A DNA stretch of 64,000 nt from NCBI GenBank assembly GCA_049519175.1, contig JBEKQZ010000002.1, positions 134,782 through 198,781 of the forward strand, in the 5' to 3' direction. Both the position numbers and the translations under genes were made by a program. Positions 1 through 64,000 of the stretch are shown here, in pieces; within the stretch, counting starts at the first letter, position 1; each line of letters starts with the position of its first letter. The notes beneath the pieces are model-generated. The model was not told where the DNA came from. It ran no database searches and worked only from the letters and a program-made list of their open reading frames with translations. Origin of the DNA: Candidatus Levyibacteriota bacterium (GTDB lineage: Bacteria > Patescibacteriota > Microgenomatia > Levybacterales > UBA12049).

Positions 1-199
1 AAAGCTTTATAAACAAGTTCGCTTTTAACATAAGGCCTTAAGGTCTTCAGTAATTTAGGCCTGGTTTCTTTTGATTCTATGCTTGCTCGTAACTGTTGTA
101 TCCCATCTAAGCCTTTCTGAAGGCTTGGCAGCAATTTGTCTTTTGACATTTCGAGTTGGAGTATAACAAATCGTCAAAATAAATCAACCTACGGTTAAA

Positions 200-943
200 T
201 TATTCTCGGGGGGGCATTTGTTTCATCCAGTCGTGGACGTAGATTTCGGCTGCTCCGGTTTCTATTCCCTCCAGAATTTTTTCGGCTACATATTCCGCTG
301 TGTCCGGCGGCTTAAAGTTGGGATCGTCCGAACTCCAATCCTGTTCTTGCTTTTGCGGTTTTGATTTGAGAGTATTCTTTTCAAAATCCGTTAAAGTAAT
401 ATAAGGATAAACCACACCAACGCTAATTTTGTCATCTTTGAGTTCTTCGCGAGCGGTTAAAGAGATTTGCGCCAGCGCGCGTTTTAACGAAGAATACGCC
501 GCCATATTTGGAAGCACCATTAACGCCGTTCCCGAAGAAATATTGATAATGGAACCCCCACCTTGCTTTTGCATAATGGGAATTACTGCCTGCATCGCGG
601 TGAGCGGACCAACGACGTCGAGGTTAAACAGCTCGCGGAAAGTATCTGAATTTGTTTCTTGAACAGAAGCATCATATCCCCTGCCGGCGTTGTTGACCAA
701 AATATCGATTCTGCCAAAATGTTTGAATGCTTTTGCAACCATTGCCTTAATTTGTTTTTCATTGCTCATATCGGTTTGAATTACTAATGAATCCTGAAGT
801 TGTTTGGAGATTTTTTGCAGTTTAGAAAGTGAACGCGCCGCCAATGCCACTTTGGCGCCATTTTTGGAAAGGAGTTGAGCGGTAGCCAAACCGATTCCCG
901 AAGAAGCTCCTGTGACAATCGCCACTTTACCCTGAATATTCAT
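200..943 (-). CDS. short-chain dehydrogenase/reductase (SDR) family oxidoreductase
   Basis: 247 aa. N-terminal Rossmann motif VTGASSGIG and catalytic YSSLK (YxxxK). Confidence 0.85.
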   Translation of the reverse strand: MNIQGKVAIVTGASSGIGLATAQLLSKNGAKVALAARSLSKLQKISKQLQDSLVIQTDMSNEKQIKAMVAKAFKHFGRIDILVNNAGRGYDASVQETNSDTFRELFNLDVVGPLTAMQAVIPIMQKQGGGSIINISSGTALMVLPNMAAYSSLKRALAQISLTAREELKDDKISVGVVYPYITLTDFEKNTLKSKPQKQEQDWSSDDPNFKPPDTAEYVAEKILEGIETGAAEIYVHDWMKQMPPRE

Positions 944-996
944 AGATTGAATTATGTATTTTTAAACTGAATTATTTCTGAATTTAATGCCCAAGA

Positions 997-1917
997 CTAG
1001 AATTTATCTTGGGCTAGAAAGTTTAGCAATTCCTGTCCGGTTAAGTAACCGGGGTGCAGCCGATATAAATAGTATTTGTTATCAACCGTATCTTTAATAC
1101 CGGGAAGTGTCGAGACGGCATTGGTAAATCCGGCTTGTTTAACCAAGTCGATTGTCTGCTGGTCAAATGAACCATAAGGATAAGCAAAACTAGTAATCGG
1201 CAAGTGCAATTCTTTTTGTAAGTCAATCCGGCTTTGCGCGATTTGATACCAGGTTGCATCCTTACTCATCCCTTTAAGCGCCACGTGATCCATGGTGTGA
1301 GCACCAATTTCAATCAGTGGACTTTTGGCTAAGTCCTCAAGCTGGAAAGAAAAAAGAAAATTTGGGCGGTTTAAAAAGTCCACAATAATATAGGTGACCG
1401 CTTTAACCTTTTCCTGTTTTAAAATCGGGAAAACATCGGTGTATAAATCCATATAGCCGTCATCAAAACTTAAAATAATAGGCTTCTTGGGGAAATTTTT
1501 GACTTTACCGTTAAGCGCCGGCACTAAATCTGACGGTGTAATAAAAGTATAACCGGCCGCTTTTAGTGTCTCAATCTGCGCTTCTAAGATGCTGGGGATA
1601 GTTGTTAACGATATTCTGATTGTATCATTCTTATCCTGAGGATATTCCACGTAATGAAACACTAAGATTGGTATTCTAATGGGAGCCGGACTAGTAACTT
1701 TCGGGCCGGTCTTTGCTCCAAGAACAGTAGCGACATCCGCAGGCAAAACGGTCATTTGGTTTTCTTCGTTAAGTTCGGGGATAGCGCGTGACTGATAATA
1801 TAAATATCCTCCGACAGCGACTAACAAAACCGCCAGAAGAGGAAGAAAAAATAAGCCGAATAGCTTCTTGCGGCTTTTAACAATCTTTTTCTTTTTCTTT
1901 CTGGCTGATAATTTCAA
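997..1917 (-). CDS. polysaccharide deacetylase (NodB-homology) family protein, membrane-anchored
   Basis: 306 aa. Lys-rich N-terminus followed by a TM helix. LSFDDGY and HTMDH motifs are typical of the NodB domain. Confidence 0.75.
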   Translation of the reverse strand: MKLSARKKKKKIVKSRKKLFGLFFLPLLAVLLVAVGGYLYYQSRAIPELNEENQMTVLPADVATVLGAKTGPKVTSPAPIRIPILVFHYVEYPQDKNDTIRISLTTIPSILEAQIETLKAAGYTFITPSDLVPALNGKVKNFPKKPIILSFDDGYMDLYTDVFPILKQEKVKAVTYIIVDFLNRPNFLFSFQLEDLAKSPLIEIGAHTMDHVALKGMSKDATWYQIAQSRIDLQKELHLPITSFAYPYGSFDQQTIDLVKQAGFTNAVSTLPGIKDTVDNKYYLYRLHPGYLTGQELLNFLAQDKF

Positions 1918-1962
1918 TTAACTATAGAATAACAAATTAGGGAAGTAGTTTGTCAAGAGAGC

Positions 1963-2418
1963 CTAACTTAGTACGCCACCGGGCAAAACTTGTAGCGTTC
2001 TTTTTCTAACCACCTGCGTCAAAAAATCTTCCGCCGTATCCCATAATCCTGGGATTGTCCTAATTTTATGATTCTGACAATCTTGACGAAGCTGACCAAT
2101 TGTATAGCTTTCGTCGACAATTATTCCTCTGGTTTGAGCTTTAAAAAAGAAATTGCGGAAAATCACACGGATTCTTCCTAATTGAGTATCCGTAGCGCCA
2201 CTTTCTTTCCACACGTCACCAACCAATTCTATTTTCGCACGTTTTTTGTCACCGCTATTTTCATCCGGAACTATCCTTGCTATATCAAATATTGGCCTTT
2301 CATCCGGATACCAACCAAATTCTTCGCTGTAAGCTGACGCCAAATGCATTATTGAATTTGGTTGTTCTACTTCTACCAAATCGCCTATTAATAATTCTCT
2401 GCGTATTTCTGTAACCAT
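1963..2418 (-). CDS. hypothetical protein
   Basis: 151 aa ORF on the same strand as its neighbours; no recognisable motif. Confidence 0.4.
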   Translation of the reverse strand: MVTEIRRELLIGDLVEVEQPNSIMHLASAYSEEFGWYPDERPIFDIARIVPDENSGDKKRAKIELVGDVWKESGATDTQLGRIRVIFRNFFFKAQTRGIIVDESYTIGQLRQDCQNHKIRTIPGLWDTAEDFLTQVVRKRTLQVLPGGVLS

Positions 2419-2572
2419 AGTTAAGACAGTATAGTTAGTTTTATCGAGTTGTCAACCAATAGCGGCCTTTTTCCGTAACCGTCTTGTCTTTGTTCATCGT
2501 CCATTAAAAGTAGCATAGGTTAAATTAGGCAAGGAGTCTGTAATCTTGGTTACAAGTTATCGATGAAGAAAA

Positions 2573-3496
2573 TTACGCAGTTTGATTAGCGAGCCATTTT
2601 TGTAGTTCCAATGCGGCTGAGCAACCGTAACCGGCGGCGGTAATTGCTTGTTTATAATCTTTATCATGCACATCCCCGGCGACAAAAACGCCTTCTTTGT
2701 TGGTTAAAAAATGAGAATGCACTTTGACAAAACCCTCTTCGTCTAAATCAATGCCGGTGAATTTGGAAGTGTTTGGCAGATGTCCGATGGCGACAAAAAT
2801 TCCGTCAATCGGCATTTCCGATTCTTCGCTTGTCTGGGTATTTTTGAGCTTTACTTTTTCGACTTTCATTTCGCCCAGAACTTCTGTGATCTTTGAATTC
2901 AAAAGAATTTTGATTTTTGGATTTTCCATGACTCTTTTTTGCATGATTTCGGAGGCTCTAAAACTGCCTCGGCGGTGAACAATAATTACATTATTTGCAA
3001 ATTTAGAAAGAACCAAGGCTTCTTCCATCGCACTGTCCCCACCTCCGACCACAATTACATTCTTATTTCTAAAAAACGCCGCGTCACAAGACGCGCAGGA
3101 AGAAACTCCGCGTCCGATTTTTTCCTGTTCGCCCTTAACTCCGAGCCATTTGGTATCGGCACCAGTTGCGATAATCACCGCTTTTGTTTCATAAGTTTTG
3201 TCGCCGACCGAGATTTTGAAAGGTTGAGAGGAAAAATCGGCGGATGTGAAATCATCATCAATAAACTCCGCGCCAAATTTTTCGGCTTGCTTTCGCATAT
3301 TGGCCATTAAATCCGGCCCTTGAATTCCCTCCGGAAACCCGGGAAAGTTTTCAACCAAAGTTGTCAGCATTAATTGCCCGCCCCACGTCACGCCGGCAAT
3401 CACCAGCGTTTTTAAATCCGCGCGGGTCGTGTAAATCGCGGCGGTTAAACCGGCGGGACCAGAGCCAATTATTATTACGTCGTACATTTTATCCAT
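2573..3496 (-). CDS. trxB: thioredoxin-disulfide reductase
   Basis: 307 aa. FAD motif IIIGSGPAG, redox-active CASC and a second NAD(P) GGGDSA motif. Sits immediately downstream of a thioredoxin gene. Confidence 0.9.
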   Translation of the reverse strand: MDKMYDVIIIGSGPAGLTAAIYTTRADLKTLVIAGVTWGGQLMLTTLVENFPGFPEGIQGPDLMANMRKQAEKFGAEFIDDDFTSADFSSQPFKISVGDKTYETKAVIIATGADTKWLGVKGEQEKIGRGVSSCASCDAAFFRNKNVIVVGGGDSAMEEALVLSKFANNVIIVHRRGSFRASEIMQKRVMENPKIKILLNSKITEVLGEMKVEKVKLKNTQTSEESEMPIDGIFVAIGHLPNTSKFTGIDLDEEGFVKVHSHFLTNKEGVFVAGDVHDKDYKQAITAAGYGCSAALELQKWLANQTA

Positions 3497-3661
3497 AAAT
3501 AAATTAGCGCGGGAAGCTTACAAAATTTTCGAGCTTTCATTCGAATTTCCTCATTTCAGGTTCTATCAAAACCTTATGAGCTGAAAGCGAGAAAATTTTC
3601 CGTAAGCGACCTCAGCGCTCCGATTGGAAAATTTTACTCTCGAGCTGAATTTTTTGAAACC

Positions 3662-3985
3662 TTAATTTCCTAAAACGCTGTCTATTTCTCTTTTAAAATT
3701 ATTCTTGCTTTGCGCCCCGACCATTGACTTGACTACCTGTCCGTTCTGGAAAATCAAAAGCGTCGGAATACTCATTATTCCATAATTTCCAGGAACCTGG
3801 TTTTGGTCGACATTGACTTTCCCTACTTTTAATTTTCCTGCATATTCCGCCGCTAACTCTTCCACAATTGGCCCGACAATCCGACAGGGCTGGCACCACT
3901 GCGCCCAAAAATCCACCAGCACCGGGACTTTTGACTCTAGTACTTCCGCCTTAAAATTTTGATCCGTTAAAGTTAAATCCGCCAT
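3662..3985 (-). CDS. trxA: thioredoxin
   Basis: 107 aa with WCQPC active site, a variant of WCGPC, in a thioredoxin fold context. Confidence 0.9.
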
Positions 3986-4080
3986 AATTCACGTTAGTTG
4001 CTGTATAACCATAGCAGAGACTTTTTATTCTGTCAATGAATTATTTCACAAAGAATTTTTAAGACTAAAGTAAACAAATT

Positions 4081-5082
4081 TTACTCAACAAGATTAGTTG
4101 GAGCTTTGTTTATAAAGCTTTTGACATTGCCTAAAGTTGTTTCCAAAATCTCCTGCAACGCTTCTATACTATTAAAAGCGTTGTGCGGGGTAATCACTAC
4201 GTCATCTCTATTTAATAATATGTGGTCTAAAAGCTGTGTCTGAATATCACCTTTGGCGATATGCTCCGACGCTAAAAATTCCCTTTCTTCTTTAAGCGCG
4301 TTCTCTTCTTCCAAGACATCCAAACCAGCACCGGCTAAAATTCCTTTTTCCAAGCCGGTAAGAATCGCGTGTGTTTCTACCAGTGCGCCTCGGGCGGTAT
4401 TAATCAGAATTGCGCCTTTTTTAAATTTGCTGATATTTTGCAAGTTAATGATGTGCTCTGTTTCGTTGTTATACGGAAGGTGCAAAGTGACGACATCGGC
4501 ACCGGACAACAATTCGTCTAGGGAAACGTATTGAACGCCCTTGGCGCATAATTCTTGGTCCTCGTGATGACAATACGCTAGCACTTTCATCCCAAACGAA
4601 ACGCCCAAGCTGCAAACATTTTTACCGATATGTCCCGTTCCAATTACTCCCAAAGTTTTGCCAAATAAATCAAAACCGGTTAAGCCAACGCTACTAAAGT
4701 CTCCTTTTTTTGCCCGCTCGACCGAAGGAATAATCTTTCGCGATACCGCCAGCATTAAAGCAAAAGCGTGTTCGGCAACAGTATGCGCGCCGTATGAAGG
4801 GACATACGAAACCACGATTCCCTTTTCTTTGCAGGCGGCAATATCAATGTGGTCAAAACCCATCGAGCGGGTGGCGATAAATTTTAGACTCGGTAGTTTT
4901 GCCAAAATCTCCTTGGTGATAGTGGAATAAATAAAAATGGAGATTATTTCCGCGTCTGTATATTTAGCCACTGTTGATTCTTCCAGTTTTTCTTCATTTA
5001 CAATAGGTTGCTCTTGAGACAACGCAGTTTCGATGTATCTTTTTTCCCAGGCTTCAACTTCAAAAAAAACAATTTTTGCCAT
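4081..5082 (-). CDS. D-isomer-specific 2-hydroxyacid dehydrogenase (D-lactate/phosphoglycerate dehydrogenase-like)
   Basis: 333 aa. NAD-binding GVIGTGHIGKNV and the conserved catalytic region of the D-2-hydroxyacid dehydrogenase family. Confidence 0.8.
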   Translation of the reverse strand: MAKIVFFEVEAWEKRYIETALSQEQPIVNEEKLEESTVAKYTDAEIISIFIYSTITKEILAKLPSLKFIATRSMGFDHIDIAACKEKGIVVSYVPSYGAHTVAEHAFALMLAVSRKIIPSVERAKKGDFSSVGLTGFDLFGKTLGVIGTGHIGKNVCSLGVSFGMKVLAYCHHEDQELCAKGVQYVSLDELLSGADVVTLHLPYNNETEHIINLQNISKFKKGAILINTARGALVETHAILTGLEKGILAGAGLDVLEEENALKEEREFLASEHIAKGDIQTQLLDHILLNRDDVVITPHNAFNSIEALQEILETTLGNVKSFINKAPTNLVE

Positions 5083-5110
5083 CTTAAATTATTATTGCCT
5101 ACTTGAAGAC

Positions 5111-5788
5111 TTATGTAAAGTCGTAGTTATCGGTAATCTGAGTTTTCCTCTTGAATAGATCAATGTCTTTAATGGTTATGCTATTTCTTTTGTATGTAAT
5201 TAGACCCAGCTGTTCCAGTTTTTTCATTTCCAGACTGACAGTTTCCCGGGTTATTCCAACCATTGAGGCAATATCTTTATGTGCCAGGGGCAAATCAATT
5301 GTAATTGCATTTCCAGTCTTAACACCAAACTGTCTTGCGCAAAGATCAATTATGTAAGCTACATTTTGACAAGCACTACCTAATTTTAGAAGCTCCATCC
5401 TATTTAATAGTTCTTGCCAACGGCGGACCACTTCTTGAGCTAGCGAAAACATTAAAAAAGTATTGGTGGAAATTAATTCGGTGAAGGTTTCCCGCGGCGC
5501 CCGTCTTAAAGTTACCGGCGTATGGGCTTCAAAATAATATCTGGTGGTCGTATCCCCCAAAAAAGTGAACAATAAAGGGAAGATATATCCCGGTTTATAA
5601 ATTAAAAAAGTTAGCTCTTTGCCGTCCGGCGAGATGTAATAAAATTTGACGTAGCCTTTTTCAATAAAATAAATATATTCAATCTTATCTTCGGGCCTAA
5701 GAATTACTTGCCCCTTTTTGTAATTAAGAGGCTTATATTGAGCAAAAAATGGATCGAGTTTTTTGAGTAAATCTGTATCCATTATCAC
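5111..5788 (-). CDS. Crp/Fnr family transcriptional regulator
   Basis: 225 aa. N-terminal cNMP-binding beta-barrel and a C-terminal HTH (IASMVGITRETVSLEMKKLEQLGLI). Confidence 0.75.
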   Translation of the reverse strand: MIMDTDLLKKLDPFFAQYKPLNYKKGQVILRPEDKIEYIYFIEKGYVKFYYISPDGKELTFLIYKPGYIFPLLFTFLGDTTTRYYFEAHTPVTLRRAPRETFTELISTNTFLMFSLAQEVVRRWQELLNRMELLKLGSACQNVAYIIDLCARQFGVKTGNAITIDLPLAHKDIASMVGITRETVSLEMKKLEQLGLITYKRNSITIKDIDLFKRKTQITDNYDFT

Positions 5789-5915
5789 GGCAATACTAAC
5801 ATAATTTATCTATTTTCTCAACGACTGTAAGCTGGATTACTTTACCTTTGTTAATCGGGTTACTGCTATCTAAAACCAATTCGAATAATATATTCCTAAC
5901 AAAGGAGGTGAAACA

Positions 5916-6095
5916 TGAATACTTTAAATAGTTTAGGCAAAAATACTTTTGGGATTAAAAATTTCTTTCGGAATTTGGAAGACAGCATTCGACAGGAGCA
6001 AAAAGAAATTCTTTTCCATAAAAAAAGTTGGGAAGATGAATCGGAATACTTTAATTTTATTAAGTTTCTGTTTAGCGATCCACAAAAAGCGTAAT
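5916..6095 (+). CDS. small hypothetical protein (59 aa), below ORF-track cutoff
   Basis: ATG at 5916 preceded by a near-perfect SD (AAAGGAGGTGAAAC). Translates to MNTLNSLGKNTFGIKNFFRNLEDSIRQEQKEILFHKKSWEDESEYFNFIKFLFSDPQKA. Confidence 0.3.
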
Positions 6096-6138
6096 TTTAG
6101 TTCTTGACAAGAGTTTTGAAAATAAATACAATCCTTTT

Positions 6139-6960
6139 ATGCCAAAAAAAGCTACCACCAAAAAAATTTCAATTCCGGCGATAAAAAAGCCACAGCTTGA
6201 ACTACGAATTAAGCTTCCCCAAAATATCAATTGGAAAAGGTTTTTACCAAAATCTTCAAGTCAGATTTTGGTCATTTTATTAGTCGTTGCCGCTTTTCTA
6301 ATTGGGGTTTTGTTTGACAAAGTTCAATATTTGGAAAAGAATCAGGCTTTAAACTTGCAACCGGTGGCGCAAAATGGTCAAAACGCCCAACCGACCACTG
6401 CTCCGGCCGGACAAAAAGTGAATGTTTCCGCGGGCGACTTACCAATTCAGGGCAATGTCAAAGCCAAAGTCACCATTATCGAGTTTGCCGATTTTCGCTG
6501 TCCGTTCTGCGAACAATTTTTTACCAGCACGATGCCCCAAATTCTTAGTGATTATGTGAATACCGGCAAAGTTAAATTTGCTTTTCGCAATTTTGCTTTC
6601 CTAGGATCGGCTTCTACTGTGGCAGCCGATGCGTCCGAATGCGCCAACGACCAAGGCAAATTCTGGGATTTCTACAACTATCTTTACAAAAATCAGCCGG
6701 CGGAAACCGACACCAGTATGTATAACACCGACACACTTACCCAAGCCGCAGTTTCTTTAGGAATGGATAGCAATACCTTTAGCTCCTGTTTGAATAACAA
6801 AACCGACGACGCCAAAGTCAGCAAAGATATGGCTGACGGACAAGCGGCGGGAGTTTCAGGCACACCAACCTTTTTTATTAATGGCATTTCTTTAGTCGGA
6901 GCACAACCCTACTCTGCTTTTAAAACCATCATCGACCAGGAGCTGGCCAAAGCCAAATAA
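6139..6960 (+). CDS. DsbA-like thiol:disulfide oxidoreductase, membrane-anchored
   Basis: 273 aa. TM helix followed by a thioredoxin-fold domain with a CPFC active site. Confidence 0.75.
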   Translation: MPKKATTKKISIPAIKKPQLELRIKLPQNINWKRFLPKSSSQILVILLVVAAFLIGVLFDKVQYLEKNQALNLQPVAQNGQNAQPTTAPAGQKVNVSAGDLPIQGNVKAKVTIIEFADFRCPFCEQFFTSTMPQILSDYVNTGKVKFAFRNFAFLGSASTVAADASECANDQGKFWDFYNYLYKNQPAETDTSMYNTDTLTQAAVSLGMDSNTFSSCLNNKTDDAKVSKDMADGQAAGVSGTPTFFINGISLVGAQPYSAFKTIIDQELAKAK

Positions 6961-6965
6961 GTTAA

Positions 6966-7820
6966 CTATTCTTGTAATTCAATTTCTTCTCGATAATCAA
7001 TGTCCTCAAGCCCATGTGGATGAACAATTAGATGGCTAACGCCAATTGAGATAAAGTAAGTAATTGTTGAAAGAGTAGCAATATAAAAACTAACCGGAAA
7101 ACGTCCTAAAAGTGAAAGAATTAAACCTCCCCAGGTAAAAAGCAGTGCAAAAATAACAGATAGGCTGATTGCCGACGACGGTTTTCTAGTCAAATGCTGC
7201 GCTGAAGCGGCCGGCGCAATAATTAAGGCAAAAACCAAAAGAATTCCTACCACTTGTATCGCTTCGGCCACAGTTACGGCTAAAAGCAGCATGAAGACAA
7301 TGGAAATAAGCTGCACCGGGACCCCCCTTGCTTCTGCTACTTCCGGATCAATCGATGCAAATAGTAAAGGGCGGAAAATAAATGCTAAAGAAATTAAAAC
7401 CGCTATCCCCAAAACTAAAGATAAAATTACATCCGTTGGTGTTACGCTAAGAATTGAACCGAATAAGACACCTACTGTTTCTGTGGCACTACTGGAATAA
7501 ATGCGCAAAAATAAAACGCCCAAGCCCAGCGCAAAAGCTAATATCATTCCGACTTCGATATCTCTACCTTTAATACGTTTTCCTAAAGCTCCCATTCCAA
7601 ACGCCGCCAAAAGCGTAAAAATAAGCATCCCCACTAACGAACTAATGCCGACTAAAACCGCTCCGGTTGCTCCGGCAAAACCAATGTCTGTTAAAGATTC
7701 CGCCGAAAAAGCTTGCGCCCTTAAGACTACAAAATACCCTAAGACACCGGTAATGATAGCAATTAATGTGCCTGCCAAAAAAGCATTTTGCACAAACTGT
7801 TCATGAAAAAGTTCAAGCAT
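6966..7820 (-). CDS. znuB: metal (Zn/Mn) ABC transporter permease, ABC-3 family
   Basis: 284 aa polytopic membrane protein of the ABC-3 (ZnuB/MntB) type. Lies in an operon with an ATPase, a substrate-binding protein and a Fur-family regulator. Confidence 0.75.
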   Translation of the reverse strand: MLELFHEQFVQNAFLAGTLIAIITGVLGYFVVLRAQAFSAESLTDIGFAGATGAVLVGISSLVGMLIFTLLAAFGMGALGKRIKGRDIEVGMILAFALGLGVLFLRIYSSSATETVGVLFGSILSVTPTDVILSLVLGIAVLISLAFIFRPLLFASIDPEVAEARGVPVQLISIVFMLLLAVTVAEAIQVVGILLVFALIIAPAASAQHLTRKPSSAISLSVIFALLFTWGGLILSLLGRFPVSFYIATLSTITYFISIGVSHLIVHPHGLEDIDYREEIELQE

Positions 7821-7824
7821 ATTT

Positions 7825-8628
7825 TTATCCCTTCCCTCTTTCCGTCAGAAGTCTGACCGGAAAATACACTATAAAAGCAATAGCGGCAATATAAAAACTG
7901 ACGGGAATAGTTCCGTTAACGGCAAAAAATATTCCGAGCCACGTATATAAAACTGCTAAAAAGACCGACAGCGCAATTGCTTTCATCGGTTCGTGCGCTA
8001 GTCTTATCGCCGTAGCTGCCGGCCCCACTAATAGAGTAAAGATTAAAATTACTCCTACTACCTGAACCGACATAGACACTGTTATTGCCAATAAAATCAG
8101 GAAAAGAATAGAGATAAATTTTACCGGCAATCCGCGCGCTTCCGCCACTTCTTGATCAAACGAGCTAAACAACAGTGGACGAAAGATACAAACCAGAGCT
8201 ATAAATGTAACTAGTGAAAAACCGATCGTAATTAATACATCAACTCGACTGATTCCCAAAATTGTGCCAAATAAAATACTGTAAGCCCTTTGCGCATAGC
8301 CATTATAAAGGGCGATAAACAGCGAACCAAGTCCTAACATAAACATCATTAATATACCAACCGTCAAATCTCTTTCCCGCAAGCGTTTTCCCAAAAGCCC
8401 AATGCCAATTCCGGAAATAATGGTAAAAAAGAGTAAACCATAGAGTGGATTAACGCCTAAGACTAAAGCGCCGGCGGCGCCGGTAAAACCAATTTCCGAC
8501 AGCGCATGCCCGGCAAAAGTAAGTCCGCGCACCAACAAGAAATATCCGACAATTGCCGCGATTACAGCCACAAAAGTGCCCGCCAAAAAAGCGTTCTGGA
8601 TAAATTGGTATTGAATTAGTGCAAACAT
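7825..8628 (-). CDS. metal ABC transporter permease, ABC-3 family (second copy)
   Basis: 267 aa paralogous permease. N-terminus is similar to the adjacent permease (QNAFLAGT motif). Confidence 0.75.
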   Translation of the reverse strand: MFALIQYQFIQNAFLAGTFVAVIAAIVGYFLLVRGLTFAGHALSEIGFTGAAGALVLGVNPLYGLLFFTIISGIGIGLLGKRLRERDLTVGILMMFMLGLGSLFIALYNGYAQRAYSILFGTILGISRVDVLITIGFSLVTFIALVCIFRPLLFSSFDQEVAEARGLPVKFISILFLILLAITVSMSVQVVGVILIFTLLVGPAATAIRLAHEPMKAIALSVFLAVLYTWLGIFFAVNGTIPVSFYIAAIAFIVYFPVRLLTERGKG

Positions 8629-8633
8629 GAGTG

Positions 8634-9404
8634 TTAAATTTCCGCGCCGGTTACAAAAACACGGTTCTTCGCTCTAATAACTTCAACCTCCGCGTTATAC
8701 AACTCGCTCAAAGTCTCTGACGTAATAACTTCGTCTGGTTTTCCCATTGCGCTATGTCCCCTGGCCATAAACAAAACTTCGTCCACTGCGGGAAGTAAAG
8801 GGTTGATGTCATGAGAAACTAAAACAATCGTTATCTTTTGCTCTTTTTTTAATTTGGTTAGAACATCCACTATCCCCCGGGCATGATTGATATCCAAATT
8901 GGAAAGCGGTTCGTCCAACAATAAAATCTGTGGATTAGTTATAATTGCCTGGGCAATTAAAAGCCGTTGTTGCTCTCCACCGGACAAGCGCCCGACGGGC
9001 GCATTACCAAATCTTAACGCGTCAACTTCTGTTAACGCTTTATCGATTTTTTCCTCTCTTTCGCTACTCGGCAAGCTAATTCCCCATTTATTTCCGTCCA
9101 GTCCGAATCCGACTACATCTCTGGCGCGAAGTGCTAAATCCGTTTCTAATACACGGTGTTGAGGAGCATAACCAATTGCGCTATTGCCTCGCGTTGGGGT
9201 TTTGGAAAGAACAGTAATCGTCCCTGTTGTCGGCTTTATAATACCAAGCAATAGTTTAAGAATCGTAGTTTTGCCTGCGCCGTTGGGTCCTAAAATCGCA
9301 ACAAATTCTCCTTTGGCTACGTTAAAACTAACATTTTCCAGAATTTTTCTGCCGCCAAGACTAATAGTCAAATCTTTTACAGAAATAACAGTTTGTGCGT
9401 CCAT
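8634..9404 (-). CDS. znuC: metal ABC transporter ATP-binding protein
   Basis: 256 aa. Walker A GPNGAGKTT, signature LSGGEQQR and Walker B LLLDEP. Confidence 0.85.
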   Translation of the reverse strand: MDAQTVISVKDLTISLGGRKILENVSFNVAKGEFVAILGPNGAGKTTILKLLLGIIKPTTGTITVLSKTPTRGNSAIGYAPQHRVLETDLALRARDVVGFGLDGNKWGISLPSSEREEKIDKALTEVDALRFGNAPVGRLSGGEQQRLLIAQAIITNPQILLLDEPLSNLDINHARGIVDVLTKLKKEQKITIVLVSHDINPLLPAVDEVLFMARGHSAMGKPDEVITSETLSELYNAEVEVIRAKNRVFVTGAEI

Positions 9405-10345
9405 TATTGAGCCACTTTCTGAAGAGCTACTTCCAAATTATCTAATTGAGACATCATCCAAGACTGATAATGATCTTGTGGCGGCATGGTTTCGGAAACC
9501 GGGACGATTGGAATGCCTAATTGGTCTGCGGCGCTTTGCAAATTAGTAGTAACCGGAGTAATCGTTTGGTTATTATAAATTAGAATCTTGACTTCTTTTT
9601 GATCAATCTGATCATTAGTTGTTTTAACATCGGCAACAGATGGATCATTTCCTTCGGCAATTGCTCTCTCAAATTCAAATGGTGTTAAAACATTTAAACC
9701 TTCCGGTCCTGTTTGATAAAGATAAATTGTTTCGGTTAACCCAACCGGACTCCCGCCATATTTAGTTTTAATTTCAGCCATTTTGGCTGTTAACGGATTA
9801 AGTGAGGCATCAAATTTAACTAAATTTGCGTCAAATTCTTTGGCATCTTTTGGATCAACTTTTTTTAATGAATTGGTAATCGCCTGCGCAATCGTTGGCA
9901 TATTATCAATTCCATACCAAACATGCGGATTATCCGGCAATGGATGACTGGCTAACTTCCCACCAACTAAAAGGATACGGTTATTATTTGGAGACGCAGA
10001 CAATAATTTGTCTATCCAGGTGTCGTAATCCAATCCGTTTTCAATAACGATATTGGCGTTAGTTACCGCCAGCGCATTTTGCACATTTGATTCGTATTCA
10101 TGCGGATCAACATTGGGATTTGAAAGAATGCTCACAACTGAAACGTGTTCCCCGCCGAGCTGCTTAACGATGTCTCCATAAAAATTTTCCGCCGCCACAA
10201 CGCCTACCTTATCGTTATTTTGTATAGATTTTTGCTGATTAGGGAATATTTGTCTTGCAAAAACCAAGACAATGACGATTAAAACTAAAGTTCCTAATAA
10301 TATTGTTAATTTTTTATCCATAATTATTTTTGACAATTGGCACAA
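9404..10345 (-). CDS. znuA: metal ABC transporter substrate-binding protein (ZnuA/TroA-like)
   Basis: 313 aa. Signal/TM then cluster-9 solute-binding fold. Start may be the downstream MDKKL (about 10321), which would avoid overlap with the regulator gene. Confidence 0.75.
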   Translation of the reverse strand: MCQLSKIIMDKKLTILLGTLVLIVIVLVFARQIFPNQQKSIQNNDKVGVVAAENFYGDIVKQLGGEHVSVVSILSNPNVDPHEYESNVQNALAVTNANIVIENGLDYDTWIDKLLSASPNNNRILLVGGKLASHPLPDNPHVWYGIDNMPTIAQAITNSLKKVDPKDAKEFDANLVKFDASLNPLTAKMAEIKTKYGGSPVGLTETIYLYQTGPEGLNVLTPFEFERAIAEGNDPSVADVKTTNDQIDQKEVKILIYNNQTITPVTTNLQSAADQLGIPIVPVSETMPPQDHYQSWMMSQLDNLEVALQKVAQ

Positions 10346-10755
10346 AGGCCGAAAAATTCTAAACTGTGTCTTTTGATTAGAAAATTGTGTTTTTTGGCTA
10401 TTTCTTTTTCCATTTCGGGCACAAAATTATCTTCAACCGGTTCAATCTTGCCGCACTTTTCGCAAATTAAGTGGTGATGGTCGCCTTTACTGGTTAATTC
10501 GTAATGCACTTTTCCCTTCTCTAATTGAACTTCTTTGGTAATTCCCTTTTGCAAAAAATCATTCATCATCCGAAAAATAGTGGCCGGATCGGCATTAATT
10601 TTTTCCTTCTTGAGATAATGAATTATTGTTAGAGCATCGACCGGCCGATCAGTAGCCCCCAAAAATTTAAGCACGGCAAGCCTTATCGGAGTTGCTTTAA
10701 GTGAAACTTCCTGCAATTCGTCTTTATAATTGTGTTGTTTAAAAAATGTGACCAT
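10324..10755 (-). CDS. zur: Fur family transcriptional regulator (probable Zur)
   Basis: 143 aa. Winged-helix N-terminus and a C-terminal metal site HHHLICEKCGK...CANC. Heads the metal-transporter operon. Confidence 0.75.
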   Translation of the reverse strand: MVTFFKQHNYKDELQEVSLKATPIRLAVLKFLGATDRPVDALTIIHYLKKEKINADPATIFRMMNDFLQKGITKEVQLEKGKVHYELTSKGDHHHLICEKCGKIEPVEDNFVPEMEKEIAKKHNFLIKRHSLEFFGLCANCQK

Positions 10756-10780
10756 AATAATTTTCGATGTGTTGTGTTAA

Positions 10781-10797
10781 ATGCAATCTACTTGCAT
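10781..10797. promoter_or_regulatory. candidate Fur/Zur operator (inverted repeat ATGCAA-N5-TTGCAT)
   Basis: Perfect 6-bp inverted repeat about 25 bp upstream of the zur start codon, in the divergent promoter region. Confidence 0.25.
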
Positions 10798-10854
10798 AGT
10801 ATATGCGACCAACTCGCATTTGTCAAGAAGCAAAATTGATTATCTGATATAATA

Positions 10855-11979
10855 ATGCTCGTGAGAAAAATATTATTATTCACTATTCCCCTGCTCTTGC
10901 TCCTGCTCCTTCTTGCTCCGGCAAAAAGCTTTGCGCAAAGTATGCCTTCTACTCCCAAGGAAGAATATTTTAAAGCCCGCGTTATTAGCATTACAGAGCA
11001 AGGCGAAAAAGATGAGCAGGGATTTAAAAGCTATTTCCAAACTTTAAAAGTGCAAGCCGAAGATGGTCAGCAAAAAGGCGCGCTTCTTACTGTCGAAAAT
11101 GGCGATGAGTCGCAAATTACCAAAGACCAATTTGTCACAAGTGGCCAAGAAATCATCGTTGATAAAGTGACAAGCTTAGGCAACAGAGTCTCTTATTCTG
11201 TTTATGACGCTTACCGGCTGACTAATATTTTTATCTTTTTAATTATTTTTTGCCTGGCGGTTATTTTAATTGCCGGTTTAAAAGGCTTTGGCTCACTTTT
11301 GGGAATGAGCGTCAGTTTTGGGATAATTCTGCTTTATATTATCCCCAATATCCTCAAAGGCAACGACCCTTTAACCGTCACTCTTATCGGTTCCACCGTC
11401 ATCATTTTAATCACCACTTACCTTGCTCACGGCATTTCACAAAAAACGACCATTGCCTTAGCTTCGACGCTTATTTCTATTTTCCTGACAGCCGGTCTGG
11501 CAATACTCGCGGTTAACCTTACTAATATTAGTGGGGTTGGGAATGAAGATGCCTTTGCTTTGCAAGTCGGCACAACCAGTCTTATTAATTTAAAAGGGTT
11601 GTTCTTAAGCGGCATCATTATTGCCACCTTAGGCGCTTTAAATGATATTACTACTACTCAAGCAATTACTATTTTAGAATTGAAAAAAACCGATCCCAAA
11701 CTTAAATTTGTGGCGCTTTTTAGCAAAGGTTTTTCCGTGGGCAAAGAGCATCTTGCTTCTTTGGTCAATACTTTAATCCTGGCTTATGTCGGCTCCGCTT
11801 TTGCGGTATTTATCTTTTTCGTCTTAAATCCCGCCAAAGTGCCTTACTGGATAGTACTAAACAGCGAATTGGTTTCGGATGAAGTTGTCAAGATAATTGC
11901 CGGAAGCATCGGACTTTTACTGTCGGTGCCGATTGTTACTTTTCTGGCCAGCCTGGTTTTTTCGCAAAGAAAAGCTTAA
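10855..11979 (+). CDS. YibE/F-like polytopic membrane protein
   Basis: 374 aa. Signal peptide, an extracytoplasmic domain of about 110 aa, then many TM helices. This architecture is typical of the YibE/F family. Confidence 0.5.
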   Translation: MLVRKILLFTIPLLLLLLLLAPAKSFAQSMPSTPKEEYFKARVISITEQGEKDEQGFKSYFQTLKVQAEDGQQKGALLTVENGDESQITKDQFVTSGQEIIVDKVTSLGNRVSYSVYDAYRLTNIFIFLIIFCLAVILIAGLKGFGSLLGMSVSFGIILLYIIPNILKGNDPLTVTLIGSTVIILITTYLAHGISQKTTIALASTLISIFLTAGLAILAVNLTNISGVGNEDAFALQVGTTSLINLKGLFLSGIIIATLGALNDITTTQAITILELKKTDPKLKFVALFSKGFSVGKEHLASLVNTLILAYVGSAFAVFIFFVLNPAKVPYWIVLNSELVSDEVVKIIAGSIGLLLSVPIVTFLASLVFSQRKA

Positions 11980-12245
11980 TGAACGGTCTTAAAGTCTAGG
12001 AATTGTTCTTTTTCTTTTTCCCATTTAACTTGAACCGATTTTACTTCGGCCAAAAACGGGCCTTTTTCGCACAGCTTAGCTAATTTTCCTATCGCTTCTT
12101 TTGCGCCTTGAGCTAAAACTTCGACTTTCCCGTCAGTAGTATTTTTGACCCAGCCGTTGATTTTTAACCAGCGGGCGTTGGACTTGACAAAATACCGAAA
12201 GCCAATTCCCTGCACTGTTCCAGAAATATAAATTTTCGCTTGCAT
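11976..12245 (-). CDS. acyP: acylphosphatase
   Basis: 89 aa. ISGTVQGIGFRYFV and GWVKNTTDGKVE motifs of acylphosphatase. Confidence 0.85.
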   Translation of the reverse strand: MQAKIYISGTVQGIGFRYFVKSNARWLKINGWVKNTTDGKVEVLAQGAKEAIGKLAKLCEKGPFLAEVKSVQVKWEKEKEQFLDFKTVH

Positions 12246-12246
12246 A

Positions 12247-12525
12247 TTATTTTTTATTCGCCTTGGCGGCGATTTCTCCTTTTAGTTGCTTCAATTTCCA
12301 AAGAAATAGAGCAATTTTATTGTCGGCGTTACTATCGATGACAAATGAATAAGCTTTTTCCAAAACGCTGCGATGATTGGTTTTAGCTAACTTAATCCAC
12401 ATTCCCCTGTTTTTATAATCATTCATTTCTTCCGCCAGCCAAATTCCATACGACTGAAAATCCCGGGAAATATATTTATCTTGAACCGGATTAAAGTTTT
12501 TTAAAATTTGCTGGACCGATTTCAT
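12247..12525 (-). CDS. hypothetical protein
   Basis: 92 aa ORF tightly packed between acyP and the repeat element. Confidence 0.4.
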   Translation of the reverse strand: MKSVQQILKNFNPVQDKYISRDFQSYGIWLAEEMNDYKNRGMWIKLAKTNHRSVLEKAYSFVIDSNADNKIALFLWKLKQLKGEIAAKANKK

Positions 12526-12544
12526 ATCTTTGACTTACGTGTGT

Positions 12545-12662
12545 GCGCGGGGAGCATTTTGTCAAGATGATGTCTTCGCTAGAGTCGCTTGCGACCGTAT
12601 CCCGAGTTTCGCAGGGACGCTTGCGTTCGAAGACTCATAGAGATCAGAATGCGACCTAAGCG
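12545..12662. repeat. structured repeat family 1, intergenic copy A
   Basis: About 118 bp. Nearly identical (2 mismatches) to 17175-17291 and homologous to 22698-22830. Contains a nested inverted repeat GTCTTCG...CGAAGAC and an internal GTCGCTTGCGAC hairpin. Confidence 0.8.
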
Positions 12663-12672
12663 CTTATTATTT

Positions 12673-13290
12673 CTATTTCGTATTAAATCTGTTCATGGCT
12701 TTTTCTAAGCCCTCTTCCAAGGCATCCTGCACCGCTTTAACCGATTTCTTGACAATTTCCCGCGCCTTTCCCTTTTCACCTTCCGAAAATTCTCCCAAAA
12801 CATAGTTGTCGATCGGTTTTAACCTCGGTTTTAAAATTTTGAATTTTGCATTGTCGTTGCCGATGCCGATTCTAAAACGCCAAAATTTGTCTGTTCCTAA
12901 AAGTTCGATAATTGACTCAACGCCTTTGTGTCCTGCCGACGCGCCGGCAAAACGTATTTTCATACTACCCAGCGGCAAATCAATTTCGTCATGAATTACC
13001 CAAATATCTGCCGGGGAAATTTTATAAAATTGAGCGATTGAATTGACTGCTAAACCTGAACCATTCATATAAGTTAGCGGTTTTGCTAAAAGCACTTTTT
13101 CCGCCTGACTTTTTTTGGGCTGCCAGTTTATTTCGGCGATTTCTGCTTGAAACTTTTTTTCTTCTTTCCATAAAGCTTGCGAGGAAGATTCAAAATCTTT
13201 GAGGAAAGCGTCAACCACCGTAAATCCCAGATTATGTCTGGTTTTGGCGTGTTTGTCTCCGGGGTTACCAAGTCCAACTATCAATTTCAT
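12673..13290 (-). CDS. pth: peptidyl-tRNA hydrolase
   Basis: 205 aa. MKLIVGLGNPG start and HNLGF motif. Confidence 0.9.
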   Translation of the reverse strand: MKLIVGLGNPGDKHAKTRHNLGFTVVDAFLKDFESSSQALWKEEKKFQAEIAEINWQPKKSQAEKVLLAKPLTYMNGSGLAVNSIAQFYKISPADIWVIHDEIDLPLGSMKIRFAGASAGHKGVESIIELLGTDKFWRFRIGIGNDNAKFKILKPRLKPIDNYVLGEFSEGEKGKAREIVKKSVKAVQDALEEGLEKAMNRFNTK

Positions 13291-13426
13291 ACAGGTATTT
13301 TAACACGTTTTGAACAAATTAATCCAAGTGGTTTTTCTATATCAAAATATGTATTAATACACATCAATTGGTCAAAATAATGCTGTTTTGACCAACAAAA
13401 AATAAGCCCTCAAGGTTTGAGTTCGA

Positions 13427-13876
13427 CTATTTATAAGCAGGCTCTATCTGGAACAAGATATAGAAAGCAATTGCTGCCGCTATAACCGCTCCGATAACGC
13501 TTCCAACATTTAAGGAAACGAGAGAACTTACTATTGCTAAAGCTTCGCTCCAAACCAATAAATTCCAGCCTCTTATTCTTCTTTTCTTAAGCGGCATAAA
13601 TGCCAGCACCATTAAGATGCCTTCGACAATTCCAATGACGGAAGCCACCAATAAGAAAGCTGTGTAGCCAACACCGGCATACATATAAGCAAGCGGTGAA
13701 AAGGCGGTGAAAACACCCAGCCCTCCGACTCCCGCTAAAATTGCCAAGACTCCGAAGATTAATGCTAACCAAGGAGCGACCGAAACTAAGAAATCGGTGG
13801 CACTTTTTGGTAGAGCAGGCGCTTTTGCGTAAACATCTTTCAGAGGTTTTAAGAGTTGTTTTGTTTTTTCATCCAT
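13427..13876 (-). CDS. small integral membrane protein, hypothetical
   Basis: 149 aa with three or four predicted TM helices. Confidence 0.45.
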   Translation of the reverse strand: MDEKTKQLLKPLKDVYAKAPALPKSATDFLVSVAPWLALIFGVLAILAGVGGLGVFTAFSPLAYMYAGVGYTAFLLVASVIGIVEGILMVLAFMPLKKRRIRGWNLLVWSEALAIVSSLVSLNVGSVIGAVIAAAIAFYILFQIEPAYK

Positions 13877-13997
13877 TATTATTTCACCTCCTTTTTACCC
13901 GCCGCTAAATCGCTCCGTGAGCCGTGAACGAATAGTTCCCAAAAGGCGAACGGCAAGATTAGGCGGGCCTTCCACTATTAGAGTATCTTGCCGGAAA

Positions 13998-15344
13998 TTA
14001 AAAGTCAATTCCCAATTGACTCTCGGCTGTTTTTTCGACGGTTGCTGTCGGTTTTTCTTCTCCCCAAATCTTCACAATCCCATACGTTCCGTCGTAACCG
14101 GGCATTATGGCGATATCGCCTCTCCGCACCTTATCAATTCCTTCAGCTATTCTTGGCCCTGCTTCTCTGGTGATATCTTCTTTGGAAATTTTGAGCAAAA
14201 CATTTATTTCCGAACCAAATTTTTCGCACAGCTGGTCAAATAAAGTTTTGACTTTTTGGCTGGAAACGGTTGAATGCAAACTTTCGGCAATGATTTCGTT
14301 TAAAGGCACCAATTTGACAAATGGCGGATGCTTTTTACTGGGATCAATTATCCATTTGACGCCATTCGGATTTAATTTAGCCACTTCGTCCGGCCACGTT
14401 TGCGTTTTTGCTAACTCCTCTACTCGGTGCATGACGCCAACCGTTAATGGACGGTGGCAAACCGGACAAATGTTGCCGTTATCCCTGGTTTCTTTGGGAT
14501 TTTGCACAAAATTGCAGTTGCGGTGGCCGGTGAAATGGTATTTTCCCTCCTCCGGATAAAACTCGATTGTATAGCCGATTTTTAGTTTACTGTCCGGCTC
14601 TTGTTTAATCGCATCAGTAATATCCCCATAAGTTATTTTGAACTTTGGGTCGTCTTTTTTGGTGACAAAAACCGTTGCTTCCCTGCCCATTTTCGCCATC
14701 GAATGCGCGTCGGAAGTAGAAATCAGTGAACGGTTCTCCAGTTCCTTAATCTGCCAATTCATATACGGGTCGCTGGATAAACCGGTTTCAACTCCATAAA
14801 TTTTATCTGCATAATCGCCAAAACACTCACTGATTGAATCAAAACCGGAGTTTGAACCATATAAGGCAAACCATGGTGTCCAGGCGTGACAAGGTACTAG
14901 AAGCACATTTTTATCAACCGAGTAAATTAACTCCATTAGCTGAATCGAAGACAGTCCGATAATCGGCCGGCCGTCGGAAGATAAATTACAACCGCGCTTG
15001 GTTAGCTCCGCGGCAATCTTTTCGCAAACTTCAAGGCTTGGTGAAAAAACCAAATTGTGGATGCGGTGGACTTTACCGTTTTGCGAATAAATACTGGAGA
15101 TTTCGACCGTTAAAATAAAATGGGTCTTGAAATTTTTATCATCTTTAAACTTAAAAATGCCCTCAGTATCTTCAACCAGCTCCTGTTTTATTTCCCTCCT
15201 CCACAAAGGATGCGTCCAGTCGCCGGTGGCAAGTATATCCAAACCCTTCTTCGTTCCCCACAAAGCCATATTGTAAAGATTCATGTCCCGGCTTACCGCC
15301 CGGGAATATTTGGAGTGGAGATGTAAATCGGTCACAAATTCCAT
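13998..15344 (-). CDS. PHP-domain nuclease, endonuclease Q-like (TIGR00375-type)
   Basis: 448 aa. N-terminal PHP signature DLHLHSKYS and a central CPVCHR zinc finger. Architecture resembles EndoQ. Confidence 0.5.
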   Translation of the reverse strand: MEFVTDLHLHSKYSRAVSRDMNLYNMALWGTKKGLDILATGDWTHPLWRREIKQELVEDTEGIFKFKDDKNFKTHFILTVEISSIYSQNGKVHRIHNLVFSPSLEVCEKIAAELTKRGCNLSSDGRPIIGLSSIQLMELIYSVDKNVLLVPCHAWTPWFALYGSNSGFDSISECFGDYADKIYGVETGLSSDPYMNWQIKELENRSLISTSDAHSMAKMGREATVFVTKKDDPKFKITYGDITDAIKQEPDSKLKIGYTIEFYPEEGKYHFTGHRNCNFVQNPKETRDNGNICPVCHRPLTVGVMHRVEELAKTQTWPDEVAKLNPNGVKWIIDPSKKHPPFVKLVPLNEIIAESLHSTVSSQKVKTLFDQLCEKFGSEINVLLKISKEDITREAGPRIAEGIDKVRRGDIAIMPGYDGTYGIVKIWGEEKPTATVEKTAESQLGIDF

Positions 15345-15410
15345 GAGGTTATTCTAACACAAATAAATTGGGGGTTGGCAAGAAAATTTTTAGTTGTTAC
15401 AATTTAATTA

Positions 15411-15797
15411 ATGGGAGTACAGTTGGAAAAATTCCCCATCGTTACGATTACGAATCATGCAGGAGAAGTAACTATAACCGACTTTACTCCAACAGCAGAA
15501 GATCAACTTATTGGCAGATTTTTTGACGGGAAAACCAACATCCCTCCAACGATTGGAACAATATCTCGATCCGGCATCAGATTAACCATTGGAGGAGATC
15601 CTGAAGACACTCAACCAGAAAGTCGACCTGAACCAAAAGCCATAGTCTTTACCAGGAATATAAATGACATTGTTAATGACGAAATTGAAAAAGAACTTCA
15701 AGCGGAAAGAGATACAAAAAGACCAAGAACTAAACCCGACGGGGATTCTACCAAGTTAAGACCTATTGTTTTCCTTGCTGCTGATACATCTCGATAA
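15411..15797 (+). CDS. hypothetical protein (uncertain, overlaps 3' end of ligase gene)
   Basis: 128 aa ORF. Divergent from the upstream gene; 35 nt convergent overlap with the ligase ORF. Confidence 0.25.
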   Translation: MGVQLEKFPIVTITNHAGEVTITDFTPTAEDQLIGRFFDGKTNIPPTIGTISRSGIRLTIGGDPEDTQPESRPEPKAIVFTRNINDIVNDEIEKELQAERDTKRPRTKPDGDSTKLRPIVFLAADTSR

Positions 15798-17577
15798 GCT
15801 CGGTGACTGAAGTGGCGTCTTCGGGTTTTTTGTCTGCATCCCGGAATGAAACTAAGCGCGGGAAACGAAGCGCATAGCCAGGTTCTGTCTCGGTTTTACC
15901 AGCGGTATGAATCGGCGAACGGGTAATTTCATCCGCCAAAACTTCGATGACAATTTTGGGCTCAATCCAAACTGAAGGGATGATATTTGAACTGACTCTG
16001 GCCGGTTTTTGCTCCAAACTGATTTTATCGGCTCTTTTGTGCACTTCCCTCCACTCTTCATCGGTTAAGCCGGTCCCGATTTTACTGACTGACACAAACT
16101 CGTCCTTTTCTTTATCATAAACCCCCACCAATAACGCTCCCGCGCCAAAAGCGGTCCTCTTCCCTTTGCCGCTGATGTATCCCAAAATGACACAATCAAT
16201 TGTGTCGCTTAATTCACCCGATGAGTGCCTTTTGAGCTTAACCCAATTAAAATTTCTGGCTCCCGCTTCATAGGGACTTTCCAATTTTTTGATGACTAAC
16301 CCTTCCAAACCCTTGGAAATTGCGTCTTCCAAAAGTAGCGACAAAGTTTTGGCGTCTCTGACGGTCTGGTTTTTAGTTCTAATTAAGACGTCATCTTCGG
16401 GCAAAACTTCTTTGAGAATTTCCATTCTCTTGGTCAGCGGCAAATCAATTAGAGACTGCCCGTCTTTGTAGAGAATATCGAACACAAAAGCTTTCAGCGG
16501 CAAACTTTTGGCCATTTCCGCAATGCCGTATTTTCTCCTTCTTTTGGTGGTTTCCTGGAAGGGCAAAAACTCTTCCGACTCCGGGTTGTAAGCTAACGCT
16601 TCGGAATCCAAAATTATAGTTTTTGCTTTAATTTGTTTTCTGACCGCTTCCGTTAACTCCGGAAACATCTGTGTCATCTCCTCTAAGTTTCTGGAGAACA
16701 TTCTGACGATATCGCCATTTTTGTGCAACTGAACTCTGAACCCGTCATATTTATACTGTGCGTCAACCACTTTCATTTTTTCGATCACTTTTTCGGGATT
16801 TGGCAAGCGTTCGCAAAGTTCCGAACGTACCGGATAGCCAACTCTTAACTCTAATTTCTGAACCGCAGCTAAACCACCGTCCCACAAAGTTTTGGCAATT
16901 AAACCTAAATCCGAAGTCCGGTTATATGCTCCCTCCAATAATTTCCGCTGAAATTTATCGCCAAGTTTTGCCGTTGCTAAGGCGTCTAAAATCGTCGGGT
17001 CACCAATTCCCAAACGCGTGTTACCTAAAGGAATTCGCACGAGGTGTTTGGCCGAAATCGGGTCGAGTTGTTTGAGAAGGTCTGATAATAAAATTTGTCT
17101 TTTCTCCACGGTCCCGTTCCCCTTCGTGTTGGCAATTTCCAAAAGAATATTAACCACTTCGCCAACCGTTACGTCGCGGGGAGCATTTTGTCGAGATGAT
17201 GTCTTCGCTAGAGTCGCTTGCGACCGTATCCCGAGTTTCGCAGGGACGCTTGCGTTCGAAGACTCATCGAGATCAGAATGCGACCTAAGCGACTCAGCAA
17301 CTAATCCCATGTCGCCTAATTTATTGAAATCCTTGATTACTGCTTCTTTATTCGAACCGTAAGCCAGCGCTAACGCTTCCGCCACGGTTTTCTCTGCCAT
17401 ACCGATTTCGATTGGCGCAAAAAACGGCGCTAATCTTCCCTGGATTAAATAAACAATCTTTTCAATTTCACTCGCCGGAGTTTTTTTGAATAGCTCCGCC
17501 AGAATCTCAATTAAAGCCAATCTTGAAGAAGTCCCTTCCAGTTTCTCAAAATACTCTGTCAACTCACTAAATTTCAT
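15763..17577 (-). CDS. ATP-dependent DNA ligase (archaeal/eukaryotic Lig1-like)
   Basis: 604 aa. Adenylation motif I KYDGFR and an OB-fold C-terminus. Carries an in-frame copy of repeat family 1 in the N-terminal DNA-binding domain. Confidence 0.85.
   Translation of the reverse strand: MKFSELTEYFEKLEGTSSRLALIEILAELFKKTPASEIEKIVYLIQGRLAPFFAPIEIGMAEKTVAEALALAYGSNKEAVIKDFNKLGDMGLVAESLRSHSDLDESSNASVPAKLGIRSQATLAKTSSRQNAPRDVTVGEVVNILLEIANTKGNGTVEKRQILLSDLLKQLDPISAKHLVRIPLGNTRLGIGDPTILDALATAKLGDKFQRKLLEGAYNRTSDLGLIAKTLWDGGLAAVQKLELRVGYPVRSELCERLPNPEKVIEKMKVVDAQYKYDGFRVQLHKNGDIVRMFSRNLEEMTQMFPELTEAVRKQIKAKTIILDSEALAYNPESEEFLPFQETTKRRRKYGIAEMAKSLPLKAFVFDILYKDGQSLIDLPLTKRMEILKEVLPEDDVLIRTKNQTVRDAKTLSLLLEDAISKGLEGLVIKKLESPYEAGARNFNWVKLKRHSSGELSDTIDCVILGYISGKGKRTAFGAGALLVGVYDKEKDEFVSVSKIGTGLTDEEWREVHKRADKISLEQKPARVSSNIIPSVWIEPKIVIEVLADEITRSPIHTAGKTETEPGYALRFPRLVSFRDADKKPEDATSVTELIEMYQQQGKQ
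17175..17291. repeat. structured repeat family 1, copy B, in-frame inside DNA ligase ORF
   Basis: Near-identical to 12545-12662. The ligase ORF reads through it as ...LVAESLRSHSDLDESSNASVPAKLGIRSQATLAKTSSRQNAPRDVT... Confidence 0.8.
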
Positions 17578-17578
17578 A

Positions 17579-18625
17579 CTATGCCATTATATATTTTGCG
17601 CCTTTAGTTACACCGTGTTTTTTAATAATTCCATGTCCCACCAAAGCTTTAATCTCATTAAGAACCGTGTCTTCGGAAACCATTGGGAACAGCTGTTCAA
17701 AGGCCTGGTTTTGCAAATAACCGATTTTTTGGATGTATTCAATAATCTTCAACTGTCTAGGAGATAAAAGTATTGGCGAACCGCCGAGCTTTTCTTTAAT
17801 TCTGGCGTCCACCGAAATACTTTCGACTCTTTCCCTAATTTTAGCCAGCTCAATTGATAATCCTAAGGTAAAATATTCCAGCCACTGCGTTAAATCACCC
17901 TCGTTTTTCTCCACACTTTGCAAGGCTTCGTAATAAGAGGTGGCATCTTTATCAAAATATTCTTCCAAAGAGAAAAACTTGCGGATATCATAATTATCTT
18001 GGTACAAAATTAAAGTCGCAATCGCCCTTGCCACCCGGCCGTTACCATCCAAAAACGGATGGATACGCACCAGCTCGTAATGTGCAATCCCCGATTTTAG
18101 CACCGGATGCACTTCTAAATCCGGCGCGTTTTCAATAAATTCCAGCAAATTCTTGACCTGAAACGGAACAGCTACGGCCAGCGGGGGCCGGAAAGAAATT
18201 TCTCCGGTTTGACTATTTTTAACAACCACTTGAGTTTTTCTAAAAACGCCACATTGCTCGGGCGCTAAAATTTTATCAACCGTTAATTTGTGCAGATGTT
18301 TAACCAATTCTTCGTCAATTTTAATCTGCGCTTTCGGATTTTGGTCGATAAATTCCATCACTTTACGGTAATTGATAACTTCCTGAATATCGCGGTCACG
18401 GGCGGCCACCTGCTGTCCCAAAAGCACCTTCTCCGCTTCGGAAAGATTCAATTCGTTACCTTCAATGTGTGTTCCGTAATGAATCGTTCTCACCATTGCG
18501 TCTTCCCGGAATTCCCGTTCGAAATACGGCAAAAGCGGCGCGTTGTCAATCACTTCTTTACTGGCTTCAATGCTGCCGATGTTTTTGAGGATTTTATTGG
18601 TGATAGTAAACTTGGGCGAATACAT
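17579..18625 (-). CDS. Fic family protein
   Basis: 348 aa. Canonical Fic motif HPFLDGNGRVARA and a C-terminal winged-helix-like region. Confidence 0.85.
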   Translation of the reverse strand: MYSPKFTITNKILKNIGSIEASKEVIDNAPLLPYFEREFREDAMVRTIHYGTHIEGNELNLSEAEKVLLGQQVAARDRDIQEVINYRKVMEFIDQNPKAQIKIDEELVKHLHKLTVDKILAPEQCGVFRKTQVVVKNSQTGEISFRPPLAVAVPFQVKNLLEFIENAPDLEVHPVLKSGIAHYELVRIHPFLDGNGRVARAIATLILYQDNYDIRKFFSLEEYFDKDATSYYEALQSVEKNEGDLTQWLEYFTLGLSIELAKIRERVESISVDARIKEKLGGSPILLSPRQLKIIEYIQKIGYLQNQAFEQLFPMVSEDTVLNEIKALVGHGIIKKHGVTKGAKYIMA

Positions 18626-18897
18626 ACCAATATTATAGCAAATTCCCGAACTATTCCCTAGCTATCTTCCAGTAATATTAAATGTGGTCATGAGCAGTTT
18701 TTGTGCCCTTACGTAACCCAGGATCGCCAATTCCCCTACGTTTTACCCTAGTGGTTTCAGGAATTATGGTAATTCTACGACCTTTTTCGTCATACACAAC
18801 TTCTCTACCCTTAGCGTTAACTTCCCTAGTTTCCTTACTTTCTCCAGCCATTTTAAAACTAAAATAGATTTTGAATAAATTCGGCGAGTTTAGAAAC

Positions 18898-19089
18898 TTA
18901 GAACTGCTGAGCTTCTTTTGCTTTAGTTGCTCCGCTGCTGTGCATCCTGGAAGGTCTTATTCCTTCTGCTCCAAGAGCTTCTCCCCATAATCCAAAAGAA
19001 ACCTCGGCTTTACGAGCTGCTTTCTCTGCTGCTCTTCCTTCCCTTAGGGCTGCTGTTACTTCTGGGCTTATTATTAATCTTTCTGCCAT
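18898..19089 (-). CDS. small hypothetical protein (63 aa)
   Basis: Same strand as Fic and upstream of it. A second 58-aa ORF (18679-18852, minus strand) lies between them. No motif recognised. Confidence 0.25.
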   Translation of the reverse strand: MAERLIISPEVTAALREGRAAEKAARKAEVSFGLWGEALGAEGIRPSRMHSSGATKAKEAQQF

Positions 19090-19145
19090 AGATTATTCCT
19101 CCTTTCTCCCACCAAAACAATGGTATGATATATATCACACTATTT

Positions 19146-19988
19146 TCAAGTGGTCAATAGTGCTTTCATGACTACCGGTATTTCGGTGGCCAAATCCGAG
19201 GCGTTAAAATAGATTCCCATTTTTTCTGCCAAAGCTTCTCCGGCTTTTTTGTTGATGAATGACCCTGCTTCGGCGGATAAGAACGCTTCGTTTTTGCAGT
19301 AGAGCGCGGCCACCAAACCGGCCAGCACATCGCCGGTGCCGCCTTTAGTCATCCCTGGATTGCCACCGCTGATTTGCACCGCTTCTGTTCCATTTGAGAC
19401 CACATCCACCTCGCCTTTTAAAAGAATCGTTAATTTAAATTCTTTAGCTAATTCCTGAACCAAATCCGGTTCTATTCTTGATTCTTGATTCTTGATTCTT
19501 GATTCAAAGAGTTTGGAAAACTCGCCGTGGTGCGGCGTGACGATTGCAGTTGGTGGCAAAACTTCAGGCTTGACAACTTGTAAAGAACCGCCGTCCACTA
19601 CCCATTTTTTGTTTGGATAGGCTTTGAATAGCTTTTCCGTTAGTTCTTTTGTGTCATCATCCCCTAGCTCTACTCCGTTTTCTCTTGGCAAACCTGGACC
19701 AATAAGAATGCAATCCGCTTCTTCAATGTAATGCTCAATTTTATTGCGCGGAACAATAATCCCGTTCCGAAATTCCTCTTTTTCTTTTTCAACTAAAGTG
19801 TTATTTTGCGGAACCGAGGAATAAAAAACCATGTCTACAATCCGGGAAGCGACTTGCAAAGCCCACAACGAGGCGGCATGAAATAAAACCGACCCGCCGA
19901 TAATCAACAGCTTCCCATTTTCGCCTTTATGCGAATCGTGAGCCGGCACATACAACTTTTTTAAATCATTAATATCAAACTCGTTCAT
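19146..19988 (-). CDS. nnr: NAD(P)H-hydrate dehydratase (YjeF C-terminal/carbohydrate-kinase-like domain)
   Basis: 280 aa. GPGLPRE and GTGDVLAGLVAAL motifs. Contains a heptanucleotide tandem repeat. Confidence 0.75.
   Translation of the reverse strand: MNEFDINDLKKLYVPAHDSHKGENGKLLIIGGSVLFHAASLWALQVASRIVDMVFYSSVPQNNTLVEKEKEEFRNGIIVPRNKIEHYIEEADCILIGPGLPRENGVELGDDDTKELTEKLFKAYPNKKWVVDGGSLQVVKPEVLPPTAIVTPHHGEFSKLFESRIKNQESRIEPDLVQELAKEFKLTILLKGEVDVVSNGTEAVQISGGNPGMTKGGTGDVLAGLVAALYCKNEAFLSAEAGSFINKKAGEALAEKMGIYFNASDLATEIPVVMKALLTT
19474..19505. repeat. heptanucleotide tandem repeat (ATTCTTG) about 4.5 copies, inside nnr coding sequence
   Basis: attcttgattcttgattcttgattcttgattc. On the coding strand it encodes ESRIKNQESRIE. 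Confidence 0.85.
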
Positions 19989-21034
19989 TTTTGCAAATTC
20001 ACTACCTTCATTAATTTTAGCAGTTTTCTAGGAATGAATTCTTCATGCGTGGTAGTAATAATTGTTTGCTGTTTACCGATTTCTTCCAAAATTAGCTGGA
20101 TATGTCCTTCGTCCAACTCCGAAAAGATATCGTCCAACAAAAACAGCGGCCGCTCACCCAATAATTTTTCGATAAACATCAGCTGCAACATTTTTAGCTG
20201 CAAAATCGCCAGGCGCTGTTGTCCTCTTGAGCCGTAAAACTTAACGTTGTGGGTGGTTTTGTCACCGCCGTTGAACATCGAAACCGAAAAATCATCGCGG
20301 TGCGGCCCCACCAGAGTCACTCCGGCTGCTACTTCTTCCCTTTCGTATTGCACCAACCTTTCTTTGGAAACCAGGCTTTTATCATACTCTACTACGCAGT
20401 CAAAAATGTCTTTGGGCGATGAGTTGATAAAATTAGTGAATTCTTCTCTTTTTTGAGTGATGATGTTGCCGTTTTCAATTACTAAATTATCCCAGTATTC
20501 AAATTGTTTTTCGTTTCTCTGTCCGGTTTCCCGAGCCACCTCCAACAGCGCGTTTCTTTGCCTTAAAGCTTTAGTGTAGGCAATTGAGGCGATACGGTAA
20601 TTTCTGTCAACTTGTTCTAAAACTTCATCCAAAAAATTCCTTCGCAATGCCGGCGACTCGATAATAATCTCTAAATCTTGAGGCGAAAAAAGCACCGCTA
20701 ACAGTTTCCCGGCAAAATCGACCCGTCTTTTGGCAACACCGTTGACTAAAAATTTTTTATACTGCGAGCCGCCGTTAACTTCTCCGTTGGTAAGCAAAAC
20801 TTCCAACTCGTCAGCATTGACAACGCCTTTGACTCTCCCCACTTCCTCGGTAAATTTAAGCATCTGGGTGTCTTTATCTGTGCGGAAACTTTTGCCGGTG
20901 GATAAAAGATAAATTGCTTCGACCAAATTGCTTTTGCCCGAAGTATTTGGCCCGACAATTAAAGTCGTTTCTTCAAAATTAAATTTTTTCTTGTCGTAGC
21001 TTCTAAAGTTTTGTAAAGAAATGGATTTTAGCAC
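19985..21034 (-). CDS. recF: DNA replication and repair protein RecF
   Basis: 349 aa. Walker A GPNTSGKSN and SMC-like signature; 4-nt overlap with the downstream gene. Confidence 0.85.
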   Translation of the reverse strand: MLKSISLQNFRSYDKKKFNFEETTLIVGPNTSGKSNLVEAIYLLSTGKSFRTDKDTQMLKFTEEVGRVKGVVNADELEVLLTNGEVNGGSQYKKFLVNGVAKRRVDFAGKLLAVLFSPQDLEIIIESPALRRNFLDEVLEQVDRNYRIASIAYTKALRQRNALLEVARETGQRNEKQFEYWDNLVIENGNIITQKREEFTNFINSSPKDIFDCVVEYDKSLVSKERLVQYEREEVAAGVTLVGPHRDDFSVSMFNGGDKTTHNVKFYGSRGQQRLAILQLKMLQLMFIEKLLGERPLFLLDDIFSELDEGHIQLILEEIGKQQTIITTTHEEFIPRKLLKLMKVVNLQK

Positions 21035-21038
21035 GAAG

Positions 21039-21737
21039 CTATTCTATCACAGTTCCGAGGAATTTTTCGCCATCGAAGTATTTTCTAATATTGTCGACAT
21101 TTGCTCCGTTTAGAATTATTACTCTAAGTCCCAATTCCTGTGCTTTCTTAGAAGCAATTGGATCAAATGGAGTATTCATACCCGGAATCCAAACATCGCC
21201 AACCAACTTCCTGAAGTTTCCCCAAGAAATTCTATCTATGGGTTTGGCATCGCTAAATTTCTTCGGATCTTTGTCACAAGCTCTATCTATATTACTCATG
21301 TTTATAACACTCTTTACTCCGTAGTCTTCGCAAATCAAAACGGCATCGAAGTCTGTTGACCAACCCGGCTTCCAGCCTGAAGCGATTACAACTGGTTCAG
21401 AAACTTTTCTAATTATTTCGTAGTCGTCTATTATTGTCGGGTGAGCGAGGTCTCTGAAGATGGTTCTAAGAAGGTGCGCGTTGAGACGAGTGGCGTGGAT
21501 CGCAAGCCAATCGATATCTTCAGGAGCAATCTCGCCTATTATCTCTTTGGCTGCGGTTTGATAGTGCCTTGCAGTTGATCCTCCTCCTGCGACTAAAAAA
21601 AACTGGCGGTTTGGATTCTTCGCTAGTTGCTCTCTTATGAACTTATTAAGTTCGGATAAAAACTTCGTGTCAATCCCTCCGTTGGGGACGATGAGGGATC
21701 CTCCGATGGACATGACGATTCTGTCCTTATACGCCAT
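21039..21737 (-). CDS. pyrH: UMP kinase, archaeal-type (amino-acid kinase family)
   Basis: 232 aa. MSIGGSLIVP N-terminus and LVAGGGSTAR motif. Length and architecture match archaeal PyrH. Confidence 0.65.
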   Translation of the reverse strand: MAYKDRIVMSIGGSLIVPNGGIDTKFLSELNKFIREQLAKNPNRQFFLVAGGGSTARHYQTAAKEIIGEIAPEDIDWLAIHATRLNAHLLRTIFRDLAHPTIIDDYEIIRKVSEPVVIASGWKPGWSTDFDAVLICEDYGVKSVINMSNIDRACDKDPKKFSDAKPIDRISWGNFRKLVGDVWIPGMNTPFDPIASKKAQELGLRVIILNGANVDNIRKYFDGEKFLGTVIE

Positions 21738-21808
21738 AAAAAACTAGCATTCTCCTCTGCGGATAGTGCTAGATTTAGATACTATCATTAAATTCTAAAA
21801 AAAGCAAA

Positions 21809-22675
21809 CTATTTCTGATGCTTGGGACAAAAGTAGGTACCGCGTCCCCCGAGTTGGATTTTTTCGATTGTCGCTCCGCAAACCGAGCATTTCTCGCCAT
21901 TTTTGCCATAAGCTAAAGTGTGGTTTTGATAATTTCCTTCTTGTCCTAAAACATTGACAAAATTTTCGTCGGACGAACCACCGTAATCTAAACTTTTTTC
22001 GATGACTTCATGGATGGTTTTGAACAGTCTTTCAACTTCTGTGTCAGTAAGGGTTTTGCCTTTCCGCCTGGGATCAATTCCGGCCAAAAACAAGGCGTCA
22101 TTGGCATAAATGTTGCCGATTCCGCCGATTCTTTTCTGGTCCATTAAAATGAGCTTGACCGGCAAATTGCCTTTTTGAACTGTATCTTTGAAATATGGAA
22201 GTGTTAATTCTTTGCCGGCTAAATCTTCCCCCACTTTTGGCTCCGGCCCCATCTCTTTAAAGAAAGCAACGTCTTTTAGTTCGTCTTTTCTAATCACCTT
22301 AATCCAACCAAAACGGCGCAAATCATTATAAAAAAGCTTCGCCCCTTTATCTAAAGTGAAGATGACGTGGGAATATTTGGAAGGAAGCGTTCCTCCGCCG
22401 ACTTTTGCAGATAGTTTTGAATTTTGAGTAGTCGCATCTTGAAAAACCAACTGTCCGGTCATTTTTAAATGTACCGTCAGCACATAATTGCTATCAAGTT
22501 CAATGATTAAACCTTTGCCAATTCGCTTGATGTCGGTAACGGTAGCGCCGATGACATCTTTAGGATTTCCCTGGAAGATTTTTGGCACGCGGACTTGAAC
22601 ATCCTCAATTTTGTGCCCAATCAGACGTTTTTGCAATCCCAATTTGATGGTTTCTACCTCCGGCAGCTCAGGCAT
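21809..22675 (-). CDS. mutM: formamidopyrimidine-DNA glycosylase
   Basis: 288 aa. MPELPEVET N-terminus with catalytic Pro2 and a C-terminal zinc finger CSVCG...CPKHQ. Confidence 0.9.
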   Translation of the reverse strand: MPELPEVETIKLGLQKRLIGHKIEDVQVRVPKIFQGNPKDVIGATVTDIKRIGKGLIIELDSNYVLTVHLKMTGQLVFQDATTQNSKLSAKVGGGTLPSKYSHVIFTLDKGAKLFYNDLRRFGWIKVIRKDELKDVAFFKEMGPEPKVGEDLAGKELTLPYFKDTVQKGNLPVKLILMDQKRIGGIGNIYANDALFLAGIDPRRKGKTLTDTEVERLFKTIHEVIEKSLDYGGSSDENFVNVLGQEGNYQNHTLAYGKNGEKCSVCGATIEKIQLGGRGTYFCPKHQK

Positions 22676-22697
22676 AATTTATAAAATTTCTAATGGA

Positions 22698-22830
22698 GCG
22701 CGGCGAGCTTTCTTGTGAGAAATGTTTTCACTAGAGTCGTAAGACCGTATCCCGAGGACGGATAGAATCCGGCCGCAGGGACGCTTGCGTTTGAAAACTT
22801 TCGAGCCAAGAATGCGAGCAACAACGCTTA
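22698..22830. repeat. structured repeat family 1, divergent copy C
   Basis: Shares blocks GCGCGG.GAGC, CTAGAGTCG, GACCGTATCCCGAG, GCAGGGACGCTTGCGTT and AAGAATGCGA with copies A and B. Has an about 18-bp insertion. Abuts the stop codon of the glycosyltransferase gene. Confidence 0.65.
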
Positions 22831-22832
22831 GC

Positions 22833-24008
22833 TTACTTATTTTTTACTTTTGAACTTACAAAGTCTTGAATTTCTTTTTTAAAACGCTCTTTGGAAAACT
22901 TTTTCGCTTGCTCAATGCAATCTTTCGAGTTGAATTTTGTGTTTTCGAACTTTTTGACTGCTTCGATTAAACCGTTTACCGAATAGTCGTTGAACAAAAC
23001 TCCGGTTTTGCCGTTCACGACTGTTTCTTTATATCCGCCGCCGTTAAAAGCAATCACTGGCGTCCCACAAAACATCGCTTCAACCGGCGTAATCCCAAAA
23101 TCTTCGTCCTGCGATAAAGCCAAAAAGCCCCTTGCTCCTTCGTAGAGCTTTGCTAATTCTTCATCACTGACTTGTCCCAAAAATTCCACTTTGCCCTGAG
23201 ATTTATTCACTAATTTGTCGTGCTCAAAATAATATCCGGCCGGCGACCCAGCGATTTTTAATTTGAATCCAGACTTTAAGGCTGCGTCAACCGCTAACTC
23301 CAAGCCTTTGGCGCCGACAATTCTAGAAACAATAAAATAATAAGGGGTGGCACCGGAGGAAGGGCTCCCGACAGCGCGCGGATCAGTGAGTCGTGAATGA
23401 GCACTGGCGGGAGGGAAACCGGTGACAGGACCCCGATTGAATCCAACCGGCGGATAAATTACCGTTGCATCACGTCGATAAAACTTTTTGATTCTGGCGG
23501 CGACCTCTTTGGAATTGGCAATAAAATAGTCAACTTTTTGCGCCTGTTTAAAATCATAAAGCCGTATGCAATGCCCGACTATTAAAGCGTAAACCTTAAC
23601 CGGCCAGTACTTTTGGAAATTGACCGAAGTTGTATAACCATACAACCACCTTGGCGGCGTATGGCAATAACAAATTTCTGTGAATTTATCATTTTCCTTT
23701 TTAAAACCTTTGGCAATATACCAGCTGGACGAGGAAATGACTAAATCGTATTTTGCCAAATTAAAGCTACCCCAAATCAGCGGGGTTAAAAAGCGTAAAG
23801 GGCTATAAAGTTTGTTTTTAAAAAAGGGTATATATTGTACCCAAGACGTAATGATTTTCCTATCTTTAAAGTGCTTATAAGCTTGGGATTTCTTGGCACA
23901 AAAGGCAGTGTAAATCGGCGCGTCTGGAAAAATCTCGGTTAGAGTTTCCAACACCCGTTCTGCCCCGCCGTACTCTTTAATATAATCATGGACTAATGCT
24001 ACTTTCAT
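22833..24008 (-). CDS. glycosyltransferase family 4 (GT-B fold)
   Basis: 391 aa. C-terminal EDFGITPVEAMFCGTPVIA motif of GT4. Carries an in-frame copy of repeat family 2. Confidence 0.8.
   Translation of the reverse strand: MKVALVHDYIKEYGGAERVLETLTEIFPDAPIYTAFCAKKSQAYKHFKDRKIITSWVQYIPFFKNKLYSPLRFLTPLIWGSFNLAKYDLVISSSSWYIAKGFKKENDKFTEICYCHTPPRWLYGYTTSVNFQKYWPVKVYALIVGHCIRLYDFKQAQKVDYFIANSKEVAARIKKFYRRDATVIYPPVGFNRGPVTGFPPASAHSRLTDPRAVGSPSSGATPYYFIVSRIVGAKGLELAVDAALKSGFKLKIAGSPAGYYFEHDKLVNKSQGKVEFLGQVSDEELAKLYEGARGFLALSQDEDFGITPVEAMFCGTPVIAFNGGGYKETVVNGKTGVLFNDYSVNGLIEAVKKFENTKFNSKDCIEQAKKFSKERFKKEIQDFVSSKVKNK
23344..23434. repeat. structured repeat family 2, copy in-frame inside glycosyltransferase ORF
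   Basis: About 90 bp, GGGGTGGCACCGG...GACAGGACCCC. Homologous to 39967-40056 and to the shortened 29764-29816. Translated in the ORF as ...GFPPASAHSRLTDPRAVGSPSSGATP... Confidence 0.8.
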
Positions 24009-24928
24009 AATAAATTCATTTGCCTTTCGTCCGCTTTCCTTTCTTGAGTTTTTGTTTGAACTTTAACTTCTTCTTTTGAAATACGGTTTAACAAACTCTT
24101 AAAGTTTAATTTTTCAAACACTTTTTTTAAAGCCGCTTTATCTATTTTATTAATTTCCGCCTCTTTCTCGTCAAGTTTAACCGGCGCATCCAAAACAATG
24201 GTCGCCAGTTTCTTCGCCAAGGCCGCCTGCTCGGCGTCGTTGGCTAACTTTTCCTGAATTTGTGGCGAAAGTTCTCCGAGGTGTTCGTAAATTCCTTCCA
24301 ACGTTTGGTATTGATTGAGTAAATTGCTGGCGGTTTTTGGTCCAATGCCATTAACCCCAGGATAATTGTCTGACGCATCCCCCACCAACGCTTTGTAATC
24401 CACAATTTGCCACGGTTCCAAACCATATTTCTCCTTTACTTTTGGCTCGTCAAACAACGTCATCTTGGTCATACCGATAATCGGTGCCAACATCAATACT
24501 TGTGAATTGACTAGCTGCAACAAATCCCGGTCGCCGGAAACAATAATCGTTTGCAAATTTTTGGCCTTTGCTTCTTTAGAAATTGTCCCGATTAAATCAT
24601 CCGCCTCATAGCCGTCGACTTCAAAATGCTTAATTTTAGCGCTATCGAGAGCCTTATGAATCACGTCAAACTGCGGAGTCAAATCGTCAGAAATCTTTGG
24701 CCTGGTCGCCTGATAGCCGACATAGAGTTGTTTTCTAAAAGTCGGCGCCGCTTTATCAAAACAAACCACCAGGTATTCCGGTTGCAAATCCTCGACGATT
24801 TTTAAAAGCATCATGAAAAATCCGTAGACCGCATTGGTCGGCATTCCGTCTTTGTTATTTAACGGCGGTAGCGCGTGAAACGCGCGGTGGATTATGGCAT
24901 TGCCGTCAATTAGAATAAGCTTCTTCAT
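24005..24928 (-). CDS. 5'-3' exonuclease (Pol I N-terminal/FEN-like domain, stand-alone)
   Basis: 307 aa. LILIDGNAIIHRAFHAL start and acidic metal-binding clusters of 5'-3' exonucleases. No polymerase domain. Confidence 0.85.
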   Translation of the reverse strand: MKKLILIDGNAIIHRAFHALPPLNNKDGMPTNAVYGFFMMLLKIVEDLQPEYLVVCFDKAAPTFRKQLYVGYQATRPKISDDLTPQFDVIHKALDSAKIKHFEVDGYEADDLIGTISKEAKAKNLQTIIVSGDRDLLQLVNSQVLMLAPIIGMTKMTLFDEPKVKEKYGLEPWQIVDYKALVGDASDNYPGVNGIGPKTASNLLNQYQTLEGIYEHLGELSPQIQEKLANDAEQAALAKKLATIVLDAPVKLDEKEAEINKIDKAALKKVFEKLNFKSLLNRISKEEVKVQTKTQERKADERQMNLL

Positions 24929-24946
24929 TACTGAATTGATTATAAC

Positions 24947-25588
24947 CTAGGCAGCTTTTGATTGTAAGAGGAGCTTACGGTAAACAAAGGTCGTGGCGAG
25001 CATACTTAGAGGGATAGTGATGAATAATCCGACGATTAAACAAATGAAACCTAAGATATTAATTAGGCCAAGTAATATTCCAAAAAAGAAAAGGTTCCAA
25101 ACGTTACCTTTAGTTATTTTCCAACTCTTCTTAATTGCTTCAACCGGACCGAGGTTTTTATCAATTACCAGATAAACTGCAAATTTTAATCTGAGCGCAA
25201 AAAATATTCCCGGAATTATTAACAGAATAAAGCCGCCTAAAACAATCAAACCGGTTAAAAGTGCGACTAAAAAGTAATTTACGATTGGTTGGTAGTAAAA
25301 AAGGTCTTTATATTTTGGTTTTTTGTTATCGATGAATTTAAGGGAAATCTGAATTAGTCCGATACCGATAATCAAATCAATTACCGTTTGCAAAAGCCAC
25401 AAAACAAAAGCGAGCAAAGGAATATGCGCATGCGCCGTCGCAATTCTTAATCCACTAACCACCGCTGTAATTAGAATAATAATTACAAACAAAATGATGA
25501 AGAAAAAGAGATTTTCTTTGGCCAGCTTAAATCCGTAGCTGATGGCTTCCTTTTTGGAGAAATGCGGTTTGGTTGAACTTTTTGCCAT
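24947..25588 (-). CDS. integral membrane protein, hypothetical
   Basis: 213 aa with four to five TM helices. Confidence 0.45.
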   Translation of the reverse strand: MAKSSTKPHFSKKEAISYGFKLAKENLFFFIILFVIIILITAVVSGLRIATAHAHIPLLAFVLWLLQTVIDLIIGIGLIQISLKFIDNKKPKYKDLFYYQPIVNYFLVALLTGLIVLGGFILLIIPGIFFALRLKFAVYLVIDKNLGPVEAIKKSWKITKGNVWNLFFFGILLGLINILGFICLIVGLFITIPLSMLATTFVYRKLLLQSKAA

Positions 25589-25622
25589 AACTTATTATTG
25601 ATTGCCGGTTTTAATTTGTCAA

Positions 25623-27509
25623 TTAGACTTTAGCTACGGCAGTTGCCGGTTTCCGGCCGATTAATTTTTCAAACTCTTCCGACTCCAGCGTTTCTTTTTG
25701 CAATAATTCTTCAGCTAGCGCATCTAATTTCTTTCTTAATTTGCTCAAAATTCCCAGCGCTTCTTTATAACCTTCGTCGGTGATTTTTTTAACCTGCACA
25801 TCGATTTTGGCGGCCATGTCTTCCGAAACCGACGACTGTTCGTAAGGCATTCTCGGGTCGGAAGCCAAATTTAAAGGCCCTAACTCGCTCATGCCATATT
25901 CGGTTACCATCATTCTGGCCACTTCTGTCGCTTTAGTAATATCATCGGATGCTCCGGTAGTGATTTCGTTAAAAACCAAACTCTCCGCTGCCCGACCGCC
26001 CAGCATCACCGCAATTTGCTCAATTAAATGCGTCTTTGTTTCGTGAATTCGGTCCATCGGCTCCATCATAGTATGACCGAGGGACATTCCGCGCGAAACA
26101 ATGGAAATGCGATGAACCGGATCCATGTGTGGCATAAACCAGGAAACCAAGGCGTGTCCGGCCTCATGATAAGCCGTCATTTTGCGGTCTTCTTCGGTTT
26201 GTAGTCTTTTTTTCTCCGGACCTAATTTGACTTTAGTAGCTGCTTCTTCTAAATCACTCATATCAATCGCTTTTTTACCCAGGCGCGCGGCCAAAATTGC
26301 CGCTTCGTTTAGCATATTCTCCAAATCGGCACCCGAAAAGCCGACTGTACGTTTAGCAATTTTTTCCCAATTGACATTTTTTTCAAACGGCTTATTTCTG
26401 GCATGAATCGCCAAAATCGCTTCCCTGCCTTTAACATCCGGCAACTCCAAAACCACTCTTCGGTCAAATCTACCCGGCCTAACTAACGCCGGATCCAAAA
26501 CGTCGGGTCGGTTGGTCGCGGCGATGACAACTAGTTGTTCTGTCGGCGCAAAACCGTCCATCTCGACTAAAATTTGATTTAAAGTCTGCTCTCTTTCATC
26601 GTGTCCGCCCATTAAACCATAACCTCTTTGTCTACCGATAGCGTCAACTTCGTCAATAAAAATTATCGCCGGCTGGGCTTTTTTAGCGGTGTTGAATAAA
26701 TCTCTCACTCTTGATGCGCCAACACCGACCAGCATTTCCATAAATTCACTGCCTGCCATCGAGAAAAACTGGACATCCGCCTCTCCGGCGGTGGCCCTGG
26801 CCAACAGCGTTTTACCCGTTCCCGACGGCCCCACCATTAATACACCTTTGGGAGTTCTGGCGCCCATCGCTTTGTATTTGCCCGGATTTTTCAAAAAGTC
26901 GACCACTTCTTTTAATTCCTGCTTGGCTTCGTCTACTCCGGCGACATCCTTAAAAGTAATTTTTGGTTTATCTTTGTTAAAAACCTTAGCTTTGGACTGG
27001 CCAAACGAAAACACGCTTTCCTGCGCACCCCGCGCTTGCCGGAAGATAAAATAAAAGAAAGCGACCATTAAAATTACCGGCAAAACTCCCGAGAGGATAT
27101 TAATCCAGTTATTTAAAGTGGTATCGTCTTTAACGTTAACTTTGGTTTTATCCAGTTTGACGCCGGCATTCTGGAAAAGTTGGTAAACATCGGCGGTTGA
27201 TTCTTTTGAAGCTTCGACAATCCCGCTTTTTTCGGTGGCATCGATTTTATCCGAATAAACATCCATTGAGGAAACTTTTCCCGCTTTAACATCGGCAATC
27301 AGCTGTGATAGCGGCACTGTTTTGGTCGTTGGCGTTGAAGAACTACTGTTTGGTTGGGCAATGCCGATGAACAAAAAGCCGGTAAAAAGAATTAAACAAG
27401 CGTAAATAATCAAATTTTTCCAGGAAAGATTTAGTTTGAATTTTAACTGTCTGACTTTTTTGGGCTTTTTAATTTTGTTCGGGAACATAACCCTGGAATT
27501 ATAGCACAA
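25623..27509 (-). CDS. ftsH: ATP-dependent zinc metalloprotease FtsH
   Basis: 628 aa. Two N-terminal TMs, AAA Walker A GPSGTGKTLLARA, second region of homology, and the HEAGHAL zinc-protease motif. Confidence 0.9.
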   Translation of the reverse strand: MCYNSRVMFPNKIKKPKKVRQLKFKLNLSWKNLIIYACLILFTGFLFIGIAQPNSSSSTPTTKTVPLSQLIADVKAGKVSSMDVYSDKIDATEKSGIVEASKESTADVYQLFQNAGVKLDKTKVNVKDDTTLNNWINILSGVLPVILMVAFFYFIFRQARGAQESVFSFGQSKAKVFNKDKPKITFKDVAGVDEAKQELKEVVDFLKNPGKYKAMGARTPKGVLMVGPSGTGKTLLARATAGEADVQFFSMAGSEFMEMLVGVGASRVRDLFNTAKKAQPAIIFIDEVDAIGRQRGYGLMGGHDEREQTLNQILVEMDGFAPTEQLVVIAATNRPDVLDPALVRPGRFDRRVVLELPDVKGREAILAIHARNKPFEKNVNWEKIAKRTVGFSGADLENMLNEAAILAARLGKKAIDMSDLEEAATKVKLGPEKKRLQTEEDRKMTAYHEAGHALVSWFMPHMDPVHRISIVSRGMSLGHTMMEPMDRIHETKTHLIEQIAVMLGGRAAESLVFNEITTGASDDITKATEVARMMVTEYGMSELGPLNLASDPRMPYEQSSVSEDMAAKIDVQVKKITDEGYKEALGILSKLRKKLDALAEELLQKETLESEEFEKLIGRKPATAVAKV

Positions 27510-27552
27510 TTCAAGCGTAATGATAAATGATTAAGGATTAGAAGTGGTAGTT

Positions 27553-28551
27553 TTAGAAAGAGAATCCCAACTTTTGTTTTACTTCGTCAAGAGTCTTAGC
27601 TGCTTCTTCCCTTACTTTCTGATTGCCCTCTTTAAGAATTGATTTTAAGAGTTCAGGCTGTCTCTCAAATTCCGCTCTTCTTTGTCTAATTGGTTCCAGA
27701 AATTCATTCAACACTCTTGTAAGAAACTTTTTCACTTCCACATCCCCAACTTGCCCTTTTTCGTACTGTAATTTGTAATTTTCTGTCTGTTCTTTATCTT
27801 TTTCGGTTGCAAAAGCGTCGAGATAAATAAAGACAGGATTACCCTTTACTGTCCCCGGGTCCGTAGGGTGAATTCTTTTTGGGTCTGTATACATTCTCAT
27901 TACTTTCTCTTCAACGCTTTCCGGGCTATCGGAAAGAAATATCGCGTTATTTAGACTCTTCCCCATTTTCGGATTCCCATCAATGCCGACTAGTTTCCCG
28001 ACTCTGCCAATCAGCGCTTCGGGCTGAGGAAAAATTTCCGCGCCGGTAAGCTTATTTAACGCTCTGGCTATTTCTCTTGTCTGCTCAAGATGCGCCTCTT
28101 GGTCTTTGCCGACAGGAACAACTTGCCCTTTAACGCAGAGAATATCCGCAGCTTGGTAGATAGGATAATTGATAAAACCAAGGCTAAATTGGTCGCCCAA
28201 TGCTTTAGAAACAATTTCATCCTTGATAGTCGGATTACGAAGCGCCCTGTTGTGGGAAACATACATACTGAATATTGCAGCCAGCTCGTAAATCTCGGGG
28301 ATGGCAGACTCTTCAAAGAAAGTGACGTTTTTAGGGTCAAGTCCAACCGCCAGATTGTCTAAAAGGACCTCTTTTGTGCTTTCGGCCACGACCTTAGGAG
28401 TCCCGCTTAAAGTTGTCAAAGCGTGTGTGTCTGCAAATAAAATGAACATTTCGTATTCATTTTGTAGTTTTACTCTATTTTCCAGCGTTCCAACATAATG
28501 CCCTAAATGCAGTTTTCCTGTCGGCGTATCGCCGGTTAATACTCTTTTCAT
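27553..28551 (-). CDS. trpS: tryptophan--tRNA ligase
   Basis: 332 aa class I aaRS. HIGH-type GKLHLGHY and KMGKS motifs; size typical of TrpRS. Confidence 0.85.
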   Translation of the reverse strand: MKRVLTGDTPTGKLHLGHYVGTLENRVKLQNEYEMFILFADTHALTTLSGTPKVVAESTKEVLLDNLAVGLDPKNVTFFEESAIPEIYELAAIFSMYVSHNRALRNPTIKDEIVSKALGDQFSLGFINYPIYQAADILCVKGQVVPVGKDQEAHLEQTREIARALNKLTGAEIFPQPEALIGRVGKLVGIDGNPKMGKSLNNAIFLSDSPESVEEKVMRMYTDPKRIHPTDPGTVKGNPVFIYLDAFATEKDKEQTENYKLQYEKGQVGDVEVKKFLTRVLNEFLEPIRQRRAEFERQPELLKSILKEGNQKVREEAAKTLDEVKQKLGFSF

Positions 28552-28563
28552 AAACTTATCTTA

Positions 28564-31121
<2,558 letters not shown>

Positions 31122-31128
31122 GTGCTAA

Positions 31129-31917
31129 TTATATTATGATTGAGTCAATATTTCTTGGGGATTTTTTCAGTAGACTTTTAACTGCTTTTGCAAAATTCTT
31201 TTTATCCCCTGTTGTGTAATAAAAATCCTCTGTCCTTTTATTTCCTAGAATCCGGTTGTTAGTCAAAATTGCTTTTGTTCTTCGCGCCACCGCTCCGCCG
31301 GAATCAACCACTTGCACTTTTTTACCCACGATTTTCTCAATCTTATCTCTTAAAAACGGGTAGTGCGTGCACCCCAAAGCAATTGCATCAACGTTTTTTT
31401 TGAGCAACGGTTCCAATGATTCATGCAGAATTTTCTCAATCTTCTTATGCCTTAAATCGCCGGTTTCGATTAATTCTTCTAGTCCCGTGCCGCCAACTTT
31501 ATAGACGGTGACGTTTGGTGCAAATTTATTAATGAGTTTTTGCAGATATGGGCTTTTGGTTGTTGCAGGCGTTGAAAAAACCGCTGTCTTTTTGGTTTTG
31601 GTGAGATTAGCAATTGTTTTAACGACCGGCACAGTGCCGATAATCGGCATTTGATATTTCTCCCGCAAAAAATCAATGGCATAGACTGTAGCGGTATTAC
31701 AGGCAACAATTACCGCTTTAACGTTATTTTTAACCAGGAATGCCATGATTTTATCGGTGTAGGATTGTAGTTGTTTCCTGGTTTTCCCACCATAAGGCAT
31801 GTTTCCTTGATCACCGACAAAAATAAAGTTTTCCAGAGGCAGAAGTTTCTGAACTCCCTGAAGAATGCTTAATCCCCCAACTCCTGAATCAAAAATCCCA
31901 ATTGGCCTATTATCCAT
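31129..31917 (-). CDS. murI: glutamate racemase
   Basis: 262 aa. IGIFDSGVGGLS and ACNTAT / GCTHYP catalytic Cys motifs. Confidence 0.9.
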   Translation of the reverse strand: MDNRPIGIFDSGVGGLSILQGVQKLLPLENFIFVGDQGNMPYGGKTRKQLQSYTDKIMAFLVKNNVKAVIVACNTATVYAIDFLREKYQMPIIGTVPVVKTIANLTKTKKTAVFSTPATTKSPYLQKLINKFAPNVTVYKVGGTGLEELIETGDLRHKKIEKILHESLEPLLKKNVDAIALGCTHYPFLRDKIEKIVGKKVQVVDSGGAVARRTKAILTNNRILGNKRTEDFYYTTGDKKNFAKAVKSLLKKSPRNIDSIII

Positions 31918-31920
31918 AAG

Positions 31921-31994
31921 TACCAGGGGTGGGGGTCGAACCCACGACCTCAGCGTTATGAATGCTGTGCTCTAACCAACTGAGCTACCCTGGC
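31921..31994 (-). tRNA. tRNA-Met(CAU) (elongator Met or lysidine-type Ile2)
   Basis: Manual cloverleaf of 74 nt: acceptor GCCAGGG/CCCTGGT with G1-U72, D-arm GCTC-AGTTGGTTA-GAGC, anticodon loop TTCATAA, T-arm GTGGG-TTCGACC-CCCAC. No CCA encoded. Confidence 0.8.
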
Positions 31995-32000
31995 TCAAAG

Positions 32001-32717
32001 CTATTTTACCACATTTAACTTCATCCCCTCAATAAAGCCTCTTGTTGAAATCAGCAAATCCAAACTATCTTTTACATGAATTCTCAAAACTCCATGATAA
32101 TTATCATCGCTATATTGCTTTTTCCATTTCGTTTGCTGATAGAAAGTTTTTGTAAATTGGTTTTTCTTTAATCCTGCGATGCTTAACCAGTAGTTTCCTA
32201 TTTCTTCTGTTCTATCTTTATAAGAGTCATTTAAAGTTAATCGAGCAATTATACTATCTTTTTTAATCCCAAAAGATTTCTCAAGCCACTTTATATAAAA
32301 CTTGATCATTCCTGGATCAGAATTACAAAAACCCAAGCGATGTTCATGTCTATTTTTAAAACCTTCTCCCCAATATAAAGCAATTCCAGCTATAAATAAA
32401 TCCCGGCCGCTTAAGTTCCCTACTTTTGAAAGTGCCTTTTGTAAAAGTTTTTTCTCATTATTAAGTTTTAAAACTTCATCTTGTTTTTGCTTTTTAATTC
32501 TTCCTGCTTGCAATGCTTTTTGAGTTCTGGATTTTAATTTTTCAAGTTGTTTCTCGGAAAGCTTAATATCTTTAATCCAACTTCGGATAGTCGTTTTGGG
32601 AACATTCGTTTCGTCGTATATTTGTCCCAAACTTAAGCCTTTTGCGCGCAATTGACGCACTTTATCCTTAAAGACCTGACTATGTTGCATATTTATATTA
32701 TGAAATGACAACTGCAC
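32001..32717 (-). CDS. HTH-domain protein, hypothetical
   Basis: 238 aa. N-terminal HTH (GLSLGQIYDETNVPKTTIRSWIK) and a Lys-rich coiled region. Stop lies 6 nt from the tRNA-Met 5' end. Confidence 0.4.
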   Translation of the reverse strand: MQLSFHNINMQHSQVFKDKVRQLRAKGLSLGQIYDETNVPKTTIRSWIKDIKLSEKQLEKLKSRTQKALQAGRIKKQKQDEVLKLNNEKKLLQKALSKVGNLSGRDLFIAGIALYWGEGFKNRHEHRLGFCNSDPGMIKFYIKWLEKSFGIKKDSIIARLTLNDSYKDRTEEIGNYWLSIAGLKKNQFTKTFYQQTKWKKQYSDDNYHGVLRIHVKDSLDLLISTRGFIEGMKLNVVK

Positions 32718-33112
32718 TATGTCAACAAGAATCTAATAATGACTATCTTTAAGCAATTTTATTGACTATTAGCTTTGATTTTGCTATTATGTTTTTACGC
32801 GCGGGGTAGTGTACAGTGCACATGAGGCTCAAATGGGCCATTTTGATAGTAATATTAAGATAGTACTCAGCTATATCGGTGAAACCCCATCTATTTATTA
32901 TTTAGGGCAATACCGAGGGAAGATCCAATAATTTATTGGGGACCCGTAGAGACTACACGCTGAGGTCGCCACTGGCGACAAGATATAGTCCGACACTCTG
33001 GGTAACCGGAGAAACAGAAAGCATAATCTCATAGGCTAGGCGCAACTCCTAGCCCCGCAACAAATCCCTACAACTTGACTTATAGTTCTTCTAGAGCTAC
33101 AATTTCCCTGCT

Positions 33113-33802
33113 ATGGAAGAACTAGAACATTCACCAAATCCTGAATTAGCGCTCCCACACGTAGATGCTTTAATCGTGTTAGGGAGAAATTTTCAACCGG
33201 GTTTTAATCGAAAAACACTTGCCGAACAACGGTTTCATTTAAGCCCCGGTTCGCGCATCAACACATTAGCAGCTGGATTAATATGCAAAGCAGGACTTGC
33301 TGATACGCTAATTATTTCTACAGGGCATACTGCCGGAAGCAATGTCCCCTCGGAAGCAAAAGCGATGAAAGACGATTTACAAAGGATTTTTAAAGATATT
33401 CCGGATGAAGCCATAATTTTAGAAGAAACATCAGTCGACACCGAAGGCAACGCCAATGAAGTTAAAAAAATAATTGATAGACACCCGGAATTTAAAACCT
33501 TTGGACTGCTAGCAGACACCAGCCACCTTGAAAGAACCCCATTATTTGAGCGGGTTGGAATTCAAGTTGTCCCTTTTGATGCGCTGGCAATATTAGGAGA
33601 AAAACGACCAAAATTAATAGAAAATTATATAAAGTCGGAAATCTATCAAAAAACAGAAAAGCAAGATAAAAGAGCACGACAAATTCAGTCCTTGCCGATT
33701 ATTTCTCCGCTTACTTCTTGGTTATTGCATAAAGTCGCTTTGCGCATGAGAAACCCCAACAAACCTAATCCATATATAAGTAAAACATCTGGACAGAAAT
33801 AG
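33113..33802 (+). CDS. DUF218 (YdcF/ElyC-like) domain protein
   Basis: 229 aa. ALIVLG ... ISTGHTAG ... ETSVDTEGNANE pattern typical of DUF218/YdcF. Confidence 0.55.
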   Translation: MEELEHSPNPELALPHVDALIVLGRNFQPGFNRKTLAEQRFHLSPGSRINTLAAGLICKAGLADTLIISTGHTAGSNVPSEAKAMKDDLQRIFKDIPDEAIILEETSVDTEGNANEVKKIIDRHPEFKTFGLLADTSHLERTPLFERVGIQVVPFDALAILGEKRPKLIENYIKSEIYQKTEKQDKRARQIQSLPIISPLTSWLLHKVALRMRNPNKPNPYISKTSGQK

Positions 33803-33818
33803 GTTCTAATAGTTTCTT

Positions 33819-34163
33819 CTAGAAGAATAGATTAAACCATTGTTGCCAGTTAGGAAGGTTTTGCTGAACTGGTTTTGCGGGTTGATTTTGGTTTTTAATC
33901 AGACCCGGAGAAATTAGCACCTCTTGTTCCCCCGGCTTGACCAAAAATAACTTATCGTGTGCTTGCTCTTCCAAAAATTGCGGCGTCTGTGCATAAGATA
34001 GTTCGCCTTTTAGTTTTTGGTTTTCCAGTTTTTCCCGCTGCAACTGCTTTTGGGCCGAAGTTAGTAAATCCTGCTTCTGCCAAATATCATAGATTGAGTG
34101 CAACAACCCGTTAATCATTAGAAGCAGCGCTATAACAATAACTATATAAATTGCTTTTTTCAT
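33819..34163 (-). CDS. septum formation initiator (FtsB/DivIC-like)
   Basis: 114 aa. N-terminal TM, coiled coil, and the C-terminal motif EEQAHDKLFLVKPGEQEV typical of FtsB/DivIC. Confidence 0.55.
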   Translation of the reverse strand: MKKAIYIVIVIALLLMINGLLHSIYDIWQKQDLLTSAQKQLQREKLENQKLKGELSYAQTPQFLEEQAHDKLFLVKPGEQEVLISPGLIKNQNQPAKPVQQNLPNWQQWFNLFF

Positions 34164-34252
34164 CTCTTCTGATTTATAATATCACAATTGAGCTATAACG
34201 ATGTATTTTTTGCTATTGACTAGCTGTGAAAATGGTGATATTATAGGCCATC

Positions 34253-35113
34253 ATGAAGACAATCCAACTTCGAACCGCCCACGAAGAATTTAAAAATTAC
34301 TTAAAAGAGGGTAAAAAATCTAATTCAACTGTGGTTGCCTACGGTAAAGACATCGACCAGTTGATTTCTTTTTTGGAAGACTTACAAAAACACGAAGCGC
34401 ATGAAGCCACCAAGGAAGACATTGAAGCGTTTTTGGCCAAATTAACCAAAGAAGGCTACACGCCAAAATCGGTTTCAAGGAAGATTAATTCCACCCGCAC
34501 TTTTTATCGATTTTTAAGAGTTAACGAATATACCACCGACGACCCTTCCCTTTTGGTTTCACACCCTAAATATCAGTTGGCCGCGCCCAGGATGCTGACT
34601 CCGACCGAATACAGAGCTTTAAGAGATGCCGCCAGAAACGACCCAAGAATGTCTGCGGTTATTGAATTACTGCTGCAAACGGGTATTCGCATCGGCGAAT
34701 TGGCAGACTTAAGAATTTCCGATATTAACAAAGATTCTTTGCACATTGCGCCGTTTGAAAAACACGAAGAAAGAAACGTGCCTTTGAATAAAAGAGCACA
34801 GGAAGCTTTAGATAAATATCTAGCAGCCAGACCAAAAGTGCCGGAAGCCCACGTTTTTGTCACTAAATCGGGCAAACCGTTCTTAATTAGGAATATCAGA
34901 ACCGCCGTTGAAAGATATTTCCGCTTAGCCGAAATTAAAGGCGCTAAAGTTAACGATTTAAGACACACTTTTGTCGCCCACCACCTAAAACACGGCGTTT
35001 CATTGGTGGTTTTGTCTAAAGTGCTGGGACATAAAAGAATTTCTACCACCGAAAGATATTTGCAATACGTGCCGGAGCGCGGCAAAGAAACTTCCGTTTT
35101 AACCGAACTGTAA
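34253..35113 (+). CDS. tyrosine site-specific recombinase (XerC/XerD-like)
   Basis: 286 aa. N-terminal SAM-like domain and C-terminal catalytic R...HxxR...Y (RHTFVAHHLKHG...RISTTERYLQ). Confidence 0.8.
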   Translation: MKTIQLRTAHEEFKNYLKEGKKSNSTVVAYGKDIDQLISFLEDLQKHEAHEATKEDIEAFLAKLTKEGYTPKSVSRKINSTRTFYRFLRVNEYTTDDPSLLVSHPKYQLAAPRMLTPTEYRALRDAARNDPRMSAVIELLLQTGIRIGELADLRISDINKDSLHIAPFEKHEERNVPLNKRAQEALDKYLAARPKVPEAHVFVTKSGKPFLIRNIRTAVERYFRLAEIKGAKVNDLRHTFVAHHLKHGVSLVVLSKVLGHKRISTTERYLQYVPERGKETSVLTEL

Positions 35114-35170
35114 CTTCAATAATTTCCTCATTGCTTTGAAAGAGAAAGGATTATTGCTATAATTGTGGCA

Positions 35171-35243
35171 CGCGTCTGTAGCTCAGTGGTAGAGCGGTTG
35201 TCTTATAAACAACAGGTTCCTTGGTTCGATCCCAAGCAGACGC
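35171..35243 (+). tRNA. tRNA-Ile(UAU) (AUA-decoding), by manual fold
   Basis: Acceptor GCGTCTG/CAGACGC perfect. D-arm GCTC-AGTGGTA-GAGC with G18G19 and A21. Anticodon stem GTTGT/ACAAC with loop CTTATAA (U33, anticodon TAT, A37). T-arm CTTGG-TTCGATC-CCAAG. Variable loop apparently 6 nt. Confidence 0.7.
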
Positions 35244-35244
35244 A

Positions 35245-37617
35245 CTAAAGTCTGGCGCGTTCGGCGATTTCCACTTCGAGGCTTTTCACTTCTTTCCCGT
35301 ATTTTAATCTGGATAATTCTCTGATTAATTCCGCCACCCGCGGGTTTTCCGCCGCCTGCTCTTTGGTCATATCACGGGTCAAATCCATCGAAAAAGGCGT
35401 CATCGGCTCGTTGTTCACGATTGTTTTAACATACGCGTTATAAACATCGACATTGATTAAATCTGCTTCCGTAAAAGTTGGTTGGAATTCATGTTGTAAA
35501 TAGTTGGCATCGGTGACGCCGACTCGAAACGAAACCAAGCTTCCGACGTTACCAAAAATCGCGTTTTTGACTTCCTCATCCATCTGACCGATAAACTGGT
35601 TAGCAACAATCAGATTAAGCCTGTATTTTCTCGCTTCCGACAAAATCTGGGCAAAATCGGGTGTCGCGAAATTTTGAAACTCGTCAACATAGAGATAGAA
35701 ATCGCGTCTCTTTTCTTCGGGAACATCCTGCCGACTCATCGCCGCCACTAAAATTTTCGGTACTAAAATTAAACCCAAGAAACTGGCATTTTCCTCGCCG
35801 ATTTTTCCTTTGGATAGAGACACCAAGAGAATTTTTCCCTCGTCCATGACTTTTCTAAAATCAAAGGCGGATTGCGACTGACCGATAATATTGCGCATCA
35901 TTTTATCGGTCACAAAACGGCCAAATTTGGAAACAATGTAGTCGAGAACTTCGGATTTATGGAAATCGTTGGTTTGCGCAATCTGATCGGTCCAATAGCG
36001 GCGGACAATCGGATCTTGGACTTTCGGCAAGAGCTCTTGGACAAAATTAGCATCAGTCAAAACGCGGACCACCTCGACAAAAGTGCTACCCTTCTCGCTC
36101 ATGACGGTTAACATGGCGTTTCTGATAGCATGCTCAAATCTTGGTCCGATAATACCGGTTTTATTCGGATCATAAAGTTTATACATCAACCCGACAATTG
36201 AGGAAACAATGTAGTGTTTTTCCTCTTCGGTTTGCGCCTCCAGCATATTTAAACCCATCGGCCGGTCTGTATCGCTTGGATCAAACAGAATGACGTCTTC
36301 GGCCCTTTCGGGTGGGATGAGGGGTAACAATTTATCGATGGTGTCATGCGGATCAATAAAGCAAACTCCCTCGCCATTTTTGATGTCCTGCAAAATCATG
36401 TCTTTTAAGAATTCCGACTTTCCGACACCGGTTTTTCCGACTACATACATGTGGCGTCTTCGATCATCTTTTTGGATATAAACCGGTTTGGCAATGCCTC
36501 TAAAAGTGCTCATGCCTAAATAAAGACCTGCGGTGGGAATTTGGGCCGGAGCCGGCGCTCTTTTGGCATTTAGCCAATGGATATGCGGTGTCGTCACGTT
36601 TTTGTTGGGAAAATGGAAAACGCTACCCAATTCTTCGCTGGTCAAAACCGCCATGCCACGGTTTGGCAAATAACGGTAGATAAAATCGCTGATAAAGTTT
36701 CCTTTAAGCCAAACTTTAGCTTTGGCAAAAGAGTTAATGCCGTTAAACTGGCCGAAAGCGCTAACCATATTTTCCAAATGCGCCTGCGCAGCTTCCTGCG
36801 AGCTGGAAGAAACGACTAGTCTAATAGTGGTATAGAAACCGGGCTTGGAAATTTTATTTTCAACTCCCTCCAATTCTTTCGGGTCGGCCGCATATTTTGC
36901 GGTTTCGGGATTTGCCTCCCGCTTTTTGGTAGAAGCGATGTATTTGCGGCCTAACTTGCTCCATTTTGACGGCGCGCCGGTAATTAAAACCTGAATCGCC
37001 GCCCCCTCGCCATGCCCCATTTTGGCCAACACCGAAGTAAGGGAGGATAAAGGGTCAACCGCAAAGTCTTTGTAAACTTTGAGTGGTTTGTAGTTTGAAT
37101 CTTTGAGTTTAAGTGACGCAAACGCTACTTTCCCCTCTTTGGAAAAAATATTATATTCATTGCCGATAATATAACCCTCTTTGGCGTTTCCTCTTGCCTC
37201 TTCGTCGACAATTTTTATTTCCGCATCCGGATACGAAGCGTTAATTTGTTTTTCGACGATGTCACGGTATTTGTTGGGGGCATAAACATAAAAACGGATA
37301 TCTTCCGACATCCCGACAATTTCAAACGAAAGATGCGGTTTGTATTTTAAAAAGGCAAATATTCCCGTCGCTTTAATGCCGGTGAAACTGGCAAAGAATT
37401 GTTCGGCGGCGTCAATTTTAATCTCGTTATCGCGCGGCAGCGTGACTTGAATTAAGGTCGAATCAAGCGATTTTTTCTCTCTGTCTTTATTGCCATACCA
37501 AATAATAAATAAGTAGCCAAAACCCAAAACTGCAGCGGCGATAACCAACAAAACAACTAAAGCTACGCATAAAACCGTGACTAGATTAAGAATATTTGGC
37601 AATGCAAAATTATACAT
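35245..37617 (-). CDS. membrane-anchored FtsK/HerA-superfamily ATPase, TraD/TraG/VirD4 (type IV coupling protein)-like
   Basis: 790 aa. N-terminal TM, Walker A VVGKTGVGKSEF, Walker B LYVDEFQNF, and a C-terminal SEARKYRLNLIVANQFIGQ block resembling T4CPs. Stop codon is 2 nt from the tRNA 3' end. Confidence 0.5.
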   Translation of the reverse strand: MYNFALPNILNLVTVLCVALVVLLVIAAAVLGFGYLFIIWYGNKDREKKSLDSTLIQVTLPRDNEIKIDAAEQFFASFTGIKATGIFAFLKYKPHLSFEIVGMSEDIRFYVYAPNKYRDIVEKQINASYPDAEIKIVDEEARGNAKEGYIIGNEYNIFSKEGKVAFASLKLKDSNYKPLKVYKDFAVDPLSSLTSVLAKMGHGEGAAIQVLITGAPSKWSKLGRKYIASTKKREANPETAKYAADPKELEGVENKISKPGFYTTIRLVVSSSSQEAAQAHLENMVSAFGQFNGINSFAKAKVWLKGNFISDFIYRYLPNRGMAVLTSEELGSVFHFPNKNVTTPHIHWLNAKRAPAPAQIPTAGLYLGMSTFRGIAKPVYIQKDDRRRHMYVVGKTGVGKSEFLKDMILQDIKNGEGVCFIDPHDTIDKLLPLIPPERAEDVILFDPSDTDRPMGLNMLEAQTEEEKHYIVSSIVGLMYKLYDPNKTGIIGPRFEHAIRNAMLTVMSEKGSTFVEVVRVLTDANFVQELLPKVQDPIVRRYWTDQIAQTNDFHKSEVLDYIVSKFGRFVTDKMMRNIIGQSQSAFDFRKVMDEGKILLVSLSKGKIGEENASFLGLILVPKILVAAMSRQDVPEEKRRDFYLYVDEFQNFATPDFAQILSEARKYRLNLIVANQFIGQMDEEVKNAIFGNVGSLVSFRVGVTDANYLQHEFQPTFTEADLINVDVYNAYVKTIVNNEPMTPFSMDLTRDMTKEQAAENPRVAELIRELSRLKYGKEVKSLEVEIAERARL

Positions 37618-37620
37618 ATT

Positions 37621-38109
37621 TTAGGCCGGCCGGCCAGTTAATTTCCCGTGAATTCTCTTTAAATGCTTTAACATTAATAGCGCAAAACCATAAATTGAAT
37701 CTGCAAAAAAGATGCCTTCGAAAAACTTTTCCAAATTAAAATTGTGGCCGGGACCTTTTTTCGCCAGTTTCTCAGCTTCTTTTTCATCCATCGGCAGTTG
37801 CACCGCCCCCGTTGGCTCGGTTTTAACCGGCGCCGGCACGGCTTTGACGCCAATCTTCTCCTGTTCTTCTTCAATTTTTATCTCTCTTTCCGCTTCGACA
37901 ATGCCCGCATCGGCAACTTCTTTATCTTTGATAGCAGCTGTTTCTGAAGGCTTTACAAAATCACTAACCGGCGCAGTTTCTACTTCTTTATTAGTTGATC
38001 CAACCGGCGCGACTTGCGGTTGTAGTTGTGGCTGAACAGGAACTGGCGGTTGCGATTGAGATAAGACATTGTTGTTTGTCTGATTTGGTTTTTGAGCAGT
38101 GTCATCCAT
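37621..38109 (-). CDS. low-complexity Pro/Gln/Glu-rich protein, hypothetical
   Basis: 162 aa. PQLQPQVAP repeats and acidic KEE stretches. 4-nt gap to the upstream ATPase gene. Confidence 0.4.
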   Translation of the reverse strand: MDDTAQKPNQTNNNVLSQSQPPVPVQPQLQPQVAPVGSTNKEVETAPVSDFVKPSETAAIKDKEVADAGIVEAEREIKIEEEQEKIGVKAVPAPVKTEPTGAVQLPMDEKEAEKLAKKGPGHNFNLEKFFEGIFFADSIYGFALLMLKHLKRIHGKLTGRPA

Positions 38110-38150
38110 ACGTTAATAATAACATTTATACGTTTAAAGGACAATTGAAT

Positions 38151-39302
38151 TTAAGCGCAGGCATCGACACCGGATTCTTCGACATACTCCTCTTTTGTTA
38201 ATCCGCATCCGGGACAGGTATCTCCAACCGGACCGTCAGCTTTATAATGACACTTTGGGCACGTAAACCATTCTTGATCTGAAAATTCAGAAACGCTAAA
38301 AGGCGAGCTTATTGATTTATTAAATGAAGTTAAAGAAAATCCCCCAGATGCACCACAGCCTGTCATAACCTGCCTTACCGGCCTCGAACCAAGATCTAGA
38401 ATTTCTTCGGTTCTAGCTGTAAATGCATAACTATCAAGGTAAGGATATTTACTTCCATTTCTTATATATACCAATGCCATATCCGCTTTGTTTAATATCG
38501 CATTAAGCGTTAAAAGCTGCATTCTCGTATCAATTGGCATTTCAGAAAGTGTATTTATATAGCTTGTAATAAGCGGTGTGCAGATTCTTATGATTTCAGC
38601 GAATTCTACTTCTGATAGATATTCATGCTCCCGATGAAGATATTTATGAATATTGTCAGCCGTTATAAAAGAATCATTTCTAGATTCTATTTTTATTGGA
38701 TTTGAAAGTAGGCATTCCGGCGTTGGTTGATAATCAATTCCAACAACATCTACGTTTTTAAGCAAAGCCACTGTTTCTTGCGCAGAAAGCGAAGAGCTAT
38801 ACCGTCTTGCTTCGATAAATCTACCTTCACCATTATCTTTCAATGTAAAAATATCATAGAAATTATGCTGGTAAGAAGAACTTTCTCTTCCAGGCGGAGA
38901 AATCGAGAGTATCATTGTCCCAATTGGAACATCTCCTGTAGTTAATGTTTTCTGAATAATTGTAAATCCTGCCAATTCCGCCTGCTCTCTGTCTCTATCT
39001 GTCTCATTCCCATGTCTTTTTCTATACTCAACGCCCCTACTTATCATATTTATGAACGGTTCATCCGTATTTTCGCCAAAAATTTGTCCTTCTTTTATTT
39101 CATAGCGGGTACTAGACAATAAAACACCAAATCTTTCTCCTAAATGAGTTTCAAGCTGACGCTTAGTGTAAAGGTCCAGCTCTCTTTTCCTTTCGGAAGA
39201 AACACTAGACAAAGCTAGATAAGAAACCCTATCAAAAGTTGGCTCGTATGCAATTGCTTGTTCAATCATAAAAAAACTCCTCGTCTTACCGAGGAGTTGC
39301 AT
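38151..39302 (-). CDS. hypothetical protein with C-terminal zinc ribbon
   Basis: 383 aa. C-terminal CPKCHY...CPGCG ribbon. No other recognisable motif. Confidence 0.45.
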   Translation of the reverse strand: MQLLGKTRSFFMIEQAIAYEPTFDRVSYLALSSVSSERKRELDLYTKRQLETHLGERFGVLLSSTRYEIKEGQIFGENTDEPFINMISRGVEYRKRHGNETDRDREQAELAGFTIIQKTLTTGDVPIGTMILSISPPGRESSSYQHNFYDIFTLKDNGEGRFIEARRYSSSLSAQETVALLKNVDVVGIDYQPTPECLLSNPIKIESRNDSFITADNIHKYLHREHEYLSEVEFAEIIRICTPLITSYINTLSEMPIDTRMQLLTLNAILNKADMALVYIRNGSKYPYLDSYAFTARTEEILDLGSRPVRQVMTGCGASGGFSLTSFNKSISSPFSVSEFSDQEWFTCPKCHYKADGPVGDTCPGCGLTKEEYVEESGVDACA

Positions 39303-39414
39303 AAAAAATATGCTTCTGCTCGGAAGTCTTATTTCGGGGCTCTGGCTTTATCGCGTCAAACGCGATTTCACAGTTGCGGCACAGCTCGGAATTTCACCGA
39401 TTTCACCCGTGAAA

Positions 39415-39957
39415 CTATTTCTTTAACCAAACAGTTTCTTTTTGTTTTTCCTTGTAATTTATATATCTTGCAAGAGTAAAAAGCAAGTCGGAAAGCCGGT
39501 TTAAGTAAACGAGAATTTCCGACAATACGGCTTCTTTTTCGGCCAGCATGACCGTTCTTCTTTCGGCCCGTCTGGCGACGGTTCTGGCGTAGTGTAAAAG
39601 CGAACCGGTTTTTCCACCGGGCAAAATGAAGTTTTTCAGTTTTGGCAGTTTTTGGGTTAAGACATCGATTTCTTTTTCAAACTCCACGACCCGTTTCTTA
39701 AGTTTTTCTCCCAAAACCTTATATTCTTTCTCCCCCGGTCCGGCTAGGCTTGCTCCAATTTCAAATAAGTCACTTTGGATTGCCAAAATTTCTTGCTTGA
39801 TTTTCTTATCTTTAATTCGTGAAACCACCACACCCAAAAAACTATTTAATTCGTCCAAATTCCCATAGGCCTCCACCCGGGAGCTTCCTTTTGAAACAGT
39901 TTTCCCGGTATGAAGAGCCGTTTTCCCTTTATCCCCAAATCTTGTATAAATTGGCAT
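39415..39957 (-). CDS. ATP:cob(I)alamin adenosyltransferase, PduO-type
   Basis: About 180 aa from MPIYTRFGDKGKT, the canonical PduO/MMAB N-terminus. The track ORF start at 40041 is probably an artefactual extension into the repeat. Confidence 0.8.
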   Translation of the reverse strand: MPIYTRFGDKGKTALHTGKTVSKGSSRVEAYGNLDELNSFLGVVVSRIKDKKIKQEILAIQSDLFEIGASLAGPGEKEYKVLGEKLKKRVVEFEKEIDVLTQKLPKLKNFILPGGKTGSLLHYARTVARRAERRTVMLAEKEAVLSEILVYLNRLSDLLFTLARYINYKEKQKETVWLKK

Positions 39958-39966
39958 AATCTTAAA

Positions 39967-40056
39967 GGGGTGGCACGGGTAGAAGGGCCCCCGACAGCGC
40001 GCAGTCAGTGAATCGTGAACGAGCACTGGCGGGAGGGACACCCGGGACAGGACCCC
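39967..40056. repeat. structured repeat family 2, intergenic copy
   Basis: GGGGTGGCACGGGTAGAAGGGCCCCCGACAGCGCGCAGTCAGTGAATCGTGAACGAGCACTGGCGGGAGGGACACCCGGGACAGGACCCC. About 88% identical to 23344-23434. Contains the palindromic GACAGCGCGCAGTC core. Confidence 0.8.
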
Positions 40057-40065
40057 TGAATAAAT

Positions 40066-42477
40066 TTAACACTCGGAATAACCGCAGGCGTAACATTTTT
40101 TGCAGCCTTCTTCGTAAGCAAAGCTGGCCGCTCCGCATTCGGGGCAGAGATCATAAAGACTAGTAGCGGTTTCATCGGTTGACAGTGCGCCCCCCGGCGT
40201 TTGCAAAGATAGTTGTTCGATTTTGACAATTTCTTCTTTAGGAGCCGCATCCGCGGCAATCGGCAAGGAATGTCCATTGAGATGCGCGTTGGCAGCGTTG
40301 CCATTATGCACACTTGGATTTTTATCCTCCACCACTCCGTTTACTTTAAATTCAAAATGTTTTGACAACACTTTTGCAATCGCGTCCGGCAGCGAACGGA
40401 CTTTGTTTTCGCCAAACCCGACACTTCTGGCTCCGCCAATGCCGATTAGTTGCGCCACCACTTGTCTGATTCTCTCCCGCGGCGCCAACACGCCATTGAT
40501 TCTTAAGTTAAGCGAGATCATCCTGCCTAATGCGTCGGCCATTGCCGCCACATCCGAACCTGATTTTCCGACGGTAATGAAGACTTCAAACGGCTGCCTA
40601 TTTTCGTCATGATTAATAGTGATGTAGGTTTTGCCAACCGGAGTATCGGTCCCGTAAGTTACTCCTTCCACCATACTTGGTCTTGGCAACACCGGAAGTG
40701 ATGTCTGCACCTGCGGAATAGCGACTTTTTCCTCTTTTTTCTCTTCAATTCTTTCCAAAACGCCTACCCGGCTGCCATCCCGCATGTAAGTAATCCCTTT
40801 TAATCCCATGTCATAAGCTAACATATATAGTCTTTCGACATCTTGGACGGTGTGGCTTTTGGGCGCATTGACCGTTTTGGAAATCGAAGCGTCAATATAT
40901 TCTTGGGCCACCGCTTGCACTTTAACGTGCTCTTCCGGCGTTAAATCATTAGCCGAAGCAAAATAATCCGGTTTTTTGGCGTCGGGATTCTCTTTTTTCC
41001 ACTGCTCAAACAGCGGATGATACATTTTATGCTCACCCAATCGGTCGCGGCGGATAAACTCAAACTCATAAACCGGTTCTACTCCTGATGACACTCCGGT
41101 TAAAAGCGACGTTGAACCCGTTGGCGCAATGGTCAGAAGCACTGCGTTTCTAATCCCCTGTTTAGCGATTTTAGCCCTGATTTCTTTGGGCAAACGTTTG
41201 ATATGAAAACCTTTGAGATATTTTTCCCGGTTGTATTTGGGGAAAGAACCTTTTTCTTTAGCAATGTCGGAAGAGGAGATGTAAGCGTTATCGCGCAAGG
41301 TTTTAAAAATTTTATCAATTACTTTTAGCGATTCCTCACTGCCGTATCTAACTTCCATTTTAATTAAGGCGTCCGCCAGCCCCAAAATCCCCAAACCTTG
41401 TCTGCGAATATCTTTAGCCACTTTTTCGTTTTCTTTATAAAAATAGTAAGTGTCGTCAATAACGTCGTCTAAAAATCGCACTGCCACCTGGACGTCTTTG
41501 GCAAAGTTATCATAGTCAAACTGTTTGTTTTTAACGTAAGCCGCCAGATTGATGGCGCCCAAATTACACACGGCCCAGGCGGATAACGGTTGTTCGCCGC
41601 AAGGATTGGTCGCGATTAGTCTTTCAAAATAATAAGTGTTACTCCTTTTATTACTTCTGTCCAAAAAGTGCAGTCCCGGCTCGGCCGAGCGCCAGGCGGC
41701 GGTGCAAATTAAATCCCACAGATATTTAGCCTTAATGGTTTTTAAAACTTTAACTTTGCCGCCGGTTTTTTTCCAGGCTTCTAAATCGCCTGTCCATTTT
41801 TTGTCGTATTTCGGATCGTCCAAATCAGGATAAACTAAATCCCAATCGTCATTTTTTTTGACCGCTTCCATAAAAGCATCGGATAAACAGACCGACAGAT
41901 TGGCCCCGTTTATTTTATTTAAGTCCTGTTTAACGGTGATAAATTCCTCAATGTCGGGGTGCCAATCCCAAAGCATTAACATCAAAGCGCCCCGTCTTGA
42001 ACCGCCCTGCTGCACAATGTCTTTAGTCGCCAAGGAATAGAGCTCTGCCCAGTTGATTGGACCAGAAGAAAAACCGTTGACTTTTTTCACTCTGGAGCCG
42101 CGCGGCCGAAGTGATGAAAGATTGAGTCCGACTCCGCCGCCGTGCGCCATAATCTCAATCATTTGCGTCAGATTGGCCATGATGCCACCTCTGGAATCCG
42201 GCGGATTTGGAATCACAAAACAATTGTAGTAGGTCACGTCAAAACCGGTTCCGGCGCCGGCCAAAATTCTTCCGCCTGGCAAAAACTTAAAGTCCGCCAT
42301 TAGCTCGTTGAATTTTTTCTCCCATTTCTGGCGGTTTTTCGGCTTTTCGACACTGGCAATTCCTTTAGCCACCCTCTTCCACATTTCGTCCGGAGTTTTC
42401 TCGATGGGCTTTCCCACCTTATCTTTTAAGGAGTATCTATCTAAAAATACTTTTTCTCTGATTCCATCCAGTTTCAT
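40066..42477 (-). CDS. nrdJ: ribonucleoside-diphosphate/triphosphate reductase, class II (adenosylcobalamin-dependent)
   Basis: 803 aa. Active-site NPCGEQPL and a C-terminal Cys-rich zinc ribbon. No NrdB partner. Flanked by nrdR and the PduO-type adenosyltransferase. Confidence 0.75.
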   Translation of the reverse strand: MKLDGIREKVFLDRYSLKDKVGKPIEKTPDEMWKRVAKGIASVEKPKNRQKWEKKFNELMADFKFLPGGRILAGAGTGFDVTYYNCFVIPNPPDSRGGIMANLTQMIEIMAHGGGVGLNLSSLRPRGSRVKKVNGFSSGPINWAELYSLATKDIVQQGGSRRGALMLMLWDWHPDIEEFITVKQDLNKINGANLSVCLSDAFMEAVKKNDDWDLVYPDLDDPKYDKKWTGDLEAWKKTGGKVKVLKTIKAKYLWDLICTAAWRSAEPGLHFLDRSNKRSNTYYFERLIATNPCGEQPLSAWAVCNLGAINLAAYVKNKQFDYDNFAKDVQVAVRFLDDVIDDTYYFYKENEKVAKDIRRQGLGILGLADALIKMEVRYGSEESLKVIDKIFKTLRDNAYISSSDIAKEKGSFPKYNREKYLKGFHIKRLPKEIRAKIAKQGIRNAVLLTIAPTGSTSLLTGVSSGVEPVYEFEFIRRDRLGEHKMYHPLFEQWKKENPDAKKPDYFASANDLTPEEHVKVQAVAQEYIDASISKTVNAPKSHTVQDVERLYMLAYDMGLKGITYMRDGSRVGVLERIEEKKEEKVAIPQVQTSLPVLPRPSMVEGVTYGTDTPVGKTYITINHDENRQPFEVFITVGKSGSDVAAMADALGRMISLNLRINGVLAPRERIRQVVAQLIGIGGARSVGFGENKVRSLPDAIAKVLSKHFEFKVNGVVEDKNPSVHNGNAANAHLNGHSLPIAADAAPKEEIVKIEQLSLQTPGGALSTDETATSLYDLCPECGAASFAYEEGCKKCYACGYSEC

Positions 42478-42478
42478 A

Positions 42479-42928
42479 TTATTTTATTAATTTTTTAACT
42501 TCTTTTTCAAAATCTTCAACATCGACGAATCTTCTAAAAACACTCGAGAAGCGGATGTATGCCACCTTATCTATAGTTTTAAGCCGGGTGGCCACCATCT
42601 GCCCAATCTTCTTGCTTTCTATTTCTACTCCGGACTCGCCTCTTAGCTCCCGCTCAATTTCCGTGACTATCTTTTCAATGTCTTCAAGAGATACTTTGGT
42701 TTTTTCGCAAGACCGAATGATTCCCCGTTTTAATTTATCCCGGTCAAATTGCTCCCGCTTCCCGTCTTTTTTAATAACAATTAAATTAATGTTTTCGATT
42801 CGCTCGTAAGTCGTGAATCTTTTACCGCAAGAGACACATTCCCTTCTTCTTCTGATTGTTTCTAAATCTTCGCTGTCTCTAGTTTCAACGACTTCTGTAT
42901 CTTTACTTCCGCAATATGGACACTTCAT
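42479..42928 (-). CDS. nrdR: transcriptional repressor NrdR
   Basis: 149 aa. N-terminal zinc ribbon MKCPYCGS...CVSCGKRF followed by an ATP-cone. Confidence 0.9.
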   Translation of the reverse strand: MKCPYCGSKDTEVVETRDSEDLETIRRRRECVSCGKRFTTYERIENINLIVIKKDGKREQFDRDKLKRGIIRSCEKTKVSLEDIEKIVTEIERELRGESGVEIESKKIGQMVATRLKTIDKVAYIRFSSVFRRFVDVEDFEKEVKKLIK

Positions 42929-42968
42929 ATCTTGCTTCTGGCACCTTTTAGCTTTATTTTATGCTGAT

Positions 42969-43013
42969 GCCGTAAAACGCTAGATATAGTGCCACAAAAA
43001 TAATATGGCACTA
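42969..43013. promoter_or_regulatory. inverted repeat resembling a pair of NrdR boxes upstream of nrdR-nrdJ
   Basis: Arms TAGATATAGTGCC (42971-42983) and GGCACTACATCTA (42997-43009), 12/13 complementary with a 13-bp spacer. Each arm matches the NrdR-box consensus core CACwAtATaTwG at 9-11 of 12 positions. Confidence 0.45.
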
Positions 43014-43192
43014 CATCTACCCTGTCAACTATTAACATATATATCAAAATATGTCAAGTTATATTTTAGCTTCAGTTTCTTGATAAATAATCTGTTAGCG
43101 AAAAAACGAACAAAAAAAAGTTTTATTTTAAGAGTTTCGGTTTAAGAAGCAGCATACAAAAATTATTCTATTTATAAGGATTGCGTAGTGAT

Positions 43193-43729
43193 TTAAGGCT
43201 TTAACTGCTCAACCGATTGCTGAAAATCTTCGGCTCTTTTTTGCGAAACTTGCAATACCAGTCTAGCTGCCCCTTTTGTTTTTTCCTCCATTTTAAAAAT
43301 TACTTGTTGGTGTTTTAGAGACGCCGTTAATAGTTTTGCTAAAATTTCACTAGTATTCTCTCCCTGTTTTTTGGCCGCTGCCGCTTGCTGAATTGCCAGG
43401 TCAAAATAATTGCCAGATTTTGACAGAGTGGTAATGGCTAAATCCACTTTTCCTTTATCCAAAAGCGCGCTGGCAGCACCAAGCCTTTTATCCGCCATTA
43501 GTAAATCATAGTTTGATTTTTGTAACGGATCCGTAATCAAAAAATTATAGACATTATCTCTTAAGGCTTTTAGAAAATATAAAGGGTTATCGGGTAAAAT
43601 CCCCGTGTAGGGAAGATTGTATTGCACATTTAAGGCGGCCGGAGAAGTGGAAATCGCCTGGGCAAAAACTTTCTGCCCGCTACTGACAAAAAGCAACAGT
43701 AAAAGAAGAACTAGCAAGAGTCTTTTCAT
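43193..43729 (-). CDS. secreted hypothetical protein
   Basis: 178 aa. Leu-rich signal peptide ending AQA, then a helical soluble domain. Confidence 0.45.
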   Translation of the reverse strand: MKRLLLVLLLLLLFVSSGQKVFAQAISTSPAALNVQYNLPYTGILPDNPLYFLKALRDNVYNFLITDPLQKSNYDLLMADKRLGAASALLDKGKVDLAITTLSKSGNYFDLAIQQAAAAKKQGENTSEILAKLLTASLKHQQVIFKMEEKTKGAARLVLQVSQKRAEDFQQSVEQLKP

Positions 43730-43763
43730 AAAGTTATTATACTACAACTCCGCAAGCGGTATT

Positions 43764-44360
43764 CTATGCTTTCGCAAACCCGATTTTTTCTAAAACAAAC
43801 CGTAATGCCTCTTCCCTATTCAAAGAATAGGTATTCACAATTAAATCGTAATATTTAGGGTCCCAATAAATCCAGTCGGGATCATTATGGACGTACAATT
43901 TTCTGAATTTTTCTAAATTTTCTTTCTCCCGAGTTAAAGCCTCATGTTTTGCTTCTTGCAAAGAAATGCCGTCTCGGTTCATTAACCTATCGATCCGAAT
44001 ATCCGCCTTGTCTTCGCCGTTTGGGTCTTGACAAATCACCAAAATTTTATAAACTCCGGCTAGTCCCTGAATATCAAAGCCGGCCAGATGACTTTGAATA
44101 ATTTGTTGTTTCTCCTCGGTTAAATTTTTTTTAATTTGCGCCTCAAATTGTAGATCGAAACTGTCTGGTCTTTGCAAAACATCGACCTGACTGATGCTTA
44201 GCTGCTTGTGAATTTTTTCAAACAAATCTCCGCCTTCAAGCAAAGGCCAGTTTAAAACCCCGGATAGTTTCTTTGCCAAAGTGGTGGCGCCGGCGCCGAT
44301 TCTGCCGGAAATGGTGATATTGTTAATTCCCACCAGTTCTATTGGTTTTTGATTACTCAT
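43764..44360 (-). CDS. P-loop NTPase, cytidylate-kinase-like family
   Basis: 198 aa. P-loop ISGRIGAGATTLAK near the N-terminus. Size and layout of small nucleotide kinases. Confidence 0.45.
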   Translation of the reverse strand: MSNQKPIELVGINNITISGRIGAGATTLAKKLSGVLNWPLLEGGDLFEKIHKQLSISQVDVLQRPDSFDLQFEAQIKKNLTEEKQQIIQSHLAGFDIQGLAGVYKILVICQDPNGEDKADIRIDRLMNRDGISLQEAKHEALTREKENLEKFRKLYVHNDPDWIYWDPKYYDLIVNTYSLNREEALRFVLEKIGFAKA

Positions 44361-45436
44361 AATGCAGGTTTCTCAAGAGGCAATTGAGTTTCCATTCTTT
44401 TTCCAACCATAATTACTTCTTCGACTAAACGGTTGGCGTAACCGTATTCATTATCATACCAGGCAATGACTTTGACCATATTACCGATGACTTGCGTCAG
44501 CGACAAATCTACAATCGCCGAGTAGGGACTACCAATAATATCACTGGAAACCAACGGGTCGTCGGTCACCGCCAAAACTCCCGTGTAGGCTGTCGACTGC
44601 GAAGCCTTGCGGAAAGCGTCATTAACTTCCTGCTTGGTTACTTCGCGTTTTAAGATGAAAGTGAAATCGGACAATGAGCCAACTGCCACGGGAACTCTTA
44701 AGGATAATCCGCTGAAAACATTTGCTAGCTCGGGTAAAGCTTGGGTGGCGGCAATAGTGGCGCCGGTTGAAGTCGGGACAATATTTTGCGCTGCTGCCCG
44801 AGCTCTTCGATAATCTTTATGTCCGCCGTCTTGCAATCTTTGGTCGGAAGTATAACCATGAATGGTGGTCATCATTACTTTTTCCACCCCGAAACTCTGA
44901 AGCATTATTTTGGCAACAGGCGCAATGCAATTGGTCGTGCACGAAGCGTTGTTAATCATCGTTTGTCCTTGAAACTGTTCCGGATTAACTGCCAATACAA
45001 TGGTTGGAACCTGCCCTTCTTTAACCGGAGCGGAAAGAATAACCGCTTTGGCTCCGGCGGTTAAATGAGTTTTAAGTTGCTCTTCGGTGGTGAATTTTCC
45101 GGTCGACTCAATCACCACATCGACATTTAAATCTTTCCAAGGAAGAAGTGTTGGATCTTTTTGCGAGATCACCGGAATTTTTTTGTTATCAATTAAAAGG
45201 TAGCCGATTAAATTTTTAATGACGGGGTTTTCTTCGACCACCTGATAGGAAACGTTTAAACTATAAATCGGTCCGTAGGAAGTATCGTATTTTAGAAGAT
45301 ACATCCAGCCCTTGATGTCGGTAGATGAGCCCGCGTTGATAGCGACTACTTCAATATCGTTAAAATATTTTTCGAGGATTACCCTATGCGCTACCCTGCC
45401 TATTCTACCATAACCATTAATCGCAACCTTTATCAT
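44357..45436 (-). CDS. gap: glyceraldehyde-3-phosphate dehydrogenase
   Basis: Start likely at MIKVAINGYGRIGR (track ORF extends 12 codons further). Catalytic ASCTTNC motif. Confidence 0.85.
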   Translation of the reverse strand: MIKVAINGYGRIGRVAHRVILEKYFNDIEVVAINAGSSTDIKGWMYLLKYDTSYGPIYSLNVSYQVVEENPVIKNLIGYLLIDNKKIPVISQKDPTLLPWKDLNVDVVIESTGKFTTEEQLKTHLTAGAKAVILSAPVKEGQVPTIVLAVNPEQFQGQTMINNASCTTNCIAPVAKIMLQSFGVEKVMMTTIHGYTSDQRLQDGGHKDYRRARAAAQNIVPTSTGATIAATQALPELANVFSGLSLRVPVAVGSLSDFTFILKREVTKQEVNDAFRKASQSTAYTGVLAVTDDPLVSSDIIGSPYSAIVDLSLTQVIGNMVKVIAWYDNEYGYANRLVEEVIMVGKRMETQLPLEKPAL

Positions 45437-45517
45437 AGAACCAGTATAACAAAGTTCTTGGGAAATGAACAAGAAGAAATTACAAATTATTACTTATGCT
45501 CTATGGGATGGACGACG

Positions 45518-45949
45518 TTAGAACCTGGTATTTAATGCTTTAATGTCTTTAATAATACTATTCATATAATCTGAGAGCTCTATCTCATCTAACTTTTCGA
45601 AAGGCAAAAACTTAAAAGCGGAATGTTCAAAACTCAATGTTATCTTTTGCGTTGAATCAATCATCCTGCAGTTAAATATTATTTCTACACGCTGAATTTT
45701 TTCTCCAGGATTTTCCATGTAATAAGTTTTAACTGCTATTGGATTTAAAACTTCTATATCAATCCCACATTCTTCCTTAATCTCTCTTTTTAATGCTTCT
45801 TCGGGCGTTTCTCCAAAATCGGAACCGCCGCCTGGTAACTCCCAGCTTCCTGGTTCAAAATCTTCATCGTCTGCCCTTTTAACAAAAAGCGCTTCCTTAT
45901 TGTTGTTGAAAATCAAAGCTCCAGTAGAAACTTGTTGATATTGTTTCAT
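45518..45949 (-). CDS. NUDIX hydrolase
   Basis: 143 aa. Nudix box GGGSDFGETPEEALKREIKEECGI. Confidence 0.85.
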   Translation of the reverse strand: MKQYQQVSTGALIFNNNKEALFVKRADDEDFEPGSWELPGGGSDFGETPEEALKREIKEECGIDIEVLNPIAVKTYYMENPGEKIQRVEIIFNCRMIDSTQKITLSFEHSAFKFLPFEKLDEIELSDYMNSIIKDIKALNTRF

Positions 45950-46012
45950 AAAGATATTGTATCAGATGCAATTTTGAGGCTACGCAGCTCCGCGGCAAGA
46001 ACTCGAATCTTT

Positions 46013-47083
46013 CTATTCTTGTTCAAGCGCGACCAATCCCGGCAGGTGCTCGCCAGCGAGAAATTCTAGCATGGCACCGCCGCCGGTGGAAGCAAAGGAA
46101 AATTGTTTTAATAAATTTTTCTGTTTGAGAAAGCCCAATGTGTCTCCCCCCCCAACGATCGTAAAGGCCGGGATCTTGACGATTCCCTCCGCCAGGATTT
46201 CCGTCCCTTTTTGAAACTTCTCTTCTTCGATCTTCCCCAACGGCCCGTTCCAGACAATCGTTTTGGCATTTTTGAGAACCTGCAGAAAATTCTCGACACT
46301 TCTTAAAGTAATATCTTGCTTGTTTTCCAAAGTATCTGCCATTAAAAGCATTGAGCGACCGGGAACTTTTTCGTGCGCCACCTTTAAAATTACTCTATCA
46401 TTCTCGACAATTTCACCGCCGACCAAAATATAATCGGCGAAACCGTGCATTTCTTCCACCAGCGGCAGTTTGGTTTCAATTTTTGCTCCGCCGATCACCA
46501 CTCCCAACGGCCGCTTCGGGTTTTCCAAGACTTGAGATAAAACTTTAACTTCTTCTAATAATCTTAAACCGGCAAATGATGGCAAGAACTTGGTGACACC
46601 AACAATTGAAGCATGCGCGCGGTGCGAAGAAGCAAAAGCATCGTTGACAAAAACTTCGGCGAGCAAAGCTAGTTTTTTGGCAAACTGTGGATCATTTTTT
46701 TCTTCTTCGGGATAGAACCGGATGTTTTCCAAAAGAATTATTTTGTCAGTAATTTCCCAACCAGCAAATTCTCCCAAACCTGTCACTTTCAACTTTGAGT
46801 TTTGAACTTTGAACTTTTGTTGCAACCACTTAGCAATTGGTAAAAGACTAAATTTTGCTTCCTTTCCGTCCGGCCGACCTAGATGTCCAACTATTATAAT
46901 AGTGGCCCCTTCTTCCAGAAGATAGTTTAGAGTTGGAAACCAAGCCTTCAATCTCGTGTCGTCCCCAACTAGTTGCTGATGGCTAGTTGCTAGTTGCTGA
47001 AGCGGCACGTCCAAATCCGCTCGCAGCATTACCGTTTTATTTTGAACTTGAGCACTTTTAACACTTCTCAAATCTTTCATCAT
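46013..47083 (-). CDS. pgk: phosphoglycerate kinase
   Basis: About 356 aa from MKDLRS. N-terminal RADLDVP-type substrate site and C-terminal GGGAMLEFLAG. Confidence 0.75.
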   Translation of the reverse strand: MMKDLRSVKSAQVQNKTVMLRADLDVPLQQLATSHQQLVGDDTRLKAWFPTLNYLLEEGATIIIVGHLGRPDGKEAKFSLLPIAKWLQQKFKVQNSKLKVTGLGEFAGWEITDKIILLENIRFYPEEEKNDPQFAKKLALLAEVFVNDAFASSHRAHASIVGVTKFLPSFAGLRLLEEVKVLSQVLENPKRPLGVVIGGAKIETKLPLVEEMHGFADYILVGGEIVENDRVILKVAHEKVPGRSMLLMADTLENKQDITLRSVENFLQVLKNAKTIVWNGPLGKIEEEKFQKGTEILAEGIVKIPAFTIVGGGDTLGFLKQKNLLKQFSFASTGGGAMLEFLAGEHLPGLVALEQE

Positions 47084-48117
47084 TAGTCCGTGAATTCCTG
47101 GCAAAACATTTCGCCGTAAATCCCCCCGTTGACCACACCAATTCCCACTTTATGAAAATCCGTTGACAAAATATTGGCTTTGTGCCCCGGACTTTGCATC
47201 AGACCTTTCATCGCCAAGTCGACACTTGGCGCTAGCGCCAAATTTTCGCCAGCAAAGTTAAAAGCGATGTTGGCCTGTGCCATCCGGTCAAAAGGCGAAA
47301 GCCCGTTTTGCGAATTATGCGAAAAATAGCCGTTTTTAAACATATCTTCACAATGCGCCGTGCCAACGTCGGTTAAACTTTGTGAAAAAGACAGCGCCGC
47401 GATCTTTCGCGCAGTTCTTTCACTATTCACCATTTGCAGCATTTGCTGTTCGGCGCTTTTGTCAATACTGATGGCGGTAGTTTTAAAATTGAGGTTTATT
47501 ATTTCGTTACTTTGCGGCTCAATGGTTAAAAAAGACAACGTGTCATTAACCGCCCCGCCGAAAATATCATTCCAGTCTTTATTAAATCCTTGGGTATTGG
47601 CAACCAGAACGCTGCCGATTTTGGCGTTTAGAATTGACTGTTTGAGAAAAAGTGAAAACGGCAGAGCAATAATTAAACTTAAAATAAACGCTGACAGTAG
47701 AAGGCCCGAACAAAACCCCGGAATAATCCCCAACAGTTTGCTGACTATTTTTACCGGGCCAACGCTCGGAATTAAGAATCGGAAAAGCGAAACGTTGGCA
47801 ATCAGAATTTTGAGAATAAGGTTAACAATGATTTCTACCAAAACCGCGACGACAAAGAAACCGATGGCGTTGGCAAACCCGTGCGAAATCGGCAAGAATT
47901 TAATCAGAAGCGTTGCGATACGGCCATAAAAAGTGATGCCGACCAGAAACGACAGCGCAAAACTTAAAAAATCAATTGCCGCCACCAAAACGCCCAGAGC
48001 AAATCCTTCGACGCAGTAGAAAAATAAAATCACGAGCACAAAAATATCTATCCAGTTAAGCCCTAAACCCGGAACAGATAAAGAAGTAATCGTTGCCAGA
48101 AACGAAGAGACGTTCAT
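47083..48117 (-). CDS. CvpA-family membrane protein fused to a C-terminal CAP/SCP (YkwD-like) domain
   Basis: 344 aa. N-terminal multi-TM region like colicin V production protein. C-terminus GHKANILSTDFHKVGIGVV matches the SCP/PR-1-like motif. Confidence 0.55.
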   Translation of the reverse strand: MNVSSFLATITSLSVPGLGLNWIDIFVLVILFFYCVEGFALGVLVAAIDFLSFALSFLVGITFYGRIATLLIKFLPISHGFANAIGFFVVAVLVEIIVNLILKILIANVSLFRFLIPSVGPVKIVSKLLGIIPGFCSGLLLSAFILSLIIALPFSLFLKQSILNAKIGSVLVANTQGFNKDWNDIFGGAVNDTLSFLTIEPQSNEIINLNFKTTAISIDKSAEQQMLQMVNSERTARKIAALSFSQSLTDVGTAHCEDMFKNGYFSHNSQNGLSPFDRMAQANIAFNFAGENLALAPSVDLAMKGLMQSPGHKANILSTDFHKVGIGVVNGGIYGEMFCQEFTD

Positions 48118-48198
48118 AAAACAATTATAGCAACTCCCAAAAACATTGTCAGCCTATTTGAATCGTGCTATGATTATTGGATACTAACCGCCACAAAA

Positions 48199-50385
48199 AT
48201 GAAGCTAAATTTACCGAAAACTTTGCAAAAAAGGTTGAACTTAAAAGAATTGACGCATAAGAAAGTTATCGCAATTTGTGTTCTTTTGCTGTTTGCTTTT
48301 TCTTTTTATTATTTTATTTTGCGTGACTTACCTTTGCCGACAAAGCTCAGTAGTTCCTCCAATCCCCAATCGACGCTAATTTATGACCGTAACGGCAAAC
48401 TGTTATACAACATCTATGACAAGAAGAATCAAACTTTTGTCCCGTTATCCAGCATCCCTAAATACATGCAGGAAGCCACCATTGCGATTGAAGATAAAAG
48501 CTTTTATCAACACGGGGCAATTGACCTGCGCGGCATTGCCCGTGCCGCTGTTTCGATTGCTTTGCATCAGCAAATTCAGGGCGGTTCAACGCTAACCCAA
48601 CAATTGGTAAAAAATAGCCTTTTAACCCAACAGCAAACCATTTTGCGAAAAATTAAGGAAGTAATTCTGGCTTTTGCCACCGAAGTTGTTTATTCCAAAG
48701 GTCAAATCTTAGAAATGTATTTAAATCAAACTCCCTATGGCGGAACTTCCTACGGCGTTGAGGCGGCCAGCGAAACTTATTTTGGCAAACATGCTAAAGA
48801 TTTGGATTTAGCCCAGTCCGCACTTTTAGCCGGACTGCCGCAGGCGCCGACAGAATATTCTCCCTTTGGCGCTCACCCGGAAGAAGGCAAAGACCGCCAA
48901 GTTGAGGTTTTACAAGCAATGGAAGACCAAGGCTATATTACTAAAGACCAGGAGCAAAAAGCCGAAAAAGAGGACTTGCAATATAAAAAGTTTACCAACG
49001 ATATCCAAGCCCCGCATTTTGTTTTATACATTAAAGATTTATTAATTGCCCAGTATGGGCAGAATTTGGTTGAAGAAGGCGGCTTAAAAGTTACTACCAG
49101 CCTGGATTTGGATATTCAAAACTATGCCCAACAAGCTGTCGCCGACGAAGTTAACAAATTGCCGGTCTATTATCACGTCACCAACGGCGCCGCTTTGGTC
49201 ACCGATCCCGCTACCGGCGAAATTTTGGCGATGGTCGGCAGTAAAGATTATTTCGATAACACTATTGACGGCAATGTCAACATTACTACCGCTTTACGGC
49301 AACCCGGCTCATCCATTAAACCAATCAATTACGCCGTCGGACTTTTGAACGGTTACAACGCCGCCACCACTTTTATCGACCAACCGATTTGCTTCCCCAA
49401 CCAAGGCGGACAAAACTATTGCCCGGTCGATTACGACGGAAAATGGCATGGCTTGGTGGAAATGCGTTACGCTTTGGGCAATTCGTTTAATATCCCGGCG
49501 GTCAAAATGCTGGAGCTAAATGGTGTTAACGCAATGGTCGCAACCGCTTCGGCAATGGGCATTACCAGTTTTACCGATCCGCAGAAATACGGTTTGTCTT
49601 TAACGCTTGGGGGAGCCGAAGTCAAAATGGTCGATATGGCCACCGCTTTCGGCGTTTTTGCAAATTCGGGCTACAGGATTGATTTACATCCGATTTTAAA
49701 AGTAACCGACAAAACTGGCAAAGTGCTGGAACAATACACGCCGCCCTTAAGCCCTATTTTTGGCCAGAAAGTGCTACCGGACGGAGTCGCCTTTATCATT
49801 TCCGATATTTTGGCCGATAATAACGCCAGGCTTGCGGAATTTGGCGACAACTCGGAGCTAAAAATCCCCGGCCAAACCGTTTCGGTTAAAACCGGCACGA
49901 CCAACGACTTCCGCGACAACTGGACCATCGGTTATACTCCCTCTGTTTTGGTCGCCGCCTGGGTCGGCAACGACGACAACTCACAAATGAGCGGACTGGT
50001 TTCCGGTATTACCGGCGCGGCGCCGATTTGGAACGACATTATGTCGCACTTACTAAAAGACCGCACGCCGGAACCGATGTCTAGACCACCCGACATTATC
50101 CAAAAGTCATTCTGTTCGGACACGGGACTACTCCCGGGAGGAGCTAATCCCTGCCCAACCCGCTTTGAATATATTCTTAAAGGCACCGAGAGCTCAAGAG
50201 GGCAAGTTACGACTGGTGATACTCAAGTGGACAAAACGACTCAAGATTTACCCGCCAAAGGGCAAACCGATAACCTGGAAACCAAAACGGAAACCGTCTA
50301 TACCGATCCGACCGGCGATAAGTTTTGCATGACTTGCCCGCATCCAGAACTAATGCCTAGTCCAACGCCGACTCCTGCTCCTTAA
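48199..50385 (+). CDS. class A penicillin-binding protein (PBP1A; transglycosylase + transpeptidase)
   Basis: 728 aa. N-terminal TM, GT51 motifs (EDKSFYQHGAID, RKIKE), and transpeptidase SSIKP (SxxK) and KTGT. Confidence 0.85.
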   Translation: MKLNLPKTLQKRLNLKELTHKKVIAICVLLLFAFSFYYFILRDLPLPTKLSSSSNPQSTLIYDRNGKLLYNIYDKKNQTFVPLSSIPKYMQEATIAIEDKSFYQHGAIDLRGIARAAVSIALHQQIQGGSTLTQQLVKNSLLTQQQTILRKIKEVILAFATEVVYSKGQILEMYLNQTPYGGTSYGVEAASETYFGKHAKDLDLAQSALLAGLPQAPTEYSPFGAHPEEGKDRQVEVLQAMEDQGYITKDQEQKAEKEDLQYKKFTNDIQAPHFVLYIKDLLIAQYGQNLVEEGGLKVTTSLDLDIQNYAQQAVADEVNKLPVYYHVTNGAALVTDPATGEILAMVGSKDYFDNTIDGNVNITTALRQPGSSIKPINYAVGLLNGYNAATTFIDQPICFPNQGGQNYCPVDYDGKWHGLVEMRYALGNSFNIPAVKMLELNGVNAMVATASAMGITSFTDPQKYGLSLTLGGAEVKMVDMATAFGVFANSGYRIDLHPILKVTDKTGKVLEQYTPPLSPIFGQKVLPDGVAFIISDILADNNARLAEFGDNSELKIPGQTVSVKTGTTNDFRDNWTIGYTPSVLVAAWVGNDDNSQMSGLVSGITGAAPIWNDIMSHLLKDRTPEPMSRPPDIIQKSFCSDTGLLPGGANPCPTRFEYILKGTESSRGQVTTGDTQVDKTTQDLPAKGQTDNLETKTETVYTDPTGDKFCMTCPHPELMPSPTPTPAP

Positions 50386-50445
50386 AAGTCTGGGGCTTTG
50401 CAAAAAGCTATACCTATAGTATAATCAACACGTTTACTTGCCATT

Positions 50446-52761
50446 ATGAAAATCTTGATTTCTTTGATTAACGCTATTATTTTGCTTTTAACCGCTATCG
50501 GCGATGCTGTGTTTTTCTGTCTAAAACTTGTCTTAAGAATAATTTTCACCCTACTCAAATTTATTCTTCGTTTGGTTGCCGCCATTTTCAGATTTGTCTT
50601 TAAAATAATCGGCATAAGCTTATCACGTAGCCAGGCGGCCAAAAGAAATATCAGTAATCAAATTAAATTGGCGCGCTTTAAGCTTCTACTGTCTGTCAAA
50701 AGACTAAAGCGCCAGTTTCGACCAAAGAAAAAAGCCAAACCGAGCAAGAAAAAAGTGGTCAAAGAAGCGGTCATTACCTTCTTCCCTGCGCCAAAACATT
50801 ATCGCCTGAAACTAAAATATTTTCTGGTTGGCTTTTTGTTCTGCGTTATTTTTGTGCTGATTCCCTTTGCGATGTATTCATTCTTAATGAGCCTACCCAA
50901 CCCTAAGCTTTTAACCGAAAGAGCCTTTCCGCAAACTACCAAAATTTTTGACCGCAATGGCACGCTGTTATACCAAATTTACGCCAATGAAAACCGCACT
51001 CTGGTGCCGTTAAACTCTATTCCGAAAAATTTGATTAACGCCACCATTGCGATTGAAGATAAAGATTTTTATACCAATCCGGGCTTTGACATTACCGGCA
51101 TTTTGCGGGCGGCTGTCGCCGATTTTTCCGGCCAGCCAATTCAGGGCGGCTCCAGCATTACCCAACAATTGATAAAATCAACGCTTTTGACTCCCGAAGT
51201 AAGTATTACCCGCAAGATTAAAGAGATTGTGCTGGCTTTTTGGGCGGAAAGAATTTACAGCAAAAACCAGATTTTGGAAATGTATTTTAATCAAGTTCCT
51301 TACGGCGGCACCGCTTGGGGGATTGAAGCGGCCTGTGAAACTTATTTTGGCAAAAATGTTAAAGATTTGGATTTGGCGCAAAGTGCTTTTTTGGCCGGCA
51401 TGCCCCAAGCTCCCACCACTTATTCTCCCTACGGTAACAACCCAACTCTTTGGAAACAACGTCAAAAAGAAGTGCTCGACAAAATGTTCCAGCTTGGTTA
51501 TATTTCGCAAAAACAGGATAATCAAGCTCTAAAAGAAACTCTGACTTTTCAGCCGCCGCAAATTCCCATTTACGCCCCGCATTTTGTAATGTATGTTAAA
51601 GATTTGCTGGTGCAAAGATATGGACTGGCCATGGTCGAAAAAGGCGGTTTGAATGTTACCACCAGTCTGGATTTAAACCTGCAGCAGGACGTTCAGCAAA
51701 TTGTCAGCGACGAAGTTAACAATGACGCTTATTTAAACCTGACTAATGGCGCTGCTTTGGTCACCAACCCTAGTAACGGTGACATTTTGGCGATGGTTGG
51801 CAGCGCAAACTACGATAACGCCAACGGCGGTAATGTTAATTTGACGACCGCCTTAAGACAGCCGGGCTCTTCAATCAAAGTGGTTACTTATGCCGCCGCT
51901 TTATCGGACGGTTTTACCGCCGCCAGCATTTTGGATGATTCCCCAATCACCTACAATATTCCCGGCTCAGCCCCTTATTCACCGGTCAATTATGATGGCA
52001 AATTTCACGGCAAAGTCCCTTTAAGGTTTGCTTTTGCTAATTCGTTTAATGTCCCGGCGGTTAAAACCCTGCAAAAAATCGGCATTCCGGCGATGGTTAG
52101 TATGGCCAAGCAAATGGGTATCACCACTTGGGGAGATCCAAGCCAATACGGACTGTCTTTAACTCTTGGTGCCGCCGAAGTCAAAATGACCGATATGGCC
52201 ACTGCTTATGGCACCGTTGCCAACCTTGGCAAAAAAGTGGATTTGGATCCGATTTTAAAAGTTTCCAATTATGACGGCAGTGTTTCTTACCAAAAACAAG
52301 CAGAGTTACCAAATCTAGTGCTTGACCCAGGCGTCGCCTATATTATTTCCAATATCTTGGCCGATAATAACGCGCGCTCTTTGGAATTTGGCTTAAATTC
52401 TCCCCTAAATATTCCTAATCACACTGTTTCGGTTAAAACCGGCACTTCGGATAATAAACGGGATAACTGGACGATCGGCTTTACGCCGCAGGATTTAGTG
52501 GCTGTTTGGGTTGGCAATAACGATAACTCACCGATGAGTCAAACGCTGGCTTCCGGCATTACCGGCGCGGCGCCAATCTGGAATAAAATTATGACTTTGC
52601 TTTTGGGCAATGCTTCCAACGCTCCGGAGCCGATACCCGACGATGTTGTGATGAAAAAATGTCAGGGAAGAAATGAATATTTTATTACAGGAACCGAAAA
52701 TACGTCCGATTGTAATTTTATCGCCACCCCCAGCGCAACGATGATACCACAAGCTAACTAA
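50446..52761 (+). CDS. class A penicillin-binding protein (second PBP1A paralog)
   Basis: 771 aa. Long basic N-terminal extension plus TM. GT51 motifs (EDKDFYTNPGFD), SSIKV and KTGTS. Confidence 0.85.
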   Translation: MKILISLINAIILLLTAIGDAVFFCLKLVLRIIFTLLKFILRLVAAIFRFVFKIIGISLSRSQAAKRNISNQIKLARFKLLLSVKRLKRQFRPKKKAKPSKKKVVKEAVITFFPAPKHYRLKLKYFLVGFLFCVIFVLIPFAMYSFLMSLPNPKLLTERAFPQTTKIFDRNGTLLYQIYANENRTLVPLNSIPKNLINATIAIEDKDFYTNPGFDITGILRAAVADFSGQPIQGGSSITQQLIKSTLLTPEVSITRKIKEIVLAFWAERIYSKNQILEMYFNQVPYGGTAWGIEAACETYFGKNVKDLDLAQSAFLAGMPQAPTTYSPYGNNPTLWKQRQKEVLDKMFQLGYISQKQDNQALKETLTFQPPQIPIYAPHFVMYVKDLLVQRYGLAMVEKGGLNVTTSLDLNLQQDVQQIVSDEVNNDAYLNLTNGAALVTNPSNGDILAMVGSANYDNANGGNVNLTTALRQPGSSIKVVTYAAALSDGFTAASILDDSPITYNIPGSAPYSPVNYDGKFHGKVPLRFAFANSFNVPAVKTLQKIGIPAMVSMAKQMGITTWGDPSQYGLSLTLGAAEVKMTDMATAYGTVANLGKKVDLDPILKVSNYDGSVSYQKQAELPNLVLDPGVAYIISNILADNNARSLEFGLNSPLNIPNHTVSVKTGTSDNKRDNWTIGFTPQDLVAVWVGNNDNSPMSQTLASGITGAAPIWNKIMTLLLGNASNAPEPIPDDVVMKKCQGRNEYFITGTENTSDCNFIATPSATMIPQAN

Positions 52762-53389
52762 CCAGATTGGTCAGTTTTTCGAAGGAGTTGAGAGGATCTT
52801 CGCTTTGAAAAATAAAACTGTCTGCCACAAATCTATTGGTGCCCGACACTCTTGCGGCAATGATCGACTCGTCGGTTATTCCCCCATCTATTTCTAGCGG
52901 AACAATTGTCTTTTCTCTCAACTCTTTTACTTTCAATAGTGAACTTTGTGAAAAAGCTTGACCGGATTTACCTGCTTTAACAGCCATTATGAGGATTGCG
53001 TCGATATCATCGAACGGAATTGATAAAGAACTTACCGGCGTATCGATGTCCAATGCCAACCCGACTTCGCCGCAGATTTCTCCTTCAGCAATAAATTCAT
53101 TGATGTCTTCCATTTTTTCGATGTGTCCCAAAAATCGTCTAAAACCAACCGCTGCCAACTGTCGGATATATTGTGTCGGATTTTCCGTCATTAAATGCGC
53201 TTCCAAATAAAAATCATCTTTGTATTTTGCAAAGGCATTAAAATCCACAAAGGAAGTTTCTTCACAAAATTTTCCGTCCAAAAAATCAATGTGCACTACT
53301 TTGGAAAAAGGGCGGATGATTGCCAACTTTCTTTCAATCTCTTGCCAGTCTTTTTCCAAAATTCCAGGTATGACATTATGCATAATCAA
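52754..53389 (-). CDS. rpe: ribulose-phosphate 3-epimerase-like
   Basis: 211 aa TIM-barrel-like. HIDFLDGKF and EIDGGI motifs resemble Rpe. Adjacent to rpiB. Confidence 0.6.
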   Translation of the reverse strand: MIMHNVIPGILEKDWQEIERKLAIIRPFSKVVHIDFLDGKFCEETSFVDFNAFAKYKDDFYLEAHLMTENPTQYIRQLAAVGFRRFLGHIEKMEDINEFIAEGEICGEVGLALDIDTPVSSLSIPFDDIDAILIMAVKAGKSGQAFSQSSLLKVKELREKTIVPLEIDGGITDESIIAARVSGTNRFVADSFIFQSEDPLNSFEKLTNLVS

Positions 53390-53460
53390 ATAATTTTTAA
53401 TTGCTCTAATTGACCTAATTGCTAAACTTTTTAGGTTAATTAGAAATTAGAATAATTAGG

Positions 53461-53910
53461 TTAATTTTCTTGTTCAATTTTACTTATTTCGCTTATCCTC
53501 CTAATGTGTCTTGGATCGTTGGAAAACGGCGTTTTTAAGAAAATCTTGACTAATTCTTTCGCCTTTGCAAAGTCTTCAAACGCTGCTCCCAAAGATAAAA
53601 CATTAGCGTTATTATGCTGTCTTGAGAGCCCTACATTCTCTGTAGAAAAACCTAACACTGCCCGGACATTTTTAAATTTATTAGCAACTATTTCCTCCCC
53701 CGCTCCGGACTTACCAAAAATAATTCCAAAAGCAGTTGGATCACTTTCAATCGCTTCCCCAACTTTTTTTATGAAATTTGGATAATCGTCAGTTGGATTT
53801 ATAGAGAAAGCGCCACAATCTACCACTGTATAATTTTGTTGTTGCAGATATTTTTTAATTTCTTCTTTTAAGTTAAATCCAGCGTGATCCGTTGCTAAAT
53901 ATACTTTCAT
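53461..53910 (-). CDS. rpiB: ribose-5-phosphate isomerase B
   Basis: 149 aa. MKVYLATDHAGFNLKEEIK N-terminus typical of RpiB/LacAB. Confidence 0.85.
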   Translation of the reverse strand: MKVYLATDHAGFNLKEEIKKYLQQQNYTVVDCGAFSINPTDDYPNFIKKVGEAIESDPTAFGIIFGKSGAGEEIVANKFKNVRAVLGFSTENVGLSRQHNNANVLSLGAAFEDFAKAKELVKIFLKTPFSNDPRHIRRISEISKIEQEN

Positions 53911-53951
53911 AATCTTTCCAGTTTAGAAATTAGAAATTAGAAATTTCTAGC

Positions 53952-54509
53952 CTACTGTCCTATTATAACCAAAGCGTCAGAGGAAAAACTATCCGGCAGG
54001 TCGGAAGTTGCGTTTCCGATTGTATAACTAAAACCTAAATCTTTTTTCAACAGGTTTAAGAAATCGCTTTTGCCCGCCTTTACCTGAATGGTCACATTCG
54101 TATAATTAAAATTATCGGCATTACCGGTTGCTACCACATTGTAACCAACGCCTTTTAGAACGTCCGCCGCTTTTACCGCCACGCCGGCTGTGCCGCTACC
54201 ATTTTGTACGGTGACGGAAATCTGACTTCTATCCAGTCCCGAATCTTTATCAACCGGATTGACGGTTGGAGTTAGCGTCACTCCTGGAGTAGTGGACAAA
54301 GCAACTGTTGGTGTAGGAGTATCGGTCGGAGAGACCACAATTGGAGTTGGTGTTGGCGTTGGGGAACTTTTATACGAACTCACGGCCCTAAATCCCAAGA
54401 ACAAAAGAATTACTACGACAATTGTCAGAATTAAATAAACGGGCCACTTTTTCGTGTTCCTTCTTTGCGGAGTAAAGGTGGGAATTGCTTCCAATGGCGT
54501 TTCTTCCAT
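53952..54509 (-). CDS. LytR_C domain-containing membrane protein
   Basis: 185 aa. TM helix, Pro/Thr-rich linker and a C-terminal LytR_C-like domain (VTVQNGSGTAGVAVKAADVLKGVGYNV). Confidence 0.55.
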   Translation of the reverse strand: MEETPLEAIPTFTPQRRNTKKWPVYLILTIVVVILLFLGFRAVSSYKSSPTPTPTPIVVSPTDTPTPTVALSTTPGVTLTPTVNPVDKDSGLDRSQISVTVQNGSGTAGVAVKAADVLKGVGYNVVATGNADNFNYTNVTIQVKAGKSDFLNLLKKDLGFSYTIGNATSDLPDSFSSDALVIIGQ

Positions 54510-54594
54510 ACACTACCTTTCGACGCAAGGATAGCACACTTTTTTTGGTTTTGCAATCCGAAAAAGCAGTCTGTCTGTTATAATAAATTGTGCG

Positions 54595-56355
54595 ATGAAA
54601 AAACTGCTTTTTTTACTGTTTCTGATAATTTTTACTAGCGTTGGAATCGCGCTTCTCCCTTCCTCAATTGCCCAAAGCGTTAATTGTAACAATCTTACCG
54701 ATGCTCAATGCACGGCGGAAGGCAACACTCTCTGCTTAGCCGATACGAATACCTGCATGGACCAACTGGCCGCTGCCAGACAACAATCGGTTAATGCCAC
54801 CATTCCACTGGAAACCGAAATTAACAGCATGCAAGCAAGAATTGCTTTTATTCAAGCCAGTCTTATCACCAAGAAAAATGACATTGACAACGGATATGCC
54901 AACTTGGCCAAACAACAGCAAATTTTAAATGCCACCATCCGCGATTATTACATAAAATCTTATTATGATTCCCCGCTTTTACTTTTATTGTCAGCCAATT
55001 CAGCTAGTGAATTTACGCAAATTTTGGGCTATCAAAAATCCAATGCCGACCGCGACAAAGCCATTATTACTAACATTGCCATTACCATTAATGATTTAAA
55101 AAATGAAAAAGCCGCGCTGGAAAGTGAAGAAACCAGTATTGCTGCTACTAAAGCCAAGCTTGACGTCATCGTGGCCGGAGCAATTGCGTATCAACAAACT
55201 CTCACCAATCAAATTGCGGCGCTTAACTCAATCCAACAAAGTATTTTAAGTGCTAGGTTAGCCGGACTAAACATTCCTTTATATGCCAGCACCGCCGGCG
55301 GTTGCTCCAGCGATATCGGCAAAAGCCCGGGCTTTAGCGGCGGGTTTGGATTTTTCACTTACGGAGTTCCTAACAGGGTTGGCTTAAACCAATATGGAGC
55401 TTACGGCCGGGCCAATGCCGGACAAAACTCCGATACTATCCTTCACGCCTATTACAATTTTGATGGTTATCAAAATATCAGCGGCGTTAATATCAACGTT
55501 AATGATGGGAATGGAGTTGGTACGGGAAACGTTATTTGGAGCGGAAGCTTGGAAGATTATGTCAAAAGAATTTATGAGGTCCCGGACAACTGGCCGAGTG
55601 AAGCTTTAAAAGCCCAGGCGATTGCGGTGCGTTCTTATGTTTTGGCGGCAACCAATAATGGCGCCAACTCAATTTGCGCTAATCAAAATTGTCAGGTTTT
55701 TCAAACTAACGATAAAGGCGGCAACTGGGATCAGGCGGTTAATACCACCTCTGGACAAGTAATGATTCAGGGCGGACAACCGATTAAAGCCTGGTTCTCT
55801 TCGACACACGGCGGCTATGTGCATTCCTCCGGTGACATCGGCTGGTCCGATACTGCCTGGACAAAAAATGCGCAGGACACATCTTCCAGTGTCGGTAGTT
55901 TTTCCGACTTAAAAAGTAATGCTTACGATAAAGATTCGCCCTGGTTTTATTGCGATTGGGGTTCAAGAAGCAGCAATAATAATACCGCCTGGCTTAACTC
56001 AAGTGAGGTTGCTGATATCGTTAATGTCTTGATGCTGGCACAAAAGGATTCCAGCACCGTCAACCATCTTTACCAAACAGATAAAAACACCAATCCAAAT
56101 CCCGCCGGAACCGACACTTGGAGCGCAGACCAAGTTAAGCAGGAATTGCAAAATCGAGGCGTCACACCCTACAACAACGTCAGCAACGTTTCTATTTCGG
56201 CAGATTTTGGTTCTGGGAAAGTAACCAATGTTTCTGTATCCGGAGACGGCGGCAATAATAGCTTTTCCGGCAATGATTTTAAAAACTATTTTAACTTAAG
56301 AGCTCCTGCTAATATCCAGATTGTCGGACCGTTGTATAATGTAGAGACAGAATAG
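54595..56355 (+). CDS. secreted SpoIID/LytB-domain protein with N-terminal coiled coil
   Basis: 586 aa. Signal peptide, coiled-coil region of about 230 aa, then SpoIID/LytB signatures (EALKAQAIAVRSYVL, CANQNCQVF, WFSSTHGGYV). Confidence 0.65.
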   Translation: MKKLLFLLFLIIFTSVGIALLPSSIAQSVNCNNLTDAQCTAEGNTLCLADTNTCMDQLAAARQQSVNATIPLETEINSMQARIAFIQASLITKKNDIDNGYANLAKQQQILNATIRDYYIKSYYDSPLLLLLSANSASEFTQILGYQKSNADRDKAIITNIAITINDLKNEKAALESEETSIAATKAKLDVIVAGAIAYQQTLTNQIAALNSIQQSILSARLAGLNIPLYASTAGGCSSDIGKSPGFSGGFGFFTYGVPNRVGLNQYGAYGRANAGQNSDTILHAYYNFDGYQNISGVNINVNDGNGVGTGNVIWSGSLEDYVKRIYEVPDNWPSEALKAQAIAVRSYVLAATNNGANSICANQNCQVFQTNDKGGNWDQAVNTTSGQVMIQGGQPIKAWFSSTHGGYVHSSGDIGWSDTAWTKNAQDTSSSVGSFSDLKSNAYDKDSPWFYCDWGSRSSNNNTAWLNSSEVADIVNVLMLAQKDSSTVNHLYQTDKNTNPNPAGTDTWSADQVKQELQNRGVTPYNNVSNVSISADFGSGKVTNVSVSGDGGNNSFSGNDFKNYFNLRAPANIQIVGPLYNVETE

Positions 56356-56356
56356 T

Positions 56357-57037
56357 ATGCCGGACATTTTTATCGCCGAGCCAAAAGCGGAAAGCATTAT
56401 TCCCGACCAACCTTACTCTCTGCAAAAACAAGAAGGGTCAGCCACCCCCCTGCCGATTAACCAACCACTTACCCTCCCTAAAAATACCGTTGGTTTATTT
56501 TCTTCTTTTTGCAAGGCTCCGGATGGAGTATCTTTTCAAACGCAAGAAGAAGGAGAAAAAATACTGCTTTTTTTAAGGCGTGATTTTGCAACCAACATCA
56601 AATGGATATTGATAAGTATAATTTTATTAGTGATTCCTGTCCTCTTGCCTTTTGTTGGAAAATTTTTCGGCAATCCTTTTCCATTTCTTTCGCTTAAATT
56701 TTATCTTGCATCAATAGTTTTTTATTATCTGGTTGTTGCCACCTATCTTTATATAAATTTTATGACCTGGTATTACAATGTTGCCTTAATCACCGACCGC
56801 CGGGTCATTGATGTCGATTTTTCAAATTTGGTCTACAAAGATGTTGCCACCACCAAATTAAGCCTTGTGCAAGATTTAAGTTATGCCAAAGTAGGGGTCA
56901 TCAGAGCCTTTTTTGATTACGGCGACATCCTCATCCAAACTGCCGGGTCTTTGGATAATTTTAATTTCGAATCTGCGCCGGATCCGGAAGAAGTAGTCCA
57001 TATAATCGAAGAATTGATTGGAAAACAAAATGTATAA
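56357..57037 (+). CDS. membrane protein with bacterial PH (YdbT-like) domain
   Basis: 226 aa. Two TM helices followed by a bPH_2-like segment. Confidence 0.4.
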   Translation: MPDIFIAEPKAESIIPDQPYSLQKQEGSATPLPINQPLTLPKNTVGLFSSFCKAPDGVSFQTQEEGEKILLFLRRDFATNIKWILISIILLVIPVLLPFVGKFFGNPFPFLSLKFYLASIVFYYLVVATYLYINFMTWYYNVALITDRRVIDVDFSNLVYKDVATTKLSLVQDLSYAKVGVIRAFFDYGDILIQTAGSLDNFNFESAPDPEEVVHIIEELIGKQNV

Positions 57038-57263
57038 TTTTTCAAATCTTTTACAAACACCGCAAATAAACATTCTCTTCAAGATTGGTTTTCTGATTGC
57101 AAACTTTATCTTTATAATCTTTTTGATCGTTGTTATTAGAGAAGTACGCACTATGAGCACAATTGTCAGTAATAACAACAACACCTCAACAATAAAATCG
57201 GCAATTCTATTACTTTTTATTGTTGCAGTTTCGCTTTTCTTGACAGCTCTTGTTATACTATAG
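57018..57263 (+). CDS. small membrane protein, hypothetical
   Basis: 81 aa with two TM helices. Confidence 0.35.
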   Translation: MENKMYNFSNLLQTPQINILFKIGFLIANFIFIIFLIVVIREVRTMSTIVSNNNNTSTIKSAILLLFIVAVSLFLTALVIL

Positions 57264-57266
57264 CTG

Positions 57267-59057
57267 ATGGCTGAAGCAACTTTGACCTTTGCAAAAATTG
57301 TCGCTAACCCCAGTGCTTTCTCCTGGTCGCAAGTCTATAGCGCCGGAAAACTTTTCGCCGTTATTTCCCTGGAAGCACAGGAAGAAAACCTGGAAAAAGA
57401 TTTTCTGAATGTTTTAGGCAAAGAGATTTTAAACACCCTTGAACAGGAATTTTTTACGCTGGAAACCAAAGATTTGGCATCAATTAAAACGGCTGTTTTG
57501 ACTACTTCGAAAAAGATTCCAACCGAAATAAACTGCTCGTTTGTCATTGCGGCTTTAACCAATAATATTCTGTATTTATATATTTTGGGTAACGGACGTG
57601 CTTCTTTAAAACGGGAGGGTAAACTTGGCAATTTAATTGAAGCGGCTGACCAAAAATCCGACGCGATCAAGGAAGCTTCCGGTTATTTACAGGATAACGA
57701 CATTATTGTTTTGCAAACCAAGCAGTTTACCGACGTTATTTCGGTCGGCACTTTGTCGGAATTTATGGATAACTTACCGCCCAGTGAAATCGCCGAAAAT
57801 TTAGCGCCCTTGGTGCATGAAAAAGAAGAAGCCGGGGCCGCCGCAATTATCGCCCACTACAAAGCACCAAGCGCTGAAGAAGCTGCCGAAGCTGTCCCCG
57901 AACAAGAACCGGAAATTGAAGCCAAAACCGTGGAAGACGAACAAAATTCCAGCGAATCACCGTTTTATTCCCCAACCGTTACCCGCAGAACTAGTTTGTT
58001 GGACAAAATTAGCCCCTTAACTTCTTCTTTATTTTCCAAGTTCAAACGCCCGCAAGATTTAGGCTTAAATCACTCCCGCAAAGTAATTTTAACCATTGTG
58101 GTAATTATTTTGGTGGTGTTTGTTGGTAGCGTCTTTTTCGCCCTGAATAAACAGGCCGCCGAAAAAACGCAAACTGCTTTTCAAGCCGTTTACCCGCAAG
58201 CTTTAAAACAATATAATGAGGGAGAGAGCTTACTGGAGTTAAATCAGAATTTAGCCCGTGATAGTTTCCAACAAGCCCAGCAGCTTTTAAATAGCGGTAA
58301 AGATAAATTACCCAAAAATTCCCCGCAGGAAAAACAAGTTCTGGATTTATTAAATAAAGTCAATACGGCTCTTAATACCTCTTCTGGAGTCACTAATGCG
58401 GCCGCTACGGCGGTCTCAAGCAATACCAGCCAATACCTCTTGGCCGAAAGCAAAAACGACGGTTTATATTTTGCCGAGGACGATAATCACATTTACGAGT
58501 TAACGCAAACCCAAGTTTATACTTTTAATCCTGACGGCAGCAACCAAAAGTCAATTATTACCAACAGCGGTGACTGGAAACAGCCGGGCGGACTTTCCAC
58601 TTACAACGGCAACATTTATATTTTAGACAAAAGCCAAAACCAGATCTTAAAGTATGTCAGTTCCGATTCGGGTTTTGTCAAAGCCAATTATTTTTCAACC
58701 ATTAACCCCGATTTATCCAAAGCCGTTTCCATCGCCATTGACAGCTCGATTTATGTTTTGACTTCAGATGGCAACATCAGTAAATTTACCAAAGGCGCTG
58801 CCGACACTTTTACCATTGCCGGCTTGGATACCGCACTTAATAACCCTACGCGGATTTATACCAATTTAAACGACAATAATGTCTATGTTTTGGACAACGG
58901 CAACTCAAGAATTGTCGTTTTTGACAAAAGCGGCAACTATAAAAACCAATATCAGGCGGGAGTTCTGAAAACAGCCAAAGATTTTGAAGTGCTGGAACAG
59001 GACAAAAAAATCTACGTTCTCTCCGGCGGTAAGACTTACGAAATTGATTTGAAATAA
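57267..59057 (+). CDS. hypothetical membrane protein with C-terminal beta-propeller-like repeats
   Basis: 596 aa. Cytoplasmic N-terminal domain, acidic linker, single TM. C-terminal region has repeated hhYVLD motifs (IYILDKSQN, IYVLTSDGN, VYVLDNGNS, IYVLSGGKT). Confidence 0.45.
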   Translation: MAEATLTFAKIVANPSAFSWSQVYSAGKLFAVISLEAQEENLEKDFLNVLGKEILNTLEQEFFTLETKDLASIKTAVLTTSKKIPTEINCSFVIAALTNNILYLYILGNGRASLKREGKLGNLIEAADQKSDAIKEASGYLQDNDIIVLQTKQFTDVISVGTLSEFMDNLPPSEIAENLAPLVHEKEEAGAAAIIAHYKAPSAEEAAEAVPEQEPEIEAKTVEDEQNSSESPFYSPTVTRRTSLLDKISPLTSSLFSKFKRPQDLGLNHSRKVILTIVVIILVVFVGSVFFALNKQAAEKTQTAFQAVYPQALKQYNEGESLLELNQNLARDSFQQAQQLLNSGKDKLPKNSPQEKQVLDLLNKVNTALNTSSGVTNAAATAVSSNTSQYLLAESKNDGLYFAEDDNHIYELTQTQVYTFNPDGSNQKSIITNSGDWKQPGGLSTYNGNIYILDKSQNQILKYVSSDSGFVKANYFSTINPDLSKAVSIAIDSSIYVLTSDGNISKFTKGAADTFTIAGLDTALNNPTRIYTNLNDNNVYVLDNGNSRIVVFDKSGNYKNQYQAGVLKTAKDFEVLEQDKKIYVLSGGKTYEIDLK

Positions 59058-59102
59058 CTCTTTTCAAATTTACTTTCTCCTTTTTTTGAAGTATCATACT
59101 GA

Positions 59103-59543
59103 GTGAAACGAACTATGAAAATTACCAATAAAAAAGCCTATTTTGATTATCGGATTTTGGAGACCTTTGAAGCGGGAATAAATTTGTATGGCTCGGAAGT
59201 TAAAGCGGTAAGACTAGGCAGAGCCGATTTAACCGGCAGTTTTGTCAAAATTATCGGTAGCGAGGCCTATTTGGTTAACGCCAACATTTTCCCCTACCAA
59301 AGCGGGCAAGTTGAAAATTATGACGCGCAAAGAACCAGAAAACTGTTATTGCATAAACAAGAAATAATTGCTTTAAAATCCAAAACCGACGGCGCCAACT
59401 TAGCTCTCGTTCCAATCGCTTTATACTTTAAGCATGGGTTTCTAAAATTGGAGATTGGTCTTGGTAAAGGTAAAAAACAATACGAGAAGCGCGCAGCGAT
59501 TAAAAAACGGGATATTAAAAGAAGCCTCGAACAAGAGCTCTAA
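59103..59543 (+). CDS. smpB: SsrA-binding protein
   Basis: 146 aa. KKAYFDYRILETFEAGINLYGSEVKAVR signature of SmpB. Confidence 0.9.
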   Translation: MKRTMKITNKKAYFDYRILETFEAGINLYGSEVKAVRLGRADLTGSFVKIIGSEAYLVNANIFPYQSGQVENYDAQRTRKLLLHKQEIIALKSKTDGANLALVPIALYFKHGFLKLEIGLGKGKKQYEKRAAIKKRDIKRSLEQEL

Positions 59544-59545
59544 AG

Positions 59546-59574
59546 TTGACTTTTTAGGCCGAAAAGTATATAAT
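59546..59574 (+). promoter_or_regulatory. sigma70-type promoter for ssrA (TTGACT-17-TATAAT)
   Basis: -35 TTGACT at 59546-59551, 17-bp spacer, -10 TATAAT at 59569-59574. tmRNA 5' GGGG begins at 59585. Confidence 0.55.
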
Positions 59575-59584
59575 TCTTGTCACT

Positions 59585-59940
59585 GGGGATGCAATTGCAT
59601 CGACAGGATTCGCACTTTAAAAACTGCAAGCCGGCCATGACTAAAGCCGTAAAACTAGTCAAAAATTAAATGCTAGAAGCAATTCTGCATTTCAACCAAA
59701 TTACGCATTCGCTTAATTTGAATTGATGTTCACTAAGTCTTTTCTCAATGGGACTTTTTGAGCAAAAACACAGTTGAGAAATTAATAAGGAAGTTGATTA
59801 GTTCCTTATCGAATTTATAATCTCGGTGATATTTATTCCCTTCTATTGGAAAAGAATATCGCGACTTTTAAAAGTAGAATAAGCTTGTAGAAGTTATTAA
59901 AATGTTTTCTTGGACTCGAGTTCATTGCTCGACATCTCCA
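59585..59940 (+). ncRNA. ssrA: tmRNA (transfer-messenger RNA)
   Basis: Immediately downstream of smpB. The 5' GGGGATG pairs with the 3' CATCTCC acceptor, then discriminator A. T-arm TCGAG-TTCATTG-CTCGA. Internal reading frame (59672-59716) ...ARSNSAFQPNYAFA-TAA resembles degradation tags (..YALAA). Confidence 0.75.
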
Positions 59941-61441
59941 CACTACCTTTTTTTGAGGCTGAAACCTCATTGATTAGCTTGATAGGATAAGCTAATCCAG
60001 CGGTTCCAAACCCATTTTTATAGTCGTACCTCAATTGATCCTCAAAATACATAAAAAGTATCGTCCTTTTGTCATTGTATTCATCGCTTTTCCACATGGA
60101 CATAGGGTCTTTTAACGTGTTTAAAACTTTATCTGATGCGGTTCCAAATTCTTCATTAGTATATTTTCGTTTGTTTAAATTCTCATCGCCTAGTTTCTTT
60201 TTCGATCTTAAATCTTTTATCTTCTCTTCGTAGGTCGCTATTAAATCTTCGTCCTTTGTTTTACTTATTCTCACAAGATAAGACTGAATGGCTATGTCTG
60301 CCTCCTCAGCCTCTGCTGCAATTCTGTCTCGCCATGCGGTATAGTTATCAAGCCTAATTCCCCATTGCTCTTTTAATACATCCTTTGTTAAATCAACCGT
60401 GTCGGCTGCTGGCTTAACTCTGATTAACAGTTCTTCAAATTTTGCCTCAAACTCTTTTTTGCCCGTCGTCTTCCAGTTATAGATACAACCTTTTGTCCTA
60501 CAGAAATAGTGAGGGTATCGTGTGCCTTTTCTTCCCGTACACCAACTTGCTGTCATAGGCTTGGTGCAAGCATCGCAAAGTACGTGCGGACGAAGCGGAA
60601 AAGTATCGGCATAATCTCTTCGTTTCCATGGCTTTGTACGCTCTTGTACACGCTTCTGAACTAGGTTATACGTCTCAAGCGACAGGAAACCCTCATGCCT
60701 TGCTTTCATGAAAGGAATATCCCATTTTTTGTATTCGATATAGCCTGCGTATAACGGCTCCTGCAGTATTCTTTGCGTTGTGCTCATAGATGGTCTGTTA
60801 GGAAGTCCTTTTGCTTTGTATTCTGCGTGTAAAAAACGCATTACCTCTTCTTGCGTAATGAGCAACCCGTCTCTATATTTCTCGATTGCTATCTTATAAA
60901 TAGAAGCATACGGCTCCCTCGGAGTAAGAATTTTGCCGTGGATAGGATCTTTTTTATTTATCATGCCAAGTGGTGGCATAAAAGGCCAGTAACCTTTCTC
61001 AAGTCTTGCTTTCATTTTTTGAATTACCTGCCTTCGATTACTTTTCCTCTGATATTGATTGCTAACAGCGATCATCAACTCTGCCATTTCGCTTTCATCA
61101 CTATCATCGAAGTTAAAATTGAGACATTCCCGTTTTACTCCTCTTGATTGAAACTCTGCTGTTAACTGAATATGTACTTTTACGTCCCTTGCAAAACGAG
61201 ACAAATCATCAAAGATAACTACGTAGTTTTCATGAGAGTGATCATCTATGTAACTAAGTAAGGCGTGCATGGCCGGCCTTTCAAAAAGACTTCCGGATAC
61301 AGCTTCATCAGGGAATACCTTTACAACTTCATAATCTTTGTTTTTGGCATACATTCGACATCGTTGTTCTTGTGATCCCAAACCGTTTCCCTCGTCAACT
61401 TGACGCTGTGATGAAACCCGACAATAAATTAGTGCTTTCAT
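59897..61441 (-). CDS. large serine recombinase (site-specific integrase)
   Basis: 514 aa. Resolvase catalytic domain YCRVSSQRQ...GLGSQE, recombinase domain and Cys-rich zinc ribbon. C-terminal 44 nt overlap the 3' end of ssrA. Confidence 0.85.
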   Translation of the reverse strand: MKALIYCRVSSQRQVDEGNGLGSQEQRCRMYAKNKDYEVVKVFPDEAVSGSLFERPAMHALLSYIDDHSHENYVVIFDDLSRFARDVKVHIQLTAEFQSRGVKRECLNFNFDDSDESEMAELMIAVSNQYQRKSNRRQVIQKMKARLEKGYWPFMPPLGMINKKDPIHGKILTPREPYASIYKIAIEKYRDGLLITQEEVMRFLHAEYKAKGLPNRPSMSTTQRILQEPLYAGYIEYKKWDIPFMKARHEGFLSLETYNLVQKRVQERTKPWKRRDYADTFPLRPHVLCDACTKPMTASWCTGRKGTRYPHYFCRTKGCIYNWKTTGKKEFEAKFEELLIRVKPAADTVDLTKDVLKEQWGIRLDNYTAWRDRIAAEAEEADIAIQSYLVRISKTKDEDLIATYEEKIKDLRSKKKLGDENLNKRKYTNEEFGTASDKVLNTLKDPMSMWKSDEYNDKRTILFMYFEDQLRYDYKNGFGTAGLAYPIKLINEVSASKKGSVEMSSNELESKKTF

Positions 61442-61444
61442 AAT

Positions 61445-61660
61445 TTAATTTAAATCGCTTTTTTCAACAACTGCATCTATAGTCTTATTGCAAATAAGGC
61501 GTAGCATATTTAAGAGATCTAAGACTTGTTGATCTGTCATACTGTCTCCTCTTCTGCCTAACTTTTCTCTTGCCATCTCAATTGTAATCGTTTTAGCTTC
61601 CATCTTCAAATAAAAACTCCCGTCTCGGGTGGAGTCCCTAACAGGAGCTTTTATCTCCAC
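61445..61660 (-). CDS. small hypothetical protein (71 aa), translationally coupled to recombinase
   Basis: Ends 4 nt before the recombinase start codon. No motif recognised. Confidence 0.35.
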   Translation of the reverse strand: MEIKAPVRDSTRDGSFYLKMEAKTITIEMAREKLGRRGDSMTDQQVLDLLNMLRLICNKTIDAVVEKSDLN

Positions 61661-61678
61661 CCGAATCGTTAAAATTCC

Positions 61679-62122
61679 TTACGTATTTGCCACGTTCATC
61701 ATGCCTATCCCTATTCGTTGATCAATCGTGCCGATGTTGAGGTTTGCTTTGGAGTTTTCGGCTGAGTAGAGGTCCAGCCTTAGCTTGAATAAGTCCTTTT
61801 CGATTTCCCATGAGAGCTGAATCATCCGGAGAATGGCAGATACAGGACGGTCGTAGTAGAATCGTTGTTTTGTTTCCGCATCAAGCTCTTCAAGCCTAAT
61901 TAAATATTCCCTTGCTCGTTCTTGCATTCGCCAAATTTCCGTTCGTAGTGATTGCTGATCAATCTTTGCAAGCTGTTCTTCTCGAACTTCATCTAACCAT
62001 TTTCTTATTGTTGGTCTTGAAACTCCGAAAAGTTCACACATTCTCGTCTGAGTAACTTTAGGCTGGGTAGTGACAAGGGCCCTCATCTGCAATTTCAATA
62101 TTTTTTTACCTGTTTTTTCCAT
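61679..62122 (-). CDS. HTH-domain protein (possible regulator or terminase-small-subunit-like)
   Basis: 147 aa. N-terminal HTH RMCELFGVSRPTIRKWLDE and a coiled-coil C-terminus. Confidence 0.45.
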   Translation of the reverse strand: MEKTGKKILKLQMRALVTTQPKVTQTRMCELFGVSRPTIRKWLDEVREEQLAKIDQQSLRTEIWRMQERAREYLIRLEELDAETKQRFYYDRPVSAILRMIQLSWEIEKDLFKLRLDLYSAENSKANLNIGTIDQRIGIGMMNVANT

Positions 62123-62172
62123 TTGTTATTTTGTAAAGTTTTGTAAAGTATTTCACCTTAAAACCACAAAAA

Positions 62173-62212
62173 AAGCGCAGACCCTTTGCAGGTTGCGCTT
62201 GTCTTTTTTAGA
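62173..62212. terminator. bidirectional rho-independent terminator
   Basis: Stem AGCGCAGACC / GGTTGCGCT with loop CTTTGCA. Flanked by an A-run upstream and TGTCTTTTTT downstream, so it works on both strands. Lies between convergent or adjacent island genes. Confidence 0.6.
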
Positions 62213-62406
62213 CTTCGGCTTTTTCTATATTACCAAGCCTATTTTAATTGTCAAGTTTTGAAGATATTGGAAGCTAGTTAAAGAAAGTGTGTAAATAAAA
62301 GGTACATCAACCTAAATGCACCAATAGTAACCCATAAGGTAGGTGCAATTAAGAAAACATAAAGAATAATTGTAATAAATAGTTTTTTCACAAACACATT
62401 TATAAA

Positions 62407-62895
62407 TTATTGGCACCCCATTAAAACTGGAGGGGTAAACAAACAATACATTACCCTTTGAGAACTACCCGGTATACCGCAAATATAGGGCTGGGGGGAT
62501 AGATTCCCTATGTTTGGAAGAGGATTACATAAATATGGCGTTTGTCCTGGTGGTCCACAAAATAGAGTGTGTTCTCCGTTTATTAGTGGACCGGGAGCAT
62601 TTAAGCAACCCATTACTTTATTAGAAGTCTGTGGAGCTGGAGGAACAGGAGTGGCTGTTGGGAGAATGGTAGGCGTTGGTGTATCTGTTGGAGCTTCTGT
62701 CGGAATGGAAAATGTCGGCACGGGCGATACGGATGCGTTATATTGTATCCCCAGAAAAGCATTACTAGGTTTCCATAGTAAAACAACGATAGCTACAGAA
62801 AATATTCCTAAAACAATAATCGCATTACGTACTAATTTGTCGTTTCCCTCTACTGTCTTTTCTTCCGTCTTTATACCTTTTTTCTTTTTCATCAA
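62407..62895 (-). CDS. membrane-anchored Pro/Thr-rich protein with C-terminal Cys-rich domain
   Basis: 162 aa. Basic N-terminus, TM, PTDTPTPT linker and a C-terminal domain with 8 Cys. Confidence 0.4.
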   Translation of the reverse strand: MMKKKKGIKTEEKTVEGNDKLVRNAIIVLGIFSVAIVVLLWKPSNAFLGIQYNASVSPVPTFSIPTEAPTDTPTPTILPTATPVPPAPQTSNKVMGCLNAPGPLINGEHTLFCGPPGQTPYLCNPLPNIGNLSPQPYICGIPGSSQRVMYCLFTPPVLMGCQ

Positions 62896-63155
62896 AAAGC
62901 CCTCCGCCAGCGAAGCCTTTCGACTCCTACCGCCCTTTCGGACGATAACTTTAGAGGTGCTCTGACGAAGAGCTTAATACCTCTAAAGTTTTTTAGCCAT
63001 GCTCACATTGCTGCAAGTTTAGGCAATTAACGCTAGTATAGCACACCAAAATTTATAGTAAATTCACCTCTCATAACATATAATTAGACCGTGGTGCTAA
63101 TGAAAAACATTCTTATCCTAGAAGACAATCTTATTGTTTTGTCTAAATATTTGGT

Positions 63156-63665
63156 ATGGCAATATTAGTTGACAAAAGTTTATTAAAGACAGCTTGTTTA
63201 AAAAATGCAAAAAAGCTACTAAGAGAGTCTAAAAGATTGCTTAACCAAAAAAAGTATGCGTGGTCAACTTTCTTGGCAATAACTTCTTTTGAAGAAAGTC
63301 AAAAATTAGGACTTCTAAGCATGTATGAAGGTAATTTTATATCTGAATCTGAGTTTAGAAAATATTGGCATAGTCATGAATATAAAATAAGGTCGAAGGG
63401 TGCTCGTCTACGATTCACGTTTAATATAAATAAGAAAAAACCTGAGATAGTTTTAGGATCAAAAGAGGAGGCTCAGGAAGTAATAAGGATTAGGGGAGAT
63501 TGTCTTTATGTGGATTTTAATGATATATCAATCTCAGAACCTCTAAGCATTAATATTGCAGTTGCCGTACAATATATAAACGAGGCTAATATGGAATTAA
63601 ATTCAGCTATTTCTTTAGAGCTGTTAGAAAAGAAATTAAAAAGAGCTTTTAAAGTCAAACAATAA
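63156..63665 (+). CDS. hypothetical protein with HEPN-like R-x5-H motif (AbiV-like abortive-infection candidate)
   Basis: 169 aa, AT-rich codon usage. Helical N-terminus with RKYWHSH (Rx4-6H spacing). First gene of a tightly spaced pair. Confidence 0.3.
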   Translation: MAILVDKSLLKTACLKNAKKLLRESKRLLNQKKYAWSTFLAITSFEESQKLGLLSMYEGNFISESEFRKYWHSHEYKIRSKGARLRFTFNINKKKPEIVLGSKEEAQEVIRIRGDCLYVDFNDISISEPLSINIAVAVQYINEANMELNSAISLELLEKKLKRAFKVKQ

Positions 63666-63670
63666 TAACT

Positions 63671-64000
63671 ATGAATAAAGACCAGTTAAGCTTAACAAAA
63701 GCAAAATTTCCCACTCTCTTTTCTTTTTCCCAGGACTATGAAGGAAAGGACAAGAATGATATTAGACAATATTTTAGAGATAAGCCCACTTTAATTCTAG
63801 GTGAGGGTTATTGGTTAAAATATGAACGTGCATTACAACTTTTACCAGTAGAAGACAAAAACCATCTACTCAATAAGCTTAAAACCCTAACAAAAAAACT
63901 TAGTGAACAAGAGGGATGGCCTCATTTTGAAGAGAAATTAAATGAAGCATTAGTTTACGAGTATCTTCAAAAAGAGGGATATAGGAAAATTAAATTTATT
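63671..64000 (+). CDS. hypothetical protein, partial (runs off window end)
   Basis: ATG at 63671, 5 nt after the previous stop. Open for at least 110 codons (MNKDQLSLTKAKFPTLFSFSQDYEGKDKNDIRQYF...). AT-rich. Confidence 0.35.
   Translation, partial: MNKDQLSLTKAKFPTLFSFSQDYEGKDKNDIRQYFRDKPTLILGEGYWLKYERALQLLPVEDKNHLLNKLKTLTKKLSEQEGWPHFEEKLNEALVYEYLQKEGYRKIKFI

Follow-up and report, generated by a model that had tools for sequence, protein, structure and literature searches.

The ATP-dependent DNA ligase gene of the 64-kb window (i.e. the whole stretch of DNA analysed, from Candidatus Levyibacteriota) carries in frame a short, folded repeat element, designated here as E1. In total, four E1 members were identified in the window, together with three copies of a second, unrelated structured repeat family, E2.

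3507..3618, minus strand: E1b, intergenic, with E1-type termini and outer stems (GCGCTGAGGTCGCTTAC...GTAAGCTTCCCGCGC) and a differing core
12545..12663, minus strand: E1 copy A, intergenic, covariance-model score 136 bits
15763..17577, minus strand: ATP-dependent DNA ligase gene, host of E1, 604 aa, ORF intact
17174..17292, minus strand: E1 copy B, in frame within the ligase gene, covariance-model score 144 bits
22698..22827, minus strand: E1 copy C, diverged subtype, intergenic, covariance-model score 111 bits
22833..24008, minus strand: GT4/GT1 glycosyltransferase gene, host of E2, 391 aa
23344..23434, minus strand: E2 copy, in frame in the glycosyltransferase ORF, at an inter-domain linker, peptide RGPVTGFPPASAHSRLTDPRAVGSPSSGATP
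29764..29818, minus strand: E2 short form, directly upstream of tgt
39967..40056, minus strand: E2 copy, intergenic, between two co-directional genes

A preliminary description of this DNA had reported a pair of 117-nt direct repeats with two mismatches, and these were recovered here (17175-17291 and 12546-12662) with no matches in shuffled sequences. As a complete set, however, the pair did not hold, as the elements at 22698-22827 and 3507-3618 and the entire E2 family had been missed. The strand was also corrected, as E1 is on the gene-sense strand, the minus strand of the window. Copy A fills the spacer between the peptidyl-tRNA hydrolase gene (12673..13290; Pept_tRNA_hydro) and a 92-aa ORF (12247..12525), and is 98% identical to copy B, with a TGA in the reading frame used by the ligase. 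Copy C is located between the glycosyltransferase and fpg (Fapy_DNA_glyco) genes, ca. 23 nt upstream of the fpg start codon, and has an extra P3 hairpin and compensatory stem changes. The same subtype was found upstream of fpg in L050, and the E1b type was in frame in a 6PGDH-like gene of L053.

The boundaries of copies A and B were set by the covarying outermost pair (T...A in copy B). As reported earlier, the ligase ORF is read through the element without a stop (...AES LRSHSDLDESSNASVPAKLGIRSQATLAKTSSRQNAPR DVT...), and ligase residues ca. 96-135 are E1-encoded (predicted peptide of the E1-bearing ligase: SHSDLDESSNASVPAK). The protein has a 100% match in a Candidatus Levyibacteriota ligase, in which the domains PF04675, PF01068 and PF04679 are present. 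The insertion site is an inter-helix loop of the N-terminal DNA-binding domain; in the AlphaFold2 model, residues 104-130 are coil with pLDDT below 50, flanked by the confidently modelled helices 90-101 and 138-149. The previously proposed figure of about 39 extra residues is correct for the encoded segment but not for the net gain, which is ca. 26-28 aa in comparison with the orthologues, because about 10-12 residues usual to this loop are absent.

Both differences between copies A and B are at adenines of the intergenic copy on the window plus strand, which is what would speak for a DGR template/variable repeat pair. The coding strand, however, has T and not A at both positions of the intergenic copy. 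Copy B equals the family consensus at both positions, and therefore copy A is the changed one, so that neither the strand nor the direction of the differences suits a DGR. Many further copies in unrelated genes, and detection of the ligase insert on three contigs with similar inserts in independent samples, argue against the DGR and likewise against an assembly artefact, and the probability left to either is negligible.

Secondary structure and covariation of E1

The consensus fold of E1, based on 38 distinct copies from Patescibacteria contigs, is a terminal stem closing a three-way junction. Compensatory double changes were observed at 20 of the 34 consensus pairs in these copies, paired cells amounted to 96.1% (81.1% in shuffles), and the covariation score was reached by none of 500 shuffles, while slid controls gave at most 56% pairing. 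The outermost terminal pair covaries as well (GCGC/GCGC, TCGC/GCGA, CCGC/GCGG, GTGC/GCAC, GAGC/GCTC), and the terminal inverted repeats form an imperfect covarying stem (GCGCUGAGG / CCCCGCGC). Both inverted repeats named in the preliminary description proved to be helices, corresponding to P2 and P4 in the consensus fold. The element folds with strong covariation, a feature by which structured non-coding RNA families are recognised. Since the copies were collected with a search pattern that included the core motif, its invariance is in part a product of the search.

On the mRNA strand, E1 has GNRA and UUCG-type tetraloops and A-rich unpaired segments. The fold was not cleanly assignable to one strand: by canonical GNRA and UNCG loops, the sense strand is preferred by about 20 to 3, and the tetraloop identities are alone in this, with folding energy lower on the antisense strand in 35 of the 38 copies, and G-U versus A-C counts of 28 to 21 when two invariant pairs are left out. 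Rfam 15 contained no family matching E1, either at the gathering threshold over the window or at E-values up to 10 around two copies, and its intron and ribozyme models gave no similarity at E-values up to 10.

Covariation on a par with bona fide structured RNA, as well as the tetraloops and A-rich unpaired segments of the mRNA strand, would suit a host-beneficial cis-acting RNA module, i.e. an mRNA-stabilising or processing structure or a site for an RNA-binding protein, the spread of which is secondary to function. The lack of an Rfam match is a point against such a module.

Host genes, reading frames and orthologous sites

The elements are located in operon spacers and, within many housekeeping proteins, in loops or linkers that are permissive. 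In related genomes, 26 distinct E1 copies were identified inside long ORFs of ca. 15 protein families, confirmed by Pfam and including ligase, DnaX, MurD, LeuRS, PRPP synthetase, SufC-like, RecF and 6PGDH, and 13 plus six copies were intergenic. All the 26 intragenic copies were in sense orientation, stop-free and frame-preserving, with none antisense, and the intergenic copies were likewise all sense. Among the copies collected, no gene was split into two ORFs by E1.

The peptide encoded by the middle of E1 varies by frame (LGIRS, PRDTV or SLRTQASLRP) over conserved nucleotides, and selection is therefore on the nucleotides and not on the peptide. When the 41-aa E1 peptide was used as query, a word-indexed protein search returned no candidate and an exhaustive HMMER search against 1.84 billion representatives returned one marginal match, a census that is uninformative because the query is too short and the cluster representatives are without the insert. 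In every copy the sense strand is the G-rich strand, the apparent exception in L006 being located at a skew switch, and because of this uniformity transcription and replication are not separable as causes of the orientation bias.

Excision of E1 after transcription, as a tiny intron-like or self-excising RNA, or its bypassing by the ribosome would result in a ligase protein without the extra loop. The paired termini, which bring the two junctions together, are consistent with such removal, as are the intron-rich lineage with a group I intron in a tRNA gene of the window and the 11-mer common to this intron and the E1 5′ terminus. Efficient excision, however, predicts that two thirds of the insertions are out of frame, whereas none of the 26 intragenic copies is, and it is the intergenic copy A that has a TGA in the corresponding frame. 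With no gene-splitting copy and no Rfam intron or ribozyme similarity either, excision or bypass is very improbable. Frame preservation in the absence of stops, together with the Rfam result, was also the ground for rejecting a group I or group II intron or a self-cleaving ribozyme as the identity of E1.

Most ligase orthologues are 574-580 aa long and without the E1 block, which is absent from ca. 110 of the 120 closest ligases and also from the nearest relatives, which share 92-94% identity with the window ligase when the loop is left out. The block is accordingly lineage-specific. E1 occupies the same loop in four ligase lineages (window, L001, L041 and L046), interspersed among many empty-site ligases; the E1-bearing ligases are 83% identical to each other and 93-94% identical to empty-site relatives, and the carriers are not sister lineages. 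Between the window and L041, E1 is 98% identical, whereas the flanking ligase is 76% identical.

Sharing of the loop by four lineages is in favour of an ancestral ligase sequence, or a protein-level module, from which the intergenic copies derive. The preliminary description had compared the insertion to the Rickettsia palindromic elements (RPEs), and had regarded ligases of other lineages with the same segment as contrary to this. Such ligases do exist in L001, L041 and L046, yet the RPE-like reading stands, because E1 is present also in ca. 15 unrelated protein families and in spacers. An ancestral segment is refuted by the distribution: the great majority of the closest ligases are empty, carriers are closer to empty-site relatives than to each other, near-identical nucleotides recur in unrelated proteins and spacers, the peptide frame differs among hosts, and E1 is far more similar than the flanking ligase between the window and L041. 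We give this origin practically no credence.

Different cores have repeatedly invaded one and the same permissive site, where some are nested and others decayed. At one site in 6PGDH-like proteins, 41 of the 69 homologues had insertions, which comprised at least four core types, nested composites and AT-rich decayed remnants. The 6PGDH insertion is clean, whereas the ligase and glycosyltransferase elements appear to replace about 10-12 native residues. E2 is missing from the glycosyltransferase orthologues of L001 and L002, and it was found in the ligase loop used by E1 (in L002) and in the DnaX linker of L028. Upstream of tgt, L026 has E1 where the window has the short E2. The spacer between the glycosyltransferase and fpg was occupied by a different, unrelated element in each of three related genomes, and an E1 copy was present just upstream of fpg in several genomes.

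Identity of E1 copies at the same host site was 0.70-0.98, versus 0.37-0.62 at host third codon positions, and copies of one host site differed by at least one compensated change. The high conservation and the compensated change could alternatively be due to selection in place for a host function. This conservation above host synonymous sites, the recurrent copy upstream of fpg in several genomes and the strict sense orientation even in spacers, where there is no reading-frame constraint, are further support for the cis-acting RNA module. On the other hand, three related genomes have three mutually unrelated elements in the glycosyltransferase-fpg spacer, the majority of orthologous sites are empty, the 6PGDH site with its nested composites and AT-rich remnants resembles a case of invasion and decay and not of maintenance, and the ca. 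15 unrelated host proteins represent no particular gene class. Taken together, spread secondary to a host function is rather unlikely.

Shared termini and presumed mobility

All members of the superfamily have common, asymmetric termini, 5′ (G)CGCUGAGGUCG and 3′ CUCCCCGCG(C), by whose mutual pairing a long stem is closed, and different cores are placed between them. A search for an autonomous partner, by way of E1 5′ termini without a nearby 3′ terminus, returned only tRNA-Met genes and the group I intron. This intron is within a tRNA gene of the window and shares an 11-mer with the E1 5′ terminus. Kinship of E1 to the group I intron or to tRNA was rejected, as the 11-mer alone is shared, with no model-level similarity.

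Neither a target-site duplication nor a conserved target or tetranucleotide was found in the flanks of the 38 copies, and no transposase or autonomous partner was identified in 414 kb of sampled contigs. Viral contigs scanned for E1, E2 and the shared termini returned no matches.

E1 is probably one core type of a widespread, non-autonomous, structure-dependent and selfish palindromic superfamily (ca. 95-150 nt) of Microgenomates-type Patescibacteria (CPR), which is RPE-like, with the ligase copy presumably translated as a disordered loop. Judging from sequence comparisons, the superfamily is apparently mobile. The elements may spread as, or via, a single-stranded form of the sense strand, for which lagging-strand-template DNA, as in IS200/IS605 and REP-type elements, or a transcript are the candidates, and the part recognised would be the terminal stem with the subterminal sequence. 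Purifying selection in the host would then leave the harmless insertions alone. In the ligase, E1 would be transcribed and translated into an extra, disordered surface loop of ca. 38 aa in the DNA-binding domain, most likely a tolerated passenger and not a functional domain.

It is conceivable, albeit doubtful, that E1, E1b and E2 represent an undescribed kind of bacterial mobile element based on a compact folded nucleic acid, with conserved termini closing a three-way junction, that would propagate on the mRNA or the lagging-template strand without the classical transposase signature. Such an element would combine cassette-like exchange of cores between fixed termini and preferential re-invasion of sites occupied by relatives with a fold that perhaps has its own activity, such as a ribozyme-like or guide-like one.

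Comparison with known elements

As summarised in PMC10969869 and PMC1166351, Rickettsia RPE-1 to RPE-10 (Ogata et al. 2000, 2002) measure 100-150 nt, have a hairpin-type fold and belong to reduced genomes. They are present in many copies, both in spacers and in ORFs, and the ORF copies keep the frame of unrelated housekeeping genes, whose products thereby gain a peptide in a permissive region. One genome has several families, and no transposase is known. E1 is similar in size, fold, reduced host genomes, presence of both spacer and in-frame ORF copies, the several families and the lack of a known transposase, and it is likewise a short, multi-copy folded repeat, in frame in unrelated genes and absent from orthologues. 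The comparison to RPEs made in the preliminary description, on the basis of a structured repeat in frame in a working gene, is thus supported by the orthologues, the folding and the related genomes. RPEs belong to Alphaproteobacteria and E1 to Patescibacteria/CPR, and as the host is Candidatus Levyibacteriota, membership of E1 in the Rickettsia RPEs by descent is very unlikely. In contrast to RPEs, E1 has a three-way junction, RNA-like tetraloops, documented covariation and strictly gene-sense orientation, and it encodes no conserved peptide, as the reading frame changes along the element. Moreover, the superfamily differs from RPEs by having different cores on the same termini, and by the reuse of one site by different families.

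REPINs are extragenic and made of short REP palindromes. The REP/REPIN-RAYT system and IS200/IS605-derived palindromes resemble E1 in their strand-specific hairpins, asymmetric ends, lack of target-site duplication, compensatory changes that keep the structure and an orientation bias of the kind expected from single-stranded DNA at the replication fork. The one-strand orientation of E1 is compatible with either. Unlike REPINs, E1 is regularly intragenic, with no RAYT/TnpA in the sampled contigs and no conserved flanking tetranucleotide.

Intragenic MITEs include ERIC/RU, Coxiella QMITE1/2 and those of Anabaena (PMC2759123, PMC5896051, PMC10969869). MITEs are, as E1, small and non-autonomous with terminal inverted repeats and sometimes fused in frame to host ORFs; they are co-transcribed with neighbours. 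They differ in being accompanied by target-site duplications or direct repeats and in affecting, for the most part, hypothetical proteins or the ends of genes. E1 has the terminal inverted repeats of a MITE and lacks the target-site duplication; E1 and E2 are in the middle of essential enzymes, without duplication and in a single orientation. Selfish residence inside essential coding sequences is shared with the yeast mitochondrial GC-rich 'byp' hairpins (translational bypassing), inteins and group I/II introns, which need not keep the reading frame, because they are removed or bypassed. In E1 and E2, the frame is always open, and there is no intron, intein or ribozyme signature.

A literature search of incomplete coverage found no description of such elements in CPR/Patescibacteria, and 'protein-coding palindromes' have hitherto been regarded as a peculiarity of Rickettsia. 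The same phenomenon in the unrelated, tiny-genome CPR suggests recurrence where genomes are reduced. The consensus, covariance model and host sites are a concrete set for asking how the elements move, and E1 and E2 permit testing whether elements create new protein loops. Unexplained insertions and family length variation in CPR proteins may be footprints of such elements, and in annotation, GC-rich inserts of 30-45 aa in CPR proteins may be element-derived.

Copies of the E1 element and its ligase host

The 117-nt repeat pair pointed out in the preliminary description was recovered as direct repeats with two mismatches (17175-17291 and 12546-12662), and no match of this kind arose in 100 dinucleotide-preserving shuffles. 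The folded repeat, here E1, has the following copies in the window:

12545-12663: copy A, filling the spacer between a peptidyl-tRNA hydrolase gene and a 92-aa ORF
17174-17292: copy B, within the ligase ORF
22698-22827: copy C, diverged, between a glycosyltransferase gene and fpg
3507-3618: E1b, a fourth member found with a later covariance model, with E1 termini and outer stems and a different core

The claimed in-frame placement held, as the ligase ORF 15763..17577 (-) was open through copy B without a stop and gave the read-through peptide ...AES-LRSHSDLDESSNASVPAKLGIRSQATLAKTSSRQNAPR-DVTVGEV.... Its 604-aa product, which carried the Pfam domains DNA_ligase_A_N/M/C, was 100% identical to an ATP-dependent DNA ligase from a Candidatus Levyibacteriota MAG. 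In the frame that stays open through the ligase copy, copy A contains a TGA; comparison with other copies gave it the derived state at both A/B differences. In copy C, one hairpin is shorter and another is extra relative to copies A and B, and its stems carry compensatory changes (GUCUUCG/CGAAGAC to GUUUUCA/UGAAAAC).

Orthologue alignment identified the ligase block as lineage-specific: nearly all of the 120 closest ligases were devoid of it, being 574-580 aa long with a loop of 10-14 aa, against 38 aa in the window ligase. Outside the loop, the window ligase was 92-94% identical to empty-site ligases and only 83% to P0031, a ligase carrying E1 at the same loop, whose own nearest relative (93%) is empty. 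E1 occupied this loop in two further lineages (loci L041 and L046), with slightly varying boundaries (GLVAES|E1|DVTV, GLAAYELAGLA|E1|ALTV, GKVAEA|E1|ALSV), and at the ligase and glycosyltransferase sites about 10-12 native residues were missing alongside the insert. In the AlphaFold2 model of the window ligase, used for the DNA-binding domain region only as the remainder was poor, this domain was confident (pLDDT 80-95), and residues 104-130 formed a low-confidence coil flanked by helices 90-101 and 138-149. The ancestral-segment, DGR and artefact readings of E1 were rejected. The ligase of L046 (7207-7336 and downstream) combines E1 in the DNA-binding-domain loop with an intein-like insertion, which in this lineage follows the KYDGFR active-site motif; protein P0056 (919 aa) has Pfam intein and homing-endonuclease domains.

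Fold, orientation and host genes of E1

Scanning for exact matches to the core pattern AACGCAAGCGNCCCTGCG...CTCGGG gave 8 true copies among GTDB species representatives, which were Patescibacteria MAGs together with a Curtissbacteria MAG and a Gammaproteobacteria-labelled MAG of CPR-like composition. Metagenomes contributed 37 true loci. Because the pattern demanded them, the 23 core nucleotides are necessarily invariant in this set. The 38 distinct copies aligned well and shared a covarying consensus fold, in which both previously named inverted repeats are helices. On the gene-sense strand, RNAalifold placed a terminal stem (GCGC/GCGC plus GG/CC), then stems P1 and P2, and a three-way junction with P4 and P3 (UCCC/GGGA, extension hairpin optional). 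Both-sided changes were present in 20 of 34 consensus pairs, and the outermost pair of the terminal stem also covaried. Standard pairs made up 96.1% of cells versus 81.1% in shuffles, the covariation score was 0.409 versus 0.145 (matched by none of 500 shuffles), and a slid-partner control was at most 56% paired. P4 loops on the sense strand were mostly GCAA, UUCG, UACG or UGCG, with only one type, UUAC, canonical on the antisense strand; unlike these loop identities, whole-sequence folding energy favoured the antisense strand, and G-U versus A-C counts gave no clear choice. E1 matched no Rfam family.

Both genic and intergenic placements were found in related genomes. Well within long open frames lay 26 distinct copies, none antisense, and the intergenic or contig-edge copies (13 distinct strong and 6 divergent) were all oriented as the neighbouring genes. 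This strict sense orientation was significant and extended to intergenic copies, which are free of reading-frame constraint; since the sense strand was the G-rich strand in every case, it is not attributable to transcription rather than replication. Pfam-confirmed hosts were ligase, DnaX, RecF/SMC_N, MurD, another Mur ligase, 6-phosphogluconate-dehydrogenase-like (6PGDH-like) protein, PRPP synthetase, LeuRS, pyridine-nucleotide-disulphide oxidoreductase, SufC-type ABC ATPase, glycosyltransferase, DUF72, ComEC and a PHP-associated protein; one E1-bearing membrane protein had no Pfam match. Most intragenic copies were entered as CTG AGG TCG (L-R-S), one as GCT GAG GTC, and exited as ...CCC CGC (P-R). 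The middle was read in at least two frames set by hairpin lengths (ESSNASVPA...LGIRS, ...PRDTV, or SLRTQASLRP), and thus the nucleotides are conserved and the peptide is not. RNA-level excision is very unlikely, because each of the 26 distinct intragenic copies kept the frame.

Proposed turnover at shared sites and the E2 family

E1 copies with both host gene and insertion site in common were 70-98% identical, versus 37-62% at host third codon positions, and host proteins were often less conserved than the E1 they carry (DnaX of L018/L039, E1 84% versus protein 53%; ligase of window/L041, E1 98% versus flanks 76%). Leaving out the 23 forced positions lowered the E1 identities by only a few points. 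Re-invasion or gene conversion could explain such high conservation, as could selection in place. A host-beneficial RNA role for E1 is a minority alternative that we regard as improbable.

A second repeat family unrelated to E1, here E2, has three copies in the window:

23344-23434: in frame within the glycosyltransferase ORF 22833..24008, at the GT4-GT1 domain linker
29764-29818: E2 copy
39967-40056: E2 copy

The glycosyltransferase E2 was missing from two orthologues. Sites equivalent between genomes held E1 or E2 in three cases:

Ligase loop: E2 in the P0053 ligase (locus L002), in the reading frame of the window glycosyltransferase E2
DnaX linker: E1 in L038, E2 in L028
Spacer upstream of tgt: E1 in L026, E2 in the window

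In three syntenic genomes, the structured element in the glycosyltransferase-fpg spacer is different each time: the window has E1 subtype C, L001 (4999-5094) an E1b-like element, and L002 (about 3395-3510) an unrelated hairpin, CCCCACACAAAAC...GTTTGTACGGGG. Among 69 parsed homologues at the 6PGDH-like site, the spacer was basal (23-28 aa) in 28 and 33-88 aa long in 41. E1 accounted for 6 of the longer spacers, E2 for 4, E1b for 7 and a fourth type for 4; the site also showed composites, for example the 3' half of E1b behind an E1, and short AT-rich remnants. E1 was added cleanly here, with a gain of about 40 aa. A composite in L005 (3843-3960) lacks the E1 3' terminus: the 5' terminus of E1, GCGCTGAGGTC, and a small hairpin are directly fused to a complete E2, which points to insertion of one family into the other.

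Relation to known elements and other features of the window

The closest known system is the Rickettsia palindromic element, RPE (PMC10969869, PMC1166351). RPE and E1/E2 are alike in size and fold, occur as several families per genome, lie in frame in unrelated housekeeping genes and have no known transposase. The CPR (Patescibacteria) elements differ in phylum, three-way-junction fold with documented covariation, single orientation, frame shifts within the element, common termini with exchangeable cores, and repeated use of a site by different families. Strand-specific hairpins and absence of duplications are features that E1 has in common with REP/REPIN-RAYT and IS200/IS605-type elements; unlike E1, these are extragenic, and the transposase that defines them did not turn up in the sampled contigs. 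Neither did these contigs yield an autonomous partner of E1, nor viral contigs a copy, and no target-site duplication or conserved flanking motif was found around E1 copies. The searchable literature yielded no account of elements of this kind in CPR bacteria, and neither did Rfam.

The RPE-like behaviour proposed in the preliminary description is supported, and the data fit a probable superfamily of selfish, structure-dependent palindromic elements with such behaviour, E1 and E2 included. They would invade transcribed DNA and be retained solely where they lie in a spacer or in a permissive loop or linker, and solely with an open frame; intragenic copies would be translated as disordered passengers, and turnover would proceed through nesting and decay.

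Other features of the window were:

32799-33062 (+): initiator-like tRNA(CAU), 5' CGCGGGGTAG..., 3' ...CCCCGCAACA
62912-63025 (-): LOOT RNA (Rfam RF03000, 81 bits)
42929-43192: 264-nt gap between minus-strand ORFs
48199-50385 (+) and 50446-52761 (+): adjacent ORFs of 728 and 771 aa

The tRNA(CAU), not called by ARAGORN, apparently has a group I intron (Rfam RF00028, 32820-33012) interrupting its anticodon loop; such introns in Patescibacteria tRNA genes are discussed in a 2025 preprint (10.1101/2025.07.03.662931). The 11-mer of the E1 5' terminus, CGCTGAGGTCG, also occurs at 31944-31956 (-) and 32957-32969 (+), with a chance expectation of about 0.03 per window. The first site belongs to elongator tRNA-Met, where it covers the 3' strand of the anticodon stem, the variable loop and the T-stem start (L003 tRNA-Met has it too), and the second lies within the group I intron. 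LOOT RNA has no sequence relation to E1 or E2. The 264-nt gap has the strongest excess folding energy of the window (z about -4.5 for GC) and no Rfam match at E-values up to 1, and could represent a further element or an RNA not yet described. Further 120-nt stretches folding above GC expectation (z ≤ -3) are 13276-13395, 976-1095, 6181-6300 and 47176-47295. The two adjacent ORFs are about 70-76% identical in DNA over long stretches and are therefore tandem paralogues.

What the first reader, a model, noticed from the sequence alone, without database searches (positions are those of the whole stretch)
23344..23434. Second repeat family, also with a copy translated in-frame inside a gene (GT4 glycosyltransferase)
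A 90-bp GC-rich element (GGGGTGGCAC...GACAGCGCGCAGTC...GGGAGGGA...GACAGGACCCC) is embedded in the glycosyltransferase ORF, adding about 30 residues (...FPPASAHSRLTDPRAVGSPSSGATP...). A roughly 88%-identical copy lies intergenic at 39967-40056, just upstream of the PduO-type adenosyltransferase start. Two independent repeat families both tolerating in-frame insertion suggests a general genome feature and not a one-off.
Basis: seen in the sequence. Interest (0 to 1): 0.6.

Follow-up and report, generated by a model that had tools for sequence, protein, structure and literature searches.

The report
In-frame hairpin repeat in CPR genes
The 91-bp GC-rich segment inside the glycosyltransferase gene is one copy of a large, undescribed family of hairpin-forming mobile repeats found across Candidate Phyla Radiation (CPR) bacteria; more than half of the copies sit in frame inside genes, including essential ones, and their orientation follows the direction of DNA replication.

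Summary
A syntenic relative lacks the GT4 and murD/tgt copies. The insert codes for GT4 residues 192-222, a disordered linker between the two Rossmann domains.

A 19-base pattern found more than 115 loci in Levy-, Roizman-, Curtiss-, WWE3 and Saccharibacteria genomes. The copies share a conserved core, strongly covarying helices and a variable apical part. Rfam has no matching family.

Of 101 parsed copies, 58 are read through in frame by long ORFs, including IleRS, Obg (three copies), TopA, TsaD, PriA and transketolase. All 36 sense-embedded copies use one reading frame. The C-rich strand lies on the G>C (leading) strand in 90 of 101 loci, whatever the gene direction. Flanks form inverted repeats, not direct target-site duplications.

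Best reading: a selfish hairpin repeat like the Rickettsia palindromic elements, tolerated as a disordered loop. It is probably mobilised as single-stranded DNA at the replication fork. The mobilising enzyme is unknown.

The parts
23343..23435 (-). Copy A of the hairpin repeat, in frame inside the GT4 gene. It codes for residues 192-222 (RGPVTGFPPASAHSRLTDPRAVGSPSSGATP).
   Evidence: 96.7 bits, E 8e-23; MFE -38.7 kcal/mol, z -3.9 on the minus strand
23401..23434 (-). Copy A, 5' conserved half: GGGGUCCUG-U(Y1)-C, P2 arm ACCGG, UUUCC loop, P3 arm CUCCCG, P4 arm CAGUGC.
23378..23400 (-). Copy A, variable apical part. It is absent in copy C and reaches up to ~100 nt, with nested GC hairpins, in other genomes.
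23344..23377 (-). Copy A, 3' conserved half: P4 arm GCGCUG, P3 arm CGGGAG, CCCUUCC loop, P2 arm CCGGU, G-C(Y2)-CACCCC.
39966..40057 (-). Copy B, intergenic. It lies 9 nt after the RNR stop and 9 nt before the true PduO start codon.
   Evidence: (87.7 bits)
29763..29819 (-). Copy C, short form without the apical part. It sits between the murD stop (the TAG overlaps the first G of the element) and the tgt ATG. The site is empty in relatives L123 and L124.
   Evidence: (56.3 bits)
22833..24008 (-). GT4 glycosyltransferase gene, the host of copy A.
39415..39957 (-). PduO-type cob(I)alamin adenosyltransferase, true CDS starting at ATG 39957. The mechanical ORF start at 40041 lies inside copy B.
40066..42477 (-). 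Ribonucleotide reductase gene upstream of copy B.
29817..31121 (-). murD, whose stop codon abuts copy C.
28564..29754 (-). tgt, whose start codon lies 8-9 nt after copy C.

Best explanation
The segment is a copy of a non-autonomous, selfish mobile repeat. It is a 55-170-nt GC-rich imperfect hairpin built as follows:

- P1: GGG/CCC.
- A 3-nt bulge.
- A covarying pyrimidine-pyrimidine juxtaposition.
- P2, whose sequence is free but stays paired.
- C-rich internal loops.
- P3 and P4.
- A variable apical part.

The family multiplies within CPR genomes. CPR genomes are almost entirely coding, so most insertions land in genes. Only copies that keep the frame, have no stop codon and fall in permissive surface loops or domain linkers survive. 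There they are translated as a disordered Gly/Pro/Ser/Ala-rich loop. In this window that loop is the linker between the two Rossmann domains of a GT4 enzyme. Old copies decay or are partly deleted.

Inferred, not shown: the element moves, or is fixed, as a folded single strand at the replication fork. This would be in the manner of IS200/IS605 or REP elements, acted on by an enzyme encoded elsewhere. That would explain why its orientation follows the replication strand and why it has no direct target duplication.
For: **Repeat and structure**
- Three copies in the window.
- On 56 sequences, 89.7% of cells are paired versus 76.2% in shuffles. There are 187 double-sided changes versus 56.5, and the covariation score is 0.339 versus 0.100 (0/500 shuffles; slid controls at most 0.096). 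Each P2 pair shows 3-5 pair types.
- The Y1/Y2 positions read U:C or C:U in 99 of 101 copies.

**Mobility**
- One Roizmanbacteria MAG has at least 11 copies at unrelated sites. Its seven 88-90-nt cores are 92-100% identical.
- A syntenic relative, L123 (21 kb), has no copy. It shows empty sites at the GT4 linker and at murD/tgt, where the genes lie 3 nt apart.
- The distribution on the GT4 tree is patchy, with footprint and decayed alleles. Decayed copies also occur in TsaD.

**Tolerated translation**
- 58 of 101 copies are spanned by ORFs with at least 60 open codons on both sides. No gene was found broken by a copy.
- Hosts include IleRS (two copies), Obg (three copies), TopA, TsaD, PriA, transketolase and a PBP.
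- All 36 sense-embedded copies use the GPV..FPPASA..RAVGSPSS frame, although the other two sense frames are stop-free in 54 and 79 of the 101 copies.
- Antisense copies give unrelated Gly-rich peptides.
- GT4 residues 191-220 have pLDDT below 50 and lie between Pfam domains 13-188 and 221-370.

**Replication polarity**
- The C-rich strand is on the G>C strand in 90 of 101 loci.
- Host-ORF GC3 skew is positive in 32 of 36 sense hosts and negative in 19 of 22 antisense hosts.
- IS200/IS605 elements show the same kind of lagging-strand-template bias (PMC5027513; PMC6006769).

**Flanks**
- No direct TSD above chance.
- Inverted flanks of at least 6 nt in 34 of 100 copies, versus 3.6 expected.

**Precedent**
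- Rickettsia palindromic elements insert in frame in genes (PMC10969869).
Against: - No transposase or other mobilising gene was found. No autonomous copy exists among the loci, and viral contigs gave no hit.
- Translation of the insert is inferred from ORF continuity only. There are no RNA or protein data.
- The copies were collected with a strict 19-base pattern, so conservation of the 5' half is partly ascertainment.
- Intact copies at orthologous sites in species whose host proteins are only 60-70% identical (TopA in L012/L108; TsaD in L058/L174) carry quite different but still paired P2 and P1 extensions. This could mean selection for the hairpin in place, and hence a function, instead of gene conversion or re-insertion.
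- Exclusive use of one frame is only loosely explained by the other frames being harmful.
- The origin of the variable outer stems is not explained.
- GC skew is only a proxy for replication direction; no origin or terminus was mapped.
Confidence: 0.72

Rival explanations
1. The hairpin is a host-useful, replication-polar cis element read on single-stranded DNA. Candidate roles are a lagging-strand priming or restart site, a recombination or segregation signal, or a DNA-uptake signal. On this view it is kept by selection where it sits, and being in frame is simply the price of living in a genome with almost no intergenic space.
For: Orientation follows the replication strand in about 89% of copies, independently of gene direction. 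The core is conserved across several CPR phyla. Intact, differently compensated copies sit at orthologous sites in TopA and TsaD. The non-Watson-Crick Y:Y covariation holds in 99 of 101 copies.
Against: A close syntenic relative has none of the window's copies. Copy number differs widely between genomes. Within-genome copies are near-identical, which indicates bursts. Decayed and partly deleted copies are common. A mechanistic insertion bias, as in IS200/IS605, gives the same polarity without any host function (PMC5027513).
Confidence: 0.13
2. The element works at the RNA level. Either it is a structured segment of mRNA (a stabiliser, processing site, terminator or translational pause at domain boundaries), or it is removed or skipped (an intron-like element or ribosomal bypass) so that it never reaches the protein.
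For: The fold is stable on the mRNA-sense strand of copy A (-38.7 kcal/mol, z -3.9). Copies B and C sit exactly between a stop and the next start codon, and copy C is followed by UUUUUGUUUU. GC-rich hairpins that ribosomes bypass are known in yeast mitochondria (own knowledge).
Against: 22 of 58 embedded copies are antisense to the host gene, so the mRNA would carry the complementary fold with purine-rich loops. Every embedded copy keeps the frame and lacks stops, and the sense copies all use one frame, which would be unnecessary if the segment were removed. There is no Rfam match even at E<=10. The simple terminator scan does not call copies B or C.
Confidence: 0.07
3. It is a protein module: a conserved peptide (GPVxxFPPASA...RAVGSPSS) with its own function, spread between genes.
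For: All 36 sense-embedded copies are read in the same frame, and the peptide is recognisable across hosts.
Against: 43 of 101 copies are not embedded in an ORF (intergenic, at gene ends or near contig ends), and 22 are read on the other strand in two different frames, giving unrelated peptides. Variation concentrates in the paired positions and is compensatory at the nucleotide level. The segment is predicted to be disordered. Older copies shift frame internally.
Confidence: 0.04
4. Chance similarity or an assembly artefact.
For: None beyond the fact that these are metagenome assemblies. One Obg variant (P0122) looks like a collapse between two copies.
Against: The same GT4 allele occurs on independent ENA, JGI and NCBI contigs. 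The family is present in hundreds of independent assemblies. Shuffles give 0 expected matches.
Confidence: 0.01

Closest known systems
Rickettsia palindromic elements (RPE; Ogata et al. 2000, reviewed in PMC10969869)
   Same: Short palindromic repeats of a reduced genome. A large share sit in frame in unrelated housekeeping genes and encode a conserved peptide that is tolerated on the protein. There is no transposase of their own.
   Different: No sequence relationship. The host is CPR bacteria, not Rickettsia. The family spans several phyla, whereas RPEs are confined to one genus. The core is smaller with a variable apical part. This family also shows replication-strand polarity, a single sense frame and variable inverted flanks, none of which I know to be reported for RPEs.
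REP/REPIN elements with RAYT (TnpA-REP), and IS200/IS605 elements and their hairpin derivatives (PMC6006769, PMC5027513)
   Same: Hairpins recognised as single-stranded DNA. No direct target duplication. Orientation tied to the lagging-strand template.
   Different: REPs are 20-40 nt, extragenic and flank their RAYT gene. IS200/IS605 ends are two different subterminal hairpins with a fixed 4-5-nt target. Here there is one long hairpin of 55-170 nt, mostly inside genes, with no conserved target and no Y1 gene seen.
Integron attC sites (PMC5371416)
   Same: Imperfect hairpins whose structure is what is conserved: extrahelical bases, unpaired spacer, variable terminal structure. They are used on one strand, and their orientation relates to replication.
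   Different: attC sites bound gene cassettes in arrays next to an integrase and are poorly conserved in sequence. These repeats are dispersed, highly conserved in sequence and lie inside ORFs.
Classical bacterial MITEs (Correia, ERIC, RUP, BOX and others; PMC10969869)
   Same: Small, non-autonomous, structured and multi-copy, sometimes intragenic.
   Different: MITEs have terminal inverted repeats matching a parent IS, and direct target-site duplications. Neither is seen here.
Mobile GC clusters and 'byp' elements of yeast mitochondria (own knowledge, not checked here)
   Same: GC-rich hairpins spreading in an AT-rich compact genome, including into coding regions.
   Different: Byps are skipped by the ribosome and need not be in frame. 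Here every embedded copy is in frame and stop-free.

Membership tests
Rickettsia palindromic elements (as a kind: in-frame palindromic repeats) | Dispersed multi-copy palindromic repeat | tested here: met
Rickettsia palindromic elements (as a kind: in-frame palindromic repeats) | A large fraction is inserted in frame in unrelated protein genes, giving a conserved peptide | tested here: met
   58 of 101 copies embedded; 36 of 36 sense copies in one frame
Rickettsia palindromic elements (as a kind: in-frame palindromic repeats) | Sequence homology to RPE-1..10 | not tested
   No RPE sequences were compared. The host phylum and the core differ, so this is filed as the same kind, not the same family.
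Rickettsia palindromic elements (as a kind: in-frame palindromic repeats) | The insert is retained in mRNA and protein | not testable with these tools
   Only ORF continuity and a disordered model are available.
MITE | Direct target-site duplication | tested here: not met
   5 copies with a direct flank repeat of at least 3 nt, versus 1.6 expected and a maximum of 7 in shuffles
MITE | Terminal inverted repeats shared with a parent IS that encodes a transposase | tested here: not met
   No long version with an ORF between the two halves exists among about 120 loci. The whole element is one hairpin.
REP / RAYT | 20-40-nt extragenic palindromes clustered around a tnpA-REP gene | tested here: not met
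   Length is 55-170 nt and most copies are intragenic. RAYT genes were not searched genome-wide.
IS200/IS605-type single-strand mobilisation | Orientation bias relative to replication (active strand on the lagging-strand template) | tested here: met
   90 of 101 by local GC skew; 51 of 58 by host GC3 skew
IS200/IS605-type single-strand mobilisation | Y1 HUH transposase and a fixed 4-5-nt target 5' of the left end | tested here: inconclusive
   No conserved flank beyond the first complementary pair. No transposase was looked for outside the fetched loci.
Any Rfam family (ribozymes, sRNAs, introns) | A score against a curated covariance model | tested here: not met
   No hit at gathering threshold in the window, and none at E<=10 on 23250-23530
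Intrinsic terminator | Simple GC hairpin followed by a U run | tested here: not met
   Copies B and C are not called. Only copy C has a U-rich tail.

The most novel reading that the evidence does not exclude
This is a new kind of single-strand hairpin transposon, or a domesticated replication-polar DNA signal, specific to CPR bacteria. It lacks direct target duplications, builds a new inverted outer stem at each hop, is shaped so that one frame per strand reads as a harmless disordered loop, and has remodelled a large share of essential CPR proteins (aaRS, Obg, TopA, TsaD). Its mobilising enzyme would be an undescribed hairpin-specific nuclease or recombinase.
Probability: 0.2. Interest if true: 0.85.

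Novelty: new variant of a known kind. Interest (0 to 1): 0.66.

Why it matters
- **Annotation and alignment.** CPR bacteria make up a large part of bacterial diversity, and their proteins are full of unexplained insertions. This family, together with at least three or four other hairpin families seen nested with it or at the same hot spots, explains many of them. It shows that these insertions are DNA parasites read as disordered loops, not lineage-specific protein features. That matters for annotation (false N-terminal extensions such as the PduO one), for protein alignments and phylogenies, and for assembly (the recombination or collapse between copies seen in Obg).
- **Protein evolution.** The family offers a natural experiment on which protein sites tolerate 30-50-residue insertions.

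Tried and rejected
- **Rfam.** The whole window at gathering threshold and the element at E<=10 gave no family.
- **Self-cleaving ribozyme, SRP-like RNA or intron.** I considered these from the sequence. They were rejected because there is no model hit, both orientations occur in mRNAs, and all embedded copies are in frame.
- **Terminator role.** The simple scan does not call copies B or C.
- **Phage origin.** There were 0 matches in viral contigs.
- **Autonomous parent element.** The four loci with an unmatched 5' half are truncations, an internally deleted mini-copy, or nested insertions. None carries an ORF-bearing version.
- **Recurrent neighbouring gene as mobiliser.** All-against-all clustering of 1152 ORFs from the loci only recovered shared host genes and synteny.
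- **Direct target-site duplication.** Not above chance.
- **Presence in archaea.** The 'Nanoarchaeia' contig L037 encodes RecO, so it is bacterial. The 'uncultured Gammaproteobacteria' labels were not verified; those contigs carry the same nested repeat families as Microgenomates.
- **Empty-site test for the origin of the outer stem.** Searches on IleRS, Obg and TsaD relatives showed hot-spot sites and suggested that both arms are inserted. The relatives were too distant for a base-exact answer.
- **Literature.** Searches for CPR/Patescibacteria/Saccharibacteria combined with MITE, palindromic or in-frame terms found no description of this family.

Full report
**Source and observation**

The window is part of a 153.9-kb ENA metagenome contig (ERZ27250144 k141_312237). 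Its GT4 protein is named by NCBI as coming from a Candidatus Levyibacteriota MAG, a CPR/Patescibacteria lineage. Background G+C is about 41%.

At 23344-23434 there is a 91-nt stretch of 68% G+C, and at 39967-40056 a 90-nt copy. The two align end to end with one 1-nt indel and about 88-89% identity. A 47-nt core pattern is not expected by chance; shuffles give 0 matches.

ORF 22833..24008 on the minus strand reads through the first copy. Repeat finding turned up a third copy at 29763-29819 that lacks the central ~36 nt. A covariance model built later finds exactly these three in the 64 kb, all on the minus strand, at 96.7, 87.7 and 56.3 bits.

**The three contexts in the window**

*Copy A.* It codes for GT4 residues 192-222. 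Pfam places Glyco_transf_4 at 13-188 and Glycos_transf_1 at 221-370, so the insert is the interdomain linker. An AlphaFold model (mean pLDDT 76.5) has pLDDT below 50 and no secondary structure for residues 191-220.

*Copy B.* It lies between the RNR stop (40066) and the PduO-type adenosyltransferase. The Pfam domain starts at residue 31 of the mechanical ORF 39415..40041, and the conserved MPIYTRFGDKGKT start is the ATG at 39957.

*Copy C.* It lies between the murD stop and the tgt start. In two syntenic relatives these genes are 3 nt apart (L123) or overlap as ATGA (L124), so this is an insertion with visible empty sites.

**GT4 orthologues**

Among 120 orthologues the ancestral linker is 12 aa, SLPKxQNVKKGD, and the closest relatives (82-86% identity) have it.

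The same element occurs at the same site in P0002, P0003 and P0064 and in a distant clade (P0052/54/56/57/71/80/97/100). On a tree built without the linker these fall into at least four separate clusters.

There are decayed versions (P0054, P0057, P0071, P0079). One allele, P0006/L122, has the ancestral length but keeps only the first ~15 nt of the element, reading SLGRGPIGKKGD.

The same site also holds two unrelated inserts, E2 and E3; E2 is itself a palindrome. The linker is therefore a hot spot for hairpin insertions and deletions. The window's flank (GFN-R) resembles the distant clade more than its nearest E1 relative (SLG-R), which suggests that alleles are also exchanged by recombination. 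That last point is inference.

**The family**

The hits came from these groups:

- Levy-, Roizman- and Curtissbacteria.
- WWE3.
- Saccharibacteria/Nanosyncoccus.
- Unclassified Patescibacteria.
- MAGs labelled 'uncultured Gammaproteobacteria'; this label was not verified.
- One 'Nanoarchaeia' MAG, whose contig encodes RecO and is therefore bacterial.
- One obvious chance hit in Streptomyces.

Viral contigs gave nothing.

Read on the C-rich strand, which is the window's minus strand, the element has these parts:

- N-GGGUCCUG-Y1-C.
- P2, 5-6 nt of any sequence.
- UUUCC.
- CUCCCG (P3).
- C-CAGUGC (P4).
- An apical part of 0 to more than 100 nt, often carrying other small GC hairpins nested in it.
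- GCGCUG-U-C.
- GGGAG.
- CCCUUCC.
- P2'.
- G-Y2-CACCC-N'.

On 56 distinct copies, 89.7% of cells are paired against 76.2% in shuffles. There are 187 cells changed on both sides against 56.5, and the covariation score is 0.339 against 0.100 (0 of 500 shuffles reach it; slid controls are at most 0.096). Each P2 pair shows three to five pair types.

Y1 and Y2 face each other inside a helix and read U:C in 54 copies, C:U in 45, and something else in 2. Rfam has no model that matches, even at E<=10.

**Where copies sit**

- Of 101 parsed copies, 36 are embedded in long ORFs in the sense orientation (C-rich strand coding) and 22 in the antisense orientation.
- The other 43 are intergenic, at gene ends or near contig ends.
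- No gene was found broken by a copy.
- Hosts include IleRS with two copies, Obg with three, TopA, TsaD, PriA, transketolase, a PBP, ComEC and membrane glycosyltransferases.
- All 36 sense copies are read in one frame (xGP[VA]xxFPPASA...RAVGSPSSxxT[PR]), although the other two sense frames are stop-free in 54 and 79 of the 101 copies.
- 33 of the 36 have a core length of 2 mod 3.
- Antisense copies use two frames and give unrelated Gly-rich peptides.

This is what selection on random insertions would leave if only one frame per strand encodes a harmless disordered peptide. That is inference. It also rules out a specific peptide function.

**Signs of mobility and decay**

- One Roizmanbacteria MAG has at least 11 copies at unrelated sites, and its seven 88-90-nt cores are 92-100% identical.
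- A 21-kb syntenic stretch of a related Levybacterium has no copy.
- In 315 kb of loci chosen for other reasons, the model found three copies, all at the TsaD linker site. Two of them are decayed, with internal frame changes.
- Orthologous-site copies in TopA (L012/L108) and TsaD (L058/L174) carry the P2 and apical sequences typical of other copies in their own genomes. For example, L108 resembles L117.
- I read that as re-insertion or gene conversion, but it could also reflect selection for the hairpin in place.

**Polarity**

The C-rich strand lies on the strand with G>C in 90 of 101 loci: 34 of 36 sense-embedded, 18 of 22 antisense-embedded and 38 of 43 others.

This is not a gene-direction effect. 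In the antisense class the neighbouring ORFs are on the other strand in 20 of 22 loci. Third-codon-position GC skew of the host gene is positive in 32 of 36 sense hosts and negative in 19 of 22 antisense hosts.

The orientation is therefore set by the replication strand, with GC skew as the proxy. In the window the plus strand has negative skew throughout, and all three copies have their C-rich strand on the minus strand.

IS200/IS605 elements, which move as single strands on the lagging-strand template, show the same kind of bias. REP elements are thought to be spread by related Y1 enzymes (PMC5027513, PMC6006769).

**Flanks**

There is no direct target duplication above chance. The first flanking nucleotides on the two sides are complementary in 92% of copies. 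In 34 of 100 copies the flanks form an inverted repeat of at least 6 nt, against 3.6 expected and a maximum of 9 in 1000 shuffles.

In the Roizmanbacteria MAG each near-identical core has a different outer stem, and the inner layers are shared hierarchically (GAC, then TGAC/GTGAC, then GGTGAC).

At the TsaD site all four orthologous copies share an AAAATTTT-type outer stem. The linker is about 40 aa longer than the shortest relatives, while the core encodes only 28 aa, so both arms look inserted.

One possible reading is that the hairpin is excised with a few donor nucleotides on one side and filled in. I could not test this.

**Conclusion**

The thing is best described as a new, phylum-spanning family of in-frame palindromic repeats of the kind known from Rickettsia (PMC10969869). 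These point to single-strand hairpin mobilisation by an unknown enzyme.

Shown here:

- The repeat and its structure.
- Its distribution.
- In-frame embedding in host genes.
- Empty sites in relatives.
- Replication-strand polarity.
- Lack of a direct TSD.

Inferred:

- Translation of the insert.
- Selection as the cause of frame use.
- Fork-coupled single-strand mobilisation.

Searches of the held literature found no description of it in CPR bacteria.

Noticed in passing
One copy is intergenic, after pth (12673..13290). The other is in frame inside the ATP-dependent DNA ligase ORF 15763..17577, giving the peptide ..SHSDLDESSNASVPAKLGIRSQATLAKTSSRQNAPRD...
   Followed up: partly
window 32820-33012 (+): Rfam group I intron hit (56.2 bits, E 1.4e-11). 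It is short at 193 nt, and its host gene was not examined.
   Followed up: no
window 62912-63025 (-) and 59585-59943 (+): LOOT RNA (81 bits) and tmRNA (97.8 bits).
   Followed up: no
window 48363-50043 vs 50928-52593: Tandem pair of diverged paralogous genes (70-85% nucleotide identity over ~1.7 kb, spacing ~2565 nt).
   Followed up: no
L124:10500-10800 (GT4 linker of P0023); also P0011/13/24/35/42/60: A second, unrelated AT-richer palindromic insert (E2..GAEVDTKIFSL...ENFVS..) occupies the very same GT4 linker site. A third type (E3: FIWDDRKLKVEGRTLKMED...) is found in P0083/94/118. Truncated remnants occur in P0019 and P0111.
   Followed up: partly
L051, L064, L095; L062, L070, L077, L082; L014, L112, L118 (apical parts of the element): At least three other small GC-rich hairpin repeat families are nested inside the apical region or helix junctions of this element. 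Examples are CTCGCCCCGCGAAGCCCAAAGGGCGAAGCGGGG, TTTTGGCGAGGCTCGCCTTCGGCGGCCCG, and CCTTCGATAAACTCAGGACAAGC...GAGCGAAGTCGAAGG. When translated they give motifs such as FGEARLRRP, FAKASAGKP and SINSGQA, which are seen in many CPR proteins.
   Followed up: no
L062 (Curtissbacteria Obg), P0121-P0123: Obg carries three copies of the element. Variant P0122 lacks the G-domain segment between copies 2 and 3, which is either recombination between copies or an assembly collapse. P0123 diverges after copy 3.
   Followed up: partly
L010 and Saccharibacteria IleRS orthologues P0241-P0310: Two linker sites in IleRS are insertion hot spots. They hold this element (antisense), other insert types (RVTAAEGDPRR..GEDSSRQDP) and internally deleted remnants.
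   Followed up: partly
L003:9224-12082, L005:9241-12087: The ATP-dependent DNA ligase of related Levybacteria carries an intein with a LAGLIDADG domain (952/948 aa). The window's ligase (604 aa) has none but carries the first-family repeat instead.
   Followed up: no
L037 (DATBWR010000004.1) and L081: A contig labelled 'Candidatus Nanoarchaeia archaeon' encodes bacterial RecO and carries an intact copy, so it is probably mis-binned or mislabelled. Many hits are labelled 'uncultured Gammaproteobacteria' but look like CPR.
   Followed up: partly

Follow-up and report, generated by a model that had tools for sequence, protein, structure and literature searches.

Does the block of three open reading frames next to the tRNA-Ile(UAU) gene of this Candidatus Levyibacteriota contig form an island-like block, as the original prediction proposed, or an ordinary part of the chromosome? 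The window, the whole 64-kb stretch of DNA that was analysed, belongs to the contig called L001 in the comparisons below; L002 is a comparison genome whose ATPase is 79% identical. We consider it likely that these 4 kb are chromosomal DNA passed on vertically in the Candidatus Levyibacteriota bacterium, with two unrelated conserved units lying side by side. Unit A is ZNR, a zinc-ribbon gene at the end of an NrdR / class II ribonucleotide reductase (RNR) / PduO B12 cluster. Unit B consists of a small low-complexity protein and a 790-aa ATPase, which form a pair across the Patescibacteria. The observations of the original prediction are confirmed as a whole, while its interpretation is partly supported.

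Layout of the locus

33819-34163, plus strand: DivIC/FtsB, next after the Xer gene in the gene order (Pfam)
34253-35113, plus strand: Xer-type tyrosine recombinase (Pfam)
35136-35163, plus strand: promoter-like TTGAAA-16-TATAAT with TG extension, directly 5' of the tRNA (11/12 matches)
35172-35244/35245, plus strand: tRNA-Ile(UAU), anticodon TAT (ARAGORN; Rfam tRNA 70.5 bits)
35245-37617, minus strand: membrane-anchored ATPase, 790 aa, DUF8128 / type IV coupling protein-like (Pfam, AF2, Foldseek)
37621-38109, minus strand: small partner protein, 162 aa (reading frame; homologue at the matching L002 position)
38151-39269, minus strand: ZNR, cytoplasmic protein of 372 aa, undescribed family (homologues, AF2, neighbours)

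All three reading frames (35245-37617, 790 aa; 37621-38109, 162 aa; 38151-39302, 383 aa) are on the minus strand. The gap of 41 nt between ZNR and the 162-aa frame is as described before, whereas the stop codon of the small protein lies 3 nt and not 4 nt from the start of the ATPase. Positions 35245-35247 carry, on the minus strand, the TAG stop codon of the ATPase, and the convergent tRNA gene abuts it with a gap of 0-1 nt instead of the 2 nt given originally. The tRNA, the Walker A and B motifs of the ATPase, its SEARKYRL...ANQFIGQ block, the PQ-rich stretch of the small protein, and the CPKC...CPGC knuckle of ZNR are all present. The third reading frame exists as predicted but its length does not hold: the true start is most likely M12, giving a protein of 372 aa. 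Public gene calls use this ATG, at 39269, and a terminator hairpin with its U-tract overlaps the initial 11 codons. Both the cobalamin-riboswitch-like element at 39324-39427 and the Xer-type recombinase gene had been missed.

The ATPase is related to type IV coupling proteins

A Levyibacteriota MAG on record encodes a protein 100% identical to the ATPase, for which the Pfam assignments PF26449 (DUF8128), PF10412, and PF12696 are precomputed, and in a local Pfam search TrwB_AAD_bind and TraG-D_C exceed their cut-offs. The best PDB sequence matches are TrwB (3.7e-7) and DotL. The AF2 model (mean pLDDT 86.1) aligns to TrwB with a TM-score of 0.65-0.71, normalised to TrwB, and finds TrwK/VirB4, TrwB, HerA, and Cagbeta in Foldseek, including the Cagbeta-CagZ structure 8dol. 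The ATPase belongs to the FtsK/HerA superfamily, is anchored in the membrane, and among characterised proteins is closest to the type IV coupling proteins; on this point Pfam, PDB, and the TrwB model alignment agree with what had been predicted. Its parts, all on the minus strand, are:

37465-37602: long N-terminal helix, aa 6-51, holding the sole predicted membrane anchor (AF2 secondary structure)
36508-37461: DUF8128 alpha/beta domain, about aa 53-370 (precomputed PF26449 and AF2 model)
35383-36486: TrwB/VirD4-like nucleotide-binding domain, aa 378-745 (Pfam, PDB, Foldseek)
36415-36438: Walker A, GKTGVGKS, aa 394-401
about 35842-36228: all-alpha insert of the motor
35668-35700: Walker B, FYLYVDEFQNF, aa 640-650
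35584-35640: SEARKYRL...ANQFIGQ block, SEARKYRLNLIVANQFIGQ, aa 660-678

The hydrophobic run I9-Y41 is followed by NKDREKK, and we infer an N-out, C-in topology. Full-length Foldseek alignments to VirB4/TrwK extend over about 850 columns with E 4.5e-18. Because the TM-score is nevertheless only 0.3, the model only suggests a VirB4-N-domain-like fold for the DUF8128 region. Like TrwB of R388, VirD4, TraD/TraG, DotL, and Cagbeta, the ATPase combines an FtsK/HerA P-loop motor containing Walker A and B motifs with an all-alpha insert, a TraG-D_C region, and an N-terminal membrane anchor. Canonical coupling proteins have two membrane helices, whereas a single one is predicted here. The ATPase further differs by the extra domain of about 320 aa (DUF8128) between anchor and motor, by NCBIfam equivalog scores far below the cut-off (48 vs 366 bits), and by being chromosomal, near-universal, highly conserved, and unlinked to a relaxase or VirB4.

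Between L001 and L002 the ATPase is 79% identical and RNR, FtsH, and GAPDH are 80-82% identical; judged by sequence identity in these two genomes, its conservation is on par with that of RNR and FtsH. The family comprises 22,332 cluster representatives at E<=1e-3, and the 80 genome loci compared come from more than 15 candidate phyla. It is present in every major class of the Patescibacteria, in housekeeping neighbourhoods with dnaX, cysS, gyrB, pheT, xerC, or divIC as flanking genes. Homologues covering both the DUF8128 part and the motor are also encoded by the Bacillus phages SPO1 (gp27.4) and G (gp156; phrog_5156, E 4e-85), with tblastn alignments covering 59-85% of the query at 20-23% identity. 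These proteins are uncharacterised like the ATPase, but they are larger (825-907 aa), phage-borne, and encoded beside VirB4-like, partition, and nicking-replication genes.

VirD4-like coupling protein homologues have been found in 2,918 of 3,035 Patescibacteria genomes and VirB4 in 2,417, and only 148 of the 5,713 VirD4-like homologues are located near virB4 (Quinonero-Coronel et al. 2025, PMC12102498). Most likely the ATPase is one of these orphans, with which it shares the weak VirD4-type similarity, the location away from virB4, and the status of an uncharacterised protein. The same authors considered an exaptation of the orphan proteins possible; their account is without DUF8128, the conserved small upstream reading frame, and the synteny with tRNA-Ile(UAU) and Xer.

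The ATPase could tentatively be regarded as serving a Patescibacteria type IV secretion system encoded elsewhere, although the absence of genes for such a system from the 64-kb window counts against a coupling role. A further point on the negative side is the one genetic datum in the literature, that the coupling protein homologue is dispensable for the epibiotic growth of S. epibionticum. An FtsK-like DNA pump is unlikely, and it is decidedly unlikely that the ATPase is a segregation or dimer-resolution pump working at the septum with the adjacent Xer recombinase, instead of being a secretion coupling protein. The membrane anchor and the superfamily would fit such a pump, as would the xerC-like and divIC neighbours in the Microgenomates, dnaX or gyrB in other classes, and a family commoner than VirB4 by the count in PMC12102498. 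However, the Pfam FtsK_SpoIIIE score is below its cut-off (18.6 vs 24 bits), the motor of Escherichia coli FtsK has no tblastn match at 1e-5 among about 90 family members, TrwB, DotL, and VirB4 match the ATPase best in sequence and fold, and the all-alpha insert specific to coupling proteins is present. In addition, the xer gene is on the strand opposite to the ATPase, and TM7x has a separate gene annotated as ftsK (family by annotation only).

A small protein is encoded upstream of the ATPase

The 162-aa protein has a low-complexity, acidic, and PQ-rich N-terminal part and ends in an amphipathic or hydrophobic helix (...SIYGFALLMLKHLKRIHGKL). No family match was obtained in any profile library searched, and the homologue at the equivalent position of L002 is 32-34% identical. 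Of 73 Patescibacteria loci, 54 (74%) have a small reading frame (90-200 aa, same strand, at most 200 nt upstream) ahead of the ATPase, compared to 53 of 274 control genes (19%), and with a gap of at most 21 nt it is found at 52% of the ATPase loci and 11% of the controls. Between classes, hhalign detects no homology of the small frames (probabilities <=5.6%), and these could be analogues instead of a single family. CagZ, TraM, and PcfF are likewise small proteins encoded beside their motors Cagbeta, TraD, and PcfC, which is an analogy in gene arrangement: no sequence or structure likeness of the 162-aa protein to any of the three was seen, and its interaction with the ATPase is putative.

The zinc-ribbon gene belongs to the B12/RNR cluster

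The features upstream of ZNR, all on the minus strand, are:

39268-39298: intrinsic-terminator-like hairpin of 9 bp, AACUCCUCG/CGAGGAGUU, followed by U7 and ending at the ZNR ATG
39324-39427: cobalamin riboswitch aptamer of AdoCbl type (AdoCbl-II-like) that carries an additional hairpin of 21 nt, between PduO and ZNR (covariance models)
39415-40041: PduO-type ATP:cob(I)alamin adenosyltransferase (Pfam Cob_adeno_trans, 3.3e-55)
40066-42477: class II (B12-dependent) RNR (precomputed Pfam, L001)
42479-42928: NrdR, head of the cluster that ends in ZNR (precomputed Pfam, L001)

ZNR carries a C-terminal four-cysteine knuckle, CPKC-x11-CPGCG, at 38205-38261 (aa 348-366 of the 383-aa frame), behind a body modelled as alpha/beta and helical (AF2, mean pLDDT 87.3). 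None of its 274 homologues has a Pfam domain and no fold in the PDB matches the model at E<0.1; as modelled, the body fold is novel. We read ZNR as an undescribed protein of the B12 regulon.

The window aptamer, with its conserved core GCUGUGCCGCAACUGU...CAGAG, scores 26.9 bits (E 0.074) against Rfam AdoCbl RF01482, which is below the gathering score of 50 bits, and 41.4 bits (E 9.5e-9 in 850 kb) against a covariance model specific to the lineage, for which four AdoCbl-II matches validated by Rfam were used. Its assignment is based on the lineage-specific model and on orthologous positions. By covariance model a B12 riboswitch precedes ZNR or the PduO-ZNR pair in 63 of 72 related loci and was not seen in the other nine, and directly before ZNR an AdoCbl-II or Cobalamin riboswitch reaches the Rfam gathering level in L096 and, of 20 further loci, in 10 that include L154 and L159. 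In relatives, genes for DUF4430 and DUF6580 proteins are found behind the matching riboswitch type. We read the terminator hairpin as the expression platform. The arrangement resembles B12 salvage operons with a cobalamin riboswitch (Rfam AdoCbl-II RF01689, clan CL00101) in the aptamer core, the 5' position, the terminator-type platform, and the link to a PduO-type adenosyltransferase and a B12-dependent RNR, and the riboswitches of relatives reach Rfam gathering scores. It differs in that the protein encoded by the controlled gene falls outside the described families and matches no PDB fold, and in that the aptamer carries the 21-nt insertion and scores below the Rfam thresholds.

Could all three genes form a single operon under B12 control, in which ZNR would be a partner dedicated to the ATPase or an adaptor for its substrates? 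They share a strand and short gaps, and the ATPase follows ZNR in 25 of 48 loci. However, in 58 of the 71 loci that were informative the gene directly preceding ZNR is PduO. Where both sides could be judged, PduO occurs without an ATPase in 15 loci, the downstream sequence available there being 2.5 kb at the least and 6 kb at the most, and a single locus has the ATPase but no PduO. More than 70 loci, including those of the Levybacteria L005, L013, L014, and L016, have the pair of small frame and ATPase without ZNR, and the riboswitch is kept before ZNR in L154 and L159, where neither PduO nor the ATPase was detected beside it, little upstream sequence being available. The ZNR gene therefore belongs with the upstream B12/RNR cluster, the three reading frames are not a single module as had been supposed, and a common operon with such an adaptor has only a slim chance of being correct. 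Because no terminator was found between ZNR and the small frame, and because ZNR, small frame, and ATPase genes overlap in L124 and L125, units A and B may still be co-transcribed in some genomes or be functionally linked.

The block is conserved chromosome

The order RNR, PduO, (zinc-ribbon gene), small frame, ATPase, tRNA-Ile(UAU), Xer, DivIC is found in distinct Levybacteria genomes. L001 and L002 have it in common, although the whole cassette has the opposite orientation in L002, whose tRNA is preceded by a matching promoter motif. The gene order holds across the Microgenomates; in 26 of 31 of their loci the tRNA gene comes directly after the ATPase, and Xer and DivIC follow the ATPase in many loci. 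The position of the tRNA is ancestral synteny and no integration site, and the Xer gene is conserved chromosomal context and no island integrase.

It is therefore highly improbable that an integrative mobile element or DNA-transfer module, decayed or novel, is inserted here at tRNA-Ile with the ATPase as its coupling protein. The coupling protein-like domains, the abutting tRNA with a gene of the Phage_integrase family beyond it, and the distant Bacillus phage homologues beside VirB4-like, nickase, and partition genes might point in this direction. Against it stand the arrangement common to many genomes, a conservation in position that the original prediction itself had set against its island, and an ATPase conserved to RNR level. 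The direct repeat of the tRNA 3' end that had been proposed was searched for and no second copy exists in the window; no other boundary repeats were found around the block and GC does not deviate across it. The recombinase is Xer-like, paired with divIC, and 84% identical to its L002 orthologue in the same position, and neither a relaxase nor VirB4 was found in the 64-kb window. An anti-phage defence pair or triplet of a HerA/mad8-like ATPase and effectors is hardly credible either, as the PADLOC match (mad8, 1.8e-17) and the weak HerA matches concern the generic P-loop NTPase core, the two partner proteins have no PADLOC match, and the ATPase family is near-universal in the phylum, in fixed housekeeping contexts and under strong purifying selection, whereas defence genes are typically patchy and of fast turnover.

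Possible functions of the two units

In unit B the ATPase would form a hexamer anchored in the membrane and act, in the manner of the type IV coupling proteins, as an NTP-driven translocase or as a receptor for substrates, and the fast-evolving small protein could be its adaptor or regulator, comparable to CagZ, TraM, and PcfF with their coupling proteins. For ZNR of unit A, which has no detectable homologue of known function, we can for this reason only infer a biochemical role. High AdoCbl would lead to transcription termination, and ZNR would be produced under B12 scarcity. It may then take part in cobalamin handling for PduO; in one version its rubredoxin-like four-cysteine knuckle would donate the electron for the reduction of cob(II)alamin to cob(I)alamin. 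Alternatively, ZNR could contribute to a B12-sparing bypass of the dNTP supply.

Gene organization of the block

The window is chromosomal DNA of Candidatus Levyibacteriota (Patescibacteria/CPR), and the 790-aa ATPase encoded in it is 100% identical to an NCBI protein of a Levyibacteriota MAG (P0001). The three minus-strand ORFs and the adjoining tRNA-Ile(UAU) of the original prediction were borne out, and the tRNA gene abuts the TAG stop codon of the ATPase gene directly. The Walker A and Walker B motifs, the SEARKYRL...ANQFIGQ segment, the PQ-rich stretch, and the CPKC...CPGC knuckle described for the proteins were all found:

35172-35244/5 (+), tRNA-Ile(UAU)
35245-37617 (-), ATPase, 790 aa
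37621-38109 (-), small protein, 162 aa
38151-39302 (-), zinc-ribbon protein (ZNR), ORF of 383 aa

The 383-aa ORF is present as predicted, but translation most likely starts at its 12th codon (ATG 39269), resulting in a protein of 372 aa, because public gene calls begin there and because a hairpin with a U7 run fills the first 11 codons. The public record of the contig (L001) and the locus of a relative (L002) share the gene order PGK, GAPDH, Cmk, DUF5667, NrdR, class II ribonucleotide reductase (RNR), the ATP:cob(I)alamin adenosyltransferase PduO, ZNR, small protein, ATPase, tRNA-Ile(UAU), Xer recombinase, and DivIC.

A predicted cobalamin riboswitch upstream of ZNR

The best-supported new statement on the block is that ZNR, judged from the RNA element preceding it, is a predicted member of the B12 regulon. 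At the curated thresholds of Rfam, AdoCbl-II riboswitches were found in related loci, and the copy in L096 is located directly 5' of ZNR. PduO and ZNR are separated by 112 nt in the window, and this gap gives an AdoCbl match (RF01482, 26.9 bits, E 0.074) that falls short of the gathering score of 50 bits, a score reached by elements at the orthologous position in L096 and in 10 of 20 further loci. A lineage-specific covariance model (R1), built from four Rfam-validated AdoCbl-II elements, matches the window at 39324-39427 (-) with 41.4 bits and an E-value of 9.5e-9 (850 kb searched). According to the alignment, the aptamer core, GCUGUGCCGCAACUGU...CAGAG, is intact and carries an extra hairpin of 21 nt, and the low Rfam score is caused by this insertion. 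A terminator-like 9-bp hairpin followed by U7 is found 3' of the aptamer and ends at the ZNR start codon. With the cobalamin riboswitches (clan CL00101; AdoCbl-II RF01689) the window element shares the core, the position 5' of a B12-related gene, and a presumed expression platform. Of the 72 ZNR loci for which upstream sequence was available, 63 have a riboswitch according to R1; it is directly 5' of ZNR in 36 of them, found only 5' of the PduO-ZNR pair in 25, and more distant in two. Ten of 20 direct cases were independently confirmed by the Rfam gathering thresholds, and two of these ten (L154 and L159) have no detectable PduO in the ~1-2 kb of sequence upstream of ZNR. Taken across the ZNR loci, the riboswitches argue that the family belongs to the B12 regulon.

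In relatives (L005 5641-7054, L096 2857-3965, L009 3999-4080), DUF4430 and DUF6580 genes are found between RNR and PduO with an AdoCbl-II riboswitch 5' of them, and in L005 these genes are themselves located 5' of PduO. DUF4430 is presumably a transcobalamin-like beta domain and DUF6580 akin to ECF-type S-component membrane proteins. Both genes are absent from the cluster of the window and are candidate B12 uptake genes of the relatives.

The ZNR protein was modelled with AF2 at a pLDDT of 87.3, and a Foldseek search of the PDB gave no fold match (best E 0.2, TM-score <=0.17). Aside from the C-terminal knuckle, no family match was obtained in Pfam, NCBIfam, PHROG, or PADLOC, and neither a signal peptide nor a membrane segment was found in ZNR. 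An alignment of 60 homologues revealed as invariant E45 and R46, R94, E95 and E98, a YxHNFYD block, R156, and C305-G-x-S308. In the CxxC...CPxCG knuckle, C337 and C355 are invariant and C340 and C352 are conserved in at least 90% of the members, as is a histidine triad on one helix face (H208, H212, H215). The knuckle resembles known families only at sub-threshold level; RUBY_RBDX matches 12 of the 60 members (best E 0.077), and the PDB matches are rubrerythrin and L37ae.

To our knowledge, Patescibacteria of this kind cannot make B12, yet depend on a B12-dependent ribonucleotide reductase. ZNR is predicted to be repressed by AdoCbl via the riboswitch. Because it would be AdoCbl-repressed and is often translationally coupled to PduO, it may have a role in cobalamin handling for adenosylation, and its rubredoxin-like CPxC...CPGCG site might supply the electron for the reduction of cob(II)alamin. 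Alternatively, ZNR could be part of a B12-sparing bypass of dNTP supply.

The ATPase and its family

The AF2 model of the ATPase (pLDDT 86.1) consists of four parts, a long N-terminal helix, an alpha/beta domain of ~320 aa, the motor with an all-alpha insert (helices aa 464-592), and C-terminal helices. DUF8128 (PF26449) covers part of the N-terminal half in the precomputed Pfam annotation of P0001 and of all 120 homologues among the matches listed. The Walker A motif GKTGVGKS (aa 394-401), the region of which is spanned by the TrwB alignment, and the Walker B motif DEFQNF (aa 645-650) belong to a motor that is related to type IV secretion coupling proteins (T4CPs). Just above the Pfam cut-offs are TrwB_AAD_bind (PF10412, 24.2 bits, cut-off 20.5), TraG-D_C (PF12696, 24.8 bits, cut-off 22), and DUF87, while PF02534 stays below (17.4 vs 20.1). 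The best PDB sequence matches are TrwB and DotL, and the motor superimposes on TrwB with TM-scores of 0.65-0.71, normalised to TrwB. Thus, the T4CP-like assignment of the original prediction holds for the motor, the all-alpha insert, and the TraG-D_C match, but extends neither to the curated TraD/VirD4 equivalog models, which all score far below threshold (best NCBIfam SXT_TraD, 48.3 vs 366 bits), nor to a linkage with relaxase or VirB4. Neither the flanking genes within 10 kb nor the largest ORFs of the remaining window include a VirB4, VirB6, or relaxase. The lowest Foldseek E-values were obtained for TrwK/VirB4 over ~850 columns (E 4.5e-18, rmsd 16 A). Because the TM-score is ~0.3 despite this E-value, a VirB4-like N-domain is only suggested by the model; Pfam CagE_TrbE_VirB has no match in the ATPase.

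At E<=1e-3 the family comprises 22,332 cluster representatives. The genome loci include Levy-, Curtiss-, Woese-, Roizman-, Davies-, Shapiro-, Dojka-, Sacchari-, Uhr-, Magasanik-, Berkel-, Staskawicz-, Portnoy-, and Peribacteria as well as WWE3, and the flanking genes in 80 loci are all housekeeping genes (dnaX, cysS, gyrB, pheT, L,D-transpeptidase, xerC, divIC). The domain architecture, the predicted membrane anchor, the T4CP-type motor, the phylum-wide spread, and the strong constraint of the ATPase are established. According to a survey from 2025, 2,918 of 3,035 Patescibacteria genomes (~96%) encode VirD4-like T4CP homologues and 2,417 encode VirB4, with only 148 of 5,713 VirD4-like homologues near virB4 (PMC12102498). 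The window ATPase most likely belongs to this orphan VirD4-like family. The T4CP homologue is dispensable for the epibiotic growth of S. epibionticum, and exaptation was considered possible (PMC12102498); an essential T4SS cluster has been described that does not contain a recognisable coupling protein (Cell 2023, PMC10633639).

The ATPase would form hexamers anchored in the membrane and act, in the manner of coupling proteins, as an NTP-driven translocase or as a receptor for substrates. That it feeds a T4SS encoded elsewhere is a serious possibility, although we hesitate to call it probable. We regard it as rather unlikely that the ATPase is an FtsK-like DNA pump. Such a function would fit its synteny with xer, divIC, dnaX, and gyrB, but sequence and fold evidence speak against it, and so do two FtsK tests. 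FtsK_SpoIIIE (PF01580) remains below its cut-off (18.6 vs 24 bits), and the E. coli FtsK motor, used as tblastn query on the fetched loci (1.74 Mb), has no match at 1e-5. This search neither revealed a canonical FtsK in the fetched fragments nor tied the ATPase to FtsK; for TM7x, an annotated ftsK is found in the literature. The remaining probability goes to other roles of the ATPase.

Distant homologues covering both DUF8128 and the motor are encoded by the Bacillus phages SPO1 (gp27.4) and G (gp156), and the ATPase matches phrog_5156 with an E-value of 4e-85. The phage G homologue adjoins a VirB4-like gene (gp155-gp156), and SPO1 gp27.4 adjoins genes annotated as partition protein and as replication initiation by nicking. 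Some genomes contain tandem ATPase paralogues, and giant members of 1,400-2,000 aa have the motor either N-terminally or at the extreme C-terminus (both noted among L040, L053, L066 and the proteins P0262-P0283 and P0291-P0339). ATPases with 56-70% identity to that of the window are present in several public MAG records titled 'uncultured Gammaproteobacteria', 'Bathyarchaeia archaeon', or 'Limisphaerales' (L006-L008, L013-L016, L025). Most of those checked have a Levybacteria-type gene order, and these MAG records are probably taxonomic mislabels or represent bin contamination.

A small ORF is conserved upstream of the ATPase. An ORF of 90-200 aa on the same strand, ending at most 200 nt upstream, is present at 54 of 73 ATPase loci (74%) compared to 53 of 274 controls (19%), the controls being other genes of at least 300 aa, and with a gap of at most 21 nt the proportions are 52% and 11%, respectively. 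The small proteins have low-complexity N-terminal parts and C-terminal helices that differ by class. In Microgenomates the motif is approximately S/T-x-x-W-L-A...R..K, of which the window has the variant SIYGFALLMLKHLKRIHGKL. Because hhalign found no significant relation between the class-specific clusters (best c10 vs c11, E 0.007, probability 5.6%), we claim conservation of the position but not homology for the small proteins of different classes. The small protein might be an adaptor or regulator of the ATPase.

The three genes form two units

The profile of the ZNR alignment was used to fetch 80 metagenomic loci and was also run over 80 genome loci, which had themselves been fetched with the ATPase profile. 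Only some Levybacteria-like genomes have ZNR beside the ATPase. Just four of the ATPase-profile genome loci encode it (L006, L007, L009, L060), in addition to L002, which was fetched by protein look-up. Of 71 informative loci, 58 have PduO immediately 5' of ZNR, and the PduO stop codon often overlaps the ZNR start codon. The ATPase follows ZNR in just 25 of 48 loci. In the loci informative on both sides, 20 have PduO and ATPase, 15 only PduO, one only the ATPase, and five neither. The three genes are therefore two units and not one, the first comprising NrdR, RNR, PduO, and ZNR with the riboswitch, the second the small protein and the ATPase. No terminator was found between ZNR and the small ORF in the window, and in L124 and L125 the three ORFs overlap. 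A promoter-like site in the 41-nt gap 5' of the small ORF was discarded, such sites being as frequent as expected from shuffled sequence.

The ZNR slot is empty in the Levybacteria L005 and L016 and contains unrelated proteins of 632 and 662 aa after PduO in L013 (5487-7514) and L014 (5405-7513), each preceded by a partial riboswitch match (model positions 26-67). Possibly, this slot accepts varying cargo under the control of B12.

Because many loci hold one unit without the other, the two units are unlikely to be functionally tied. It is improbable, in our view, that in Levybacteria both units form one supra-operon for the supply of DNA precursors, in which the ATPase would be a T4SS-independent envelope motor importing host nucleic acid or nucleotides or otherwise handling DNA, and ZNR a cobalamin-processing redox protein of new fold keeping the B12-dependent RNR running. 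Were this so, a function would be found both for the most widespread uncharacterised ATPase of the CPR and for a new B12-regulon family.

Island, mobile-element, and defence interpretations

The proposal that the block is an island, a mobile element, or a defence pair is not supported. Its position is kept across relatives, its core gene order was found again in many metagenomic and genomic loci, and in 26 of 31 Microgenomates loci the tRNA-Ile(UAU) follows just 3' of the ATPase. A search of 34000-41000 for direct or inverted boundary repeats found none, and the tRNA 3' end has a single match within the window (<=3 mismatches) and no copy at the far boundary. Conserved position without boundary repeats is what the original prediction had itself named among the grounds for its refutation. 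The GC content of the block (0.39-0.46) is within the range of the window (0.31-0.49) and shows no step at the borders. Compared to L002, the ATPase is as conserved (79%) as RNR (82%), FtsH (80%), GAPDH (80%), and Xer (84%), while identities are lower for PGK, the MurD-like protein, and TGT (56-69%). The gene of the integrase family beside the tRNA encodes a Xer-type recombinase that is conserved and occurs as a pair with divIC. A tRNA-associated island or ICE was rejected on the missing tRNA-end repeat, the fixed position among relatives, and the non-deviant composition. In this phylum, a coupling-protein-like ATPase next to a tRNA gene does not indicate an island. PADLOC matches the NTPase core alone, the partner proteins having no match; a MADS or HerA defence system was rejected with just mad8 (1.8e-17) and weak HerA matches on the P-loop core.

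The tRNA-Ile(UAU) is part of a ~110-bp cassette of promoter and tRNA (window 35136-35245, L002 12382-12491), whose place is fixed and whose orientation varies between genomes, as noted also in L005, L007, L008, L018, L019, L060, and L104. Of 26 cassettes 3' of the ATPase, 20 are on the same strand as the ATPase and six are inverted, and the window copy is inverted too. In most bacteria, AUA is read by a lysidine-modified tRNA-Ile(CAU) instead of a dedicated tRNA-Ile with anticodon UAU (window 35172-35245), which is conserved among Microgenomates.

The region 59585-64000 looks like the real integrated-element candidate of the window:

59585-59943 (+), tmRNA gene, its 3' end overlapped by the next gene
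59897-61441 (-), large serine recombinase gene
62912-63025 (-), LOOT RNA, beyond the recombinase

The GC content there drops to 0.31 at 63-64 kb. Elsewhere, a tRNA(CAU) gene at 32800-33060 (+) is split in the anticodon loop by a group I intron (~32831-33022; Rfam RF00028, 56.2 bits), and its exons are identical in every base to the intact tRNA-Met of L002 (14605-14674). The adjoining ORF of 238 aa (32001-32717, -) has no Pfam match; at the equivalent spot L002 encodes a NUMOD3 homing-endonuclease-like gene.

Implications

Patescibacteria account for much of the diversity of bacteria, and no function is known for the majority of the genes conserved in them. The family of the ATPase in these bacteria is already known, though uncharacterised, and is among their most conserved and most widespread proteins, its role being an acknowledged open question. 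New are the conserved small partner and the synteny of the ATPase, and the predicted B12-riboswitch control of an undescribed protein family; a literature search on DUF8128, DUF6580, and Patescibacteria adenosyltransferase with RNR and cobalamin found nothing. The small upstream partner, DUF8128 between anchor and motor, and the fixed housekeeping synteny provide handles for experiments. For ZNR, a hypothetical family without known fold, the riboswitches point to a place in the vitamin-B12 regulon. New transporters and processing enzymes, BtuM and CbrT among them, have earlier come out of B12-riboswitch regulons, and ZNR is a testable candidate of this sort.
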